From contig CAWKBC010000047.1 of the NCBI GenBank assembly GCA_963847705.1, forward strand, positions 1-64,000: a DNA stretch of 64,000 nucleotides. Direction: 5' to 3'. Below the pieces are notes generated by a model that had not been told where the DNA came from, did no database searches, and saw nothing but the letters and a program-made list of their open reading frames with translations. Below, one piece after another: positions 1-64,000 of the stretch. The DNA is from an uncultured Pseudomonadota bacterium. GTDB lineage: Bacteria; Myxococcota_A; Polyangia; Fen-1088. Numbering within the stretch: position 1 is the first letter of the stretch; every line of letters starts with the position of its first letter. The translations under genes were made by a program, and so were the position numbers.

Positions 1-2597
1 ATGTAGACCGTCCGCCCGGTTGATTTCTTGGCCAGCTCCTTGGACAGCTTGATCCGCTGCGCCTCGCCGCCCGACAGCGTGGTCGCCGACTGACCCAGCT
101 TGAGATAGCCGAGGCCGACCTCGCGCAGGGTCTCCAGCTTCTGCCGGACCTTGGGGATGTTCTCCAGGAACTCGCAGGCCTGGTTGACCGTCATGTCGAG
201 CACGTCGGCGATGCTCGACTGCCGGTAGCGGACCTCCAGCGTCTCGCGGTTGTAGCGCCGCCCGCCGCACGACTCGCACTCGATGTAGACGTCGGGCAGG
301 AAGTGCATCTCGATGCGGATGATGCCGTCCCCCTGACAGGCCTCGCAGCGTCCCCCCTTCACGTTGAACGAGTAGCGCCCCGGCTTGTAGCCACGCGCCT
401 TCGACTCGGGGAGGGCGGAGAAGAGATCGCGAATGTGGGTGAAGACGCCGGTGTAGGTCGAGGGGTTCGAGCGCGGCGTCCGACCGATCGGCGCCTGGTC
501 GATGTCGATCACCTTGTCGACGTGCTGGAGCCCGTCGACGCCGTCGTGCGCCTCGGGCGGCAGCTTGGCGTGGTGAAGGCGCTGGGCCAGCGCCCGCAGC
601 AGCGTGTCGATCACCAGCGTCGACTTTCCGGAGCCCGACACCCCGGTCACGCAGGTGAGCACGCCGATGGGGAACGAGACGGTCAGATCGCGCAGGTTGT
701 GCCCGCGCGCGTGCTTGACGGTGAGCGTGCGGTTGCCCGACTGGCGGCGCTGGCGCGGCACCTCGATCCCCTTGCGTCCCGAAAGATAAGCGCCGGTGAT
801 CGACTGGGTGTTGCCGGCGATGTCCTCGGGCGTGCCGGCGGCGACGATGCGCCCGCCGTGCACGCCGGCGCGCGGCCCCATGTCGATCACGTGGTCGGCC
901 GCGCGGATGGTCTCCTCGTCGTGCTCGACGACGATGACGCTGTTGCCGAGATCGCGCAGCTTGGTCAGCGCCTCCAGCAGGCGCGCGTTGTCGCGCTGGT
1001 GCAGGCCGATCGACGGCTCGTCGAGGATGTAGAGGACGCCCACCAGCGAGCTGCCGATCTGGGTGGCCAGCCGGATGCGCTGCGACTCGCCGCCCGACAG
1101 CGTGGCGGCGGTGCGATCGAGCGACAGGTAGTCGACGCCCACGTTGTTCAGGAACGACAGGCGATCGCCCCCCTCGCGCAGGATCCGCCCGGCGATCTCC
1201 TTCTGGCGCGCCGTCAGCGTCAGGGTCTTCAAAAAGTCGTGCGCCTCCCGGATGGTCAGCGCGGTCATCTCGGTGATGCTCTTGCCACCGACCTTGACCG
1301 ACCGCGCCTCCTTCCGCAGGCGCGCGCCGCCGCACTCCTCGCAGACGGTCTGCGACATGTAGCGGTGGAACTCCTCGTAGATCGCCTCGAAGTCCTCCTC
1401 GCTGGTGCGCCCCTGCTCGCGGCGGCGGCGCTCGTGCTCCTCGAACCGGCGGCGCAGGTTGGCCAGCACCCCCTCGAACTCGCGCTTGAAGCTGTGCTTG
1501 CGCCCGTTCTTCTCGAAGGTCAGCTCGACCTCTTCCCCCTCCACGCCGTCGAGGAGCAGCGCCCGGGATTTTTGCGGCAGCTTGTTCCAGGGGGTGTACT
1601 GGTCGATCTCGAACTTGGTGCAGACGGCGTCGAGGATCTGGTGGAAGAAGACGTTGTTTCGCCGCTCCCACGGCTCGATGGCGCCTTCTTTGATGGAGAG
1701 CTCCTCGTCGGGAACGATCAGGTCGGGGTTGAAGAACATCTTGGCGCCGATGCCGTCGCAGGAGGGACAGGCGCCGGCCGGGTTGTTGAACGAGAAGAGC
1801 CGCGGCCCGATCTCCGGATAGCTGATCCCGCAGGTGGTGCAGGCGAACTTCTCCGAGAAGAGGAGATCTTCCCCCTCCAGCGGCGAGATCTTCACCACCC
1901 CCTCGGTCAGCTTGGCCGCCAGCTCAATCGAATCGGTCAGCCGCTGTCGGATCCCGTCCTTCTTCACCAGCCGGTCGACGAACACCTCGATGGTGTGCGC
2001 GGCGGTCTTGGCCAGCTTGGGCGGCTCGGCCAGCTCGTAGAGGTCGCCGTCGATGTTGGCGCGCACGAAGCCATCCTGCCGCAGCTTGCCGAGCACGTCG
2101 GCGAAGTCCCCCTTCTTGTCGCGCACGACCGGCGCCAGCACCGAGAAACGCTCCCCCTCCGGGAGCTCCAGCACCCGATCGACCATCTGCTGAATCGTCT
2201 GCGAGGCGATGGCCTGCCCGCAGTTCCAGCAGTGCACCGTCCCGATGCGGGCCCAGAGCAGCCGCAGGTAGTCGTAGATCTCCGTGGCCGTCCCCACCGT
2301 GGAGCGCGGGTTGCGCGAGCCGGTCTTCTGCTCGATGGAGATCGCCGGCGACAGCCCCTCGATCGAGTCGACGTCGGGCTTGTGCATCTGGTCGAGGAAC
2401 TGACGGGCGTAGGCCGACAGCGACTCGACGTAGCGGCGCTGCCCCTCCGCGTAGAGCGTGTCGAACGCCAGCGACGACTTCCCCGAACCCGACAGCCCCG
2501 TGATCACGACCAGCTTGTCGCGCGGGATCTCGACGTCGATGTTCTTGAGGTTGTGCTCGCGCGCGCCCTTGATCTTGATGCCGTGGGTCTTCTTCAT
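1..2597 (-). CDS. uvrA: Excinuclease ABC subunit A (C-terminus runs off the left edge)
   Basis: Manual translation of the minus strand from ATG 2597: [68 protein letters not shown]; second Walker A (GVSGSGKS) near 620-650; LSGGE signatures near 1095 and 70. Confidence 0.98.
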
Positions 2598-2719
2598 GCT
2601 GCCGGCGCGAACCCGGAGGAAGCGCGCCCTCAGGGGCAGGACGCGCGGCCAGAGCGGATTTCGACCGCCTATACCCTATCACGGGTGACAAGCGGCAAAC
2701 GGGTTAAGCTGAGCGGAGA

Positions 2720-3907
2720 ATGTCGTCCGGGTCGGGTCACGATGATGGCGTCACGGCTGTGGCGCCGAAGGTAGCGGTTCTGACGGCGCTCCTCGGGCTC
2801 GTCGTGATGGGCGGCCTGGGCGGCTGTGCCGGAACGTCCGAGCGGATCGAAGGGTTCAAGACCGGGCGCCTGCAGACGCGCGCCACCAGCGACCTCAAGC
2901 GGGGGATGAACTTCGGCGACGCAATGGACGCGCCCAACGAGGGGGAGTGGGGCTGGACGCTCTCGGCGTCCGACTTCCAGGCGGTGCGCGCGGCCGGGTT
3001 CGATCACGTGCGGGTGCCGATGCGGATCTCGTCGCACGCCGACATCAAAGCGCCCTACGCGATCGAGAAGCGCTTCCTGCACAGGATGGACTGGGCGGTC
3101 GATCAAGCGCTCTCCAATGACCTCGGGATCATCGTTGACATGCACCACTACATCCCGATGATGAAGGCGCCCAAGGCGCACGCCGATCGCCTGGTTGGGC
3201 TCTGGCGGCAGATCGCCACCCACTACCGGGGCATGCCGCGCGCGGTGGTGTACGAAGTCCTCAACGAACCGACCGACAAGCTCACGGCCGAGGTCTGGAA
3301 TCCGATCCTGGCGCGCGCGATCGCCGCCATCCGGCAGATCGATCCCGACCGGCTGATCATCGTCGAAGGAGCGCACTGGGCGTCGGCCAAGGATCTGCGC
3401 GACACCCTGCGGGTGCCGGCCGGCGATCCGAACCTCATCGCCAGCTTTCACATGTACGCGCCGATGTATTTCACCCACCAGGGGTTCAGCTGGATGGAAC
3501 CCTGGTACCAGACGCGCGGCGTGACCTTCCCCGGACCACCGCCCTCGCCGGTCACGCCCGTGGCCGCGGCCGACGCGTTCCCCGAAGGGCGCACCTTCTT
3601 CCAGCGCTACAACAGCGAGCCGGCCGACACCAACCCGGGCGGACCGGCCGCCATCATCGAGCAGATGGAGATGGCCGAGGCGTTCGCCAAGCGAACGGGG
3701 ATGCGCATCTACCTCGGCGAGTTCGGCGCCGGCGTCAACGGCGACGTCGTGTCGCGCGGCCACTGGGTCCGCACCGCGCGCACCGAGGCCGAAAAGCGCG
3801 GCTTCGGGTGGGGCTATTGGGACTTCTGCCGAAACTTTGCCGCTTACGCCGAGCTCGGCTTCACCGGGAAGTGGATCCCCGAGATAAAGGCGGCGTTGAT
3901 CGAGTAG
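2720..3907 (+). CDS. Glycoside hydrolase family 5 (cellulase-like), probable lipoprotein
   Basis: GH5 motifs HVRVP, VDMHHY, YEVLNEP (acid/base Glu), FHMY, YLGEFG (nucleophile), WDF; lipobox-like LGGC; start uncertain. Confidence 0.9.
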   Translation: MSSGSGHDDGVTAVAPKVAVLTALLGLVVMGGLGGCAGTSERIEGFKTGRLQTRATSDLKRGMNFGDAMDAPNEGEWGWTLSASDFQAVRAAGFDHVRVPMRISSHADIKAPYAIEKRFLHRMDWAVDQALSNDLGIIVDMHHYIPMMKAPKAHADRLVGLWRQIATHYRGMPRAVVYEVLNEPTDKLTAEVWNPILARAIAAIRQIDPDRLIIVEGAHWASAKDLRDTLRVPAGDPNLIASFHMYAPMYFTHQGFSWMEPWYQTRGVTFPGPPPSPVTPVAAADAFPEGRTFFQRYNSEPADTNPGGPAAIIEQMEMAEAFAKRTGMRIYLGEFGAGVNGDVVSRGHWVRTARTEAEKRGFGWGYWDFCRNFAAYAELGFTGKWIPEIKAALIE

Positions 3908-4049
3908 CGGAGCGCGCCGCGCGCGGCCGTCACCGTTTCGCCATCGCGCCGGCTGGTGCTTTACCGGGCCGGTAACGAACGCTTTCGGCCGACGCCCGCG
4001 AGCACAGAAGTCGCGGTTGGCCGGCATCTTGCCTTGGTGAAGAGAGACG

Positions 4050-4601
4050 ATGGCGCGGTGGGTGGTGTTTCTGGGCGTGATGATCGGAGCCCTGGCCGGC
4101 TCTGCCTCAGCCGAACCGGCGGCGGCGCCGGGTCTGACCGGGCTGGATGACAAGTTGAGCTCGACCGGTCGAATCGGCGCCTACGCACCGCAGTCGTCCA
4201 CCCAGATCGCGCCGGGCATCGCCCCGCCGACATCGGAACATGACAGCGCGTCGCGCTCTCTGCAGCCGGTTTCGACCGCGCGACCCGCCCTCGGCGCTCC
4301 GGCGGACCAGCGGGGAGGCCTGGCCGAGGAGGAGTTCACCCCGACCGACGGGCCGGTGACGGCCTGCCGCGTGGAGGTCGCGCGCCGCCGCCAGGTCGCG
4401 CCCAAGAAGCTGGCGGCGAAGGAGGTCGTCTTGCGCTTCAACGTCGAGGCAGACGGCCACGTCCGCAACGCCGAGGCTGTCTCGGCGCTCGACACCGATC
4501 TGGAGATCGCCGCCTGCGCCAAGCGTGTCCTCAGCGAATGGGTCTTCGCCAAACACGCAGGTGAAGCGATCGCCGTCGAGCGCACCTATCGGTTTCGATA
4601 G
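4050..4601 (+). CDS. Secreted protein with TonB C-terminal-like (AgmX/PglI-type) domain
   Basis: Signal peptide; C-terminal VVLRFNVEADGHVRNA...CAKRVLSEWVF...TYRF pattern. Confidence 0.7.
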   Translation: MARWVVFLGVMIGALAGSASAEPAAAPGLTGLDDKLSSTGRIGAYAPQSSTQIAPGIAPPTSEHDSASRSLQPVSTARPALGAPADQRGGLAEEEFTPTDGPVTACRVEVARRRQVAPKKLAAKEVVLRFNVEADGHVRNAEAVSALDTDLEIAACAKRVLSEWVFAKHAGEAIAVERTYRFR

Positions 4602-4631
4602 CTTCGGGCCCCACGCGCGCGATCGGTCGGG

Positions 4632-5585
4632 TCAACCGCCCGACGTGCGCGCGGCCAGGTCGAAGGCGGCCAGGAAGCTCTGCGCGCGCGCGCGGCCGCT
4701 GCCGGCGATGTCGTAGGCAGTGCCGTGATCGGGGGAGGTGCGGACGAACGGCAGGCCGAGCGTCAGGTTCACGCCGTCGTCGAAGTGCAGCAGCTTGAGC
4801 GGAATCAGACCCTGGTCGTGGTAGAGCGCGACGACCGCGTCGTAGGCGCCGCCCGCGGCCTGGCGAAAGACCGAGTCGGGGACCAGCGGGCCGTCGACGG
4901 TGGCGCTGAGGCCGGCGGCGGCGATCCGCGCGCGCGCTCTTTCGATCGCCGGCGTCACCAGTCGAGCCTCTTCGTCGCCGAACCGACCCGCCTCGCTGGC
5001 GTGTGGGTTGAGGCCGGCCACCGCCACGCGGGGCGCTGCGATGCCGAAGCGCCCCGCCAGCCCCTCGGCCGTCAGCCAGATCGTCGAGGCGATGCCCTCG
5101 ACGGTCAGCAGGCGAGGCACGTCCCTGAGCGGAACGTGCGTGGTCGCCACCGTCACCCGCAGCTGCGGGCCGGCCAGCATCATGGCGAACTCCGACACGC
5201 CGGCGCGCGCGGCCAGGTACTCCGTGTGCCCGGGAAACGCGAACCCGGCGCGCGCGATCCATTCCTTTGAAATCGGAGCGGTGACCAGCGCGGAGACCTC
5301 GCCCGCCAGCGCCGCGTCGACCGCCGCGGTGAGGTAAGCGAGCTGCGCCTGTCCGGAGGCGTCGTTTGGTCTTCCCGGCGTGACCTCCTCCGCGCGCAAG
5401 CTGGTCACGGCGCGGACGCGCGACGGCGCCGGGGGCGCCACGCCGGCGACCTTCGCCGCGCGCGCGAGCAGGCCGACGTCGCCGAACACCAGAACATTCG
5501 CCTCTGGCCGCTCGGCCAACGCGCGCACCACGATCTCCGGCCCAATCCCCGCAGGATCGCCAAGAGAGATGGCGAGCGTCTTCAT
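4632..5585 (-). CDS. pdxA: 4-hydroxythreonine-4-phosphate dehydrogenase
   Basis: GDPAGIGPEI, GHTEYLA, GLNPHA, YHDQGLIPLK, RTSPDHGTAYDIAG motifs. Confidence 0.95.
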   Translation of the reverse strand: MKTLAISLGDPAGIGPEIVVRALAERPEANVLVFGDVGLLARAAKVAGVAPPAPSRVRAVTSLRAEEVTPGRPNDASGQAQLAYLTAAVDAALAGEVSALVTAPISKEWIARAGFAFPGHTEYLAARAGVSEFAMMLAGPQLRVTVATTHVPLRDVPRLLTVEGIASTIWLTAEGLAGRFGIAAPRVAVAGLNPHASEAGRFGDEEARLVTPAIERARARIAAAGLSATVDGPLVPDSVFRQAAGGAYDAVVALYHDQGLIPLKLLHFDDGVNLTLGLPFVRTSPDHGTAYDIAGSGRARAQSFLAAFDLAARTSGG

Positions 5586-5612
5586 GGGGATGGGCCGGGC
5601 GCGCTCACGCGG

Positions 5613-6776
5613 TCACAGCTTCAGCGCCTTGAGCCGCTCGACCGCCTCGGCCAGGCGCGCCTTGTCGGCGCAGATGGTGAGGCGAACGAACCCCTCGCCC
5701 GACGGTCCGAAGCCGGTCGCCGGCGTGGCGACGATCCCCGCCTCGGTCAGCAGCCGCGAGGCGAAGTCGATGGACGACAGACCCTTGGGGTTGGCGATCA
5801 GCGTGTAGAAGCTGGCCTTCGGCGTCAGCACGTCGAACCCTGCCTTGGCCAGCCCGCCGCAGAGGACGTCGCGCCGCTCGCGGTAGATGGCCCGTTGGCG
5901 CGCCACGGCCGCCTGATCGCCGCTGAGCGCCGCGATCGCCGCGCGCTGGACGGCGTCGAAGCAGCCGGAGTCGACGTTGGTCTTCACCTGCCCGAGCCCG
6001 CCGACCAGCGTGGCGTTGCCGCAGGCCCAGCCGACGCGCCAGCCGGTCATGTTGTAGGTCTTCGACAGCGAGTGGAACTCGATGCCGACCTCGCGCGCGC
6101 CCGGCGTCTCCAGGAACGAGGGGGGCGGCGTCTCGTAGTACATCTCGCTGTAGGCGAGATCGCTGGCCACGATGACGTCGTTCTTCTTGGCGAAGGCGAC
6201 GACCTTTTCGTAGAAGCCGGGAGCCGCCAGCGCGGCCGTCGGGTTGTTGGGGTAGTTGATCCAGAGGATCTTCGCCCGGCGCGCGACGTCGGCCGGAATG
6301 GCTTCGAGATCGGGCAGGAAGCCGTTCTCGCGCCGCAGCGGCACGAAGTACGGCTCGCCGCCGGCGAAGCGGGTCAAGGTCGCGTAGACCGGGTAGCCGG
6401 GATCGGGACAGAGGACGACGTCGCCCGGATTGACGAAGGCGAACGGGAAGTGCGCGATCGCCTCCTTCGAGCCGATGACGCAGATGACCTCCTTGCCGTG
6501 GTCGAAGGTGAGGCCGAAGCGCGACTTCATGAACTCGGCGGCCGCCTTGCGAAAGTCCTCCATCCCCGCGTACGAGGGGTAGCGGTGCGTGCCGGGATCG
6601 CGGGCCGCCTCGGCCAGCGCCTCCACGATGTGCGGGTGCGTCGGCAGATCGGGATCCCCGATGCCGAGGTCGATCAGATCCTTGCCCTTCTTGCGCTCCT
6701 CGTTCTTGAGCGCGTCGATGCGGGCGAAAAGATAGGGCGGCAGCTCTCGGATCCGGTTGGCGAGCTCGATCTTCAT
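5613..6776 (-). CDS. dapL: LL-diaminopimelate aminotransferase (class I/II PLP aminotransferase)
   Basis: LPPYLFA, LGIGDPD, GSKEAIAH, NYPNNPT, EFHSLSKTYNMTGWRVG, KTNVDSG. Confidence 0.8.
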   Translation of the reverse strand: MKIELANRIRELPPYLFARIDALKNEERKKGKDLIDLGIGDPDLPTHPHIVEALAEAARDPGTHRYPSYAGMEDFRKAAAEFMKSRFGLTFDHGKEVICVIGSKEAIAHFPFAFVNPGDVVLCPDPGYPVYATLTRFAGGEPYFVPLRRENGFLPDLEAIPADVARRAKILWINYPNNPTAALAAPGFYEKVVAFAKKNDVIVASDLAYSEMYYETPPPSFLETPGAREVGIEFHSLSKTYNMTGWRVGWACGNATLVGGLGQVKTNVDSGCFDAVQRAAIAALSGDQAAVARQRAIYRERRDVLCGGLAKAGFDVLTPKASFYTLIANPKGLSSIDFASRLLTEAGIVATPATGFGPSGEGFVRLTICADKARLAEAVERLKALKL

Positions 6777-6919
6777 GGCGATCTCTCTACCACGCAGCCG
6801 GTGGGCCGATCATCCCCTCCCGGCACCCCCTCTTGCACCCTGCGCGCCCTGGACGAGGTTCGGATGTTGGTCGCTCAGGCTTGACTCTGTTTCGCGACCG
6901 CCTATCCTCGGCCGCTGCC

Positions 6920-7294
6920 ATGGCGCAAGAAAGCAAAGAAACCCCGAAGAGTGCCGCCGCCAAGAAGCCCAAGGCGGCAGACAAACCGGCCGTGAAGGCG
7001 ACCAAGTCCGCCGACAAGGCGGGTGCGGTGAAGGCCAAAGGGAAGGCCACGCCGGCCGTGACCGACGGTCCGACCTGCCGCGCCGAAGGGTGCAAGCAGG
7101 CGGTGCGCGCGAAGGGCTACTGCCGCAAGCACTTCATGAACTGGCGCCGTGGCTCGGTGGGGGATCACCACCGCTACAAGATCTGCAGCAAGGAAGCCTG
7201 CCGCAAGCCGCGCACCAAGGGCGGCCTGTGCGACGAGCACGCCGGCGTCGCCGCGCCGGCCGACGCTGCAGCCCCGGCTGCACCGCCCGCCTGA
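6920..7294 (+). CDS. Lys/Ala-rich protein with two Cx4C-x9-Cx2H zinc-finger-like motifs (myxobacterial VegA-like)
   Basis: MAQESKETPKSAAAKK...; CRAEGCKQAVRAKGYCRKH and CSKEACRKPRTKGGLCDEH. Confidence 0.7.
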   Translation: MAQESKETPKSAAAKKPKAADKPAVKATKSADKAGAVKAKGKATPAVTDGPTCRAEGCKQAVRAKGYCRKHFMNWRRGSVGDHHRYKICSKEACRKPRTKGGLCDEHAGVAAPADAAAPAAPPA

Positions 7295-7306
7295 GAGCGG
7301 TCGCCG

Positions 7307-8565
<1,259 letters not shown>

Positions 8566-8569
<4 letters not shown>

Positions 8570-9264
8570 AGAAGAAGACCAGCAAGGCAGCGGGCGGATC
8601 GCGCGGGACCCTCCCGGAGTCGCCGACTGAATTGACGATCGCGCTGCCGCGGGGCCGGATCCTCGACGAGGCGCTGGTGCTGTTCGCGCGGGCCGGCGTC
8701 GATCTGGGGGCGGCCGACAAGTCGCGGGCCGGGCGGCGTTTGATCATCCCGATCCCGGAGCATCAGATGCGCGTCCTCATCGTGCGCGACACCGACGTGC
8801 CGGCCTACGTGGAGCACGGCGCCGCGCACCTGGGGATCGCCGGCCGCGACGTGCTCGAGGAGCAGGATCGGGACCTCTACGAGCCGCTCGACCTCGGCAT
8901 CGGGCGCTGCCGCATGGTGGTCGCCGAGCCGGAGGATCACCCGGTCGACGAGAACGCCCACGTCCACCTCCGCTACGCCACCAAGTTTCCCGAGATCACG
9001 CGCCGCCACCTTCAGTCGCGCGGCACGGTCGCGGAGATCATCAAGCTCTACGGATCGATCGAGATCGCTCCCCTGGTGGGGCTCGCCGATCGGATCGTCG
9101 ACCTGGTGTCGTCCGGCGAGACGTTGCGCCAGCACCGGCTGCGCGAGGTCGAGACGATCCTCGAGATCAGCGCCCGGGTCTGCGTGGGACGGGCGGCCGC
9201 CAAGCTTCACGGCGATCGCATCGACGATCTGCTGGCCCGCCTCCGCGCCGCCAGCCCGCGCTGA
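8566..9264 (+). CDS. hisG: ATP phosphoribosyltransferase, short form (needs HisZ, not in window)
   Basis: [44 protein letters not shown]; no C-terminal regulatory domain; GTGA overlap with murA stop. Confidence 0.93.
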
Positions 9265-9387
9265 CCGGGAAATCGCCAGAAGCGCCTCCTGTTTTCGGGG
9301 GCTGACCGATGCCCGTCTCCCGTAACAACGCATAAGTGTTCGTCATCATTTGAGAAAAATCGAGAAATTGGCACTCTCCCCGTTCGC

Positions 9388-9415
9388 TTGACAGCGGGGC
9401 ACCGGTGCTTAAGCT
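9388..9415 (+). promoter_or_regulatory. Putative sigma70-type promoter for the zinc-ribbon gene-groES-groEL cluster
   Basis: TTGACA (9388-9393), 16-bp spacer, TAAGCT (9410-9415); CIRCE-like half site TTGGCACTC at 9368-9376. Confidence 0.55.
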
Positions 9416-9423
9416 CCGGGCGC

Positions 9424-9729
9424 ATGCCGATCTACGAATACGCCTGCGCCGCCTGCGGACACCAGTTCGAGGAGTGGCAGAAGATGAGCGACAAGCCCAT
9501 CAAGACGTGCCCGAAGTGTAAGGCCCGAAAGGTCGACAAGCTCATCAGCGCGACCTCCTTCAAGCTCAAGGGTGGCGGCTGGTACTCGGACCTCTACGCC
9601 GGCCCCAAGCCGAACGGCGCGAAGGATTCGGGTGCGTCAAAGGACTCGACCAGCAAAGAAGCGTCGACCGCTTCGACCTCCACCACCAAATCGACCAAAG
9701 AAACCAAGAAGTCCGAGGCTGCCGCCTGA
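9424..9729 (+). CDS. FmdB-family zinc-ribbon regulatory protein
   Basis: [16 protein letters not shown]...CPKC...FKLKGGGWY. Confidence 0.9.
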
Positions 9730-9779
9730 TCAGGCCGGTCTCGCACCTCACCACTCGACCCTCGACAAGGAGAACGCAG

Positions 9780-10067
9780 ATGAAGATCCGACCGCTTTAC
9801 GACCGCATTCTGGTGAAACGTATCGAGGAGCAGACCAAGACCGCCGGCGGATTGTTCATCCCCGACACGGCCAAGGAGAAGCCGATGGAGGCGATGGTGG
9901 TCGCCGTCGGCAACGGCAAGATCCAGGAGGACGGTTCGCTGCGCAAGCTGGAGGTGAAGGCGGGCGACAAGATCCTGTTCTCCAAGTACTCGGGCAACGA
10001 GATCAAGATCGACGGCACGGATCACCTGATCCTCCGCGAGGACGACATCCTCGCCGTGCTCGACTAG
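9780..10067 (+). CDS. groES: Co-chaperonin GroES
   Basis: [14 protein letters not shown]...[13 protein letters not shown]; AAGGAG RBS. Confidence 0.98.
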
Positions 10068-10141
10068 TTCGAGACGCGATCGATCCCCCCTTTAACAAGT
10101 TCATCAACAAACACGACACGAAAGAACGGAGCTAAAGAGTC

Positions 10142-11809
<1,668 letters not shown>

Positions 11810-11836
11810 GCCGATCGCACCCACCAGTTGATCCCC

Positions 11837-11867
11837 AAGGGGCTCGGGAAACCGGGCCCCTTTTTTT
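11837..11867 (+). terminator. Rho-independent terminator of groESL
   Basis: GGGGCTCGG-GAAA-CCGGGCCCC hairpin followed by T7. Confidence 0.9.
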
Positions 11868-11985
11868 ATGGGTTTCTCAGACGCGCGCGCCATCGCGCGG
11901 GGCGAGGAGGAGACGAAAGCAAAACGCTCGACGAGGTGGCGGCTCCCTGACCGGCCCCTGACCGACTTGGGAGGCCGGGGCGCGG

Positions 11986-12333
11986 TCAGACCGCCAGCGA
12001 GCTGACGAACGCCCGGAAGGCGGGGCTGGTCTTGTCGAGCACGACGATGAACTCGCCCCCGGTGTTGATGCGCGTGATGGGGCCTTCGGCGGCGCAGGCG
12101 CCGCTCCCCTCGACGACGAACATGAACCGGGCGCGCTGTCCGAGCGTCACGTCGTTTGCCGGCGCGCGGAAGCGGACGCCGCCCGCCGCGATGTCGCTCA
12201 GCTCGACGGTGAGCGGGTCGGGGCGGCCGGAGAGGTGCACCTCGACCGGCAGGCCAACCGGGATGCGCGGATGCCGCCGGCGGTTGGCGTGTCCGAGATC
12301 ACGCTGTGCTGTCGCTCGCGCTGTTGTCGGCAC
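11986..12333 (-). CDS. PilZ domain protein
   Basis: RRRHPR (RxxxR) and DIAAGG (variant D/NxSxxG) motifs. Confidence 0.8.
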   Translation of the reverse strand: MPTTARATAQRDLGHANRRRHPRIPVGLPVEVHLSGRPDPLTVELSDIAAGGVRFRAPANDVTLGQRARFMFVVEGSGACAAEGPITRINTGGEFIVVLDKTSPAFRAFVSSLAV

Positions 12334-12424
12334 CTCGACACCCCCTTCCTAGAGTAGTGACGTCAGTGCGCGCGAGCGGCTCAATCGATCAAAGCTTTGC
12401 GCATGCTGGCGCGCCGCGTGAGGG

Positions 12425-13771
12425 CTAGGCCGAGATATCAGCGGCCAGATCGTATTCAGCGGAATGCGTCACGTGGGCGGTGACGAAGGTTCCGGCGGTC
12501 GGAGGGGCCACCTCGGGCGCCAGCGAAAGGTAGACCTGGCCGTCGATCTCGGGCGCCTGGCCTTCATGGCGGCCCATCAGCAGGTACTCCGACTCGTCAG
12601 ACGGTCCCTCGACGAGCACCCGGAGGCTCTGGCCGCGCATCGCCCGCAGCTTCTTCTTGGAGATCTCACGTTGAATCCGCAGCAGCTCGCGGCGGCGCGC
12701 ATCGATCTCTTTTTGCGGGACCCGCTTGGGGAGCAGCGCCGCGACCGTGCCCTCCTCGCGCGAAAAATTGAAGACGCCGACATGGTCCATCTCGGCCTCG
12801 CGCACGAAGTCGCACAGGCTCTGAAAGGCGGCGTCGGTCTCGCCCGGATGGCCGGCGATGAACGTGGTCCGGAAGGTTCCGTTCGGCACCCGCGCCCGGA
12901 AGCGCGCCACCAGATCGCGCACCTGGCGCTCGCCGTACCCGCGGCGCATCGCCTTGAGCACGCCGGTGTCGACATGCTGGATCGGCACGTCGAGGTAGCT
13001 GGCGACGCGGGGCTCGCTGCCGATGGCGTCGAGCAGCTCGTCGGTGCAGGCGCTCGGGTAGGCGTAGTGGAGGCGAATCCAGCCGAGCCCGTCGATGGCT
13101 GCCAGCTGGCGCAGCAGCGAGGCCAGCCGCGGCGCCTGGGGAGCGTCGGCGTCGGGGAGGTCGGTGCCGTAGGTCGTCAGATCCTGCGCGACGAGGCAGA
13201 GCTCCTTGGTGCCCCCCGCGACGAGATCCCGTGCCTCGCGCAAAACCGACTCGGGCGCCCGGCTGCGCTGCGGGCCGCGGAGCTTGGGGATGATGCAGAA
13301 CGCGCACGGGCGATCGCAACCTTCGGCGATCTTGACGTAGGCCGTGTGGGCCGCTTGCGAGCGGCGCCGCGGGGCCGCGTCGTCGTACAGATAGGCCGGC
13401 GTGTCGACGACGCTCAGGCGATTGATCGTCCCGGAGATCGCCTTGGCGATGGCGCCGACCTCGTCGGTGCCGATGAACTGGTCGACCTCGGGCATCTCCG
13501 ACGACAGCTCTTTCGGGTAGCGCTGCGACAGGCAGCCGGCGACCACCAGCCGCTTGCAGCTCCCCGACTCCTTGTACTTGGCCATCTCGAGGATGGCGTC
13601 GATCGACTCTTGCTTGGCCTCGCCGATGAAGCCGCAGGTGTTGACGACGATGACCTCGGCAGCCTCGGGCGCCGCCACCAGCTGGTGTCCCGCATCGGCC
13701 GTGTGCCCGAGCATGACCTCGGTGTCGACGCGATTTTTGGGGCAGCCCAGGGAGACGAAGTGCACGTTCAT
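12425..13771 (-). CDS. rimO: Ribosomal protein S12 methylthiotransferase
   Basis: SLGCPKNRVD, NTCGFI, CDRPCAFC radical-SAM motif, APEIDG TRAM region. Confidence 0.96.
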   Translation of the reverse strand: MNVHFVSLGCPKNRVDTEVMLGHTADAGHQLVAAPEAAEVIVVNTCGFIGEAKQESIDAILEMAKYKESGSCKRLVVAGCLSQRYPKELSSEMPEVDQFIGTDEVGAIAKAISGTINRLSVVDTPAYLYDDAAPRRRSQAAHTAYVKIAEGCDRPCAFCIIPKLRGPQRSRAPESVLREARDLVAGGTKELCLVAQDLTTYGTDLPDADAPQAPRLASLLRQLAAIDGLGWIRLHYAYPSACTDELLDAIGSEPRVASYLDVPIQHVDTGVLKAMRRGYGERQVRDLVARFRARVPNGTFRTTFIAGHPGETDAAFQSLCDFVREAEMDHVGVFNFSREEGTVAALLPKRVPQKEIDARRRELLRIQREISKKKLRAMRGQSLRVLVEGPSDESEYLLMGRHEGQAPEIDGQVYLSLAPEVAPPTAGTFVTAHVTHSAEYDLAADISA

Positions 13772-13883
13772 TTGAAAATCCGGCCTCGGAAGGTCGCGAA
13801 GACTAGCACGCCCGCCCGGGTGGCCGCGCGCGTCATGGCGCGATCCGCTCGATTCTCAGCCAATCCGGCCGGTTTGTGGGCCG

Positions 13884-14954
13884 TCAGGGGAAGAAAAGCA
13901 CCTCGCGCGCGCCAAACTTGCCGATGAGCTCCCGGATGTGTTGCTGGATGACCTGGCGCCGGCCGACCACGGCCCCAATCTCGGCCGGGGTCAGGATGTC
14001 GTAAGCGGCGCCGGCCTCCTGGGCCAGCGCGCGCTGCAGCGTCGGGACAGTCACCCGTCCGAGCGAATCGTAAAGTGAGCGGGAAAAGCGCTGCGTCCGG
14101 AGCAGCACCTCGCGGTTCTTCTCGGTCCCGTTCGGGTCGACGAAGAACGACATCGTGTTGTCCATGTAGAAGAGCTCGGTCCCGTCGGGCGACATCTTCA
14201 TGTTCCCCCCCGAATAGCGGTCGGGGTTCGAGGTCAGGAAGTCGAACAGGATGAGGTCGGAGATCTGCGCGGCAAACGCCAACCGGTCCGGCGGGATCGG
14301 CTCGCCCCCGACGGTCAACCAGGCGGTGCTCAGCTTCTGGCCCTCGGGCGTGTCGAAGCCGGAGTCCTTGATGACCGGGATCCAGTACGACGCCGTCCCG
14401 TAGCTGATCCCGCTCGGGTTGAAGATCGTCTCCGCCTTGATGCGGGGGAGAAACTCCAGGCTCTCCGGGTGCAGGTGCGAGAAGAGCTCCTCGCGCGAGA
14501 CCGCGCGCGGCGCCGCCGGTGGAACGGCGTTGAGCCCGAGAAGGCGGTTCAAGCGGTAGGCAGCGATCTCCTTGCGTGGGATGGTCTGGGTGTTGGTCTG
14601 CGTCGGTTTCCAGGCGGCGCGCGACCCGTCGGCGAACTCGACGCGGAAGGAGATCGACGACCCGCCGTGATTGAACTTGAAGCGGATGATCGGCTGGGTG
14701 CGCACCCTCTCGAGCAAGAGCTCGTCGGACATCCCCAGGAACGTCCCTGACGATTCCAGCGAGACGCGCAGGTCGCCGAGGTCGGAGAGGTCATCGCGCT
14801 CGGGCAGCGGGACCGCGGCCGGGGGTGGCGTGTGCACGCGTGCGGCCAGCACCGCGCGCACCTGCCGGACGCCGTAACGGACGCCGGCGCCGCCGCCGAC
14901 CAGCAGGGCGACGGCGACGGTCAGCTCGGTGGCGACATAGCCCGGGAGGCGCAC
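13884..14954 (-). CDS. Membrane-anchored atypical kinase, Fam20/Four-jointed-like
   Basis: N-terminal hydrophobic helix; WKP, EIAAYRLNRLLGLNAVPP, DLILFDFLTSNPDR and YMDNTMSF motifs. Confidence 0.65.
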   Translation of the reverse strand: MRLPGYVATELTVAVALLVGGGAGVRYGVRQVRAVLAARVHTPPPAAVPLPERDDLSDLGDLRVSLESSGTFLGMSDELLLERVRTQPIIRFKFNHGGSSISFRVEFADGSRAAWKPTQTNTQTIPRKEIAAYRLNRLLGLNAVPPAAPRAVSREELFSHLHPESLEFLPRIKAETIFNPSGISYGTASYWIPVIKDSGFDTPEGQKLSTAWLTVGGEPIPPDRLAFAAQISDLILFDFLTSNPDRYSGGNMKMSPDGTELFYMDNTMSFFVDPNGTEKNREVLLRTQRFSRSLYDSLGRVTVPTLQRALAQEAGAAYDILTPAEIGAVVGRRQVIQQHIRELIGKFGAREVLFFP

Positions 14955-15007
14955 GTGGCGGCAATTTTATAGCAACCACTCGGGAGGTTCCGGTACGTTA
15001 ACGTCAC

Positions 15008-15217
15008 ATGTCGCCAGCTCCCACCTTCGTCTGTTCGATGTGTCGCAAGCCGATTCCTGTCGGCGCCAAGCTGATCAAGTGCTCGGTCAGCACCTGCAAC
15101 TCGGGCCGCGTGAAGCTCGTGTTCTGCTCTGGCTCCTGTTGGGACAGCCACCTGCCCAACGCCCGCCACCGCAGCGCCTACTTCACCGAGGAGAAGGCGG
15201 GGCGGCCCGAGACCTAG
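15008..15217 (+). CDS. Small Cys-rich putative zinc-binding protein
   Basis: 69 aa with CSMC, CSVSTC and FCSGSCWDSH. Confidence 0.6.
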   Translation: MSPAPTFVCSMCRKPIPVGAKLIKCSVSTCNSGRVKLVFCSGSCWDSHLPNARHRSAYFTEEKAGRPET

Positions 15218-15325
15218 CTAGGGCCCGCCAGCGCAGCGCCACTTCACGTCGGCCCCCCGTCGTCCCGACCTCGTCCCGACCCCGGCGCTTCAAGAGCCCG
15301 AGCCGAGGTCGCGGGCCAAACCAAT

Positions 15326-16431
15326 TCAGTCGCCCACGGCGTCGCGCAGCGCCCGGTCGAGCGCACCCTCTGCGGTGTAGCCGACGAAGCTCTTGCGAAT
15401 GAGGCCGTCGCGGCCGATCACCACCAGGCTGGGGAGCGCCTCGACCTTGTAGAGCGCGCCGACGGTGCCATCGTCGATGACGACCGGGTAGGGGATCGGA
15501 TGGGCGGCCAGGAATGACTTGAGCTCGTCGAGCGTGGCGCCGCCACCGTCGGAGTTGACCCCCACGAAGGCGACGCCGCGCGACGCCCAGTCGTGATGGG
15601 CGGCGTCCAGCACGGGGAGCATCGCCACGCAGGGGGAGCACCAGGTGGCCCAGAAGTCGAGCAGGACCACCTGGCCGCGCAGCTGGGCCAGCGTCACCGT
15701 CCCGGCGTGATCGATGTCGGGCAGCGCGAACTCCGGCGCGGGCTCGCCCCGGTGCATCGGGCGGAGCGTTTCGTAGTGGCGGGCGGCCCACACGGCGTTG
15801 CCGGCGAAGGCGATGCCCGACAGCGCCAGGATCCCGAGGCCCGCGAAAAATGAGCGCCGGTCGGGGAGGGCCGCCGGGGGTGGCTGCGCCGCCGTTGCCT
15901 CCGCTGCGCCCGCTTGGGGCTGGCGCGCCCTGGCGACCCGAATCGCCGCCGCCAGCATGAACAGGGCCCCGAAGCCGGAGACGATGTCGACCAGGGGCTC
16001 GCGGAGCATTCGCATCCCGGTCACGCCGTCCAGGAGCCGCGCGGCCGCGCGCAAGGCGAAGTAGGGCGCGTAACAGGCGGCGCCCAGATCGAGATCGCGC
16101 GTGGCATCCCGTCGCGCGCCGGCCGCCGCGGTCACGATCACCGCGGCCGGAAGCACCACCCAGGCCGCCTCCCGGGTCTCGTCGAGGAAGAGGCCGGCGA
16201 CGCGCATCAGATCGCCCGTGGCCGGTCCGGCGATCGCCAGCAGGACCCGGCAGAGCTCCGGCAGCCGAAAGGTGAAGACGCCGAGCACGACCAGCCAGAG
16301 CGCATCGCGCAGGCTCCCCCCCTCCACCTCGATGCGCGCCGCCGCGGCCCGTGGCGCGACCACCGTCTGGCCGATCCGCGCCGTGAACCGCCCGCCGGGC
16401 GGGGGCGACCACCCACCAGAGGGCGAGGCGC

Positions 16432-16435
<4 letters not shown>
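15326..16435 (-). CDS. TlpA/ResA-family thiol-disulfide oxidoreductase fused to an N-terminal multi-TM domain
   Basis: LLDFWATWCSPC thioredoxin motif; several N-terminal hydrophobic segments; ATGA overlap with coaX stop. Confidence 0.85.
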
Positions 16436-17259
<824 letters not shown>

Positions 17260-17283
17260 CGCTCTAGGGTAACATGCCGTTCC

Positions 17284-18882
17284 ATGCCGCCCCGCGCGCC
17301 GCGCGTCCGCACCCGCTCGCTCGCCCTCCTGGGCGCGCTGGCGGCCTTCGCGCTCACGCTGTTCGCGGCGCTCTGGCTCATCGACTACTTCTTCATCGAC
17401 GCGGCGACCGCCCACCGCAAGGAGGGTCCGTTCGGCCAGCTCTTCGACTTCGACGCGCTGACCATGCAGAACGCGCTGGGGAGCCTGTCGCAGGTGATCG
17501 CGGCCGTCCTCGGCATCGCCATCACGGTCGTCTCGATCGTCGTGCAGCTGGCGGCGACCCGCTACACCTCGCGCGTCGCCGATCTCTTCTTCCGCGACCG
17601 GATCAACCTGGGCGTGATGGGCTTCTTCGTCGTCGCCTGCGTCGAGTCGGTCTGGGTCAGCTTCATCGTCCGCACCGACTACGTCCCCCAGGCGACGATC
17701 ACAGCGACCGTCATCATGTCGTCGGGGAGCCTCCTCATCTTGGTCCCCTACTTCGCCTACGTGTTCGACTTCCTCGATCCCGAGAAGGTCATCGCCCGCA
17801 TCGGCGTGCAGACGCTGGACCGGGCGACCGCGCGCGACGCCCGGGCCCGCCGGGAGACCAACACCTCGCGCCAGGCGCAGGCGGTGAGCGGCCTGTCGCA
17901 CCTGGCGGACATCGCGGTGAACGCCCTCGGACAGAAGGACAAGGTGATCGCCTCCGATGCCTCGGCCGCCCTGCGCCGGCTGCTGGTCGACTACCAGAGC
18001 CGCAAGGGGTCGCTCGACCCCGCGTGGTTCGCCATCGGGGCGCCGCTGCGCGCCGATCCCGACTTCGTCGCGCTGGCCGACGAATCGCTGGAGGATCTGG
18101 GGCGCAACCGGACCTGGCTGGAATGGAAGGGGCTGCGGCAGATTCGCGAGGTGTTCGGCGCCGCGCTCGACAGCATGCCGGAGATGGCCCACGTGGTGGC
18201 CATCGACACCCGCTACGTCGGCGAGGCGGCGCTGGCCACCTCGAACCGCGAGGTCTTCACGCTCACCGTGAAGTTCATGAACACCTACCTGCGCGCGGCG
18301 CTCAACGGCAAGGACGTGCGCACCGCCTACAACGTGCTCAACCAGTACCGCCAGCTGGCCGAGTCGCTGCTGTCGGCGTCGGCGGAGGCGAACGACTGGG
18401 CGCTGGCGACGCTGGTGGAGATCGCCGGCCACTTCAAGTACTACGCCCGGCTGGCGCACGGCAACGGGATGGGCTTCGTGACCGAGACGGCGGCCTACGA
18501 TCTTTGCGCGCTCTGCGAGATGGCCAGCGCGCGCCACGCCGCAGCCCACGATCGGCTGCTGGCCATCTTCCTGGAGATCGACGAGCACGCCGAGGATCGT
18601 TCGCTGCGCGGCGTGCGCAAGGCGCAGGCCAAGCTGGCGTCGTTCTATCTGGCCAGCGGCGAGACGGCCCGGGCGCAGACGATCTACGAGGACATGAAGA
18701 ACGAATCGCCCGAGCGCCTGCGCTCGATCCGCGACGAGATGCTGGCCATCACCTCCAAGGATTTCTGGGAGGTGGTCGATCGGGGCACCAACTTCGACTA
18801 CGTCTCCGACGCGCGCAAAGAGAAGCTGCGCCAGTTCTTCGCGATGTTCGCCGCGCTGGCCGTCCCCTCGGCCGCCGAGTAG
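17284..18882 (+). CDS. DUF2254-like membrane protein
   Basis: Four to five N-terminal TM helices with VQLAATRYT motif, followed by a soluble helical domain. Confidence 0.7.
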   Translation: MPPRAPRVRTRSLALLGALAAFALTLFAALWLIDYFFIDAATAHRKEGPFGQLFDFDALTMQNALGSLSQVIAAVLGIAITVVSIVVQLAATRYTSRVADLFFRDRINLGVMGFFVVACVESVWVSFIVRTDYVPQATITATVIMSSGSLLILVPYFAYVFDFLDPEKVIARIGVQTLDRATARDARARRETNTSRQAQAVSGLSHLADIAVNALGQKDKVIASDASAALRRLLVDYQSRKGSLDPAWFAIGAPLRADPDFVALADESLEDLGRNRTWLEWKGLRQIREVFGAALDSMPEMAHVVAIDTRYVGEAALATSNREVFTLTVKFMNTYLRAALNGKDVRTAYNVLNQYRQLAESLLSASAEANDWALATLVEIAGHFKYYARLAHGNGMGFVTETAAYDLCALCEMASARHAAAHDRLLAIFLEIDEHAEDRSLRGVRKAQAKLASFYLASGETARAQTIYEDMKNESPERLRSIRDEMLAITSKDFWEVVDRGTNFDYVSDARKEKLRQFFAMFAALAVPSAAE

Positions 18883-18898
18883 GCCGCGCGGTTCGCGC

Positions 18899-19675
18899 CT
18901 ACTGGGGGTTGGGCGCCGGTTCGAGCGACAGCGCGGCCACCTCTTCTTCAACCAGCGCGCGCGCGTAGATGGTGATGTCGTCGAGCGCGCCGGTCAGCGG
19001 GAAGGTCGGCGACAGCTCCGCCGAGCGCGCGATGTCGAGCACCGTGCTCCCAGGAAGGATGGTCGCGCCGCCGGTCGGCACGGTCGTGGGGACACCGCCC
19101 ACGTACAAGGTCAGCGTCGGGGGGGTGGCATCGGCGTCGACCACCGCCGTGAGATGCGTCCAGACGCCCGGGACGACACAGCTGCAAAAGGCGGACACGT
19201 AGCCCTGGGCCGCGTTGGTCGCGTAGCGGAAGAAATAGTTCTGTTGCCCCGCCCCGAGCGTCGCGTAGAGCGCCCAGCCGCCGCCGAGCGCCTCCGTGCT
19301 CAGAATGTTGGCGACCGGGGCGCCGAACTCGTTGGCCTGGATCAGCACCCAGGCCGAGACACTGTAGCTCGGGGTCGCGCGCGGGAGACCGCCGACGGTC
19401 AGGTCGTCGACGCCGGAGAAGTGGATCGCCGAGCCGAATTGCCCTGGTACCCAGTCCCATCCAGACCCGGCGGCGAACCCGGTCCGCCCGTTGCCCGAGC
19501 TGTCGTTGGCGACGTCACCGACGTCCTCATCGAGTCTCCAGTGCCCCACCAGGCCGTTGGCGAGGCTGGTCGTCGGGAGCGTGGCGATCTCGATCGGCCC
19601 CGCCGTGCATCCGGTGACGGCGGCGGCCAGGCAGCAGGCCATCGCCGGCAGCAGAAGGTGGTGGCCCGCGCGCAT
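18899..19675 (-). CDS. LamG/concanavalin-like domain lipoprotein
   Basis: Lipobox VTGC; GLVGHWRLDE, SVSAWV, WTHLTAV, GALDDITIYARAL. Confidence 0.85.
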   Translation of the reverse strand: MRAGHHLLLPAMACCLAAAVTGCTAGPIEIATLPTTSLANGLVGHWRLDEDVGDVANDSSGNGRTGFAAGSGWDWVPGQFGSAIHFSGVDDLTVGGLPRATPSYSVSAWVLIQANEFGAPVANILSTEALGGGWALYATLGAGQQNYFFRYATNAAQGYVSAFCSCVVPGVWTHLTAVVDADATPPTLTLYVGGVPTTVPTGGATILPGSTVLDIARSAELSPTFPLTGALDDITIYARALVEEEVAALSLEPAPNPQ

Positions 19676-19676
19676 G

Positions 19677-20735
19677 TCAGATCCCCCCCAACAGTGTAAC
19701 GCTGCCGATCAGCGACGGCCGCCCGGCGTGCGCCACCTCGTTCCCCAGGAACTGCACGGTCGGGTAGGGCTGCGCGAACAGCGCATGCGCCTCGACGCCC
19801 AGCTCGAACCTGTGGCGGCGGAGCGGGATGCGCAGGCCGACGCCGATGTCGCCCGCCGCGGCCCAGCGGGCCCCGCTCACCGCCACGAACGGCGCCTCCT
19901 CGTGGCTGTCGGCGGCCAGCCGGAGGGTGCCCGCGCCGAGCGACAGCAACGGCTCCAGCCGGCGCCCGCGGCGAAAGCGCGCGATGACCTCGGCGAGCAG
20001 GATCGTCTGCGACAGCCCGGCGTATCCCTGCGGCGTGTCGACGCGCGCCGAGGTCCCGAGGCCCGCGAAGCTGACCCGCGCGCAGAAACGCCGCCCCAGC
20101 ACCCGCTCGATCCGCGCGACCGAGAGGATCACGTTCCAGGGACCGTCGACGGCATAGGCGGTGCCGCCGCCCGCCTCGACCGCCCAGGTCCAGTCGGCCT
20201 CCTCCAGCGTGGCGGTGGCCCAGCGCTCGACGGCGGGCGCGCTGGGCGGCGCGTCGCTGGTGGGCGGCGTGGCGATCGCCAGCTCGAGGAAGCTCGCCCG
20301 CAGAAGCTCGACGGCCCGCACGGAGAGCACCTCCGCCATGCGCGGCGGATCGGTCGCGCCGGCGTTCACCCGTCGCACGACGGTCTTCCCCGTCACCCGA
20401 TCGATGACCCACAGCTCGGCGCTGCCGGGCTCGGCGCTGGCCACCACGGCCACCAGGGCCGTGGCCGCTCCGTCCGAGGCGGGCGACAGCTTCTCCAGTG
20501 AGGCGCGCACGTCGACCCCCAGCGCCTGCTCGACGACCTGGGCGTCGAACCCGGCCGCCACCAGCTCACCGCGCAGCCGCACCAGCGCTTCGGACACCGC
20601 GGCCGGCGCGGCGGGCGGTCGGACCAGGATCACCTTCGGCGGCGGTTGCGGCGCCGCGGCCGCGGACGCGCCGCCCGACAACAGAGCGGCGAGCGCGACC
20701 ACCGGAGCGACAGGGCGGCGGCCGCGCGCGATCAC
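19677..20735 (-). CDS. Secreted hypothetical protein with probable C-terminal outer-membrane beta-barrel
   Basis: Signal peptide, Pro-rich linker, alternating amphipathic beta-strand pattern in the C-terminal half; coupled to neighbouring genes. Confidence 0.6.
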   Translation of the reverse strand: MIARGRRPVAPVVALAALLSGGASAAAAPQPPPKVILVRPPAAPAAVSEALVRLRGELVAAGFDAQVVEQALGVDVRASLEKLSPASDGAATALVAVVASAEPGSAELWVIDRVTGKTVVRRVNAGATDPPRMAEVLSVRAVELLRASFLELAIATPPTSDAPPSAPAVERWATATLEEADWTWAVEAGGGTAYAVDGPWNVILSVARIERVLGRRFCARVSFAGLGTSARVDTPQGYAGLSQTILLAEVIARFRRGRRLEPLLSLGAGTLRLAADSHEEAPFVAVSGARWAAAGDIGVGLRIPLRRHRFELGVEAHALFAQPYPTVQFLGNEVAHAGRPSLIGSVTLLGGI

Positions 20736-22063
20736 CGAGCTTGATCGCGCAGCGCTTGCGCGGCACCGGCGTAGCTGCCGTGCGGGAAGCGACGGACGTA
20801 CTCGTCGGCCACCGTTCGCGCCTGAGCGACGCCGTAGAGATCGCGCACCGCGACCATCTTGCGCCCCAGCGCCTCCGCCGCGTACGAGCCGCTCGGGGCC
20901 TCGTTGAGATAGCGGTCATACCAGCGCAGCGCGTGGACCAGGCCAGCGCCCTCCTTTTCGTCGAGGCGACCGAGGAAGAAGGCGGCGTCCGCGGCGCGGG
21001 GCGAGCCCCGGAACCGCCTCCGCTGCGCATCGAGCGCCCGTCGCGCCAGATCGTCCTGACGCCGGTAGCGAGCGGCGTCGGCCAGCGCCGCCAGATCGTC
21101 GGAGGTCGACGTCTCGAGCGTACGCGGCAGATCGCGCGTGGCCTCCTCGACGATGGAGCCAAAGTCTCCCGAGGCCAGCGCCGTCGGCCAGCTCCGTGTG
21201 GGGCGCGGCTGGCGCAGCGCGGTTCGGATCGGCGCCGCGGCCGGAGTGACAGGCGCGGGGGGCGCCAGCGTCGGCGCCGGGAGGGGCGCTGTCGCCGTCG
21301 CCGTCGCCAACACCGGCGGGGGCGCGACCTCCGCGACGGGCGCGGCGGTGGTGGTGTCGCTCGCCGCGAGATCGCCCTCGTGATCGTCGATCGCGCGCAA
21401 GAGGACGCGCGACTGGCGCATCGCCACCGTCAGTCGCTGGCCGGCGCGCATCGCGATCGGGCCGCCGGTCACCGGTCCCTCGACCGACACCGATCCGCGT
21501 TCGAGCTTCACGTCGAGCCGCCCGGTCGCCTCGTTCCAGGCGGCGCTGAACACCGTCCCGTGCACGTTGATGACGAACGGACCGGCGTCGACGCGCCAGC
21601 GCGCGTGCGGCTTCGGCACGACGTTCACCGAGGCGGTCCCGTCGGCGATGGCCACGTGCGCCCCGCGTCCGTCGACCGAGGCCAATCGGCCCTTGGTCCC
21701 GCGCGCGAGAGCGATGACGGTGCCGTCCGCGAAGCGCAGCGCCGGTTCGACGTCGGCCGACGCCTCGATGCGCCCATCCGCCGCCAGCGCGCCCCCTTCC
21801 AACTGATAGGCGAGCGGCGGCGCGTTCTCGCCGCGGTGGAGCGCCCTGGGGACGAGCACCACGGCGGCGAAGGCCGCCGCGCCCAGGCCCGCCAGCGACA
21901 CAGACCAGACCAGGCGCCGACGCAGCGCCAGGCGGGCGCGCAAGACCTCGCGGCCGCGGACATGCTCCGCCGGCGTGAGCTGACCCAGACTCCGGCGGGC
22001 CAGCGCCACCAGCGCCGCGGCGCGCGGCCCGAGCTGGCCGCTGTCGCGATCGTCCTCGGTCAC
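20732..22063 (-). CDS. FecR-domain anti-sigma-like protein with C-terminal TPR-like repeats
   Basis: TM helix; LRFADGTVIAL...VHGTVFS FecR-like region; Pro/Ala linker; TPR-like AAFFLGRL...YLNEAPSGSYA; GTG start overlaps sigma stop. Confidence 0.8.
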   Translation of the reverse strand: MTEDDRDSGQLGPRAAALVALARRSLGQLTPAEHVRGREVLRARLALRRRLVWSVSLAGLGAAAFAAVVLVPRALHRGENAPPLAYQLEGGALAADGRIEASADVEPALRFADGTVIALARGTKGRLASVDGRGAHVAIADGTASVNVVPKPHARWRVDAGPFVINVHGTVFSAAWNEATGRLDVKLERGSVSVEGPVTGGPIAMRAGQRLTVAMRQSRVLLRAIDDHEGDLAASDTTTAAPVAEVAPPPVLATATATAPLPAPTLAPPAPVTPAAAPIRTALRQPRPTRSWPTALASGDFGSIVEEATRDLPRTLETSTSDDLAALADAARYRRQDDLARRALDAQRRRFRGSPRAADAAFFLGRLDEKEGAGLVHALRWYDRYLNEAPSGSYAAEALGRKMVAVRDLYGVAQARTVADEYVRRFPHGSYAGAAQALRDQAR

Positions 22064-22716
22064 TTCGACGGCCTCCGTTTGCCGACCGCCGGGCGCAGCT
22101 GCACGTCGGCATCGACCAGCTCGGACAGACGGGTCGAAGCATGCCGCAGCGTGCGCTTGACGGTGGCCAGCGAGATCTCCATCGCCTCGGCGCTCTCCTC
22201 CAACGTCATCCCCTCCACGTGCCGCAACACCAGCACCAACCGCTCGCGCGTGGTGAGGAGATTGAGCAGGCTGTAGAGCCGCCGCAGCGCATAGCGGTTG
22301 TCCACGTTCATGAACAACAGCTGATCGTCGGGGACCTCGCCGGTCTCGGACAGCGTGAGCCAGCGCCGCGCGCGCCGGCGGCGCAGCTCCCACTTGACGA
22401 TCCGGACGGCGAACGAAACGACGAAGCTGCGCAGCGCCTCGGGCTTGCGCAGCGAGCGGATGCGCGAGAACAGCCGGTAGAAGATCTCCTGCGTGACGTC
22501 CTCGACCTCTGCGTCGGGGCCGAGCGCGCGGCTGACGATCCCGTGAACCAACGGGGCGTAGCGATCCCAGGCGAGCTCCGCGGCGCGGGCTTCACCGTTG
22601 ATGAGCGCGAGCGCGAGCTTCGCGTCGTCCGCTTCCTGCGATTCGCCGGAAGGCGGGGTGACAAGGCGGAGGCGTCCCAGTCCCGAGGAGTGCAGCATCT
22701 CGTTCGCCTCCGGCAT
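22060..22716 (-). CDS. ECF-type sigma-70 factor
   Basis: Region 2 (EDVTQEIF) and region 4 (LVLRHVEGMTLEESAEAMEISLATVKR). Confidence 0.92.
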   Translation of the reverse strand: MPEANEMLHSSGLGRLRLVTPPSGESQEADDAKLALALINGEARAAELAWDRYAPLVHGIVSRALGPDAEVEDVTQEIFYRLFSRIRSLRKPEALRSFVVSFAVRIVKWELRRRRARRWLTLSETGEVPDDQLLFMNVDNRYALRRLYSLLNLLTTRERLVLVLRHVEGMTLEESAEAMEISLATVKRTLRHASTRLSELVDADVQLRPAVGKRRPSK

Positions 22717-22825
22717 CCTACTCCCACCTGCGCCGAAGGGGTATCAATCAAGGCCCGGGCCGTCACGCCGCGGCGCGGAAAATCAGGTTTTGCAGCAGGG
22801 TCGGCGAGCAGATAGTCTTCCGGCC

Positions 22826-23602
22826 ATGCGTCCGGCGCGTGGTTTGGTCCGGCGGGTCCCGCCGCGCGCGAGCGCGCTGGTCGTGATCCTCATGTCCGTC
22901 GCGCTCCTTGGGGGGCAGCGCGTGTCGCATGCGAGCGCGCCTTCATCGCAAGGCGCCCCGGGCTCGGAGGGCGGAGCCAGTGCGCCGGCCGGTTCGGATG
23001 GGAGCGGCGCCGACGGCGCCAAGAAGAAGGCCCGGAAGACGGGCGCCAAATCGAACAGCAAGAAGACGTCTCCCAAGGCCAAGGCCTCGCCGGCCACGAA
23101 GGTCACCCGCAGCAAGTCGCCGACGCATCGCGCTCCCCAGAAGCTGGCGCATGCCCAGGCTGGCAAATCCCGCACCAAGCCCGACACCATCAACGAGGAC
23201 GTGACCCTCACGCCGTTCCCCAGCCACGCCGGGGCCGCGAAGAAGGCGCTGGCCCAAAATCGCCGCGACCAGCTCGAGGACGCCGAGAAGGCCGCGCGCG
23301 CGCCCGAGCAAGCGGAGCGCTGGCAGACGGTGCTGTTTCACCTGCGCGACCTCGACGCGCGCGGCGACTCCGAAGGGTGCTTCTGGCGGTTGGTCTCCTA
23401 TTACCGCCTCGGCCAGATCGAGCGGGCGCGGTCGCTGCGCCCGGGCTGCGAGCTCCCGGCCAAGGACGCCGGGATCATCGAGGCCGAGGATGAACAGGCG
23501 GCGCGCCTGCAGGCGGCCGGGACGCTCGCCGACAAGGACCCTGCTCCCGTGGGGAATCTCGCCCCCTACGCCGGCGACAGCCCCGCCCGGGTCGACCGCT
23601 AG
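22826..23602 (+). CDS. Secreted Lys-rich hypothetical protein
   Basis: Hydrophobic signal segment, K/A/S-rich tract, helical C-terminal domain. Confidence 0.6.
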   Translation: MRPARGLVRRVPPRASALVVILMSVALLGGQRVSHASAPSSQGAPGSEGGASAPAGSDGSGADGAKKKARKTGAKSNSKKTSPKAKASPATKVTRSKSPTHRAPQKLAHAQAGKSRTKPDTINEDVTLTPFPSHAGAAKKALAQNRRDQLEDAEKAARAPEQAERWQTVLFHLRDLDARGDSEGCFWRLVSYYRLGQIERARSLRPGCELPAKDAGIIEAEDEQAARLQAAGTLADKDPAPVGNLAPYAGDSPARVDR

Positions 23603-23619
23603 CGGGTCGCTGGTCGTCG

Positions 23620-24006
23620 CTAACTGGCGAAGCGGGGGAGACCGGCTTCGACGAAGCCACGAACGGTGTCGAAGAACTTCTGCAGCGGGATCGGCTTGCG
23701 CAGGAAGGCGGCGGCGCCGGCCGGCCGCTCACGCGCGACGGCGCTCAGCACGACCACCGGGATCGGCGACAGCTTCGGATCGCTCTTCATCGATGCCAGA
23801 ACCTGCGAGCCATCAACGAGCGGCATCATCATGTCGAGCACGACCAGCTGGGGAAGATCCTCGGCCGGTGCGGCGGCGAGAAATTCCAGCGCCTGCTTTC
23901 CGTGGCTGGCCGGAATGACGTCGTAGCCCTCGGCCTCCAAGAGATCCTGCAGGATGTCCCTGATTTCGAGGTCGTCCTCGACGAGCAGAACCGTCTTTTG
24001 CGCCAT
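23620..24006 (-). CDS. Single-domain response regulator (CheY-like)
   Basis: VLLVEDD, VVLDMMMP, FLRKP. Confidence 0.92.
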   Translation of the reverse strand: MAQKTVLLVEDDLEIRDILQDLLEAEGYDVIPASHGKQALEFLAAAPAEDLPQLVVLDMMMPLVDGSQVLASMKSDPKLSPIPVVVLSAVARERPAGAAAFLRKPIPLQKFFDTVRGFVEAGLPRFAS

Positions 24007-24200
24007 CACCCCTCCACGAGAAAAAGCAATCTCCAGCGTGCGCGATCGCGTTTTCGGAATCAAGACGAGTTGCGACCCGTATTCGCGCATACACCACAAA
24101 AACCGGCCCAGTCGGGCCGGATGAGCTCAATCGGGACGTATCCCAAACGCCTGGATCGCGTATCATCACCGGCTCCCTGAAGGCCGCAAAGGAGACGCAA

Positions 24201-25175
24201 ATGCGCAGAACTTTTGTATTCGTCGCTTTCTTGTTCGCTTCCTTGCTGAGCTTGGCCGGCGTCGCGGGCGTCGCACATGCGGAGGTCGTTCAGTACATGT
24301 CCCGACATCCGATCCCCAAACGGATCGGGCACGGATTCTGTGACATCGACGTCCCGCACTTCCATGACTACCCCCCCTCAGACCCGCGGCTCTATCGACA
24401 GGTTAACGGGCAGTACTACTTCGTTGGCGACCCGACGCCGTTCGGCTACGACGGGCCGCGCTACTCTTTTTACGGACCGCACCCCATTGCCGACGCGAGC
24501 GTGCAGCTGGGCGGTCCGAGCTACTGCTACCTGGAGGGGCCGCACTCGCACTGGTACGCCCCGCCGCCGGAGGCGCACTTCGAGATGAAGGGCGGCGCCT
24601 ACTGGTACACCGGGGCGTTCGAGCCTGCCTTCTACGCGGACCAACCTCGCTTCGTCGTGGTCAACGACGTCTACGCACCGCTGGTCTACGACCGGCCGGT
24701 GATCGACGTGGCGATCGCGCCGCCGGCCTTCCACGCCGAGTTCCTGGTCGGAGGCGGGCCGGGGTGGCGCTACGCACCGGGCTGGCGTGAGAATCCCGGG
24801 TGGCGCGGGCCGGGACCGGGCCCCGGATGGCGCGGGCCGGGACCAGGGCCGGGTTGGCGTGGCCCCGAGCGGCGCGAGATGGTCATGCGCGAGCGCCACG
24901 AGGAGTTCCGGCGCGAGGAGCAACATCGCGAGTGGGAACACGGTCACGACCGCGGCTGGCACGGAGGCCCTCCGGGACATGAGCCGGGCGGCCCGCATGG
25001 TGGTTGGCGCGGAGGCCCGCCGGGGCGCGAGCCGGGAGGGCCCCACGGCGGCTGGCACCCAGGCCCGGGCCCGGCGGCGCACGCGGGCCCGCCGGCCAAC
25101 GGCGGCGGCTGGCACGGCGGCGGCGGTGGCCCGCATCCCGGCGGCGGCGGTCACGGAAACCAGTTTCACCGGTAG
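24201..25175 (+). CDS. Secreted hypothetical protein with His/Cys motifs and a Gly/Pro/Trp low-complexity tail
   Basis: GGAG RBS, signal peptide, two C-x4-PHxH motifs, GPGWR/HGGW repeats. Confidence 0.7.
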   Translation: MRRTFVFVAFLFASLLSLAGVAGVAHAEVVQYMSRHPIPKRIGHGFCDIDVPHFHDYPPSDPRLYRQVNGQYYFVGDPTPFGYDGPRYSFYGPHPIADASVQLGGPSYCYLEGPHSHWYAPPPEAHFEMKGGAYWYTGAFEPAFYADQPRFVVVNDVYAPLVYDRPVIDVAIAPPAFHAEFLVGGGPGWRYAPGWRENPGWRGPGPGPGWRGPGPGPGWRGPERREMVMRERHEEFRREEQHREWEHGHDRGWHGGPPGHEPGGPHGGWRGGPPGREPGGPHGGWHPGPGPAAHAGPPANGGGWHGGGGGPHPGGGGHGNQFHR

Positions 25176-25194
25176 GACAGACGAGGGGATCCAC

Positions 25195-25668
25195 ATGAGA
25201 CGCACATCGTTCAATCTCGCCGGCGGTCTCGTGGCCGGCGCTCTGCTGCTGGGCGCCGGTTGCCACAAGGACGCCGCGTCGACCGCTGCCGCCGGAGCCG
25301 CGGCGCCGGCCGCGCCGCTTGCGCTGCACGTCGACGGGACGCCGCACACCGACGCCGTCGAAGGCGCCTGGCGGAGCGCGGGGCTGGCCCCCGAAGGTTT
25401 TGCGGCGCTGCAGCCGGTCCCCTACGGGGCGGCGTACTGCGAGCAGGGGCGGGTGCAGAGCATCGACACGCTGGTCTGTGAGTACCGCGATCAGGACGCG
25501 CTGGCCAAGGGACAGGCGGGCTTGATGGATCAGTGGGGGCGCGAAGGGGGACACACGGGCGTCGCCTACCATTCGAAGCTGACGATGATCGCGGTCGTCG
25601 ATCGCGCGCGCCACGATCCGAACGGCAAGATCATCCATCAGGTGATCGACGCCTTCCGCAAGCTCTAG
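25195..25668 (+). CDS. Hypothetical lipoprotein
   Basis: MRRTSFNLAGGLVAGALLLGAGC lipobox; GAGG RBS. Confidence 0.7.
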   Translation: MRRTSFNLAGGLVAGALLLGAGCHKDAASTAAAGAAAPAAPLALHVDGTPHTDAVEGAWRSAGLAPEGFAALQPVPYGAAYCEQGRVQSIDTLVCEYRDQDALAKGQAGLMDQWGREGGHTGVAYHSKLTMIAVVDRARHDPNGKIIHQVIDAFRKL

Positions 25669-25678
25669 CCGGCGGGCG

Positions 25679-26221
25679 ATGCCAAAATCGCCGCCGCCGC
25701 GCGACGACGACGACGCGCGGGCCTTCGAGGAGGCGATGCGGGGCGCCCGGCGCATCGACGGCGGCGCGCGCCGGGTGACCGGGACGCCCGGCGCGGGTCC
25801 GGCGTCCCCCAGGTCACGGGCGGTGCCGGGGCCGCGCGCCGGCCACCCGCCGTTCGAGGTCGAGCGGGTGGGCGACGCGGTCGCGGGCCGGGCGGCCGAC
25901 GTGAGCGCGGAGGTGCTCCGCGCGCTGCGACGGGGCGACCACCGTCCCGAGGTGCGCCTCGATCTCCACGGGCAGACGCGCGAGGAGGCGCTGCGCGCCG
26001 TCGAGCGGTTCGTGCTGCGGTCACGCGCCGACGGGCGTCGCGCCGTGCTGGTCATCCACGGTCGCGGCCAGAACTCCGAGGCCGGCGAGCCAGTGCTGCG
26101 CCCGGCGCTGCACGGGTGGCTGGCCAGCGCAGCCGCGGTGCGGGCCGGCGTCATGGCCTTCGCGCCCGCACCCCCCCGTGCCGGCGGAACCGGCGCCACG
26201 ATCGTTCTCCTCCGCCGCTAG
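25679..26221 (+). CDS. Smr/MutS2 C-terminal domain protein
   Basis: LDLHGQT, VIHGRG, GGTGATIVLL. Confidence 0.92.
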   Translation: MPKSPPPRDDDDARAFEEAMRGARRIDGGARRVTGTPGAGPASPRSRAVPGPRAGHPPFEVERVGDAVAGRAADVSAEVLRALRRGDHRPEVRLDLHGQTREEALRAVERFVLRSRADGRRAVLVIHGRGQNSEAGEPVLRPALHGWLASAAAVRAGVMAFAPAPPRAGGTGATIVLLRR

Positions 26222-26243
26222 GCGTCGCCGAAGCTGACGGTGA

Positions 26244-27479
<1,236 letters not shown>

Positions 27480-27623
27480 CGTCGCGAGGCCGCGCGGTCG
27501 GTCAGGCTCCCGCGAGCCTGGCCGGACCGCGTTTTCGCCTGGAACGAGGTTGTGACGATGCGCGCGCGTGCCTTGCGCTAGCCTTCGCACCGCAGCAACC
27601 AAACTTCACGGGGAGAAACGACG

Positions 27624-28409
27624 ATGCCAGAGATCACCAAGGCCGCGGCGGGGACATTCTGTTGGATCGAGCTCGGGACCACCGACCCGGCCGCTGCGAA
27701 GAAGTTTTACGGCGGGCTGTTCGGCTGGACCATCACCGACGTGCCGATGGGCGGGATGACCTATGGTCTGGCCGCGCTCGGTGACAAGCAGATCGGTGGC
27801 ATCACCCTCCTCAGCGAGGAAGCCAAGAAGATGGGGGCGCCACCCAACTGGCTCTCCTACGTGGCGGTGGACGACGCGGCCGCGAGCGCCAAGAAGATCG
27901 CCTCGCTGGGGGGCAACGTGCTGCTCGGCCCGCTCGACATCGGGCAGGGCCACATGGTCGTGGCCGCCGATCCGACGGGCGCGGTGTTCGCCACCTGGCA
28001 GAGCGTGCAGTCGATGGGGACCTGGCTGATGGGCGAGCCAGGCTCGCTCGGCTGGAACGAGCTCATCAGCACCAACGAAGACAAGGCCGTCTCGTTTTAC
28101 AAAGGACTCTTCGGCTGGAGCGCCGACCCGACCGAGATGCCCGGGATGACGTACACGATCTTCAAGCAGGGGGAGACGATGATCGCCGGGTCGATGGCGC
28201 AACCGAAGCAGATGGCGGGCGCGCCGTCGCTGTGGGGCGTCTACTTCTCCGTCGCGGACGCCGACAAGGCGGCCGAGAAGGTGACCGCCCTCGGCGGGAA
28301 GGTCCTGAACCCGCCCATGGACATTCCGAACATCGGTCGCTTCGCGGTCGTCGCCGATCCGCAGGGCGCCACGTTCTCCGTCATCAAGTTCCTGCCGCCG
28401 CAAAAGTAG
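27624..28409 (+). CDS. VOC (glyoxalase/bleomycin-resistance) family protein, two domains
   Basis: FCWIEL...FYGGLFGW and LGWNEL...FYKGLFGW; DPTGA/DPQGA. Confidence 0.9.
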   Translation: MPEITKAAAGTFCWIELGTTDPAAAKKFYGGLFGWTITDVPMGGMTYGLAALGDKQIGGITLLSEEAKKMGAPPNWLSYVAVDDAAASAKKIASLGGNVLLGPLDIGQGHMVVAADPTGAVFATWQSVQSMGTWLMGEPGSLGWNELISTNEDKAVSFYKGLFGWSADPTEMPGMTYTIFKQGETMIAGSMAQPKQMAGAPSLWGVYFSVADADKAAEKVTALGGKVLNPPMDIPNIGRFAVVADPQGATFSVIKFLPPQK

Positions 28410-28419
28410 GCGCGCGCGG

Positions 28420-29772
28420 TCAGGCCAGCTTTCGCCCCTTGGTCTCGATGACCAGGGGCGAGAGCGCCAGCACGACGCCGAGGAGCGGAACGACGCCCAC
28501 CCAGAACAGCGCCCCCAGCGCCGTCTGCAGCGAGTTCGCGCCCCGCGCCGCGACGGTGCCCACCAGGAACGGGCCGGCGGCCGCGATGAAGCGGCCGACG
28601 TTGTAGCAGAAGCCGGCCCCGGTGCCGCGCAGCCGCGTGGGGAAGAGCTCGGGCAGGTAGTAGGTGAAGCTGCCGAAGACGCCGAACACCGTGAGGCCGA
28701 TGAAGAAGTACATGTAGAGGCGCTGCTGCGGCGGCAGATCGAGACCGAACGCGGCCAGAATCGCCGCGCCCGACAGGAGGTAGTAGAGCGCGAACATCTT
28801 GCGGCGCCCCATCACCTTGGCCGCCGGGATGGTCAGCAGCGTGCCGATGAGGCCGCCCAGGTTGAAGACGTTGGTGCCGAGCGCCTTCCAGTGCTCGACC
28901 AGGCCAAGCGTGGCGGCGCGATCGAAGGCGTTGGCCTTGGCGGTCGCCTGCGCCAGGCCCGACGAGACGATGGGGATGAAGGCGTTGACGCTCCACCAGG
29001 CGATGAGCGCGATCACCGCCATCGAGAACCCCGAGATCGTGAGCGCGCGGTTCTCCGCCGTGAACAGCTCGGCGAAGCGAGGGCGCGGGGCCCCTGCGGC
29101 GGCGGCTTCGCGCCAGCGCTCCGGCTCGCGCACGAACATGCGCACCACGAAGGCCACGGCGGCCGGGATGAGGCCGCACAGGAAGACGATGCGCCAGGAG
29201 GTCTCGGGCGAGCCCTTGAAGAAGACGCCCGCGATCTGAAAATTGGCGAAGGTGGCGAGAAACAGCCCGAAGGGGGCCGAGGTGTAGAGCAGCGCGCCGG
29301 CCTCGACGCGGCGGTGCTCCGGCACCACCTCCGCGACCATCGCGGCGCCGGCGGCCCACTCCCCGCCGATCCCCAGGCTGGCCACGATGCGAAACGCGAC
29401 CAGCGCCCAGATGTTGGGCGCGGCGGCGCAGGCGGCCGTGCCGAGGGCATAGAGCAGCATCGTCAGCATCAGCGTGCGGGCGCGGCCGATGCGGTCGGCG
29501 ATCTGCCCGAAGAGGATCCCGCCCGTCGCCCACCCGATGAGCAGCAAGGAGGTGAGGATCCCGCCCCACTTGAGCGTCGCCGCGCGCGCCAGGGGCGAGC
29601 CGATGGTCAGGCCCAGCAGCGTCGGAACGCAGTTGGGGGCCACGTAGTTGAAGAGCAACCCGTCGAAGCAGTCGAACCCCCACCCCAGCCAGGCGGCGAA
29701 CAGCACCGTCCACTGGTAACCGTTCATGTCGAGCAGCGTTCGCTGCGCTGCGGGCGTGGTCGTCTGGTTCAC
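28420..29772 (-). CDS. MFS transporter
   Basis: GQIADRIGR motif A, GIGGEW, PELFPTRLRGTG; about 12 TM helices. Confidence 0.92.
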   Translation of the reverse strand: MNQTTTPAAQRTLLDMNGYQWTVLFAAWLGWGFDCFDGLLFNYVAPNCVPTLLGLTIGSPLARAATLKWGGILTSLLLIGWATGGILFGQIADRIGRARTLMLTMLLYALGTAACAAAPNIWALVAFRIVASLGIGGEWAAGAAMVAEVVPEHRRVEAGALLYTSAPFGLFLATFANFQIAGVFFKGSPETSWRIVFLCGLIPAAVAFVVRMFVREPERWREAAAAGAPRPRFAELFTAENRALTISGFSMAVIALIAWWSVNAFIPIVSSGLAQATAKANAFDRAATLGLVEHWKALGTNVFNLGGLIGTLLTIPAAKVMGRRKMFALYYLLSGAAILAAFGLDLPPQQRLYMYFFIGLTVFGVFGSFTYYLPELFPTRLRGTGAGFCYNVGRFIAAAGPFLVGTVAARGANSLQTALGALFWVGVVPLLGVVLALSPLVIETKGRKLA

Positions 29773-31178
29773 TGTTTCGTCCCGGCGTTGGTGTCTGGCA
29801 GCGCGGGTGCGCCGCAGAAGTTGACCTTCCTGATCATCGGCGGCGGGTTGGCCCGCTCGCGGACCGAAGCCGCCCGCCGCGCATTGTAGGTGCGCCCCAG
29901 ATGGTCGGCGCCGTGCTCGAGATCGGCGACCAGCTTCTTCCAGGCCGCGGTCGCCGCCGCGTCGGTCGTCGGCGGTTCGGGGACGAGCGCGATGAGGTCG
30001 ACCAGGTCCTCGATCGACGCGGTCTCCGTCTTCGGGAGCGGCTTCGTCGGATCGGGCGCCACCTGGTTGAACGCCGGAACCAGCACGCGATCACGAAACT
30101 GGGCCACGGTGTCCGGATCGATCTGGCACCACAAGAATCGTGTGTGCAGGTGCGCGAACGCCGCGGCGACCTCGGCACGGGGCTGCGTCAGCAGGCGGCG
30201 AAATGGCTCGTCGTAGTCCCCCTGTGCCTGCAGGTACCCGCTCAACATCGTGTTGACCAGCTTGCCGCGGCAGTCCCCTCCGCAACTGCTGCTGAGCAGA
30301 TACGTGGTCAGCCACTTCCGGTGGTCGGCGTGGAACTTCTCGATCTGCCCGGCCTCGGCGCTGCTCACCATCTCGCCGGTGCGGGCGGTCGCCAGCGCCA
30401 GCGCGGCCACCAGATGGGCGCCGGTCGAGAAGTCCTCGAACCGCTGGATCTCCTGCCAGACGCGACGTTCGTAGAGGTCTTGAAGATAGGGCTCGAACAG
30501 CCAGGCGAGCTTGCCGGGAGAGGCCTGCACCTCGCGCTCCTCGTGCAACAGCGCGATCGGACCGCTGCCGGCCGCGCCGTGGACCGCGGCGGTGGCATCC
30601 ATCTCGTCCGAGACGACCTGGGCGATGGCGTCGGAGCGCTGGGCCAGCGCGTCGTCCTTGCAGAGGTCGGTCGCCTTCTGAACGCCGAACCGCTGGGTGC
30701 AGGTCAGCTTGAAGCCCTGCGCAAGCTGCTCGTAGTTCTTCTGCCCGGTCGCCTCCAGGACCGTCCGCATGTAGGTCGCGTTGTCCTTGCCGAGCTCCAT
30801 CGCGTAGGAGACGGCCAGCTCGGGATCGATGATCGCCCCACGGGTGAGCGAGAGCAGCACGCCGAACCGCTGATCGGCGCTGCCAGGGCCCTGCGCCGAC
30901 AGGACGTTCAGGTTCTTGGAGAGGATCTCGGCGCGCGCGATCCGCCAGTCGTTCTCGGCCTTGGTCTGGGCGATCGCCTGCTCCGATCGCGCCTGCTGGG
31001 AGGCGATCTGGGACTGTCGGTACTGCCAGATCGAGGTGGCGACCAGACCCGCCACGCCGATGACGAAGCTGGAGAGGAAACTGTGGTACGTCTGGATGAA
31101 CTTCCCGAGCTTCGACAGTTTTCCGGTCGGCTGGGGCCCGTCCGACGACGCGCCGCCCTCTTCGTCTTCAGCGCTCAC
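29769..31178 (-). CDS. Hypothetical membrane-anchored protein
   Basis: 469-aa ORF with one N-terminal TM helix and a Gln-rich coiled segment; stop overlaps MFS start. Confidence 0.65.
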   Translation of the reverse strand: MSAEDEEGGASSDGPQPTGKLSKLGKFIQTYHSFLSSFVIGVAGLVATSIWQYRQSQIASQQARSEQAIAQTKAENDWRIARAEILSKNLNVLSAQGPGSADQRFGVLLSLTRGAIIDPELAVSYAMELGKDNATYMRTVLEATGQKNYEQLAQGFKLTCTQRFGVQKATDLCKDDALAQRSDAIAQVVSDEMDATAAVHGAAGSGPIALLHEEREVQASPGKLAWLFEPYLQDLYERRVWQEIQRFEDFSTGAHLVAALALATARTGEMVSSAEAGQIEKFHADHRKWLTTYLLSSSCGGDCRGKLVNTMLSGYLQAQGDYDEPFRRLLTQPRAEVAAAFAHLHTRFLWCQIDPDTVAQFRDRVLVPAFNQVAPDPTKPLPKTETASIEDLVDLIALVPEPPTTDAAATAAWKKLVADLEHGADHLGRTYNARRAASVRERANPPPMIRKVNFCGAPALPDTNAGTKQ

Positions 31179-31213
31179 CGGCGGAATATATTGTAGTTTC
31201 GCGCGCAGGGAAC

Positions 31214-32242
31214 ATGCATTGGCTCGAACTGCCCGCGGTGAAGTGGGCCACCCCCATCCCGCTGCTGGCGATCCTCGCGCCGGTGGTCTGGTGGTTCTTT
31301 CGTGGCACCTGGCGCGAGCTCGACGCCGAGGCTCTGGCGCTGCGGCACGATCTGGCGGCGCGCAAGGAGATCGACTACCGGCCGATGGTGGCGCTGACGA
31401 TGGTGGCGCTGATCCTGGTCATGCAGGAGTACTACGGACGGGGCGACTTCTTCGAGCAGGCGGTTCGCCCCTGGATCGCCAGCCGGGCGCGCGCGCACCC
31501 GGAAGGCGTCTTCAATCCGGCCGTCTACGACGAGCTCTACCTGCGCCTGTGGTGGGGGCTCACGCGAATCGGCGGCTACCTGGTTCCGCTCGTCTTCTGG
31601 CGGTTCTTCTTCCCGCGCGACCACCTCGCCGACTTCGGTCTGCGGGGTCGCGGCTTTCTGTCGCACGCCTGGATCTACGCCATGTGCGTGGCGGTCATGG
31701 TGCCGGTGCTCAACCTGGTGAGCTACCAGCCCGACTTCGCCAACTACTACCCGATGTACAAGCTGGCCGGACGTTCGTGGCTCGACTTCGCCATCTGGGA
31801 GCTGCTCTACGTCGGCCAGTTCTTCGCGCTGGAGATCTTTTTCCGCGGCTTCTGGCTGCGCGCGATGCGCACGTTCGGCGCCGGCGCGATCTGGTCGATG
31901 GTGGTCCCCTACTGCATGATCCACTTCGGCAAGCCGTACCTCGAGGCCTGCGGCGCGATGGTGGCCGGTGTCGTCCTCGGCTCGCTGGCGATGCGCACGC
32001 GGAGCATCTACGCCGGCTTCCTGGTGCACGGCACGGTGGCGATCTTGATGGACGTGCTGGCGCTCTATCGGCGCCACGGCCTGCCGACGGCGCTGACCCC
32101 GAACGGGTCGCGCCACCTGAAGTTCCTCTACTGGTCGAGCCTGCTCTGGATCGCCTGGATCCTGACGGTCGCGGTGCTCGCGCTCAAAGTGTGGCGCGCA
32201 ACCCGAGGCCGGCGCGATTCCGCGTCAGCCCCGGGCTCGTGA
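31214..32242 (+). CDS. CPBP/Abi-family intramembrane glutamic endopeptidase
   Basis: LEIFFRGF, YCMIHFGKP, FLVHG motifs; multi-TM. Confidence 0.88.
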   Translation: MHWLELPAVKWATPIPLLAILAPVVWWFFRGTWRELDAEALALRHDLAARKEIDYRPMVALTMVALILVMQEYYGRGDFFEQAVRPWIASRARAHPEGVFNPAVYDELYLRLWWGLTRIGGYLVPLVFWRFFFPRDHLADFGLRGRGFLSHAWIYAMCVAVMVPVLNLVSYQPDFANYYPMYKLAGRSWLDFAIWELLYVGQFFALEIFFRGFWLRAMRTFGAGAIWSMVVPYCMIHFGKPYLEACGAMVAGVVLGSLAMRTRSIYAGFLVHGTVAILMDVLALYRRHGLPTALTPNGSRHLKFLYWSSLLWIAWILTVAVLALKVWRATRGRRDSASAPGS

Positions 32243-32301
32243 GCTTCTTCTGATGGACCCTGCCGGGCGAGCCCGGCTTTGGTCCAGATTGTTCGAGAGC
32301 G

Positions 32302-32553
32302 TTACTTGCCCTCGGGCGCCGGGGCCTTCATCTCCTTGCCGCTGTCGCCCTTGGCCGCGTCGGTCTTGGTCGACTTTTTGGTGCTCTTCTTGGTCGACTT
32401 CTTGGCGGGCTTGTCGGCGGCCGGCGTCGCGCTGCCTTCCTGTGCGACGACGTGCGACTTGGCGACCTGGTGTTTGGCGGGCGCCGCGAAAGCAGAGCCG
32501 GCGGTGAGCGCGAGCATCGAAATTCCGAACAGCGTGGTGCGAATCATTTTCAT
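32302..32553 (-). CDS. Small secreted Lys-rich low-complexity protein
   Basis: MKMIRTTLFGISMLALTAGSAFA signal peptide; KKST x3; GGAG RBS. Confidence 0.7.
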   Translation of the reverse strand: MKMIRTTLFGISMLALTAGSAFAAPAKHQVAKSHVVAQEGSATPAADKPAKKSTKKSTKKSTKTDAAKGDSGKEMKAPAPEGK

Positions 32554-32597
32554 TCTCCGGGTTGGGGCGGTCTTGATTGACCGACGGAGATTGAGAT

Positions 32598-32614
32598 TGC
32601 AGCCGCGATGCCAA
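32598..32614 (-). promoter_or_regulatory. Putative sigma54 (-24/-12) promoter
   Basis: Minus strand TTGGCATCGCGGCTGCA has GG-N10-GC spacing, 45 bp upstream of the 32553 start. Confidence 0.6.
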
Positions 32615-32924
32615 GACGATCTTCGTCGCAACTCCGCCCCCTCCATGCCCCTTCGCGCTCCTCGGACCTCATCGTGGGGCGATCGCGCTGTGGCGGGGCC
32701 GCCATTGCGCCGCTCGGCGGTTTATTCCCGGATCCGCGGCTTCGCTGCTGCCGGGGGGCTCGCCGGGGTTCGCCGCTTCGCGGCTCGCCGCCTGCGCGTT
32801 GAACGTCGGCGATGTAGGTGCCCTGCCCATCCCCGACGTAGCCCTCCGTTCACGTGCGTGCGTCCGTCTGCGTTACGCGCGCATCGCCGCCCGCCGCCTG
32901 GTCTGCCGTTCTTTCCGCGCGTGG

Positions 32925-33039
32925 GCTTTTTCGGCGGCGCGGGATGCCCTTCAATACGCGAGACGCATCCCGCGCCGCCGAAAAAGCTTCGTGCGGAAGG
33001 TCGCGATAACTCGAGCGGCGGCGTTCTCCCGCACGAAGC
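32925..33039. repeat. Dispersed double-hairpin element, copy 1
   Basis: 23-bp perfect inverted repeat (32925-32947/32965-32987) plus 10-bp inverted repeat (32986-32995/33030-33039); 32919-32995 identical to 47954-48030. Confidence 0.95.
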
Positions 33040-33052
33040 AAGGTTCAGGTTC

Positions 33053-33328
33053 GATGGAGAGCGAGTCAGTCGCGAGATGGAGAGGGAGTCAGTCGCGAGA
33101 TGGAGAGCGTGCCCTGTCGCGAGTCGAGAGGGAATCAGTCGCGAGATGGAGAGCGTGCCCTGTCGCGAGTCGAGAGGGAGTCAGTCGCGAGATGGAGTGT
33201 GTGCCCTGTTGCGAGTCGAGAGGGAGTCAGTCGCGAGATGGAGAGCGTGCCCTGTTGCGAGTCGAGAGGGAATCAGTCGCGAGATGGAGAGCGAGTCAGT
33301 CGCGAGGTCGAGCGCGAGTCTGTCGCGA
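33053..33328. repeat. Tandem array of 12 monomers (22-24 bp) with a 46-bp higher-order dimer
   Basis: GATGGAGAGCGTGCCCTGTYGCGA + GTCGAGAGGGARTCAGTCGCGA x4 (33099-33282), flanked by 23-bp monomers. Confidence 0.95.
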
Positions 33329-33458
33329 GGTCCAGTGCTCGCGGGCGACACAGGCCCCGGGTGCAAGCGGGTCTAACTGCGAACGGTGTAACTGCGAACC
33401 TCTCCGGCCGCGAACGGAGCCGGCACGCGTGGCCTGGAGCGGAAGGGGGAAAGGGCGG

Positions 33459-36017
33459 CTAGCCCAGCCAGTACGCCAGCTTGAGCAGGACGACATCGTC
33501 CGCCGCGCGCCCCCGCCAGATCGGCGCGAGCTCGAACTGCGCGCTCCCGCCGGGCCCCACCGTCAGCGCCGGCGTCTGCGCGCGCGTGTAAACCAGGAAC
33601 AAGGTGGAGCCGAGGCGGTACTCCCAGCGCAGCACCAGGTTGACGTTCAACGTCGCCTGTTCCGTGTCGGGATTCCCGGATGGAGCGCCGGCCGGCATGA
33701 GCGCCGCGAATGGCACCTGCTCGCGGAACGCCGTCTTGGGATAGACGAAGAACGAGCTGTAATGAACGGAGGCGAGAAAGAGCTGCGTGTAGAACTGCAG
33801 CGAGAGCTCGGGGGTGAAGGTGTAAGCCGCTCGCACCGTGATTCCGGCGCTGTTGGCGTTCTGGGTCGCGAACCGGTAGTCGGCGGGAGAGCCGATCTCG
33901 ACCAGCGAGGCGTCAGACCCGACGTAGCGGCGCAGCCCGTGGTCGAAGACCGCCGTCGGGAGCAGCGTCAACTCGAGCTCCGGTCGAAACCGCAGCGTGA
34001 GCTGGGCGTTGGTCTGGAGATAGGCGCCAAAGCCACTCTCGCGCCGTTCGGCGGCTCCCGACCAGGCGAAGGTGACCCGTCGGCGCGGGTCGGTGGAGAG
34101 CGTGGCGATCGCGCCGCCGCTGGCCGGGAACTGCAGCGCCGAGCCGTCGCCCATCTCGCGATCGTCCGAGTAGCGCCCGCGGAGGTTGGCCTCGAGATAG
34201 AACGACCAGAAGTTGCGCAGCGTCCAGGTGGTGGTGAGCGCGATCCCCTGCCACAGCCGGACGCCGTCCAGAGTCTCGCGGACGTTGAGCTGAAATCCGG
34301 TGGTCGTCTCGCGCGTCACCCACCAGGGCTGTAGCGTCCGGTAGGCGAGGTTGAAGTAACCTTGATAGTCGTTCTTGCGCTCGAGGTAGCCGGCGTCGTT
34401 GAACTCGAGCTCGCGGCCGGTGAGGTGTTGCCAGCCGTTCCACAGCCAGTGCGCCCCGCCTTCCTTTCCGACGTAAGCCGAGAGCCCCCCCGCCGTGTCG
34501 CCGGGCACGATCGGGATCCCATCGGGCTCGCTGCGCGCCGGCCCGCGCGACAGCACGCTGCCGATCGCCTGCCAGGCCGCCGCGTAGTCGCCCGAGGCCG
34601 AGCGCCAGCGTCCGTCGAGGCTGAGCACATAGGCGTCGTTGGTGCAGCGGCCGTCGGCCGCGGGCAGCGCCTGAGTGGCCGGGCAGCGGGCGCCCGCCGG
34701 CAGCTCGGGCTCGAAGCGGTTGGTGGCGGTCGCCATCAACCCGACGTCGGCGTTGGCGGCGATGAGGCGCTTCAGGCGCAGGACGTTGAAGGCGGTCGGC
34801 GGATTGACCAGTCGACTGACCCGCGTGCCGTCGGCCGTCTGCACCAGGGCGTCGTTCTCGCCGGTGACCGCCGACATGACGCCCACGGTGGTCTTGCCGC
34901 CGATCGTGCCGGAGACCTTGGCTGCGCCGTAGATCGCGGAAGGGTCGGGTTGCGCGTAGAGCAGCTCGCCGGTGTTGAGCGTCGGCAGCGCCGGCTGGCG
35001 ACCGATGCGACGGGTGTAGAGGATGGGGCGGATGGTGGCGAAGACGTCGAGCCCTTCCAGGAAGAAGGGCCGCTTTTCGGGGAAGAACGTCTCGAAGGTC
35101 GACAGGTTCAGGATGACGGTGTCTGCGTCGACCTGGCCGAAGTCGGGGTTCACGGTGAGGTCGAGCGTCAGCTCGTTGGTGAGGTGCGCCTTGGCGTCGA
35201 GCCCGGCCGAGAGGTGCGTGAAGGTGCCGTGCTCGATCGAGCTGGCGTCGGCGCCGGCGTCCCGGTGCTCGAGCTTGCCGAGGACGAACGGGCGCAGCTC
35301 GAAGCGGCCCGGCGGCGGCAGCCCCACGAGATCGTCGAGGCGGCCGAAGTAAGAGACGAAACCGGCCGCCCGCCGCGGGAAATAAGCCCAGTCGTCGGTC
35401 TCCTGGCGCGCGTCGATGGCGCGCCGGACCTGAAAGCCCCAGGAGGCGACCGGGCGCGCGGTGAAACGGAGGCTGGAAAGCGGGATGCGCATCTCTGCGC
35501 TGTAGCCGTGGTCGGTGGTGGCGACCTTGGCCTCCCAGATGGCGTCCCAGTCTGCCGAGTAGCCGGTGTCGTTGTAGTGGATCGCGTCGACCAGGACGCC
35601 GGCGGCGTTGACCTGGAAATGGTAGGCGCTGACGCCGTCGCTGCGGCTGTCGATGTCGAGCCAGACGCCGTCCGAGGGGAGCGAGCCGTCGCGCCGCTGC
35701 AGCCGCCGGACGATCGGCGAGTGGACCTGCGTGCAGTCGATGCCGATGTAGAGGTTCTTGTCGTCGTAGAGGACGCGCACCTCGGTGTGCTCGCTGGGGG
35801 CGGCCCCTTCGTCGGGGTAGTGCTGCGTGAACGCGTCCGAGGGGATGGCGGCGCGCCACACCAGGTCGTTCAGGTGGCCGTCGATCTTGGGCGGCGCCGG
35901 TGTCCGCACGGCGCGGATGTGGGGCCGTGGCGGCAGCAGGATGGCCCCGCCCGGAAGGCGCGGGGGCGCGATCGCTTGGGCCAGCACCAGCGCGAGAACG
36001 GGAGCGGAGGTCAACAC
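33459..36017 (-). CDS. DUF5916-like outer-membrane protein with N-terminal CBM9-like domain
   Basis: PKIDGHLND..W, TEVRVLYDD, LTVNPDFGQV, FFPEKRPFFLEG; C-terminal LRWEY...LKLAYW barrel end. Confidence 0.85.
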   Translation of the reverse strand: MLTSAPVLALVLAQAIAPPRLPGGAILLPPRPHIRAVRTPAPPKIDGHLNDLVWRAAIPSDAFTQHYPDEGAAPSEHTEVRVLYDDKNLYIGIDCTQVHSPIVRRLQRRDGSLPSDGVWLDIDSRSDGVSAYHFQVNAAGVLVDAIHYNDTGYSADWDAIWEAKVATTDHGYSAEMRIPLSSLRFTARPVASWGFQVRRAIDARQETDDWAYFPRRAAGFVSYFGRLDDLVGLPPPGRFELRPFVLGKLEHRDAGADASSIEHGTFTHLSAGLDAKAHLTNELTLDLTVNPDFGQVDADTVILNLSTFETFFPEKRPFFLEGLDVFATIRPILYTRRIGRQPALPTLNTGELLYAQPDPSAIYGAAKVSGTIGGKTTVGVMSAVTGENDALVQTADGTRVSRLVNPPTAFNVLRLKRLIAANADVGLMATATNRFEPELPAGARCPATQALPAADGRCTNDAYVLSLDGRWRSASGDYAAAWQAIGSVLSRGPARSEPDGIPIVPGDTAGGLSAYVGKEGGAHWLWNGWQHLTGRELEFNDAGYLERKNDYQGYFNLAYRTLQPWWVTRETTTGFQLNVRETLDGVRLWQGIALTTTWTLRNFWSFYLEANLRGRYSDDREMGDGSALQFPASGGAIATLSTDPRRRVTFAWSGAAERRESGFGAYLQTNAQLTLRFRPELELTLLPTAVFDHGLRRYVGSDASLVEIGSPADYRFATQNANSAGITVRAAYTFTPELSLQFYTQLFLASVHYSSFFVYPKTAFREQVPFAALMPAGAPSGNPDTEQATLNVNLVLRWEYRLGSTLFLVYTRAQTPALTVGPGGSAQFELAPIWRGRAADDVVLLKLAYWLG

Positions 36018-36045
36018 GGGCGCCGGCCATTGTATAACCGCGGCG

Positions 36046-37119
36046 ATGGCGCTCGTGGAACGGCTCGCGGAGTTGGTGTCGTTCGACACCCAGAATCCCG
36101 ACGGGGAAGAACAGCCGCTCGTGCACCGCCTGGCGGGCGAGCTGGCGGCGCTCGGCGCGCGCACCGTCGACGAGGTGGCCGTGGGCGACCATGCCTACGT
36201 CTACGCCCGGTTCGGCGAGGGGCCGCCCCGGCTGCTGGTGAACGCTCACCTCGATACCGTGCCGGCCAACAGCGGCTACACGTCGCCGCCCCACCTGCTC
36301 GTACAGCGCGGCGATCGCCTGTTCGGCCTGGGCACCGCCGACACCAAGGGGGCCATCGCGGCGGTGCTGGAGGTGCTGGCGGAGCGAAAGCCCAGCCGCG
36401 CGGTCGGCATCCTGTTCTCGGGCGACGAGGAGCACGGCCAGACCTGCATGGACGCCTTCTTGGCCAGCGAGGCAGCCGCCGGGCTGGAGCGGGCCGTCGT
36501 CTGTGAGCCGACCGGCTGCCGGGTTGGCGTCCGCCACCGCGGCATCGGGGCGGCCAAGGTGTCGCTGGAGGGGCCGGGCGGGCACTCCTCGCTGGTCGAC
36601 GGGCTCGTCAATCCGGTCGCCGTGCTGGCACGGGCCGCGGTCGCGCTCGACGAGATGGGGCTCGCGCATCGAGGCAAGGGACCGGCCGGGTTCCCGGGGA
36701 TCAACCTCAACGTGGCGGCGCTCGAGGGCGGGATCGCCTTCAACGTCGTGCCGACGCGGGCGACGCTGTCGTTCTCGCTTCGCCCGGCGCCCGGGACCAA
36801 CATCCACCAGCTCTTCACCGAGGCCGAAGCGCGGGTGCGGGCCGCCGTCGCGCCGCACGCCATCGCCTGGACGCTGGTGAAGGCGAGCTTGCCGTTCGCC
36901 ACCCGCGACCTCTCGGCGTTCGCCCCGCTCCTCGGGGAGCGGTTGCAGACCGCTGTCGATCTGGGGTTCTGGACCGAAGCCGCCAGCCTCTCCCAGCATG
37001 GCATCGACGCGGTGGTCTTCGGTCCGGGCGAGGTGGGGCAGGCGCACGCCGCCGACGAGTTCGTCACCATCGCCGATCTCGAGACGGCGCGGGCCACGTT
37101 CGCGACGGTGCTCGGCTGA
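36046..37119 (+). CDS. argE: M20-family amidohydrolase, acetylornithine deacetylase-like
   Basis: NAHLDTVP, GLGTADTKG, DEE, CEPT, GHSS, GPG..AHAADE; coupled to a NAGS-like gene. Confidence 0.8.
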   Translation: MALVERLAELVSFDTQNPDGEEQPLVHRLAGELAALGARTVDEVAVGDHAYVYARFGEGPPRLLVNAHLDTVPANSGYTSPPHLLVQRGDRLFGLGTADTKGAIAAVLEVLAERKPSRAVGILFSGDEEHGQTCMDAFLASEAAAGLERAVVCEPTGCRVGVRHRGIGAAKVSLEGPGGHSSLVDGLVNPVAVLARAAVALDEMGLAHRGKGPAGFPGINLNVAALEGGIAFNVVPTRATLSFSLRPAPGTNIHQLFTEAEARVRAAVAPHAIAWTLVKASLPFATRDLSAFAPLLGERLQTAVDLGFWTEAASLSQHGIDAVVFGPGEVGQAHAADEFVTIADLETARATFATVLG

Positions 37120-38267
37120 TGGAGGCGGAGATCGTCCAGCGCTTCCTGGAGAGCGTCGGCGCCAAGGCCGACATCGACCTCTACCTGAAGCTGTTTCGCT
37201 CGCAGCGCAAGGAGAGCTTCGCCATCCTCTCGCTCAACGCGCAGATCGTGAAGAGCGCGCTCGATCCGGTGCACTTCGATCTGCGCATCCTGGCCGGGCT
37301 CGGCCTCTTGCCCGTCGTGTTGCTGGGCCTCTTCGAACCGAAGGACGCCGACGCGCAGGCGACGCGCGTCTCCGACTGGCTGCTGGAAGACGCGGTCCCC
37401 TGCGAGGTGATTCGCGGCGACGCCGAGATGAGCGCGGCGACCGTCGACGCCATCCGCGCCGTCATCGCGCGCGGCGCGATCCCGTTGGTCTCCGTCGAGG
37501 CGGCCGCGGCGCTGACCATCGACGCGCGCTTCCGGCTGCTCGCCGGGCTGGCGACGGCGCTGGAGACGCGCAAGGTGGTGTTCCTCAGCCGCCGGCCCGG
37601 CCTGGTGGTGGGCGGCGACAAACCGCCCTCGGTGGTCAGCCTGGCCACCGACACGGAGCGGCTGCTGGCCCCCGGAGCGCTCTCGCGCGGACAGGCCTTG
37701 CTGCTCCGCCAGGTCAAGCGGCTGCTCGAGCAGGTGCCGCATTCGATGGGCGTCAACATCGTCAACCCGCTGCAGTTCCTGCGCGAGCTCTTCACGGTCA
37801 ACGGCGCCGGCACGCTGATCCGACGCGGCTCGCGCATCGACGTGCGCGAAGGCTGGGAGGCGGTCGATCCGGCGCGGCTGCGGGCGCTCTTCACCTCGGC
37901 GTTCGGGCGCGAAATCCGCGACGACTTCTTTGCCCGCCCGATCGCGCGCACCTTCGTCGAGGAGAGCTACCGCGGCGCCGCCGTGGTCGCCGAGACCGCG
38001 GTGGCCCCTTATCTGACCAAGTTCGCCGTCGAGCGGCAGGCCCAGGGCGAAGGCCTCGGCAGCGAGATCTGGTCGCTGGTCACGCGCGACTACCCGGAGT
38101 TCTTCTGGCGCTCGCGCCCGGAGAACCCGATCACCGCCTGGTACGTCAAGCAGTGCGACGGCCTCCTGCGCTTCCCCAAGTGGCACGTCTTCTGGCGCGG
38201 CCTCCCGGTCGAGACCATCCCCTCCGCGGTCCAACACGCGCTCGCCGCCGACAGCGACTTCGGCTAG
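37119..38267 (+). CDS. N-acetylglutamate synthase-like protein (degenerate AAK domain + DUF619-type NAT domain)
   Basis: ELFTVNGAGTLIRRG linker, YLTKFAV, GEGLG, FWRSRPENPITAWY. Confidence 0.8.
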   Translation: MEAEIVQRFLESVGAKADIDLYLKLFRSQRKESFAILSLNAQIVKSALDPVHFDLRILAGLGLLPVVLLGLFEPKDADAQATRVSDWLLEDAVPCEVIRGDAEMSAATVDAIRAVIARGAIPLVSVEAAAALTIDARFRLLAGLATALETRKVVFLSRRPGLVVGGDKPPSVVSLATDTERLLAPGALSRGQALLLRQVKRLLEQVPHSMGVNIVNPLQFLRELFTVNGAGTLIRRGSRIDVREGWEAVDPARLRALFTSAFGREIRDDFFARPIARTFVEESYRGAAVVAETAVAPYLTKFAVERQAQGEGLGSEIWSLVTRDYPEFFWRSRPENPITAWYVKQCDGLLRFPKWHVFWRGLPVETIPSAVQHALAADSDFG

Positions 38268-38336
38268 CGGCGGCTCAGGGGGCGCCGAACACCGGCGGCG
38301 TGGTCCGCACGCGGCCTATCGCATAGGATCCTGGGC

Positions 38337-38780
38337 ATGACCCGAACGGATGTCATCGAGAAGATCGTGACCGCCAGGCTCGCCAAGAAGCTCACCTGGA
38401 AGGCCTTGGCCGAGGCCTGTGGACGCAGCGAGGTCTGGACGACCTCGGCGCTGCTCGGCCAGCAGGCCATGAGCGCGGAAGAAGCGACGGCTGCGGGGCG
38501 GCTGCTCGGCCTCGGTGCCGAGGAGGTGGCGCTCTTGCAGGTTCCGCCATCGAAGGGCTCGCTCGGCGCCCAGATCTCGACGGATCCGTTGATCTATCGA
38601 TTCCACGAGATCGTTCAGGTGTACGGGACGACGCTCAAGGAGCTGATCCACGAGAACTTCGGAGATGGGATCATGAGCGCGATCGATTTCGAAATGAACG
38701 TGGAGAAGGTCCCGGATCCCAAGGGGGACCGGGTGAAGGTGACGATGCACGGCAAGTTTCTCCCTTACCGCAAGTGGTGA
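38337..38780 (+). CDS. cynS: Cyanase (cyanate hydratase)
   Basis: TDPLIYRFHEIVQVYG, FGDGIMSAIDF, GKFLPY. Confidence 0.96.
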   Translation: MTRTDVIEKIVTARLAKKLTWKALAEACGRSEVWTTSALLGQQAMSAEEATAAGRLLGLGAEEVALLQVPPSKGSLGAQISTDPLIYRFHEIVQVYGTTLKELIHENFGDGIMSAIDFEMNVEKVPDPKGDRVKVTMHGKFLPYRKW

Positions 38781-38857
38781 GCGACGGAGCAGCAGGTGTG
38801 GGCGCCCCGGGGCCTCGAGGGGGGAATCGAAGGATCTCGTCAGGCGGGCGCTGAGCG

Positions 38858-40141
38858 TCAGATCCGTTCGTCGCACTCCGCCCGCATGACGTCGTCGATC
38901 GTCTCGCGGCGCGACACCAGGGTGGCGTGGCCCTCGTCCCAGAAGACTTGCGGGACGCGGCCGAGGGAGACGTAGTTCGAGCTCATCGAGGCGCCGTAGG
39001 CGCCGGCGTCGTGCAGCACCAGCAGGTCGCCCACCTCCGGCTGCGGCAACGGGCGCGGGTCGAGCAGCTCCTTGTCGTCGCGGGTGAAGACGTCGCCGCT
39101 CTCGCACAGCGGGCCGGCCACGACGAACGGCTCGGGGGTGCGGGCCGCGCCCTTTCCGACGATCGAGATGTGGTGGTACGAGCCGTACATGGCCGGGCGG
39201 ACCAGATCGTTGAAGCCGGCGTCCACCATGATGAAGCGGTGGCCGGGGCCCTTGGGGTTCGACTCGGTCCTCTTGAGATCCTTCACCCGGCAGACCAGCA
39301 GCCCCGCCGCAGCGATGGGATAGCGCCCCGGTTCGATCTCGACGCGGATCTGGCGCCCGGCCGCCCTGGCCAGCACGGCCGCCACCTCGACCAGCAGCTT
39401 GCGAAAGCCGATGAGGTCGTAGCTGGGCGCGCCCGGGCGATAGGGGTGCGGGATGCCGCCGCCCAGATTGATCGCCTCGATGTGGGGAAACTCCGACAGG
39501 CGCGGCGTCATCATCTCCACGAAGCGGCGCAGGTTCTCGTCGAACTCCGCGATGCGCGGGCCGGTCCCGAGGTGGGCGTGCAGCTCGATGACCGGCAGCT
39601 TGGCGGCGATCGCGCGGGCGCGCAGCTCGCCCAGCGCCTCGTGCCAGATCCCGTGCTTCGAAGAGGGACCGCCGGTGTCGCACGACTGGACGTGGCCGTG
39701 TCCGAAGCCCGGGTTCACCCGCACGGCGATGGGGCCGGTGTAGCCAGCGCCGTGCAGCTCGTCGATCATGCCCGGTGAGCCGACGTTCGGAAGCACGCCA
39801 TGCTCCAGCACGGCGGTGAGCGCGTTGTCGCGCAGCACGTCGGCGGTCAGCATGACCACGGGCGGCTTCGCCCCCATGGGGAACCCGGCCCGACGCGCCC
39901 GCAGGACCTCGTTGCCGCTCACGGCATCGATCCAGAGCCCCGCGGCGCGCACCGCCTCCAGCACCTTCCAGTTGGAGTTCGCCTTCATCGCGTAGCGTGC
40001 TTGCAGGGCGTCCCCTGCCGTCAGCGCCGCCAGGGCGTTCAGGCGCCGGCGCAGCTCGGCGGCGTCGTAGAGGTAGAACGGTGTTCCGACCTGATCGGCG
40101 AGGCGTTCGAGCGGATAGGCGGCGAGATCGAGCGACGGCAT
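38858..40141 (-). CDS. lysA: Diaminopimelate decarboxylase
   Basis: RYAMKAN, DAVSGNE, NLGGG, EPGRY, GPLCESGD, GAYGASMSSNY. Confidence 0.95.
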   Translation of the reverse strand: MPSLDLAAYPLERLADQVGTPFYLYDAAELRRRLNALAALTAGDALQARYAMKANSNWKVLEAVRAAGLWIDAVSGNEVLRARRAGFPMGAKPPVVMLTADVLRDNALTAVLEHGVLPNVGSPGMIDELHGAGYTGPIAVRVNPGFGHGHVQSCDTGGPSSKHGIWHEALGELRARAIAAKLPVIELHAHLGTGPRIAEFDENLRRFVEMMTPRLSEFPHIEAINLGGGIPHPYRPGAPSYDLIGFRKLLVEVAAVLARAAGRQIRVEIEPGRYPIAAAGLLVCRVKDLKRTESNPKGPGHRFIMVDAGFNDLVRPAMYGSYHHISIVGKGAARTPEPFVVAGPLCESGDVFTRDDKELLDPRPLPQPEVGDLLVLHDAGAYGASMSSNYVSLGRVPQVFWDEGHATLVSRRETIDDVMRAECDERI

Positions 40142-40221
40142 CTTGGCGAACTATCCCAGATGCGGCCCCCTGGTCAACGTCGCAAACGTTGCAAGGCCGC
40201 GAGGTCGCACCGCCGCGCCCG

Positions 40222-41553
40222 TCAAGCGCGGGACGGTTCGATGTCGGGGAGCCGGGGCTTCTGCGATGTGAGCGCGATCGGCGAGCGACGCGGCAGCGTG
40301 ATGGTGAACGCGGCGCCCGCCCCCACCGCGCTGGTGACCGAGATCTTCCCCCCCAGCGCCTTGCACAGCTCGCTGGTGATCCAGAGCCCCAGCCCGAGCC
40401 CGGGGTGCTGCCGCTGGCCGCTGGCGCGCTCGAAGCGTCGGAAGATCCGCTGCTGATCCTCGGCCGAGATGCCGATGCCGTGGTCGCGCACGATGAGCTG
40501 GACGACGTCGGCGGTGCCGCGCCCTTCGATCTCGATCCCGCCGCCGGCGCCGTACTTCACGGCGTTGGCGATCAGGTTGGTGACGATCTGGTCGAGGCGC
40601 GCCTCATCCCACAGACCGACCAGCGGCTCGGGAAGATCGATCTTCATCGCGCAGGAGGCGGCCGCGGCGTCGGGCGCGAACCGCTGCGCCACCTCGCGCG
40701 CCAGCGCCGCCAGATCGACCCGATCGAAGTTCAGCTCGAGGCGCCCCGCGGTGAGGCGCGACATGTCCAGCATCCCGTCGATCAGGCCCGACAGGCGACC
40801 CGCCTGCCGCGCGATGGAGCCGATGCGCTGCCGCTCGACGTCGCCGAGGACGCCGCCCGGCGTGAGGGAGACGGCGCGCTCGACGGCGTCGATCTGCAGC
40901 AACAGCGAGGTGAGGGGGGTGCGCAGCTCGTGCGCGGCGATGGCCAGAAACTCGTCGCGGGCCGCGATGGCCGCCTCGGAGGCGCGCGCGCGGGTATCGG
41001 CCTCGGCGCCCGCGCGCCGGAGCGCGGCCTCCCGCGCGTGCAGCCGGCCGTAGGAGCCGGAGATGTAGGCCGCCAGCATCACCATGATCGCCGCCGTCCC
41101 CGCCCACTGCCAGCACAGCGCAGGCGTGGTGCCGGCGGCGGTCAAGATGCCGAGCCCGCCGGCCAGCATCGCCAGCCCCGAGCCGATGATCGCCGCCGGA
41201 TGATCCTGAATCACGACGGCGATCGCCACCGGGAGCGCCAGCATCCAGTGAAAAAGAGGGCTGGCCACCCCGCCGGTGAGGGCCGCCAGCGCCGCGTAAA
41301 ACGCCGTCGAGAACACGGCCAGCGCCAGCATCAGCTCACGCGTGCGCTCCCGCCCGGCGCCGCGGAGGTTGAGCGCCGTCGCCACGATGAACAGCGCCCA
41401 GAGTAGCCGCACCACCAGCGGCCGCCAGGCGAAGTAACCGAGCGTGATCCGATCGGTCGCCGCAAACAGCACGATGATGCCGGCGCAGAGCAGGAGGACC
41501 CGCTGCCGCTCGCGCGTGCCGTCCGTCGACCTGCTGCGGTCCGCCTCGCCCAT
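40222..41553 (-). CDS. Membrane sensor histidine kinase
   Basis: Five to six TM helices; AHELRTPL H-box, NLIANAVKY N-box, DHGIG and GLGLGL G-boxes. Confidence 0.93.
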   Translation of the reverse strand: MGEADRSRSTDGTRERQRVLLLCAGIIVLFAATDRITLGYFAWRPLVVRLLWALFIVATALNLRGAGRERTRELMLALAVFSTAFYAALAALTGGVASPLFHWMLALPVAIAVVIQDHPAAIIGSGLAMLAGGLGILTAAGTTPALCWQWAGTAAIMVMLAAYISGSYGRLHAREAALRRAGAEADTRARASEAAIAARDEFLAIAAHELRTPLTSLLLQIDAVERAVSLTPGGVLGDVERQRIGSIARQAGRLSGLIDGMLDMSRLTAGRLELNFDRVDLAALAREVAQRFAPDAAAASCAMKIDLPEPLVGLWDEARLDQIVTNLIANAVKYGAGGGIEIEGRGTADVVQLIVRDHGIGISAEDQQRIFRRFERASGQRQHPGLGLGLWITSELCKALGGKISVTSAVGAGAAFTITLPRRSPIALTSQKPRLPDIEPSRA

Positions 41554-41734
41554 GCACCGGATTCTAACGCCGGGGCGGGGCTGGCGGCGTGGGCGCCCTC
41601 CGGCCGACACGTCGTCGGGCCAGGACGCTTCGCCCACCGTCGCCTCACGGCAACGCCCGTCCTCACAGGACGTTGACTTAGGGCCCCTGCGGTCCCTAGG
41701 ATCCGTCTTGAGATCTATCTTGCTGCGAAGACTG

Positions 41735-42448
41735 GTGCGAAGACCAACTGGAGCAGGCCTGGTGCTCGTGGCGCTCCTCCTGATGAGTGGCCAGCCCGCG
41801 CGGGCCGCCGATCCGCGGCTCGATTCCGCCCGCGCCCACTCGCAGGTGGGCGACTCGTATTACAAGCTGGAGAAGTACCAGAACGCGATCGCCGAGTACG
41901 AGCAGGCCTACGTGGCCAAGCCGGATCCCAGCTTTCTGTACAACATCGCGCAGTGCCACCGCCTGATGGGGCAAGGGGCGGAGGCGATCAAGTTCTACCG
42001 GCGGTTTCTGAAGGACGCGCCGACCGCACCCAACCGCGCCGTCGCGGAAAAACACATCAGGGATCTCGAGGAGGCGTCGCCGGGTCCACCGCCGACGGCC
42101 CCGCCGCCCGCCGCCGCTTCGCCTCCGACGGTGATCGCACCGGCACCCGTTTCGGTCATTCCGCCGCCGGAGCCGCCGGCCGTATCGGTGCCCTCATCGT
42201 TGCCGTCCTCTTCGACCTCGCCCAGCCCGGCGTTCAACCCACTTCTACCCACTTCAGCGCCGATGTCGACGACGCCAACCGTCGAGAACGGCACGTCCTC
42301 GACACCACCCGAGTCGCGTCCGATCTATTCTAAATGGTGGTTCTGGGCGGGTGTGGGGGCCGTGGTGGTGGGTGGAATCATCTTGATCGCGGCGACGGCA
42401 AAGCACGATCCGTCGTGCCCCGGAGGGTTCACTTGTCAAGGGAACTGA
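41735..42448 (+). CDS. TPR-repeat protein with Pro-rich linker and C-terminal membrane segment
   Basis: AIAEYEQAY..KPDPSFLYNIAQC TPRs; C-terminal KWWFWAGVGAVVVGG; start uncertain. Confidence 0.8.
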   Translation: MRRPTGAGLVLVALLLMSGQPARAADPRLDSARAHSQVGDSYYKLEKYQNAIAEYEQAYVAKPDPSFLYNIAQCHRLMGQGAEAIKFYRRFLKDAPTAPNRAVAEKHIRDLEEASPGPPPTAPPPAAASPPTVIAPAPVSVIPPPEPPAVSVPSSLPSSSTSPSPAFNPLLPTSAPMSTTPTVENGTSSTPPESRPIYSKWWFWAGVGAVVVGGIILIAATAKHDPSCPGGFTCQGN

Positions 42449-43530
42449 AACGCTGGCAGGCAATCACATTGGCGGCGGCGATCGTGCTCGTTCCGATCCT
42501 CTCGTGCAGCCAGCGGTCGCTGGTGCTGGTCACGGTCGAAGCTCCCCCGAACGTGACCTACCCGTCCGCGGTCAGCCTGGTCCTGCGGGCCAATGACCTG
42601 GCCAACGGCACGGAGACGACGACGTTCGAAAACGTCGTGTTCACCGGCGGTGTCTTCAAAGCCGGCATCTACCTTCCTTCGGACATGAGCGGCACCGTCA
42701 TGATCTCGGCGGGGGTGGATCAGGACAGCTGCCAGGTCGCCACCGGCAGCGCCAACGCGCTGGGTGTTTCGGCCGGAAATACGGTCTCGACGACGATCAT
42801 GCTCGCGGCGATCGGCTGCCTCCCCGTGGACGGCGGCGCGGGCTCGAGCGGCGCGGGCGGCAGCAAGGGCAGCGGCGGCAACGGCGCCGGCGGTGTGGCG
42901 ACAGGAACGGGCGGCGCGACCGGCAGCGGCGGCGCAGTTGGCAGCGGCGGCGTGGTCGGCAGCGGCGGTCACGGCGGAAGCGCGACCGGCGGCGTGGTCG
43001 GGACCGGTGGTGTGAACAGCGCGGGCGGCGTGATCGGCACGGGCGGTCACGGCGGAAGCGCGACCGGCGGCGTGGTCGGGACCGGTGGTGTGAGCAGCAC
43101 GGGCGGCGTGATCGGCACGGGCGGCGTGATCGGCACGGGCGGCGTGATCGGCACAGGCGGCCTCGTGGGCAGCGGCGGCAAGGGCGGCAGCGCGAGCGGC
43201 GGGACGAGCGGCACGGGCGGCGTCGTGGGGAGCGGTGGCAGCAGCGGCTGCACCTGCCCCGACCCAAACGAGATCTGCCAGCCCGGGACCACCACCTGCG
43301 TCTGCTCCCAGAGCGACAGCACGGCCTGCGCCAGCGTCACCTGCGGCACCGTCACGAACATCTGCAATCAGACCGTGCAATGCCCCGACAACTGTCCTTC
43401 CGGCTACGTCTGCGACACCACGCTCAACACCTGCCGGAAGCTGGTGACGACCGGTTGCGGTGGTTCAGTGGCCACCGGAACGGGCAACATTGTGGGGACA
43501 GAGGCCGCGATCTGCCCCCTGACCGACTAG
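42445..43530 (+). CDS. Lipoprotein with Gly/Thr-rich repeat linker and Cys-rich C-terminus
   Basis: ILSC lipobox; (G[TS]GGV[IV])n repeats; multiple Cys; start uncertain (CTG 42445 or TTG 42469). Confidence 0.75.
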   Translation: MKRWQAITLAAAIVLVPILSCSQRSLVLVTVEAPPNVTYPSAVSLVLRANDLANGTETTTFENVVFTGGVFKAGIYLPSDMSGTVMISAGVDQDSCQVATGSANALGVSAGNTVSTTIMLAAIGCLPVDGGAGSSGAGGSKGSGGNGAGGVATGTGGATGSGGAVGSGGVVGSGGHGGSATGGVVGTGGVNSAGGVIGTGGHGGSATGGVVGTGGVSSTGGVIGTGGVIGTGGVIGTGGLVGSGGKGGSASGGTSGTGGVVGSGGSSGCTCPDPNEICQPGTTTCVCSQSDSTACASVTCGTVTNICNQTVQCPDNCPSGYVCDTTLNTCRKLVTTGCGGSVATGTGNIVGTEAAICPLTD

Positions 43531-43542
43531 GCCGCCTCTCAC

Positions 43543-43805
43543 GATTCGTCACATCCCCGGTGCCGAGCTCGCGTTCCGGATTCGTCACATCGCCGGTGCC
43601 GAGCTCGCGTTCCGCGCTCCCCTTCTCGGTCGATTGCCACTTCACGCGCGTTCCACGCTCCCATTCCAGTCGATTGTCACTTCACGAGCGTACATCCGCC
43701 GAATCAAGCCGCGCGCCCTGCGAACCCTTCGCGCCCTGCGAAACCCTCGCGTCTGGGAACCCTTCGCGCCCGGCAAACCCCTCGCGCCCTGCGCAACTCG
43801 GCGCC
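43543..43805. repeat. Three consecutive tandem duplications (36 bp x2, 40-bp period x2, ~18 bp x5)
   Basis: 43543-43578/43579-43614; GTCGATTGYCACTTCACG at 43629 and 43669; CGCGCCCTGCGAACCC-like units from 43712. Confidence 0.9.
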
Positions 43806-43825
43806 TCCCGCGCCGAAGACAGAAC

Positions 43826-44524
43826 ATGCGCGCAATCAAGTCGGGACGGACTCGACAGCTGGGGCTGCCCATTCCGGCGGCGAGAACGTGGGGCGGGGCT
43901 CGGAAAGGCGCCGGCCGGAAGCCGCGCGGCCGACCGTCGATGCCGCACATCACGCGACCCAAGATCGACCCGCGATATCCGGTGCAGCTCACCATCCGGG
44001 CCACGCCCGGGCTGCCGTCGCTTCGCTCCCCCCGGCTGTTCGGCGCGCTCCGGCGGGCCATCGCCCGGGCCTCGATCGATCGCTTTCGAATCGTCCATTT
44101 CTCGATCCAGCAGGATCACGGACACTTCATCGTCGAGGGAGACGAGCCGCGCCGGACCCGCGGCGGCATGCATGGCCTCGCGATCCGCCTGGCGCTGGCG
44201 GTGAATCGCGCGCTCGGCCGCCGGGGGAGGGTGGTTGGCGATCGGTACCACGCCCGCCCGCTCACGACGCCGCGGCAGACGCGGGCGAGCATGGTGTACG
44301 TGCTGCTCAACTTCCGGAAGCACCTGCGTGCGCCCCCGTGCATCGACCCACGGAGCTCCGGGCCACACTTTTCAGGGTGGCAGCGAGGACCGGAGCCCAC
44401 GGAGCTCGCGCCGGCCACGGCCCTGCCGTCCACCTGGATGGCGCGCGTCGGTTGGCGGCGCGCCGGCGGGCCGTTGCGGGTCGAGGAACGGCCGGCCGCA
44501 GCTCCGCGACCGCACCCCACTTGA
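43826..44524 (+). CDS. HUH/Y1 tyrosine transposase, RAYT/IS200-TnpA-like
   Basis: VHFSIQQDHGHFIVE (HUH), DRYHAR, VYVLLNFRKH (putative catalytic Tyr), N-terminal WGGARKGAGRKP. Confidence 0.8.
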   Translation: MRAIKSGRTRQLGLPIPAARTWGGARKGAGRKPRGRPSMPHITRPKIDPRYPVQLTIRATPGLPSLRSPRLFGALRRAIARASIDRFRIVHFSIQQDHGHFIVEGDEPRRTRGGMHGLAIRLALAVNRALGRRGRVVGDRYHARPLTTPRQTRASMVYVLLNFRKHLRAPPCIDPRSSGPHFSGWQRGPEPTELAPATALPSTWMARVGWRRAGGPLRVEERPAAAPRPHPT

Positions 44525-44547
44525 TTAGGCGGATGTTGCGGGGGGCA

Positions 44548-44682
44548 GCCGCGCGCGCCCAACGGCCTGCCCCCGAGGCCCACCGGCTCGGAGGCCGCGC
44601 GCGCCCAACGGCCTGCCCCCGAGGCCCAACGGCTCGGAGGCCGCGCGCGCCCAACGGCCTGCCCCCGAGGCCCACCGGCTCG
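44548..44682. repeat. 46-bp tandem repeat x3
   Basis: GCCGCGCGCGCCCAACGGCCTGCCCCCGAGGCCCAMCGGCTCGGAG at 44548, 44594 and 44640 (last copy truncated). Confidence 0.95.
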
Positions 44683-44907
44683 AAACCCAACGGCGCGAGG
44701 AGTCGCCGAGGGATCGCCAAGACGTGACGAATCGTGAGAGGCCGCTTACCGGGCGGCACGTCGTCGGGCATGGTTCGCTTCGCTCACCGTCGCCTTTCGG
44801 CGACGCCCTCCTGGCCGTTGCTGACTCCCAGGGGGTCACCGTGAAATGGCTCGTCGTCGTGGTGGTGGTCTACACTGCGGTGGCGATGTTGCGTTCCGCG
44901 GTTCGAG

Positions 44908-46365
44908 ATGGCTAGCCCGCTGTTCGCCACCAAATCGATCGACGCCCTGCGCGCCGACGCGGCCGGCGAGCATGGGCTCAAGCGGGCGCTCGGCGCGATG
45001 GACCTGATGCTGCTCGGTGTGGGAGCCATCATCGGCACCGGAATCTTCGTGCTCACCGGACAGGCCGCCGCCGACAACGCTGGGCCGGCGGTGGTGCTGT
45101 CGTTCGTCGCGGCCGGGATCGCCTCGGGCTTCGCCGGTCTCTGCTACTCCGAGATGGCCTCGATGATCCCGATCGCCGGCAGCGCCTACACCTATTCGTA
45201 CGCCACGATGGGCGAGCTCGTCGCCTGGATCATCGGCTGGGATCTGATCCTCGAGTACATGGTCGCCTCGGCGGCGGTCAGCGTCGGCTGGTCGGGTTAC
45301 GCCGTGGCGTTCGTCCATGACGTCCTGGGCATCACGTTGTCGCCGGCCTGGACGCGCGCACCGTTCGAATACAACGAGGTGCTGAGGCAATTTCATTCCA
45401 CCGGCGCGGTGTTGAACATCCCCGCCATGTTGATCACCGCGGTGGTGACGACGATCCTGGTCATCGGCATCAAAGAATCGGCGCGCTTCAACACCGTCAT
45501 CGTCACCATCAAGGTCGCGGTGGTGCTGATGTTCATCGCCTTCTGCGCGCGGTTCGTGAACACCGCCAACTGGCACCCGTTCATCCCGCCCGAGCAGGCG
45601 CGCGGCCACTTCGGGTTTTCGGGCGTCATGCGCGGCGCGGCCCGGGTCTTCTTCGCCTACATCGGGTTCGACGCCGTCTCCACCGCCGCGCAGGAGGCCA
45701 AGAACCCGCAGCGCGATCTGCCGATCGGGATCCTCGGATCGCTGGCGATCTGCACCGTCCTCTACGTGGCCGTCTCTCTGATCCTGACCGGCATCGTCCC
45801 CTACTCGCATCTCGGGGTTCCCCATCCGATCGCCGTCGGGGTCGAGGCGACCGGGCAGCTCTGGCTGGTGACGTTCGTCGAGATCGGCGCCATCGCCGGT
45901 CTGTCGTCGGTGATGCTGGTGATGATGCTGGGACAGCCGCGCATCTTCTTCTCGATGGCGGTCGACGGCCTGCTGCCGCCGGGCGCGGCGCGCGTGCACC
46001 CACGCTTCGGAACTCCCTGGGTCACGACGATCATCACCGGGGTGGTGGTGGCGGTGGGCGGCGGGCTGCTGCCGGTCGGGGTCCTCAGTCAGCTCACGTC
46101 GGTGGGGACTTTGTTCGCCTTCGTGCTGGTCAGTCTGGGCGTCATGATCCTGCGCCTCAAGCGTCCGGACATCCCGCGCGGCTTCCGCGTGCCCGGCGGC
46201 ACCTATCTGGTGCCCCTCTGCGGCGCCGCCACGTCGACCTACCTGATGCTCCAGGAGACGATCAGCACCCTCATCCGCCTGTTCGGCTGGATGGCGATCG
46301 GCCTCGTCATCTACGCGTTCTACGGCCGCAAACACTCCAAGCTGACGTCAAATCGGGGACCCTGA
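44908..46365 (+). CDS. APC-family amino acid permease
   Basis: GVGAIIGTGIFVLTG, GSAYTYSY, FFAYIGFDAVST, EAKNPQRD. Confidence 0.95.
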   Translation: MASPLFATKSIDALRADAAGEHGLKRALGAMDLMLLGVGAIIGTGIFVLTGQAAADNAGPAVVLSFVAAGIASGFAGLCYSEMASMIPIAGSAYTYSYATMGELVAWIIGWDLILEYMVASAAVSVGWSGYAVAFVHDVLGITLSPAWTRAPFEYNEVLRQFHSTGAVLNIPAMLITAVVTTILVIGIKESARFNTVIVTIKVAVVLMFIAFCARFVNTANWHPFIPPEQARGHFGFSGVMRGAARVFFAYIGFDAVSTAAQEAKNPQRDLPIGILGSLAICTVLYVAVSLILTGIVPYSHLGVPHPIAVGVEATGQLWLVTFVEIGAIAGLSSVMLVMMLGQPRIFFSMAVDGLLPPGAARVHPRFGTPWVTTIITGVVVAVGGGLLPVGVLSQLTSVGTLFAFVLVSLGVMILRLKRPDIPRGFRVPGGTYLVPLCGAATSTYLMLQETISTLIRLFGWMAIGLVIYAFYGRKHSKLTSNRGP

Positions 46366-46487
46366 GAGGGGCCCGCGGGCCCCCGCGAAGAACTCCACGC
46401 CACCCCACGCGGGCGCACCCGCGGTGGGGACCCCGCGCCGGGCCAAGCCCGGCTCCGTCCACGCGATCACCTTTTCTGGTTCTAACG

Positions 46488-47297
46488 TCAGCGGCGGCGG
46501 TGGTGGGCCAGGGTGCGGCGCGAGGCTTCCGCGGTGGTGAAGCTGGGCGGAATCCTGAAGTTCGCGCGCACGACGTGGCCGGGCAGGCCGACCGACATGC
46601 GCCAGCCGCGGATCGTTTGCACGGCGCAGTCGCCGGCGTCCTCGTCGATCGCGGCCGCCGTCGCCAGGCCGACGGAGCCGAGCGCGCCGTTCGACTCGAT
46701 GTAGATCATGGCGTTCACCTGCTCGGAGGCGATCTGCCCGCAGGCCGCCAGCTGCGGCAGCAGCGTGGCCACGTCGCGGTCCACCTTGGGACCGTCGACG
46801 TCGAGGATCTCCATCCCGCTCTCCGAGCGGAATTCGACCGGGTACTCGAAGGTCGTCGCCTTGTTGCCGTTCGGCGCGTGGAAACGAATCTTGCGCCCGA
46901 CCTCGACCAGGCAGCGCTCCACGTCGTAGTTGCCGAGCGTCGACTCGAGCACCCAGACGTCCTGCGCGGCGCCGTCGCCGGCGACCATGAACCGGAGCAG
47001 CACCTTGCCACCCGCGTAGCGCTGCGCCTTGCCCGCGCGCGTGTAGCAGGCACGCACGTCGTCGAAGTGCTCCTGCAGCGTCGCTTCGACGTCGTCGGTG
47101 TCCATGACGCCGATCTCGTTGTCGAGCGTCATCGAGGCGCCTGGGTCGACCGGTTTCGGCGCCTTGCGATGCGCCACCGCGAACTCGGGACCACCTTCCG
47201 CGTCCTTGCGGGCTCCCTTGTCGCCTCCGCACCCGATCCCCAAAAACGCGAACGCCGAAACGAACAGAGCTGCTGACTTCACTGACTTCGACTTCAT
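46488..47297 (-). CDS. Lipoprotein with AgmX/PglI-type TonB C-terminal-like domain(s)
   Basis: GIGC lipobox; VRACY...GKVLLRFMVAGDG...VERCL...FEYPVEF, plus a second degenerate copy. Confidence 0.75.
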   Translation of the reverse strand: MKSKSVKSAALFVSAFAFLGIGCGGDKGARKDAEGGPEFAVAHRKAPKPVDPGASMTLDNEIGVMDTDDVEATLQEHFDDVRACYTRAGKAQRYAGGKVLLRFMVAGDGAAQDVWVLESTLGNYDVERCLVEVGRKIRFHAPNGNKATTFEYPVEFRSESGMEILDVDGPKVDRDVATLLPQLAACGQIASEQVNAMIYIESNGALGSVGLATAAAIDEDAGDCAVQTIRGWRMSVGLPGHVVRANFRIPPSFTTAEASRRTLAHHRRR

Positions 47298-47429
47298 GTA
47301 CACCTTGGGCCGGGGGTCCCTGGCGAGCTTTGGAGCGTCCTTCAGACAATTCCCATCGACGGAAGTTCCGGCAAGAGGAGACAAATTTCCGTTCCGCCTG
47401 AATTCCGCCCACTTGCCCGCGCGGCTCCG

Positions 47430-47456
47430 TGGTTGCGCAACACAGTTGCGCAACCA
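47430..47456. promoter_or_regulatory. Double palindrome, putative transcription-factor site
   Basis: TGGTTGCGCAAC-ACA-GTTGCGCAACCA, ~135 bp upstream of the 47297 start. Confidence 0.55.
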
Positions 47457-47613
47457 TTTCGGGGCTTTAGCAGCCTTCTTCCTCGTCCTTCCGTCGTTCC
47501 TCGGAGCAGATCCGGATTCTCTCGATTTCTCCGGTGTACGGCCCTTTCGAAAACGGCTCACCAAAACGGCCAGCATTCCCGCCGTTTTTTGCAGTGCTGC
47601 TTCTCGGGCAAAC

Positions 47614-47955
47614 GTGAACCGCATTACGCGCGCGTGTCTCCAGTCAACCGCATTACGCGCGCGTCCCCCAGGTGAACGGGGTTACGCGCGCGCGCCTCCA
47701 GTCAACCGCATCGTGCGCGCGTCCCCCAGGTGAACGGGGTTACGCGCGCGCCTCCAGTCAACCGCATCGTGCGCGCGTCCCCCCCGTGAACGGGGTTACG
47801 CGCGCGCGCCTCCAGTCAACCGCATCGCCCGCGCGTCCCCCCCGTGAACGGGGTTACGCGCGCGCCGCTGCTCGCGTCACCCACGGCGCTCGTCCGAGCG
47901 TGAACCGCGTTACGCGCGCGTCGCTGCTCGCGTCACTCACGGCGCTCGTCCGAGC
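47614..47955. repeat. Tandem array of alternating 27-29-bp monomers followed by two 56-bp units
   Basis: Units start at 47614, 47643, 47672, 47701, 47730, 47757, 47786, 47815, 47844 and 47900 with GTGAAC or GTCAAC. Confidence 0.95.
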
Positions 47956-47959
47956 GTGG

Positions 47960-48074
47960 GCTTTTTCGGCGGCGCGGGATGCCCTTCAATACGCGAGACG
48001 CATCCCGCGCCGCCGAAAAAGCTTCGTGCGAAGGCAGCGGAGGAGCGAGCGCCAACGCGAGATCCGCACGAAGC
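47960..48074. repeat. Dispersed double-hairpin element, copy 2
   Basis: Same 23-bp stem (47960-47982/48000-48022) and 10-bp stem (48021-48030/48065-48074) as copy 1; same 115-bp length. Confidence 0.95.
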
Positions 48075-48097
48075 GCAACTCGCGTTATTTGAAGAAG

Positions 48098-48170
48098 CAG
48101 GCGCGCACCGAGGCCGTCAGGCGCGCGGCGAGGTCATCAGGCGCGAGTCAGGGTCATCAGGCGCGAGGGC
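48098..48170. repeat. 20-bp-period tandem repeat x4
   Basis: CAGGCGCG at 48098, 48118, 48138 and 48158. Confidence 0.8.
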
Positions 48171-48272
48171 CGGGCGCGGCCGCTCGACCGCGGCGGCGGC
48201 CCAGGCGATTGCGCGGGCTCCGCGAGGCTCCGCCGAGCGGAGCCCCGGAGCCCCGTGAGCCCGCGAGCCCGG

Positions 48273-48734
48273 TCAGTACGCCGGTTCGAACCGATACACG
48301 TACTGCATGGTCCCGGTCTGGGCGACCTGCGGGTACTCGAAGTCGTTGAGCTTCTCGACCAGGCAGTCGCTGACCTCTTTGTTGTTCAGCGTCCCGCCGG
48401 TGACCTTGGCGGTGGCCTTGCCGGCCGGGGTCAGCTCCAGGAGCACGATGACCGTCCCCTTGAACGCGCGATCGTGCTTCTCGTCGAGCACGTCCTGATA
48501 GCAGCGCAGCGTCGACGGATCGCGCTGCTGCAGGAGCAGCTGCACCTCCGCCTCCTTGTCGGGCGAGATGCCGCCGGTCTGTGCCGCCACCTCGTTGTTC
48601 TTGACGACGCGAACGCTCCGCTCGTTGCTGTCCGACGTCTCCGCGCACGCGGCGACGGTCAACGTCGACAGCAGCGCCAGAGCGGCGATTTCGGAGCCAA
48701 ACAACCTACGTGTCACTGCGGCGATCGAACCCAT
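48273..48734 (-). CDS. Lipoprotein with AgmX/PglI C-terminal-like domain
   Basis: VAAC lipobox; LRCY...GTVIVLLELTPAG...DCLVEKL...YVYRFEP. Confidence 0.75.
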   Translation of the reverse strand: MGSIAAVTRRLFGSEIAALALLSTLTVAACAETSDSNERSVRVVKNNEVAAQTGGISPDKEAEVQLLLQQRDPSTLRCYQDVLDEKHDRAFKGTVIVLLELTPAGKATAKVTGGTLNNKEVSDCLVEKLNDFEYPQVAQTGTMQYVYRFEPAY

Positions 48735-48773
48735 GGACGACCCTCCTCGACGGAGGCGACCTTAGCCCCAGGT

Positions 48774-49928
48774 TCACTCCTTGAGCAAGGCCGAAGCGAT
48801 CACCAGCCGCTGGATCTCGCTGGTCCCCTCGTAGATCTCGGTGATCTTCGCGTCGCGGAAGTGGCGCTCCGCCGGGTAATCACGCAGGTAGCCATAGCCG
48901 CCGAAGATCTGCACCGTCTCCTTGGCGGCCCGGTTGGCGACCTCCGAGGCGAACAGCTTGGCCATCGAGGCCTCGGTCGAGTAGGCGCCGCCGCTGTCCT
49001 TCTTGACCGCCGCCCGCCAGAGCAGCATCCGCGCCGCCTCGATCTCCGTGCGCATGTCGGCCAGCTTGAACTGGATGGCCTGGTGCTCGGCGATCGGCTG
49101 GCCGAAGGTCTTTCGCTCGCGCGCGTAGCGGACAGCGTCCTCGAAGGCGGCCCGCGCGATCCCCAGCGCCTGCGCCGCGATTCCGATCCGCCCGCCGTCG
49201 AGCGCGCGCATGGCGAGCTTGAATCCGTCGCCCTCCGGGCCGAGCCGTGCGTCGTCGCCGACGGCGCAGTCGGTCAGGAAAACCTGCGCGCTGGGCGCGC
49301 CGCGGATCCCCAGCTTGTCGTCGGGCGGCCCCAGCGTCAGCCCCGGGCTGTCCATCGGCACCAGGAAGGCGGTGATGCCGCGCCCGCCCTTCGTCGGATC
49401 GGTCGTGGCCAGCACGATCGCCAGATCGGCGACCGGTGCGTTGGTGATGAAGTTCTTGGTGCCGTTCAGGACCCAGCGGACCGCGCCGCCCCGGTTTTCG
49501 CGCACGGCGCGCGTCCGCTGCGCCTTGGCGTCGGATCCCGCCTCCGGCTCGGAGAGGGCGAAGCAGCCGATCTTTCGCCCCGCCGCCAGATCGGGCAGCC
49601 AGCGCGCGCGCTGGTCATCGGTCCCTTCTTTGAGAATGGGGGCTGCCACCAGCGAGCTCTGCACCGACATGGCCACCGCCGTCGAGGCGCAGGCGCGCGC
49701 GATCTCCTCCAGCGCCACCGCGTAGGAGAGCGCGTCCATTCCGGCGCCGCCCCACCGCTCGGGGACCATGATCCCGAGCAGCCCCAGCTCGCCGAGGCGC
49801 GAGAAGATCTTGCGCGGGAATTCGTGGGTGCGATCGATCTCGGCGGCCTGCGGCGCGATCTCGCGGGTCGCCAGATCGCGCGCGGTGTCCCGGATCATCT
49901 TCTGTTCGGGGGAGAGCTCGAAGTTCAT
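48774..49928 (-). CDS. Acyl-CoA dehydrogenase (butyryl-CoA type)
   Basis: FALSEPEAGSDA, GTKNFITN, LDGGRIGIAAQ, IYEGTSEIQR. Confidence 0.95.
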   Translation of the reverse strand: MNFELSPEQKMIRDTARDLATREIAPQAAEIDRTHEFPRKIFSRLGELGLLGIMVPERWGGAGMDALSYAVALEEIARACASTAVAMSVQSSLVAAPILKEGTDDQRARWLPDLAAGRKIGCFALSEPEAGSDAKAQRTRAVRENRGGAVRWVLNGTKNFITNAPVADLAIVLATTDPTKGGRGITAFLVPMDSPGLTLGPPDDKLGIRGAPSAQVFLTDCAVGDDARLGPEGDGFKLAMRALDGGRIGIAAQALGIARAAFEDAVRYARERKTFGQPIAEHQAIQFKLADMRTEIEAARMLLWRAAVKKDSGGAYSTEASMAKLFASEVANRAAKETVQIFGGYGYLRDYPAERHFRDAKITEIYEGTSEIQRLVIASALLKE

Positions 49929-50713
49929 CGTCCGGTCCAGTTGGGCACGCGCTTGTCGAGAAAGGCGCGCATCCCTTCCTTTTGATCGTGGGTGGCAAAG
50001 AGCCCGCAGAAGAGCTGGCGTTCGAGCGCGATCCCCTCGTCGAGCGGCAGATCGGGCCCGCGGCGGAGCGCGCGCTTGGCGGCGGCCACCGCCAGCGGCG
50101 CCCGGGCGGCGATCTCGGCGGCGACGGCGCGCGCCCGCGGCAGGAGCTCCGCCGGTTCGAGCACCTCGTTCACCAGGCCCATGCGCGCGGCGGCGTCGGC
50201 GTCCACCAGCCCGCCCGTGTAGATGAGCTGGCGGGCGCGCGCCACGCCGATCCGTTGGACCAAGCGTTGCGTGCCGCCCATGCCGGGGATGACGCCCAGG
50301 CCGACCTCGGGCATGCCGACCCTGGCGCCGCGCGCGGCCAGGATGAAGTCGCAGGCCAGCGCCAGCTCGAACCCGCCGCCCAGGGCGAAGCCGTTCACCG
50401 CCGCGATCACCGGCATCCGCGACGACTCCAGGAGGTCGCCCACCCGGTGCGCGTGCGCCACCAGAACGTCGGCGCCCGCTGGGTCGGCGTCAGCCATCGC
50501 CTTGATGTCCGCGCCGGCCGCGAAGGCCTTGTCGCCGGCGCCGGTCAGGATCACGCAGCGAATGCTGGTTTCGCCTTCGAGGGCGGCGAATGCCTCGGCC
50601 AGCGCGTCCAGCGTCTCGCCGTCGAGCGCGTTGCGCGCCTCCGGGCGGTTGACGCTGACGATGGCGAGCGCGCCCTCGCGCGCGACGAGCGCGCGTCCCG
50701 CGGTGGTGCTCAA
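49925..50713 (-). CDS. Enoyl-CoA hydratase (crotonase)
   Basis: FAAGADI, AAVNGFALGGGFELALACD, PEVGLGVIPG; TTG start overlapping the hbd stop. Confidence 0.93.
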   Translation of the reverse strand: MSTTAGRALVAREGALAIVSVNRPEARNALDGETLDALAEAFAALEGETSIRCVILTGAGDKAFAAGADIKAMADADPAGADVLVAHAHRVGDLLESSRMPVIAAVNGFALGGGFELALACDFILAARGARVGMPEVGLGVIPGMGGTQRLVQRIGVARARQLIYTGGLVDADAAARMGLVNEVLEPAELLPRARAVAAEIAARAPLAVAAAKRALRRGPDLPLDEGIALERQLFCGLFATHDQKEGMRAFLDKRVPNWTGR

Positions 50714-51621
50714 CTGGCCGGCTCCAGGCGGATCGCGCCCGAGAGCTGGGCCGGTGGTGGGTAGTGGTAAAAGCCGCGCCCGGTCTTGCGCCCCAGCCAT
50801 CCCGCGGCGACGTACTGGCGCAGCAACGGACAGGGGCGGTACTTCGGATCGCCGAGGTTGCGGTGCAGGACCTCCAGGATCGACAGCGCCGTGTCGAGGC
50901 CGATGAGGTCCATCAGCGCGAACGGTCCCATCGGGTGCTTGAGGCCGAGCTGGATGGCGAGGTCCATGTCCTCGACCGAGCCGATCCCTTCGTAGAGCGC
51001 GAAGCAGGCCTCGTTCAGCATCGGCATCAAGACGCGGTTGACGATGAAGCCGGGGATGTCGCGCGAGAGCACGGTCTGCTTGCCGAGCCGCTCGGCCAGC
51101 GCGCGCGTCACCTCGTAGGTGGCGTCGCCGGTCGCCAGGCCCCGGATGATCTCCACCAGCTTCATGAGCGGCGGCGGATTCATGAAGTGCATCCCGATCA
51201 CCCGCTCCGGACGGGTCACCGCCGCGCCGATGGTGGTGATGCTGATCGACGAGGTGTTGGTGGCCAGCACCACGTCGCCCCTACAGGCGCGATCGAGCGT
51301 GGCGAAGATCTCCCGCTTGACGCCCACATCCTCGATGGCAGCCTCGACCACGAAGTCGACCGACTCCAGCTCCTTGCCGTAGAGGTCGCACGGCTCGATG
51401 CGCGCCAGCATCTGGGTCCGCTCCGCCGCCGTGAGCTTGTTCTTCTCAACCAGCTTGTCGAGCTGCTTGCCCACGGTGGCGCGCCCGCGCTCGGCGATGT
51501 CGCGCCCCATGTCCGCCAGCGTGACGGTGAAGCCCTGCGCCACCGCCAGCTGGGCGATCCCGCGTCCCATCTGGCCGGCGCCGATGACACCGACGCGGTG
51601 GATGCCGTCCAGGGCTGACAT
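50710..51621 (-). CDS. hbd: 3-hydroxybutyryl-CoA dehydrogenase
   Basis: GAGQMGRGIA, ATNTSSISI, GMHFMNP, HPMGP. Confidence 0.93.
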   Translation of the reverse strand: MSALDGIHRVGVIGAGQMGRGIAQLAVAQGFTVTLADMGRDIAERGRATVGKQLDKLVEKNKLTAAERTQMLARIEPCDLYGKELESVDFVVEAAIEDVGVKREIFATLDRACRGDVVLATNTSSISITTIGAAVTRPERVIGMHFMNPPPLMKLVEIIRGLATGDATYEVTRALAERLGKQTVLSRDIPGFIVNRVLMPMLNEACFALYEGIGSVEDMDLAIQLGLKHPMGPFALMDLIGLDTALSILEVLHRNLGDPKYRPCPLLRQYVAAGWLGRKTGRGFYHYPPPAQLSGAIRLEPAS

Positions 51622-51640
51622 GGCTGGCGTCAAGGTAGCG

Positions 51641-52819
51641 TCAGAAGAGCTCGACCGCCAGCGCGATCCCCTCGCCGCCGCCGATGCAGAGCGAAGCGAC
51701 CCCGCGCCGCTTCCCGCTCGCCTGCAGCGCCGAGAGCAGGGTGACGAGCACGCGCGCGCCCGAGGCGCCGATCGGGTGGCCGAGCGCCACCGCGCCCCCC
51801 CAGACGTTCACCCGGGCGGGATCCAGGCCCAGCATCCGGTTGTTGGCGATCGACACCACCGCGAAGGCTTCATTGATCTCCCAGAGATCGACGTCGTCCT
51901 TCTTCCAGCCGATCTTTCCGAGCAGCCGTTCGATCGCCCCCGCTGGCGCGGTGGTGAACCATTCCGGCGCCTGCGCGTGCCCCGCCGCGCCGACGATGCG
52001 CGCCACCGGCTTCCAGCCGCGCGCCTTGGCGACATCCGCCCCCGCCAAGACCAGCGCCGCCGCCCCGTCGTTGATCGACGAGGCGTTCCCCGCGGTGACC
52101 GTCCCTTCCTTCTGGAAGGCGGGCCGCAGCATCGCCAGCTTCTCGATGTCGCCGCGTCCCGGCTCCTCGTCGTCGGCGACGAGCTTGGGGGCGCCCTTCT
52201 TCTGCGCGATCTCCACCGGCACGATCTCGGCGCGGAACTTCCCTTCGGCAACCGCGCGCAGCGCCCGCTTGTACGACTCGACGGCGAACGCGTCCTGGTC
52301 GGCGCGGGTGATCCCCTTTTCCTTCGCGCAGAGCTCGGCGCAATCGCCCATGTGGACGTTGCCGTAGGCGTCCCACAAACCATCCTGGATCAAGGAGTCG
52401 ATCACCTGGGCGTGCCCCAGGCGGTATCCCTCGCGCGCCTTGGGCAACAGGTAGGGCGCGTTGCTCATCGACTCCATCCCGCCCGCGACCACCACATCGT
52501 GCTCGCCGGCGCCGATGGCGTTCGCGCCGAACACCACCGCCTTCAGCCCCGAGCCGCAGACCTTGTTGATGGTCACCGCGCCGACGGCGGGTGGAATCCC
52601 CGCCGCGATGGCCGCCTGCCGCGCCGGCGCCTGGCCGAGCCCCGCCGGCAAGACGCACCCGAGGTAGACCTCCCCAACGGCGTCAGCGGGGACGCGCGCG
52701 CGTTCCAGCGCCGCCCGCACCGCGACGGCCCCGAGCCGGGGCGCCGACACCGACGCCAACACGCCTTGAAATGACCCGATGGGCGTCCTCGCGCCCGAAA
52801 CGACGACGACATCTTTCAT
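51641..52819 (-). CDS. Acetyl-CoA C-acetyltransferase (thiolase)
   Basis: NKVCGSG, EINEAFA, GHPIGASGAR, LCIGGG. Confidence 0.95.
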   Translation of the reverse strand: MKDVVVVSGARTPIGSFQGVLASVSAPRLGAVAVRAALERARVPADAVGEVYLGCVLPAGLGQAPARQAAIAAGIPPAVGAVTINKVCGSGLKAVVFGANAIGAGEHDVVVAGGMESMSNAPYLLPKAREGYRLGHAQVIDSLIQDGLWDAYGNVHMGDCAELCAKEKGITRADQDAFAVESYKRALRAVAEGKFRAEIVPVEIAQKKGAPKLVADDEEPGRGDIEKLAMLRPAFQKEGTVTAGNASSINDGAAALVLAGADVAKARGWKPVARIVGAAGHAQAPEWFTTAPAGAIERLLGKIGWKKDDVDLWEINEAFAVVSIANNRMLGLDPARVNVWGGAVALGHPIGASGARVLVTLLSALQASGKRRGVASLCIGGGEGIALAVELF

Positions 52820-52985
52820 CGTTTCTAATTGTACTGCCTCAGGCGGAGGTCGCGCCGTTCCTTGGCTACGGGCAGAGGCGCGCACCTCGACCGGGGACAG
52901 CTCACGCACGGCGACCGGCACGTCAATCCATCGCGGCAAAGGGCCAAAATGTGGACAGATATCCTACATGTCATACGATGGGCGC

Positions 52986-53615
52986 ATGTCCCTGCCACTG
53001 CCCGGCGAGCGCCGCTTTCGCTGGCTCGAGGTGTTCCTGGCGATGATGGTCGTTCTTGGCCTCTGTGCGCTCGGTTGCGCCACGCCCCGCGCGCACACCC
53101 GTGGCGCCCCGCCGTCTGTCTTTCAAGCCGCTCGCTTCGAGGCAGCGCGCTTCGAAGCCCAGCGCTCACCGCCGGCTTGGACCGGAGGGCGTGCGGACGA
53201 GGGGGCCGCCTTCGTGGAACGCGCCCTCCACGACGCGGGTCTCCGCTTCGGGACAGACGGCAGCACCCGGGCGCTCTGGGGATACCTGCGCACCGCTCAT
53301 CGCGTCGTCGGCGCGGCGGACGCCCGCCCGGGGGACATCCTCCTCTTCGACAGCCGGGGCGTGGCGCGGGCACCCGAATGCGCCGACCGGGCCGGAATCG
53401 TCGAGAGTGTCGGCGCTGGCGGCCGCATCACCTTCGTCGAGGCACGCGGGGGCCGCGTCCGGCACAGCTTCGTCGATCCGGCCCACCCTTCTTCCAGGCG
53501 GGACGCGCACGGCGAGATCCGGAACAGCTTCCTTCGCCCGATCCGGATCGACGACCCGCCCGGAGCGCGCTACTTCGCGGGCGAGATGCTCTGCGGCGTC
53601 GCTCGGACCCGATGA
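52986..53615 (+). CDS. Lipoprotein with CHAP/NlpC-P60-like fold, apparently lacking catalytic Cys/His
   Basis: ALGC lipobox; RPGDILLFD, AGIVESV, ITFVE. Confidence 0.55.
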   Translation: MSLPLPGERRFRWLEVFLAMMVVLGLCALGCATPRAHTRGAPPSVFQAARFEAARFEAQRSPPAWTGGRADEGAAFVERALHDAGLRFGTDGSTRALWGYLRTAHRVVGAADARPGDILLFDSRGVARAPECADRAGIVESVGAGGRITFVEARGGRVRHSFVDPAHPSSRRDAHGEIRNSFLRPIRIDDPPGARYFAGEMLCGVARTR

Positions 53616-53692
53616 GCCGCGCGTTGGTTGGCAGCCTCGACAACTATGTTGGCGCCCTGGCCGCCCAGGGCACCAGTTTTCAGGGCGTTCCG

Positions 53693-53709
53693 TTGGCCCG
53701 CCAGTTGCT
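53693..53709 (+). promoter_or_regulatory. Putative sigma54 (-24/-12) promoter
   Basis: TTGGCCCGCCAGTTGCT matches YTGGCACG-N4-TTGCW with one mismatch, ~130 bp upstream of 53838. Confidence 0.6.
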
Positions 53710-53837
53710 TGTGATGAATGTTCCACCGCGCCGAGGGCTGGCACGGTGAGCATTGCGGTCTGTAACGCCCATCTCTATAATCGCCCGGTTTTTGCCCCCC
53801 CGGGCCTTTCGCCCACGTTCCTCGAGGAGGATTCCCC

Positions 53838-55445
53838 ATGATTGGTCGCGCCGGTTTTTCATCCAAATGTTGGCGGGTCCTTCGCTGGGCCGGCTTGGCC
53901 GCGGCCGCGCCTGCTCTGTGGGCCTGCACGTCGCGCACGCTGGAGATGCCAAACATCGTTCCGCAGGCGAACCTGACGACGACCTTCACGCAGAAGATCA
54001 ACAACGAGATCGACATCTTGTTCATGATCGACAACTCGTCGTCGATGACCGAGATGCAGCAGAAGATCCTAGACCAGCTCCCGCTGTTCATGAACGTCCT
54101 TCAGTCGTTGCCGACGCCGCCCAGCCTCCACGTCGCCGTCGTCTCGTCCGACATGGGCGCTCCGGGCGACTCGACCAGCTCGATCGGGTGCACGCAAGCC
54201 GGCGATCAGGGGCAGTTCCAGGTCATGCCGCGCGGAACGTGTACGGCCACCACGATCACGGCGGGAGACACCTTCATCTCGGACGCCGACAACATGCCGA
54301 ACTACACCGACCCGATCGCGACCGTGTTCCAGTGCATCGCGCTCCTCGGCGACAAGGGTTGCGGCTTCGAGCACCAGCTCGCCTCGATCGACCGCGCGCT
54401 TGGCGGCGACGGACAGCAGCCCAGCACGAACGCCAACTTCTTGCGGCCCGAGGCCTACCTCGGAATCGTCCTCCTCACCAACGAAGATGATTGCTCGGCG
54501 ACGCCCCCCACGACGATTTACTCTCTGAACGGGGGACAGCAGAACATCGCAAACCCGGACGGGCCGATCGCCAACTACCGGTGCAACGGCGGACCTCGGG
54601 GGGCGCACCTCTGCCAGGATCCGGCGAACGGCAACGCGATGATCGTGCCGCCGCTCCTCCCCCCCGCGGATGTCCAGATGACGGGGGGGACACCCACGCT
54701 CGATCTGGCCAACTGTGTGGACAACGAGACCGGCTCGAGCGCGCTCACCTCGGTCTCCCAGTTCGTCAGCGACATCAAGGGGCTCAAGCCGACCGATGCC
54801 AACGACCAGATCCTGGTCGCCGCCATCATTGCGCCGGCGGCGCCTTACACGGTGGCCTGGGTGCCCGAGTCAGGCGGCCAGAACACCCAACCAGGCGAGC
54901 TCTGGCCCCAGGTCGAGCATTCCTGCGGCGCAGCCGGTGGGGACGACGTCAACCCCAAGGCGACGATGAACCCGACCGACGGCAGCTTCGGCGATCCAGG
55001 GGTCCGCATCACCCAGTTCGTGAATGCCTTCCCGAACAGCGTTCTGGCTTCGATCTGCGACGCGAGCTACGCCAGCTCGATGCAGCTCATCGCCACCAAG
55101 CTGGGCCAGCTCATCACCCCGCCCTGCATCACGGGCACGATCCAGCAAGACTCCGGGGGCCTGCCGATGTGCTCGATCGTCGAGCACCTCCAGGACAACC
55201 AGGGGGTCAAGAAGGACATCGCGCTCCAGAACTGCGCCTCCAGCGGCGCCAACCCGGCCCAGTGCTGGTCGCTCAAGGCCAACCAGATGGGCTGCACGAA
55301 CGGTTCGCAGTTGACGGTGACCGACACCGTGAACGCCAACCCCCAGAGCGAGAACAGCTCGGTCGACTGCTCGCTCTGCCTTCCGGGGGCCGCCGTCGCT
55401 GGCTGCCCTTGCATTGCCAGCAACATGGTCCCCGGCTGCCTCTGA
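53838..55445 (+). CDS. Cys-rich VWA-like lipoprotein
   Basis: LWAC lipobox; DILFMIDNSSSM MIDAS-like motif; GCGFEHQL, LTNEDDCS; many Cys; GAGGAGG RBS. Confidence 0.8.
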   Translation: MIGRAGFSSKCWRVLRWAGLAAAAPALWACTSRTLEMPNIVPQANLTTTFTQKINNEIDILFMIDNSSSMTEMQQKILDQLPLFMNVLQSLPTPPSLHVAVVSSDMGAPGDSTSSIGCTQAGDQGQFQVMPRGTCTATTITAGDTFISDADNMPNYTDPIATVFQCIALLGDKGCGFEHQLASIDRALGGDGQQPSTNANFLRPEAYLGIVLLTNEDDCSATPPTTIYSLNGGQQNIANPDGPIANYRCNGGPRGAHLCQDPANGNAMIVPPLLPPADVQMTGGTPTLDLANCVDNETGSSALTSVSQFVSDIKGLKPTDANDQILVAAIIAPAAPYTVAWVPESGGQNTQPGELWPQVEHSCGAAGGDDVNPKATMNPTDGSFGDPGVRITQFVNAFPNSVLASICDASYASSMQLIATKLGQLITPPCITGTIQQDSGGLPMCSIVEHLQDNQGVKKDIALQNCASSGANPAQCWSLKANQMGCTNGSQLTVTDTVNANPQSENSSVDCSLCLPGAAVAGCPCIASNMVPGCL

Positions 55446-55582
55446 TCTCCGACCGCGACCGCCGGTCCTAGCAGGGCCAGCGCCACGGAAAAAGCCACGA
55501 TCGGAGCGTCGACGGACGCTCGATCGTGGCTTTCGCTTTTGGGCGGCGGATCTCGCTCCGAGACCCTGATAGGGTCTTCCCC

Positions 55583-56398
55583 ATGTTCGAGCGTTTCCGG
55601 GCCGGAACCGCGGACAAGTCGCCGCTCACGATCGCGGGCGACGGGCGCGGCGTGCTCTGCCTGCACGGCATCACGGGCACGCCGTTCGAGGTGCGTCCGC
55701 TCGCCGAGCACTTCGGGCGGCTCGGCTGCTCGGTCGAGGCGCCGATGCTGGCGGGTCACGGGGGGACGCTGGCCGACCTGGCGTCCACCCACTGGAACGA
55801 CTGGTTCCGGTCAGCCGAAGAGGCGCTCGGACGGCTGGAGGCCCGCACGGGCGGCGGCCCCACGGCCATCTGCGGCTTCTCCATGGGGGGCCTCCTGGCG
55901 CTGCGCCTGGCGCGCCTCTACCCGGCGCGCATCTCGGCGCTGGTGGTGATGTCCACGCCGCTGCGGCTCCGGCCGCTGGAGGTGCTGGGGATCCGGAGCG
56001 TCGCGCGCCTGCCGGTCGACTTCCGGGCGCACCCGCGGGCGGCGGTCCCCAAGCTCAATGGCTCGGACGTCTCGGATCCCGCGATCCGGTACACGAACCC
56101 GGGGCTGCGCGCCTTTCCGATCGCCGCGCTCGAGGGCCTGCTCGACCTCATGGACGTGGTGCGCCCCGACCTGCCCGCCATCCGAACCCCCACGCTGGTG
56201 GCACACGGACGGAAGGACCACACGGTGCCGATGGAGGACTCGCTCGAGCTCACCGGGAGCCTCGGCAGTGAGGTCATCGAGCGCCTCTGGCTCGACCACT
56301 CGTTCCACCTCGTCGCGCTCGACGTGGAGAAGTCGGTCCTGATCGCCGGGGCGACCCGCTTTCTCGCCGAGCACGCCCGCTGGTCGGTGGTAGCGTAG
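55583..56398 (+). CDS. Alpha/beta-hydrolase carboxylesterase
   Basis: CLHGITG, GFSMGG nucleophile elbow, DHTVP, SFH. Confidence 0.9.
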   Translation: MFERFRAGTADKSPLTIAGDGRGVLCLHGITGTPFEVRPLAEHFGRLGCSVEAPMLAGHGGTLADLASTHWNDWFRSAEEALGRLEARTGGGPTAICGFSMGGLLALRLARLYPARISALVVMSTPLRLRPLEVLGIRSVARLPVDFRAHPRAAVPKLNGSDVSDPAIRYTNPGLRAFPIAALEGLLDLMDVVRPDLPAIRTPTLVAHGRKDHTVPMEDSLELTGSLGSEVIERLWLDHSFHLVALDVEKSVLIAGATRFLAEHARWSVVA

Positions 56399-56406
56399 CC
56401 GCCGCC

Positions 56407-57897
<1,491 letters not shown>

Positions 57898-57985
57898 CGC
57901 CTGTCGGCGGGCGCGGCCTGTTGGCCGATTGGGGTGAGGGGATCGCGATAGCGCTTGATCGAGGGGCCGGCTATTTGCGAACCTG

Positions 57986-58792
57986 ATGGTTTCGATGTCT
58001 GCCCCGCCGATGACCGGAGAGCCGCCGACGCTGTCGCTGGCAGCGGCCGCGCTGTCGCATCCGGGGCGCCAGCGGCCGGACAACGAAGACGCCTTCGGCA
58101 ACTTCGTCGACGGGCGGCTGTTCGTGATCGCCGACGGGATGGGGGGGCACAACGCGGGCGCCGTGGCCAGCGCGATGGCCGTCGAGGCGATCGAGACCTT
58201 CTTCCACTCGTACCACGCCGAGCCGCATCAGGTCTGGCCCTATCCGGTCGATCGCTCGCTGTCGCTGGCGGCGAACCTGTTGAGGGTCGGGATCAAGGTG
58301 GCGAACGACCGGATCCGCACCGCCGCCGCCGCCGACCGCGCGCGCGCCCGCATGGGGACCACCGCCGTGGCGATGGCCATCGGCGAGGAGCAGCTGGCCA
58401 TCGCGCACGCCGGTGACAGCCGCGCCTATCGGTTTCGCGGCGGGAGCGTCACCCGCCTGACGCGCGACCACTCGGTCGCCGAGGAGATGCGCGCGGCGCG
58501 GCCGGAGATGACCGACGAGGAGCTGGCGACGTTCGCCCACCGCAACGTCGTCACGCGGAGCCTGGGGAGCAAGGAGGAGCTCGAGCCGGCCGTCTACGTC
58601 GGTCGGGTTCAGCCGGGCGACATCTTTTTGCTCTGCAGCGACGGCCTCTGGGTTGTCGTCCCCGACGGGAAGATGACCACGATCTTGCGCCAGGCGCTCG
58701 ATCTCGAGTCGGCCTGCCAGCAGCTCGTCGACGCGGCGAACGCGGCGGGCGGCCCGGACAACGTGTCGGTGCTGCTGGTTCGCGCCGGCTGA
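57986..58792 (+). CDS. PP2C-family Ser/Thr protein phosphatase
   Basis: NED, IADGMGGH, HAGDSRAY, LCSDGL, GGPDNVS. Confidence 0.95.
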   Translation: MVSMSAPPMTGEPPTLSLAAAALSHPGRQRPDNEDAFGNFVDGRLFVIADGMGGHNAGAVASAMAVEAIETFFHSYHAEPHQVWPYPVDRSLSLAANLLRVGIKVANDRIRTAAAADRARARMGTTAVAMAIGEEQLAIAHAGDSRAYRFRGGSVTRLTRDHSVAEEMRAARPEMTDEELATFAHRNVVTRSLGSKEELEPAVYVGRVQPGDIFLLCSDGLWVVVPDGKMTTILRQALDLESACQQLVDAANAAGGPDNVSVLLVRAG

Positions 58793-58829
58793 GCGCGCAC
58801 CCACTCCCAACCGACTACAATCCCTTCCG

Positions 58830-59996
58830 ATGATCCGCACGCTGGTCGAGCAAAAAAGGATTGTCGTGTGCGTCGGACCGGGCGGCGTCGGCAAGACGAC
58901 CACGGCGGCCGCGCTGGGGGCGACCGCGGCGCGTCTCGGACGCAAGACGCTGGTCTGCACCATCGATCCGGCCCCCCGGCTGGCCGATGCGCTGGGCGTC
59001 GGCGGGCTCGGCCCCGAGCCGCGCGCCGTCCCGGCGGAGGCCTGCCGCGCGCTGGGGATCCCGGCGGAGGGCGCCGGCCAGCTGTTCGCGGTTCGCCTCG
59101 ACACGGCGCGGGCGTTCGCGCGGCTGGTCGACGAGCAGGTGGCCGATCCGGAGATGCGCCGGCGGGTCTTCGACAACGCCATCTACCGCCAGGTCACCAC
59201 CTCGCTCACGGGGTCGCAGGAGTACGCCGCCACGCTGGCGCTCTATGAGCTGGCGCGCGAGGGAGCCTACGATCTCATCGTGCTCGACACGCCGCCCACC
59301 GCCAACGCGCTGGACTTCCTGGATGCGCCCAAGCGGATCGCGGCGGCCGTTTCCAGCCCGGCGCTCAGCTGGTTCGCCCGTCCGCCCGAAGGTGATGGCG
59401 GCACGGGCGGCGGCCTCCGCCGGCTCTCCTTGCGGCGGTTGCGGGCCGGTGGCGCGCTGGTGCTGCGCCGGCTGGCCAAGCTGGTCGGCAATCGGTTTCT
59501 CGACGACGTCGGGGCGTTCCTGACCGATTTTCAGCAGGTGCTGGGCGGATTCCTGGAGCGGGCCAAGGCGGTCGACCTTCTGTTGCGCGGCCCGGACACG
59601 GCGTTCTTGCTGGTGCTCGTTCCCGCGGTGGCCGCCGTGGACGAGGCGCTCTACTTCCACGGCCGGCTGCGCGACGCGGGCGTGCCGCTTTCGGCCTTCA
59701 TCGCCAACCGCGTGCAGCCGGCACCGGGGATCACCGAGGCCGGCGCGCTGGCGAAGGCGCTGCGGGCGACGCCGGCCTTCGCCGATCTGAGCGACGCCGC
59801 GATCGCCGAGGCGGCGACCCGCCTGGCGTCGCTCGCCGGGGCCTTCGCGGCCCAGCATGCGGGGGAGCGGCGCGAGCTGGCCCGGCTCCGGGCGCAGGCG
59901 CCGGGGACGGAGATCAACCAGATCCCGCTGCTCGATCACGACGTGGACAGCCTGGCTGAGCTCCGCGTCGTGGGCGAGGCGCTGCTCGCCGGCTAG
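58830..59996 (+). CDS. ArsA/Get3-family ATPase
   Basis: GPGGVGKTT deviant Walker A, TIDPA, VLDTPP. Confidence 0.9.
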   Translation: MIRTLVEQKRIVVCVGPGGVGKTTTAAALGATAARLGRKTLVCTIDPAPRLADALGVGGLGPEPRAVPAEACRALGIPAEGAGQLFAVRLDTARAFARLVDEQVADPEMRRRVFDNAIYRQVTTSLTGSQEYAATLALYELAREGAYDLIVLDTPPTANALDFLDAPKRIAAAVSSPALSWFARPPEGDGGTGGGLRRLSLRRLRAGGALVLRRLAKLVGNRFLDDVGAFLTDFQQVLGGFLERAKAVDLLLRGPDTAFLLVLVPAVAAVDEALYFHGRLRDAGVPLSAFIANRVQPAPGITEAGALAKALRATPAFADLSDAAIAEAATRLASLAGAFAAQHAGERRELARLRAQAPGTEINQIPLLDHDVDSLAELRVVGEALLAG

Positions 59997-61437
59997 CGCG
60001 CGGGTGCGCCGCCTCCAACATCGCGGCCAGCGCCGGCGCCACCGGCTCGGGCGCGGCGAGCAGCAGCGCGACGGCGTCCCCTTTCCGCGCGAGCGCGAAG
60101 GCTCCATCGGGCGTCGAGAAGACGTCCCCTTCACCGGAGCTGGCGATCGCAGCCGCTGCTACGGGTTGGGCCTCGCTCCTCGCGCTGCTCATCTGGGCCA
60201 GCACCTGCCGCGCCGCCCGCGCGAAATCATCCGCCTCGGCGGCGTCGTCCCAGACGGTCAACCAGGCCAGCGGCGCGAGCGGTGTCGCAGCGCCACCGTC
60301 GGCGGCTGAAGGCGACGGGGCCGGCGTGTAGAGTCCTGCGCGATCTCCGCCCCACCCGGTGGCGGCGCGCGCCGCGATTTCTGGGGGGAGGACCGATTCG
60401 AGCCAGGTCCGCACCACCAGCTCGCCGAGCACGTCGCTGGCGGTCGGGCGCCCGAAACCCGGCAGGGCCGGGAGCGCGCTCTCGTCGACGGCCATCGGCG
60501 CCTCGCAAGCGTCGTACTTCTCCGGATGAAGGATCTGTTCGCTGGAGGCGGGCGGGTCGCTCCAGAGCGCGTCGACGGCGCTCCAGGGGCGGTGGGCGCG
60601 GACGCGCGCGACGAAGAGAAGCCCGTCGATGTGCGTGAACTGGCCGAGCTGGACGAACCAGGAAGGGGCGCTGTCTCGGGACGGGTCCCGAGATGGGTCC
60701 CGAAATGGGTCCTGAGACGGGTCCCGAGATGGGTCCTGGGATAGGTCCCTGGACGGGTCCAGAGATGGGTCCTGGGATAGGTCCCTGGACGGGTCCCGCG
60801 AGGCCGCCCGCAGCTGAGCGGCAAGTGCGCCGAGCGCATGCGCCCCCAGAAAATTCTCGCGCGGGTCCGCCACCTCGAGCCCGGTGAGAACGGCGTCCCC
60901 CTCGACGAGCGCCAGACGCGCGCGCGCGGCGTCACCGTCGAGGCGTGGACCTCGGTCGGGAGCGAGGCCCAGGAAACGGCGGAGCCCGAAGCGCTGATCG
61001 GCGACGGCGTGGGCGATCTCGTGCACCAGCGTCACGCGTTGCGCCTCGAGCGGCGAGAAGCTGGGGACCAGCAGGGTGCCGGTCGCCGCGTCGTAGCGGG
61101 CCGCGGGTGGCGCCGCGAACGCATAGGCCTGCGCGGCGAGGTCGCCGGCGCCCCGACCCGCCGAGTTGACCCCGACAAGCCCGAGGCGCTTCAGGAGCTC
61201 TCCCTCCGTCCGGGCGGCGGCGTTGTCCATTCCCTCACCGACGGCCAGCGCGGTCGCCCGCCGTGTCTCCTCGAGGCCCAGGGCGCGGGCTGGCAGCGGG
61301 CCGTGGAAGGGGAGCTGGCGGGCGGCGCTGACCGCGGCGACCAGCTTGTCGACCTCCGGGCGCAACGACGCGTCGGTGAGAGGCGCGGCCGCGAGGGCGA
61401 GCGTGAAGGCCGCCACCAGCTTGGTCCCGCCAGCCAC
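59914..61437 (-). CDS. Secreted putative zinc metallopeptidase-like protein (HExxH)
   Basis: [40 protein letters not shown]; start uncertain. Confidence 0.7.
60670..60801. repeat. In-frame 12-bp tandem repeat x11 ([12 protein letters not shown])
   Basis: Encodes [44 protein letters not shown]. Confidence 0.92.
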
Positions 61438-61472
61438 GGGGCGGAGTTTGAGGTAAATAAGCGGACCGTTCA

Positions 61473-64000
<2,528 letters not shown>

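Follow-up and report, generated by a model that had tools for sequence, protein, structure and literature searches.

A MITE- and REP-like palindromic repeat family downstream of gene ends in an uncultivated myxobacterial lineage, with a putative role as a two-way transcript-end hairpin

Introduction

Small palindromic repeats are common in bacteria, and their origin, spread and use are debated. REPs carry a conserved GTAG head. Bacterial MITEs are exemplified by Correia, ERIC/IRU and RUP. The MIRU-VNTR loci of mycobacteria are intergenic minisatellites whose copy number varies between close strains, and their repeat unit is itself dispersed. A general description of bacterial MITEs is found in part of PMC3184786. 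E. coli REPs are presented as terminators and stabilisers at 3' UTRs in a portion of a recent preprint (bioRxiv 10.64898/2026.03.23.713779). Template switching is described in sections of PMC8794818 as leaving a footprint that combines a compensatory stem change with a loop inversion.

Here we examined two intergenic loci in a 64,000-nt stretch of DNA (the window), then followed the repeat that they share through its own genome and those of relatives. The best reading of these sequence comparisons is a new MITE/REP-like mobile palindrome that may act as a 3'-end hairpin or two-way terminator.

Results

The two window loci

Comparison of the window with itself aligned positions 32914-32995 with 47949-48030 (82 nt, 99% identity, spacing 15,035). 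The lone mismatch lies at core position 5, which leaves an identical run of 77 nt. The initial annotation had reported two loci 15,035 nt apart with a 77-nt identical core, an upstream motif collinear at 32870 and 47907, and no credible protein. Its coordinates and counts hold, the motif is collinear at 88% with a third occurrence at 47851, and a GC3-based gene call over both loci found no gene.

The core is a ~185-nt palindrome of three hairpins, in which hairpin 0 mirrors hairpin 2. The features below are given on the + strand. Copy 1 was matched by the covariance model R1 at 32862-33045 (168.6 bits). Its hairpin 0 (32875..32922) has the stem ACGCGC / GCGCGT and a ~36-nt loop. Hairpin 1 (32925..32987) has a perfect 23-bp stem that starts with CTTTTT and ends with AAAAAG, with a 17-nt loop between two 23-nt arms (32925-32947/32965-32987) that are 100% complementary. 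Hairpin 2 (32986..33039) has the stem GCTTCGTGCGG / CCGCACGAAGC and a ~32-nt loop, and on the minus strand its stem is followed directly by TTTTT.

Copy 2 was matched by the same model at 47899-48080 (155.6 bits). Its hairpin 0 (47912..47957) overlaps the final unit of the left array, and its hairpin 1 (47960..48022; arms 47960-47982/48000-48022) is the same as that of copy 1. Hairpin 2 (48021..48074) keeps the stem of copy 1, so that GCTTCGTGCG / CGCACGAAGC is common to both copies while the loops differ. The double hairpin noted earlier, hairpins 1 and 2, is present in both copies; the extra upstream hairpin had been overlooked.

A dispersed family

In its own genome model R1 gave 24 matches at 12 places, each matched on both strands, with E values of 1e-12 to 1e-36. 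The two loci are not a product of chance, because the model finds exactly these 12 places at such E values. G001 carries 17 full and 2 partial copies. The element was found in 20/61 genomes including G000, and in 17/25 genomes of the same genus. Within the genus the number of places per genome runs from none detected to 20 or more, and from about 1 to at least 20 where the element is present. At the family level 22/88 other genomes match the model, with a patchy distribution in sister genera. A search of positions 32000-49000 with the Rfam covariance models, at E up to 1, returned 0 matches, leaving the element without any family match there.

The model puts the common unit at ~185 nt, and close paralogues share ~230-250 nt. 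Many copies have the termini GTGAACCCC...GGGGTTCAC, and the whole unit is palindromic. The paralogues L080 and L083, 94% identical, align over no more than 228 nt, with unrelated arrays on their flanks. Copies in general are 70-94% alike.

Stem conservation

In 51/58 distinct copies Watson-Crick pairing runs without a break through the 22-25 bp of the hairpin 1 stem, and 41 stem sequences occur. On an alignment fitted to the covariance model, the 1219 pair cells of hairpin 1 in 53 copies comprise 1214 Watson-Crick, 2 G-T and 3 other pairs; on that alignment local pairing occupies 370/412 cells of hairpin 0 (53 copies) and 404/424 cells of hairpin 2. The T5/A5 tracts are kept in 51-52/53 copies. 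At orthologous sites the core is 84-89% conserved, and the adjacent intergenic DNA is unalignable.

The hairpin 1 loop occurs in either orientation among copies. In the w1 orthologue of G021 an A-T pair is replaced by C-G, a compensatory change, and the loop is inverted as well, matching the template-switch footprint as described in those sections of PMC8794818. The motif GGGATGC is common to w1 and w2 in G000 and G001, and GGGCTGC is found in both in G021, which points to concerted evolution of w1 and w2. The perfect stem would be kept by correction at the DNA level, through template switching or gene conversion, and/or by selection.

Position relative to genes

All copies sit just beyond the end of a gene. 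Among 56 copies, a set that includes orthologous, non-independent sites and was oriented with a crude GC3 gene finder, 35 have convergent neighbours, 21 tandem and 0 divergent. The background, intergenic regions >300 nt in the own genome, is 16% convergent, 52% tandem and 32% divergent. The location at 3' ends could merely reflect selection against insertions into promoters.

The last paired base falls 0-3 nt before a U-tract in 41/51 copies on the top strand and 48/51 on the bottom strand, a spacing that is weak evidence because strong folding is expected of any GC-rich RNA of 75 nt. Loops of ~35 nt set the outer hairpins apart from compact terminators. Hairpin 1 has a polarity opposite to that of an intrinsic terminator, with the T-tract ahead of the stem and the A-tract behind it. 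A simple terminator scan made no call at the element, and canonical terminators are used elsewhere in the genome (for example A9-stem-T4 at C7:113437). Transcripts arriving from either side would meet an outer hairpin and, within 0-3 nt, an invariant U5-6 tract, and would end or be stabilised there. The element is likely to be a two-way transcript-end hairpin, either terminator or stabiliser, as far as its arrangement can predict.

Filled and empty sites

Empty orthologous sites were found at several loci. Beyond the two window orthologues, 5/17 G001 sites (4 full, 1 partial) are empty in G000, and in three of these empty G000 sites the convergent stop codons are 7, 0 and ~4 nt apart. At L089 only G001 carries the element, and the site is empty in G000, G021, G017 and G020. 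Likewise, the element at L082 is present only in G001, the site being empty in G000, G019 and G008. At C29b the element is found in G000 and G021, and the site is empty in G001, G017 and G020, a pattern that needs one loss or two gains. At C27 four genomes are filled, and the flanks abut (1 nt) in G008. Taken together, these sites indicate that close species have gained as well as lost the element, and precise deletion could account for some of the empty ones. We infer movement solely from this presence or absence of the element at sites.

Five filled/empty junction pairs were examined for a target-site duplication. They had no consistent direct repeat, arrays obscure the junctions, and at one site a GCTAG or 20-nt repeat may be present. 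Scanning the own genome with motif pairs for an autonomous parent IS recovered no gene-sized unit with the element's ends, and no candidate transposase was found for the element. It would move as a non-autonomous unit by means of some mobilising enzyme.

Flanking tandem arrays

A TRF array lies within 200 nt of 49/56 copies (88%). In the own genome an array is present at 12/12 copies versus 213/838 comparable intergenic regions. The right array of copy 1 (33034..33355; TRF 33057-33332) consists of a 46-nt unit repeated six times, or 12 half-units of 23 nt. On the left of copy 2 the array (47571..47958; TRF 47617-47958) has a 29/58-nt period followed by two units of 56 nt, and the array on its right (48098..48170) a ~20-nt unit present ~2.4-4 times (TRF 48098-48145, period 20, 2.4 copies). 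The right-array counts agree with those given in the initial annotation.

Arrays are direct repeats of copy-specific units, common to neither paralogues nor orthologues. Part of the element itself, its left end (GTGAAC..TTACGCGCGCG), recurs in one array alone, forming the units of the left array of copy 2. Unit and copy number differ between orthologues of one copy: the site of the copy 1 right array has ~2 units in G001, and in G021 an array of hexamers is found there. The earlier proposal that arrays expand independently in each copy is thereby borne out even among orthologues of the same copy. The L086 array starts where the element meets its target and has target-site sequence in its repeats. 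We consider the arrays likely to be by-products of local replication slippage; the palindrome would stall replication and so seed tandem duplication of junction DNA. A CRISPR array was rejected, as the head-to-tail units leave no room for spacers and each locus has its own unit.

Discussion

Alternative readings

We give somewhat better than an even chance to the reading in which the element is a non-coding, mobile, triple-hairpin palindrome downstream of gene ends, probably serving as a two-way terminator or stabiliser and bordered by slippage arrays.

It is unlikely, though worth serious weight, that the element is a DNA palindrome, selfish or neutral, that plays no part at the RNA level and spreads and persists only downstream of genes, where insertion does no harm. 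In that case template-switch correction would leave the perfect stem as a by-product, and the T/A tract would be a recognition or nicking site of the mobilising enzyme. The near absence of wobble pairs (2 G-T/1219 stem cells) and the loop flips fit a constraint at the DNA level rather than the RNA level, and the patchy distribution, the clean loss at some sites and the non-terminator polarity of hairpin 1 also suit a selfish palindrome. However, the core is conserved at orthologous sites where neighbouring DNA is unalignable, gains in 0-7-nt gaps between convergent stop codons would require hitting a tiny neutral target, and a conserved U-tract adjoins the outer hairpins on either strand.

Only tentatively do we put forward a self-correcting mobile two-way terminator cassette. 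Such a fold-back element would have its 23-bp central palindrome kept perfect in place by template switching and by gene conversion between copies, would insert into the few bases that separate converging genes and would seed minisatellites at its borders.

A DNA structural site is a distinctly improbable explanation. Here a cruciform or hairpin between converging units would bind a topoisomerase or nucleoid protein, or pause replication, and a comparable structural role has been proposed for some E. coli BIMEs. The 35/56 copies between convergent genes, a palindrome that is perfect on either strand and border arrays that fit fork stalling are in its favour, but the 41 stem versions would limit sequence-specific binding to the T/A tract.

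We think it very improbable that the copies form a family of independently transcribed, structured small RNA genes. The fold is strong (-104.9 kcal/mol, z -5.9) and the stems covary. However, no promoter-like site was found and no Rfam match, the fold is similar on both strands, the loop orientation flips, the stem is virtually wobble-free, and copy number ranges from none detected to at least 20 among species of one genus.

The initial annotation raised the possibility that the element is maintained by an HUH/Y1 RAYT-like enzyme, encoded at 43826-44524; mobilisation and maintenance by this enzyme are largely refuted and now highly doubtful. This ORF has no Pfam match and a sub-threshold match to NCBIfam REP_Tyr_transpos (16.5 bits, E 0.0057; cut-off 80), and the RAYT-like gene is likewise flanked by inverted repeats and tandem arrays. 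Yet the gene is multicopy and bounded by its own 28-nt inverted ends, which are unrelated to the element, and the syntenic interval of G021 lacks the gene. Among 61 genomes 11 have both, 9 the element only, 17 the gene only and 24 neither. G015 has 17 gene matches and 0 element matches, and in G033, G003 and G018, where the gene has no match, the element has 38, 22 and 24 (two per place). The RAYT-like gene is a separate insertion sequence that does not co-occur with the element.

A single locus doubled by assembly error is scarcely credible: although the genome is a draft of 48 contigs and one G001 element site is a contig break in G000, the window copies differ in flanks, loops and arrays, and both are found at matching syntenic sites in the independently assembled relatives G001 and G021.

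Significance

As a data set the family is unusually clean: its dozens of diverged copies all have a perfect, near wobble-free stem, the loop flips, and neighbouring copies evolve in concert. Between species ~90% alike a given site is either cleanly occupied or cleanly empty, and the arrays that almost always border the element vary even among orthologues. Should the element terminate or stabilise transcripts, this uncultivated myxobacterial lineage would possess a portable 3'-end module that rewires expression where genes converge. If not, it would be a natural model for the maintenance of DNA palindromes and the generation of minisatellites. Should the self-correcting cassette prove true, palindrome maintenance, loop flip-flop and the birth of minisatellites could be watched across species. 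For annotation, the element accounts for intergenic regions that are long and look "empty", and for some of the breaks between contigs, in these drafts.

Comparison with known systems

Like the REP/BIME repeats of enterobacteria and REPIN-RAYT systems, the element is an extragenic palindrome at gene 3' ends, often between convergent genes. Its location differs among relatives as that of REP/BIME does among strains, and tandem amplification at a locus is shared with BIMEs. The terminator and mRNA-stabiliser roles proposed for REPs in that portion of the preprint (bioRxiv 10.64898/2026.03.23.713779) are a further parallel. However, REPs are 20-40 nt long and present in hundreds of copies, whereas the element spans ~185-250 nt with three hairpins, lacks the GTAG head and numbers in the tens (12 places here, 19 in G001). 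BIMEs alternate REP units in orientation; the arrays here are direct repeats, mostly of junction or flank DNA and not of the palindromic unit. The element also lacks a cognate RAYT.

Bacterial MITEs are likewise small, non-coding, multicopy and intergenic, with terminal inverted repeats, folding into a long hairpin and insertion polymorphism among relatives. MITE copies are near-identical, whereas copies of the element diverge, its central stem stays perfect while the sequence drifts, and hypervariable tandem arrays border most copies. Neither a consistent target-site duplication nor, in the own genome, a parent IS was found for it.

Bidirectional intrinsic terminators also lie between convergent genes and combine a GC-rich hairpin with U-tracts on both strands. 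In the element the central-stem polarity is inverted and a U-tract follows only the outer, long-looped hairpins. Quasipalindromes and template-switch hairpins, a subject also of PMC7202029, resemble it in compensatory changes that keep stems perfect, in loop inversions and in single events that alter both arms (same sections of PMC8794818). The sections concerned of PMC8794818 deal with RNA genes and mutation hotspots, whereas here the hairpins belong to dispersed mobile repeats with flanking minisatellites. Like MIRU-VNTR loci, whose copy number varies between close strains, the arrays are intergenic minisatellites of variable copy number, but here every array is built of a unit of its own and adjoins a conserved palindromic core that anchors it.

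The palindromic element in the window

Two intergenic loci of the window, copy 1 (~32870-33355) and copy 2 (~47571-48170), carry the same non-coding palindromic element. A repeat search identified a direct repeat of 82 nt (32914-32995 and 47949-48030, 99% identity) with 15,035 bp between its two members, and, in both copies, perfect inverted repeats of 23 nt separated by a 17-nt spacer. Inspection of the sequence placed a hairpin, hp2, after hairpin hp1 at each locus, with the same stem and a differing loop. Tandem arrays flank copy 1 on the right (46-nt unit, x6) and copy 2 on both sides, with a 29/58-nt period on the left and a short array of 20-nt units on the right (repeat search, TRF). 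The motif upstream is collinear between the copies. No gene was called at either locus using GC3, and an Rfam scan of positions 32000-49000 produced no matches at E up to 1. The initial annotation had described a core with hairpins present twice, differing arrays, a collinear upstream motif and the absence of an encoded protein, all of which were borne out.

Identification of the element family

The family was searched for in the genome of the window (G000) with BLAST plus a profile derived from the six copies identified first. Every copy was matched in both orientations, so the core is itself a palindrome. A third hairpin upstream, hp0, is the mirror image of hp2, and the long perfect hp1 lies between them. 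The whole core is often bounded by GTGAACCCC...GGGGTTCAC. The genome-wide search yielded copies beyond the two in the window; a covariance model of three local hairpins (R1) placed the element at exactly 12 positions in the genome (6.1 Mb, 85% complete), with 24 matches because both strands are hit at each.

RNAalifold and single-sequence folds favour one long hairpin over three. In the 53 full copies, however, the local stems were paired in 370/412 (90%) cells for hp0 and 404/424 (95%) for hp2, while long-range registers pair in at most 77% of cells. We lean towards three local hairpins, although the comparison is not decisive, since the alignment had itself been fitted to that structure.

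Distribution among relatives

R1 matched 20/61 genomes including G000 (E ≤ 0.001). Positives comprised 17/25 other species of the genus and 2/11 genomes of other genera in the family, and 0/25 genomes from other families of the class at this threshold. A family-wide scan at E ≤ 1e-6 found 22/88 genomes positive, with 16/25 in genus g1, 1/2 in g9, 2/4 in g6, and weak positives in g38 (2/5) and g11 (1/8). There were none in g7 (13 genomes), g39 (11) or g8 (5). Copy numbers in the relatives' scans are lower bounds because scoring was limited to 29-43 candidates per genome; full scoring of G001 gave 17 complete places and 2 partial ones. Element-free members of the genus are more distant, their flanking gene being 73-78% identical at the DNA level vs 87-90% for G001 and G021, and they include good assemblies such as G010 (20 contigs, 88% complete). 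Plasmid and phage collections contained no match to the core and nothing similar. Genes neighbouring the element had NCBIfam matches to myxo_SS_tail and GltG-like families, which point to Myxococcota.

Other repeats were also noticed. A hairpin-forming dispersed repeat of 75-80 nt lies at 44739-44815 and 41591-41663, with ~49 matches in G000, 74-nt tandem runs at times (contigs C31, C21) and dozens of ~90% copies in G010, G007 and G015. It could be the genus's true high-copy REP-like family. A second palindromic intergenic family has a ~40-nt conserved centre, GAAGGAATCCTCGGCCGCGAACGATCAGAGCGGCC, surrounded by variable, copy-specific inverted arms, and occurs in G000 at C8:36784-36903, C16:41117-41232, C21:2466-2582, C14:55253-55613 and C7:77879-78002. 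Within the window, an 18-nt periodic repeat (42886-43241, 9 copies of a 110-nt pattern) falls within an ORF (42334-43530) that had no match in Pfam or NCBIfam and probably encodes a repetitive protein.

Gains, losses and proposed mobility

G001 and G021 are collinear with the window region and carry both copies at the corresponding sites, so the copies are neither artefacts nor very recent. Flanks of 17 G001 sites were compared with G000. Nine sites are common to both genomes, including the two window orthologues. Five G001 sites, with four full copies and one partial copy, have empty counterparts in G000; a further site coincides with a G000 contig break, and three could not be placed. The empty orthologous sites in G000 hold 7 nt, 0 nt (the convergent stop codons overlap), ~4 nt, 34 nt or a short palindrome.

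Locus L089 is filled in G001 alone and empty in G000, G021, G017 and G020; at L082, too, G001 alone has the element, and the sites in G000, G019 and G008 are empty. With the other species as outgroups, both are most simply gains. The C29b site has the element in G000 and G021 and is empty in G001 (36 nt), G017 and G020, and the C27 site has it in G000, G021, G017 and G020, with directly adjoining flanks in G008. G001 retains only an 80-nt remnant at the C7 site, and one G001 copy has precisely lost hp1. These filled and empty patterns indicate that both gains and clean losses occur. The examined junctions had no consistent target-site duplications, and a scan of G000 with the end-motif pair for an autonomous parent returned only the known C30 copy. 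The element would move as a non-autonomous unit.

An insertion sequence bounded by 28-nt inverted repeats occupies 43528-44748, with tandem arrays alongside (36 nt x2, 46 nt x3). Its gene (43826-44524) encodes a 232-aa Y1/HUH-like protein with HGH and RYH motifs; the sole profile match was REP_Tyr_transpos, far below threshold, and there was no Pfam match. The initial annotation had considered the element REPIN/BIME-like and possibly linked to this RAYT-like enzyme, a link that we reject. The insertion is present in three near-identical copies in G000, each with its own inverted ends, and is missing from the syntenic spot in G021. The gene is multicopy in many element-free genomes. In the relative G020, up to 47 matches to the insertion were counted. 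Nor do gene and element co-occur: G015 has 17 gene matches and no element matches, and the gene is unmatched in G033, G003 and G018, where the element occupies many places. The RAYT-like gene belongs to a separate insertion sequence.

Flanking tandem arrays

G000 has 921 tandem arrays of period ≥8 in 6.1 Mb, 468 of them intergenic, so a high minisatellite load is a general trait of the genome. Arrays are not unique to the element, which explains only ~20 of them. The element is strongly enriched for arrays, which lie beside 12/12 own copies vs 213/838 intergenic regions of 300-1200 nt. Across genomes a TRF array was found within 200 nt of 49/56 elements (left 39, right 39, both 29), mostly within 50 nt.

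Close paralogues share only ~228-250 nt, and their arrays are unrelated. Orthologues differ as well. At the copy-1 site G000 has its 46-nt x6 array, the counterpart of which is about two units of 23 nt in G001 and an array of hexamers in G021; a left array is present in G021 and absent in G000. These differences bear out the independent amplification of arrays that had been claimed. The idea that left and right arrays are mirror images of each other as a general rule was discarded, as it applies to C7 (407 nt of inverted matches) and partly to C29a but not to the other 10 own copies. The left array of copy 2 consists of repeats of the element's own left end, and at L086 the array begins at the element junction, with units that resemble target-site DNA. 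At the empty sites compared, the arrays are absent along with the core. Arrays may arise locally, by slippage or tandem duplication beside a fork-stalling palindrome.

Conservation of the central stem

The hp1 stem is unbroken Watson-Crick over 22-25 bp in 51/58 distinct elements (37 have 23 bp), with 41 different stem sequences. Watson-Crick pairs fill 1214/1219 pair cells in the 53 full copies, the remainder being 2 G-T and 3 other combinations; T5 and A5 runs are found at the stem base in 51-52/53 copies. The near-absence of wobble and the equal pairing on both strands are more in keeping with a DNA-level constraint than with selection on one RNA. Many CG-to-GC swaps, a candidate proof of DNA-level correction, are 1-nt register shifts in GC-rich runs and were given no weight.

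The loop is found in both orientations among paralogues. Relative to G000, the G021 orthologue of copy 1 has a compensatory A-T to C-G change plus an inverted loop, a combination that is the strongest sign of template switching according to PMC8794818. Copies 1 and 2 share GGGATGC in G000 and G001, and both have GGGCTGC in G021, so the two copies evolve in concert, probably via gene conversion over ~80 nt. The stem may be corrected in place by template switching or conversion.

Gene ends and relation to known elements

In G000 at least one gene 3' end points at each copy, and none lies between divergent genes. Among 56 evaluable elements from ~20 genomes, 35 were convergent, 21 tandem and 0 divergent, against a background of 159, 521 and 322 in G000 intergenic regions >300 nt (n=1002); the context counts come from a crude gene finder and include orthologous sites more than once.

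The copy-1 gene end was also inspected in other species. The orthologous site in element-free G011 (L079, contig C119) has inverted hexamer arrays, (GTCCTC)5 ... (GAGGAC)5, around a short centre; in G005 a plain GC hairpin takes this position. Different hairpin-forming solutions thus occupy one 3' end.

In the predicted fold, RNA from either side has its last paired base 0-3 nt before an invariant U-tract in 41/51 and 48/51 copies. In both window copies TTTTT directly adjoins the hp2 stem on the minus strand, and a gene runs towards the element from that side only. The polarity of hp1 is the reverse of a terminator, the outer loops are long, and a simple terminator scan called nothing at the element. 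We infer that the element may act at transcript 3' ends. E. coli REPs are reported as both terminator and stabiliser (bioRxiv 10.64898/2026.03.23.713779), and the analogy seems reasonable, though it is not a test.

The open-access literature yielded nothing relevant on a described myxobacterial REP, MITE or array-hairpin element. The element represents a genuine and new family within an already known class, the MITE/REP-like intergenic palindromes, and its architecture and coupling to flanking minisatellites are unusual.
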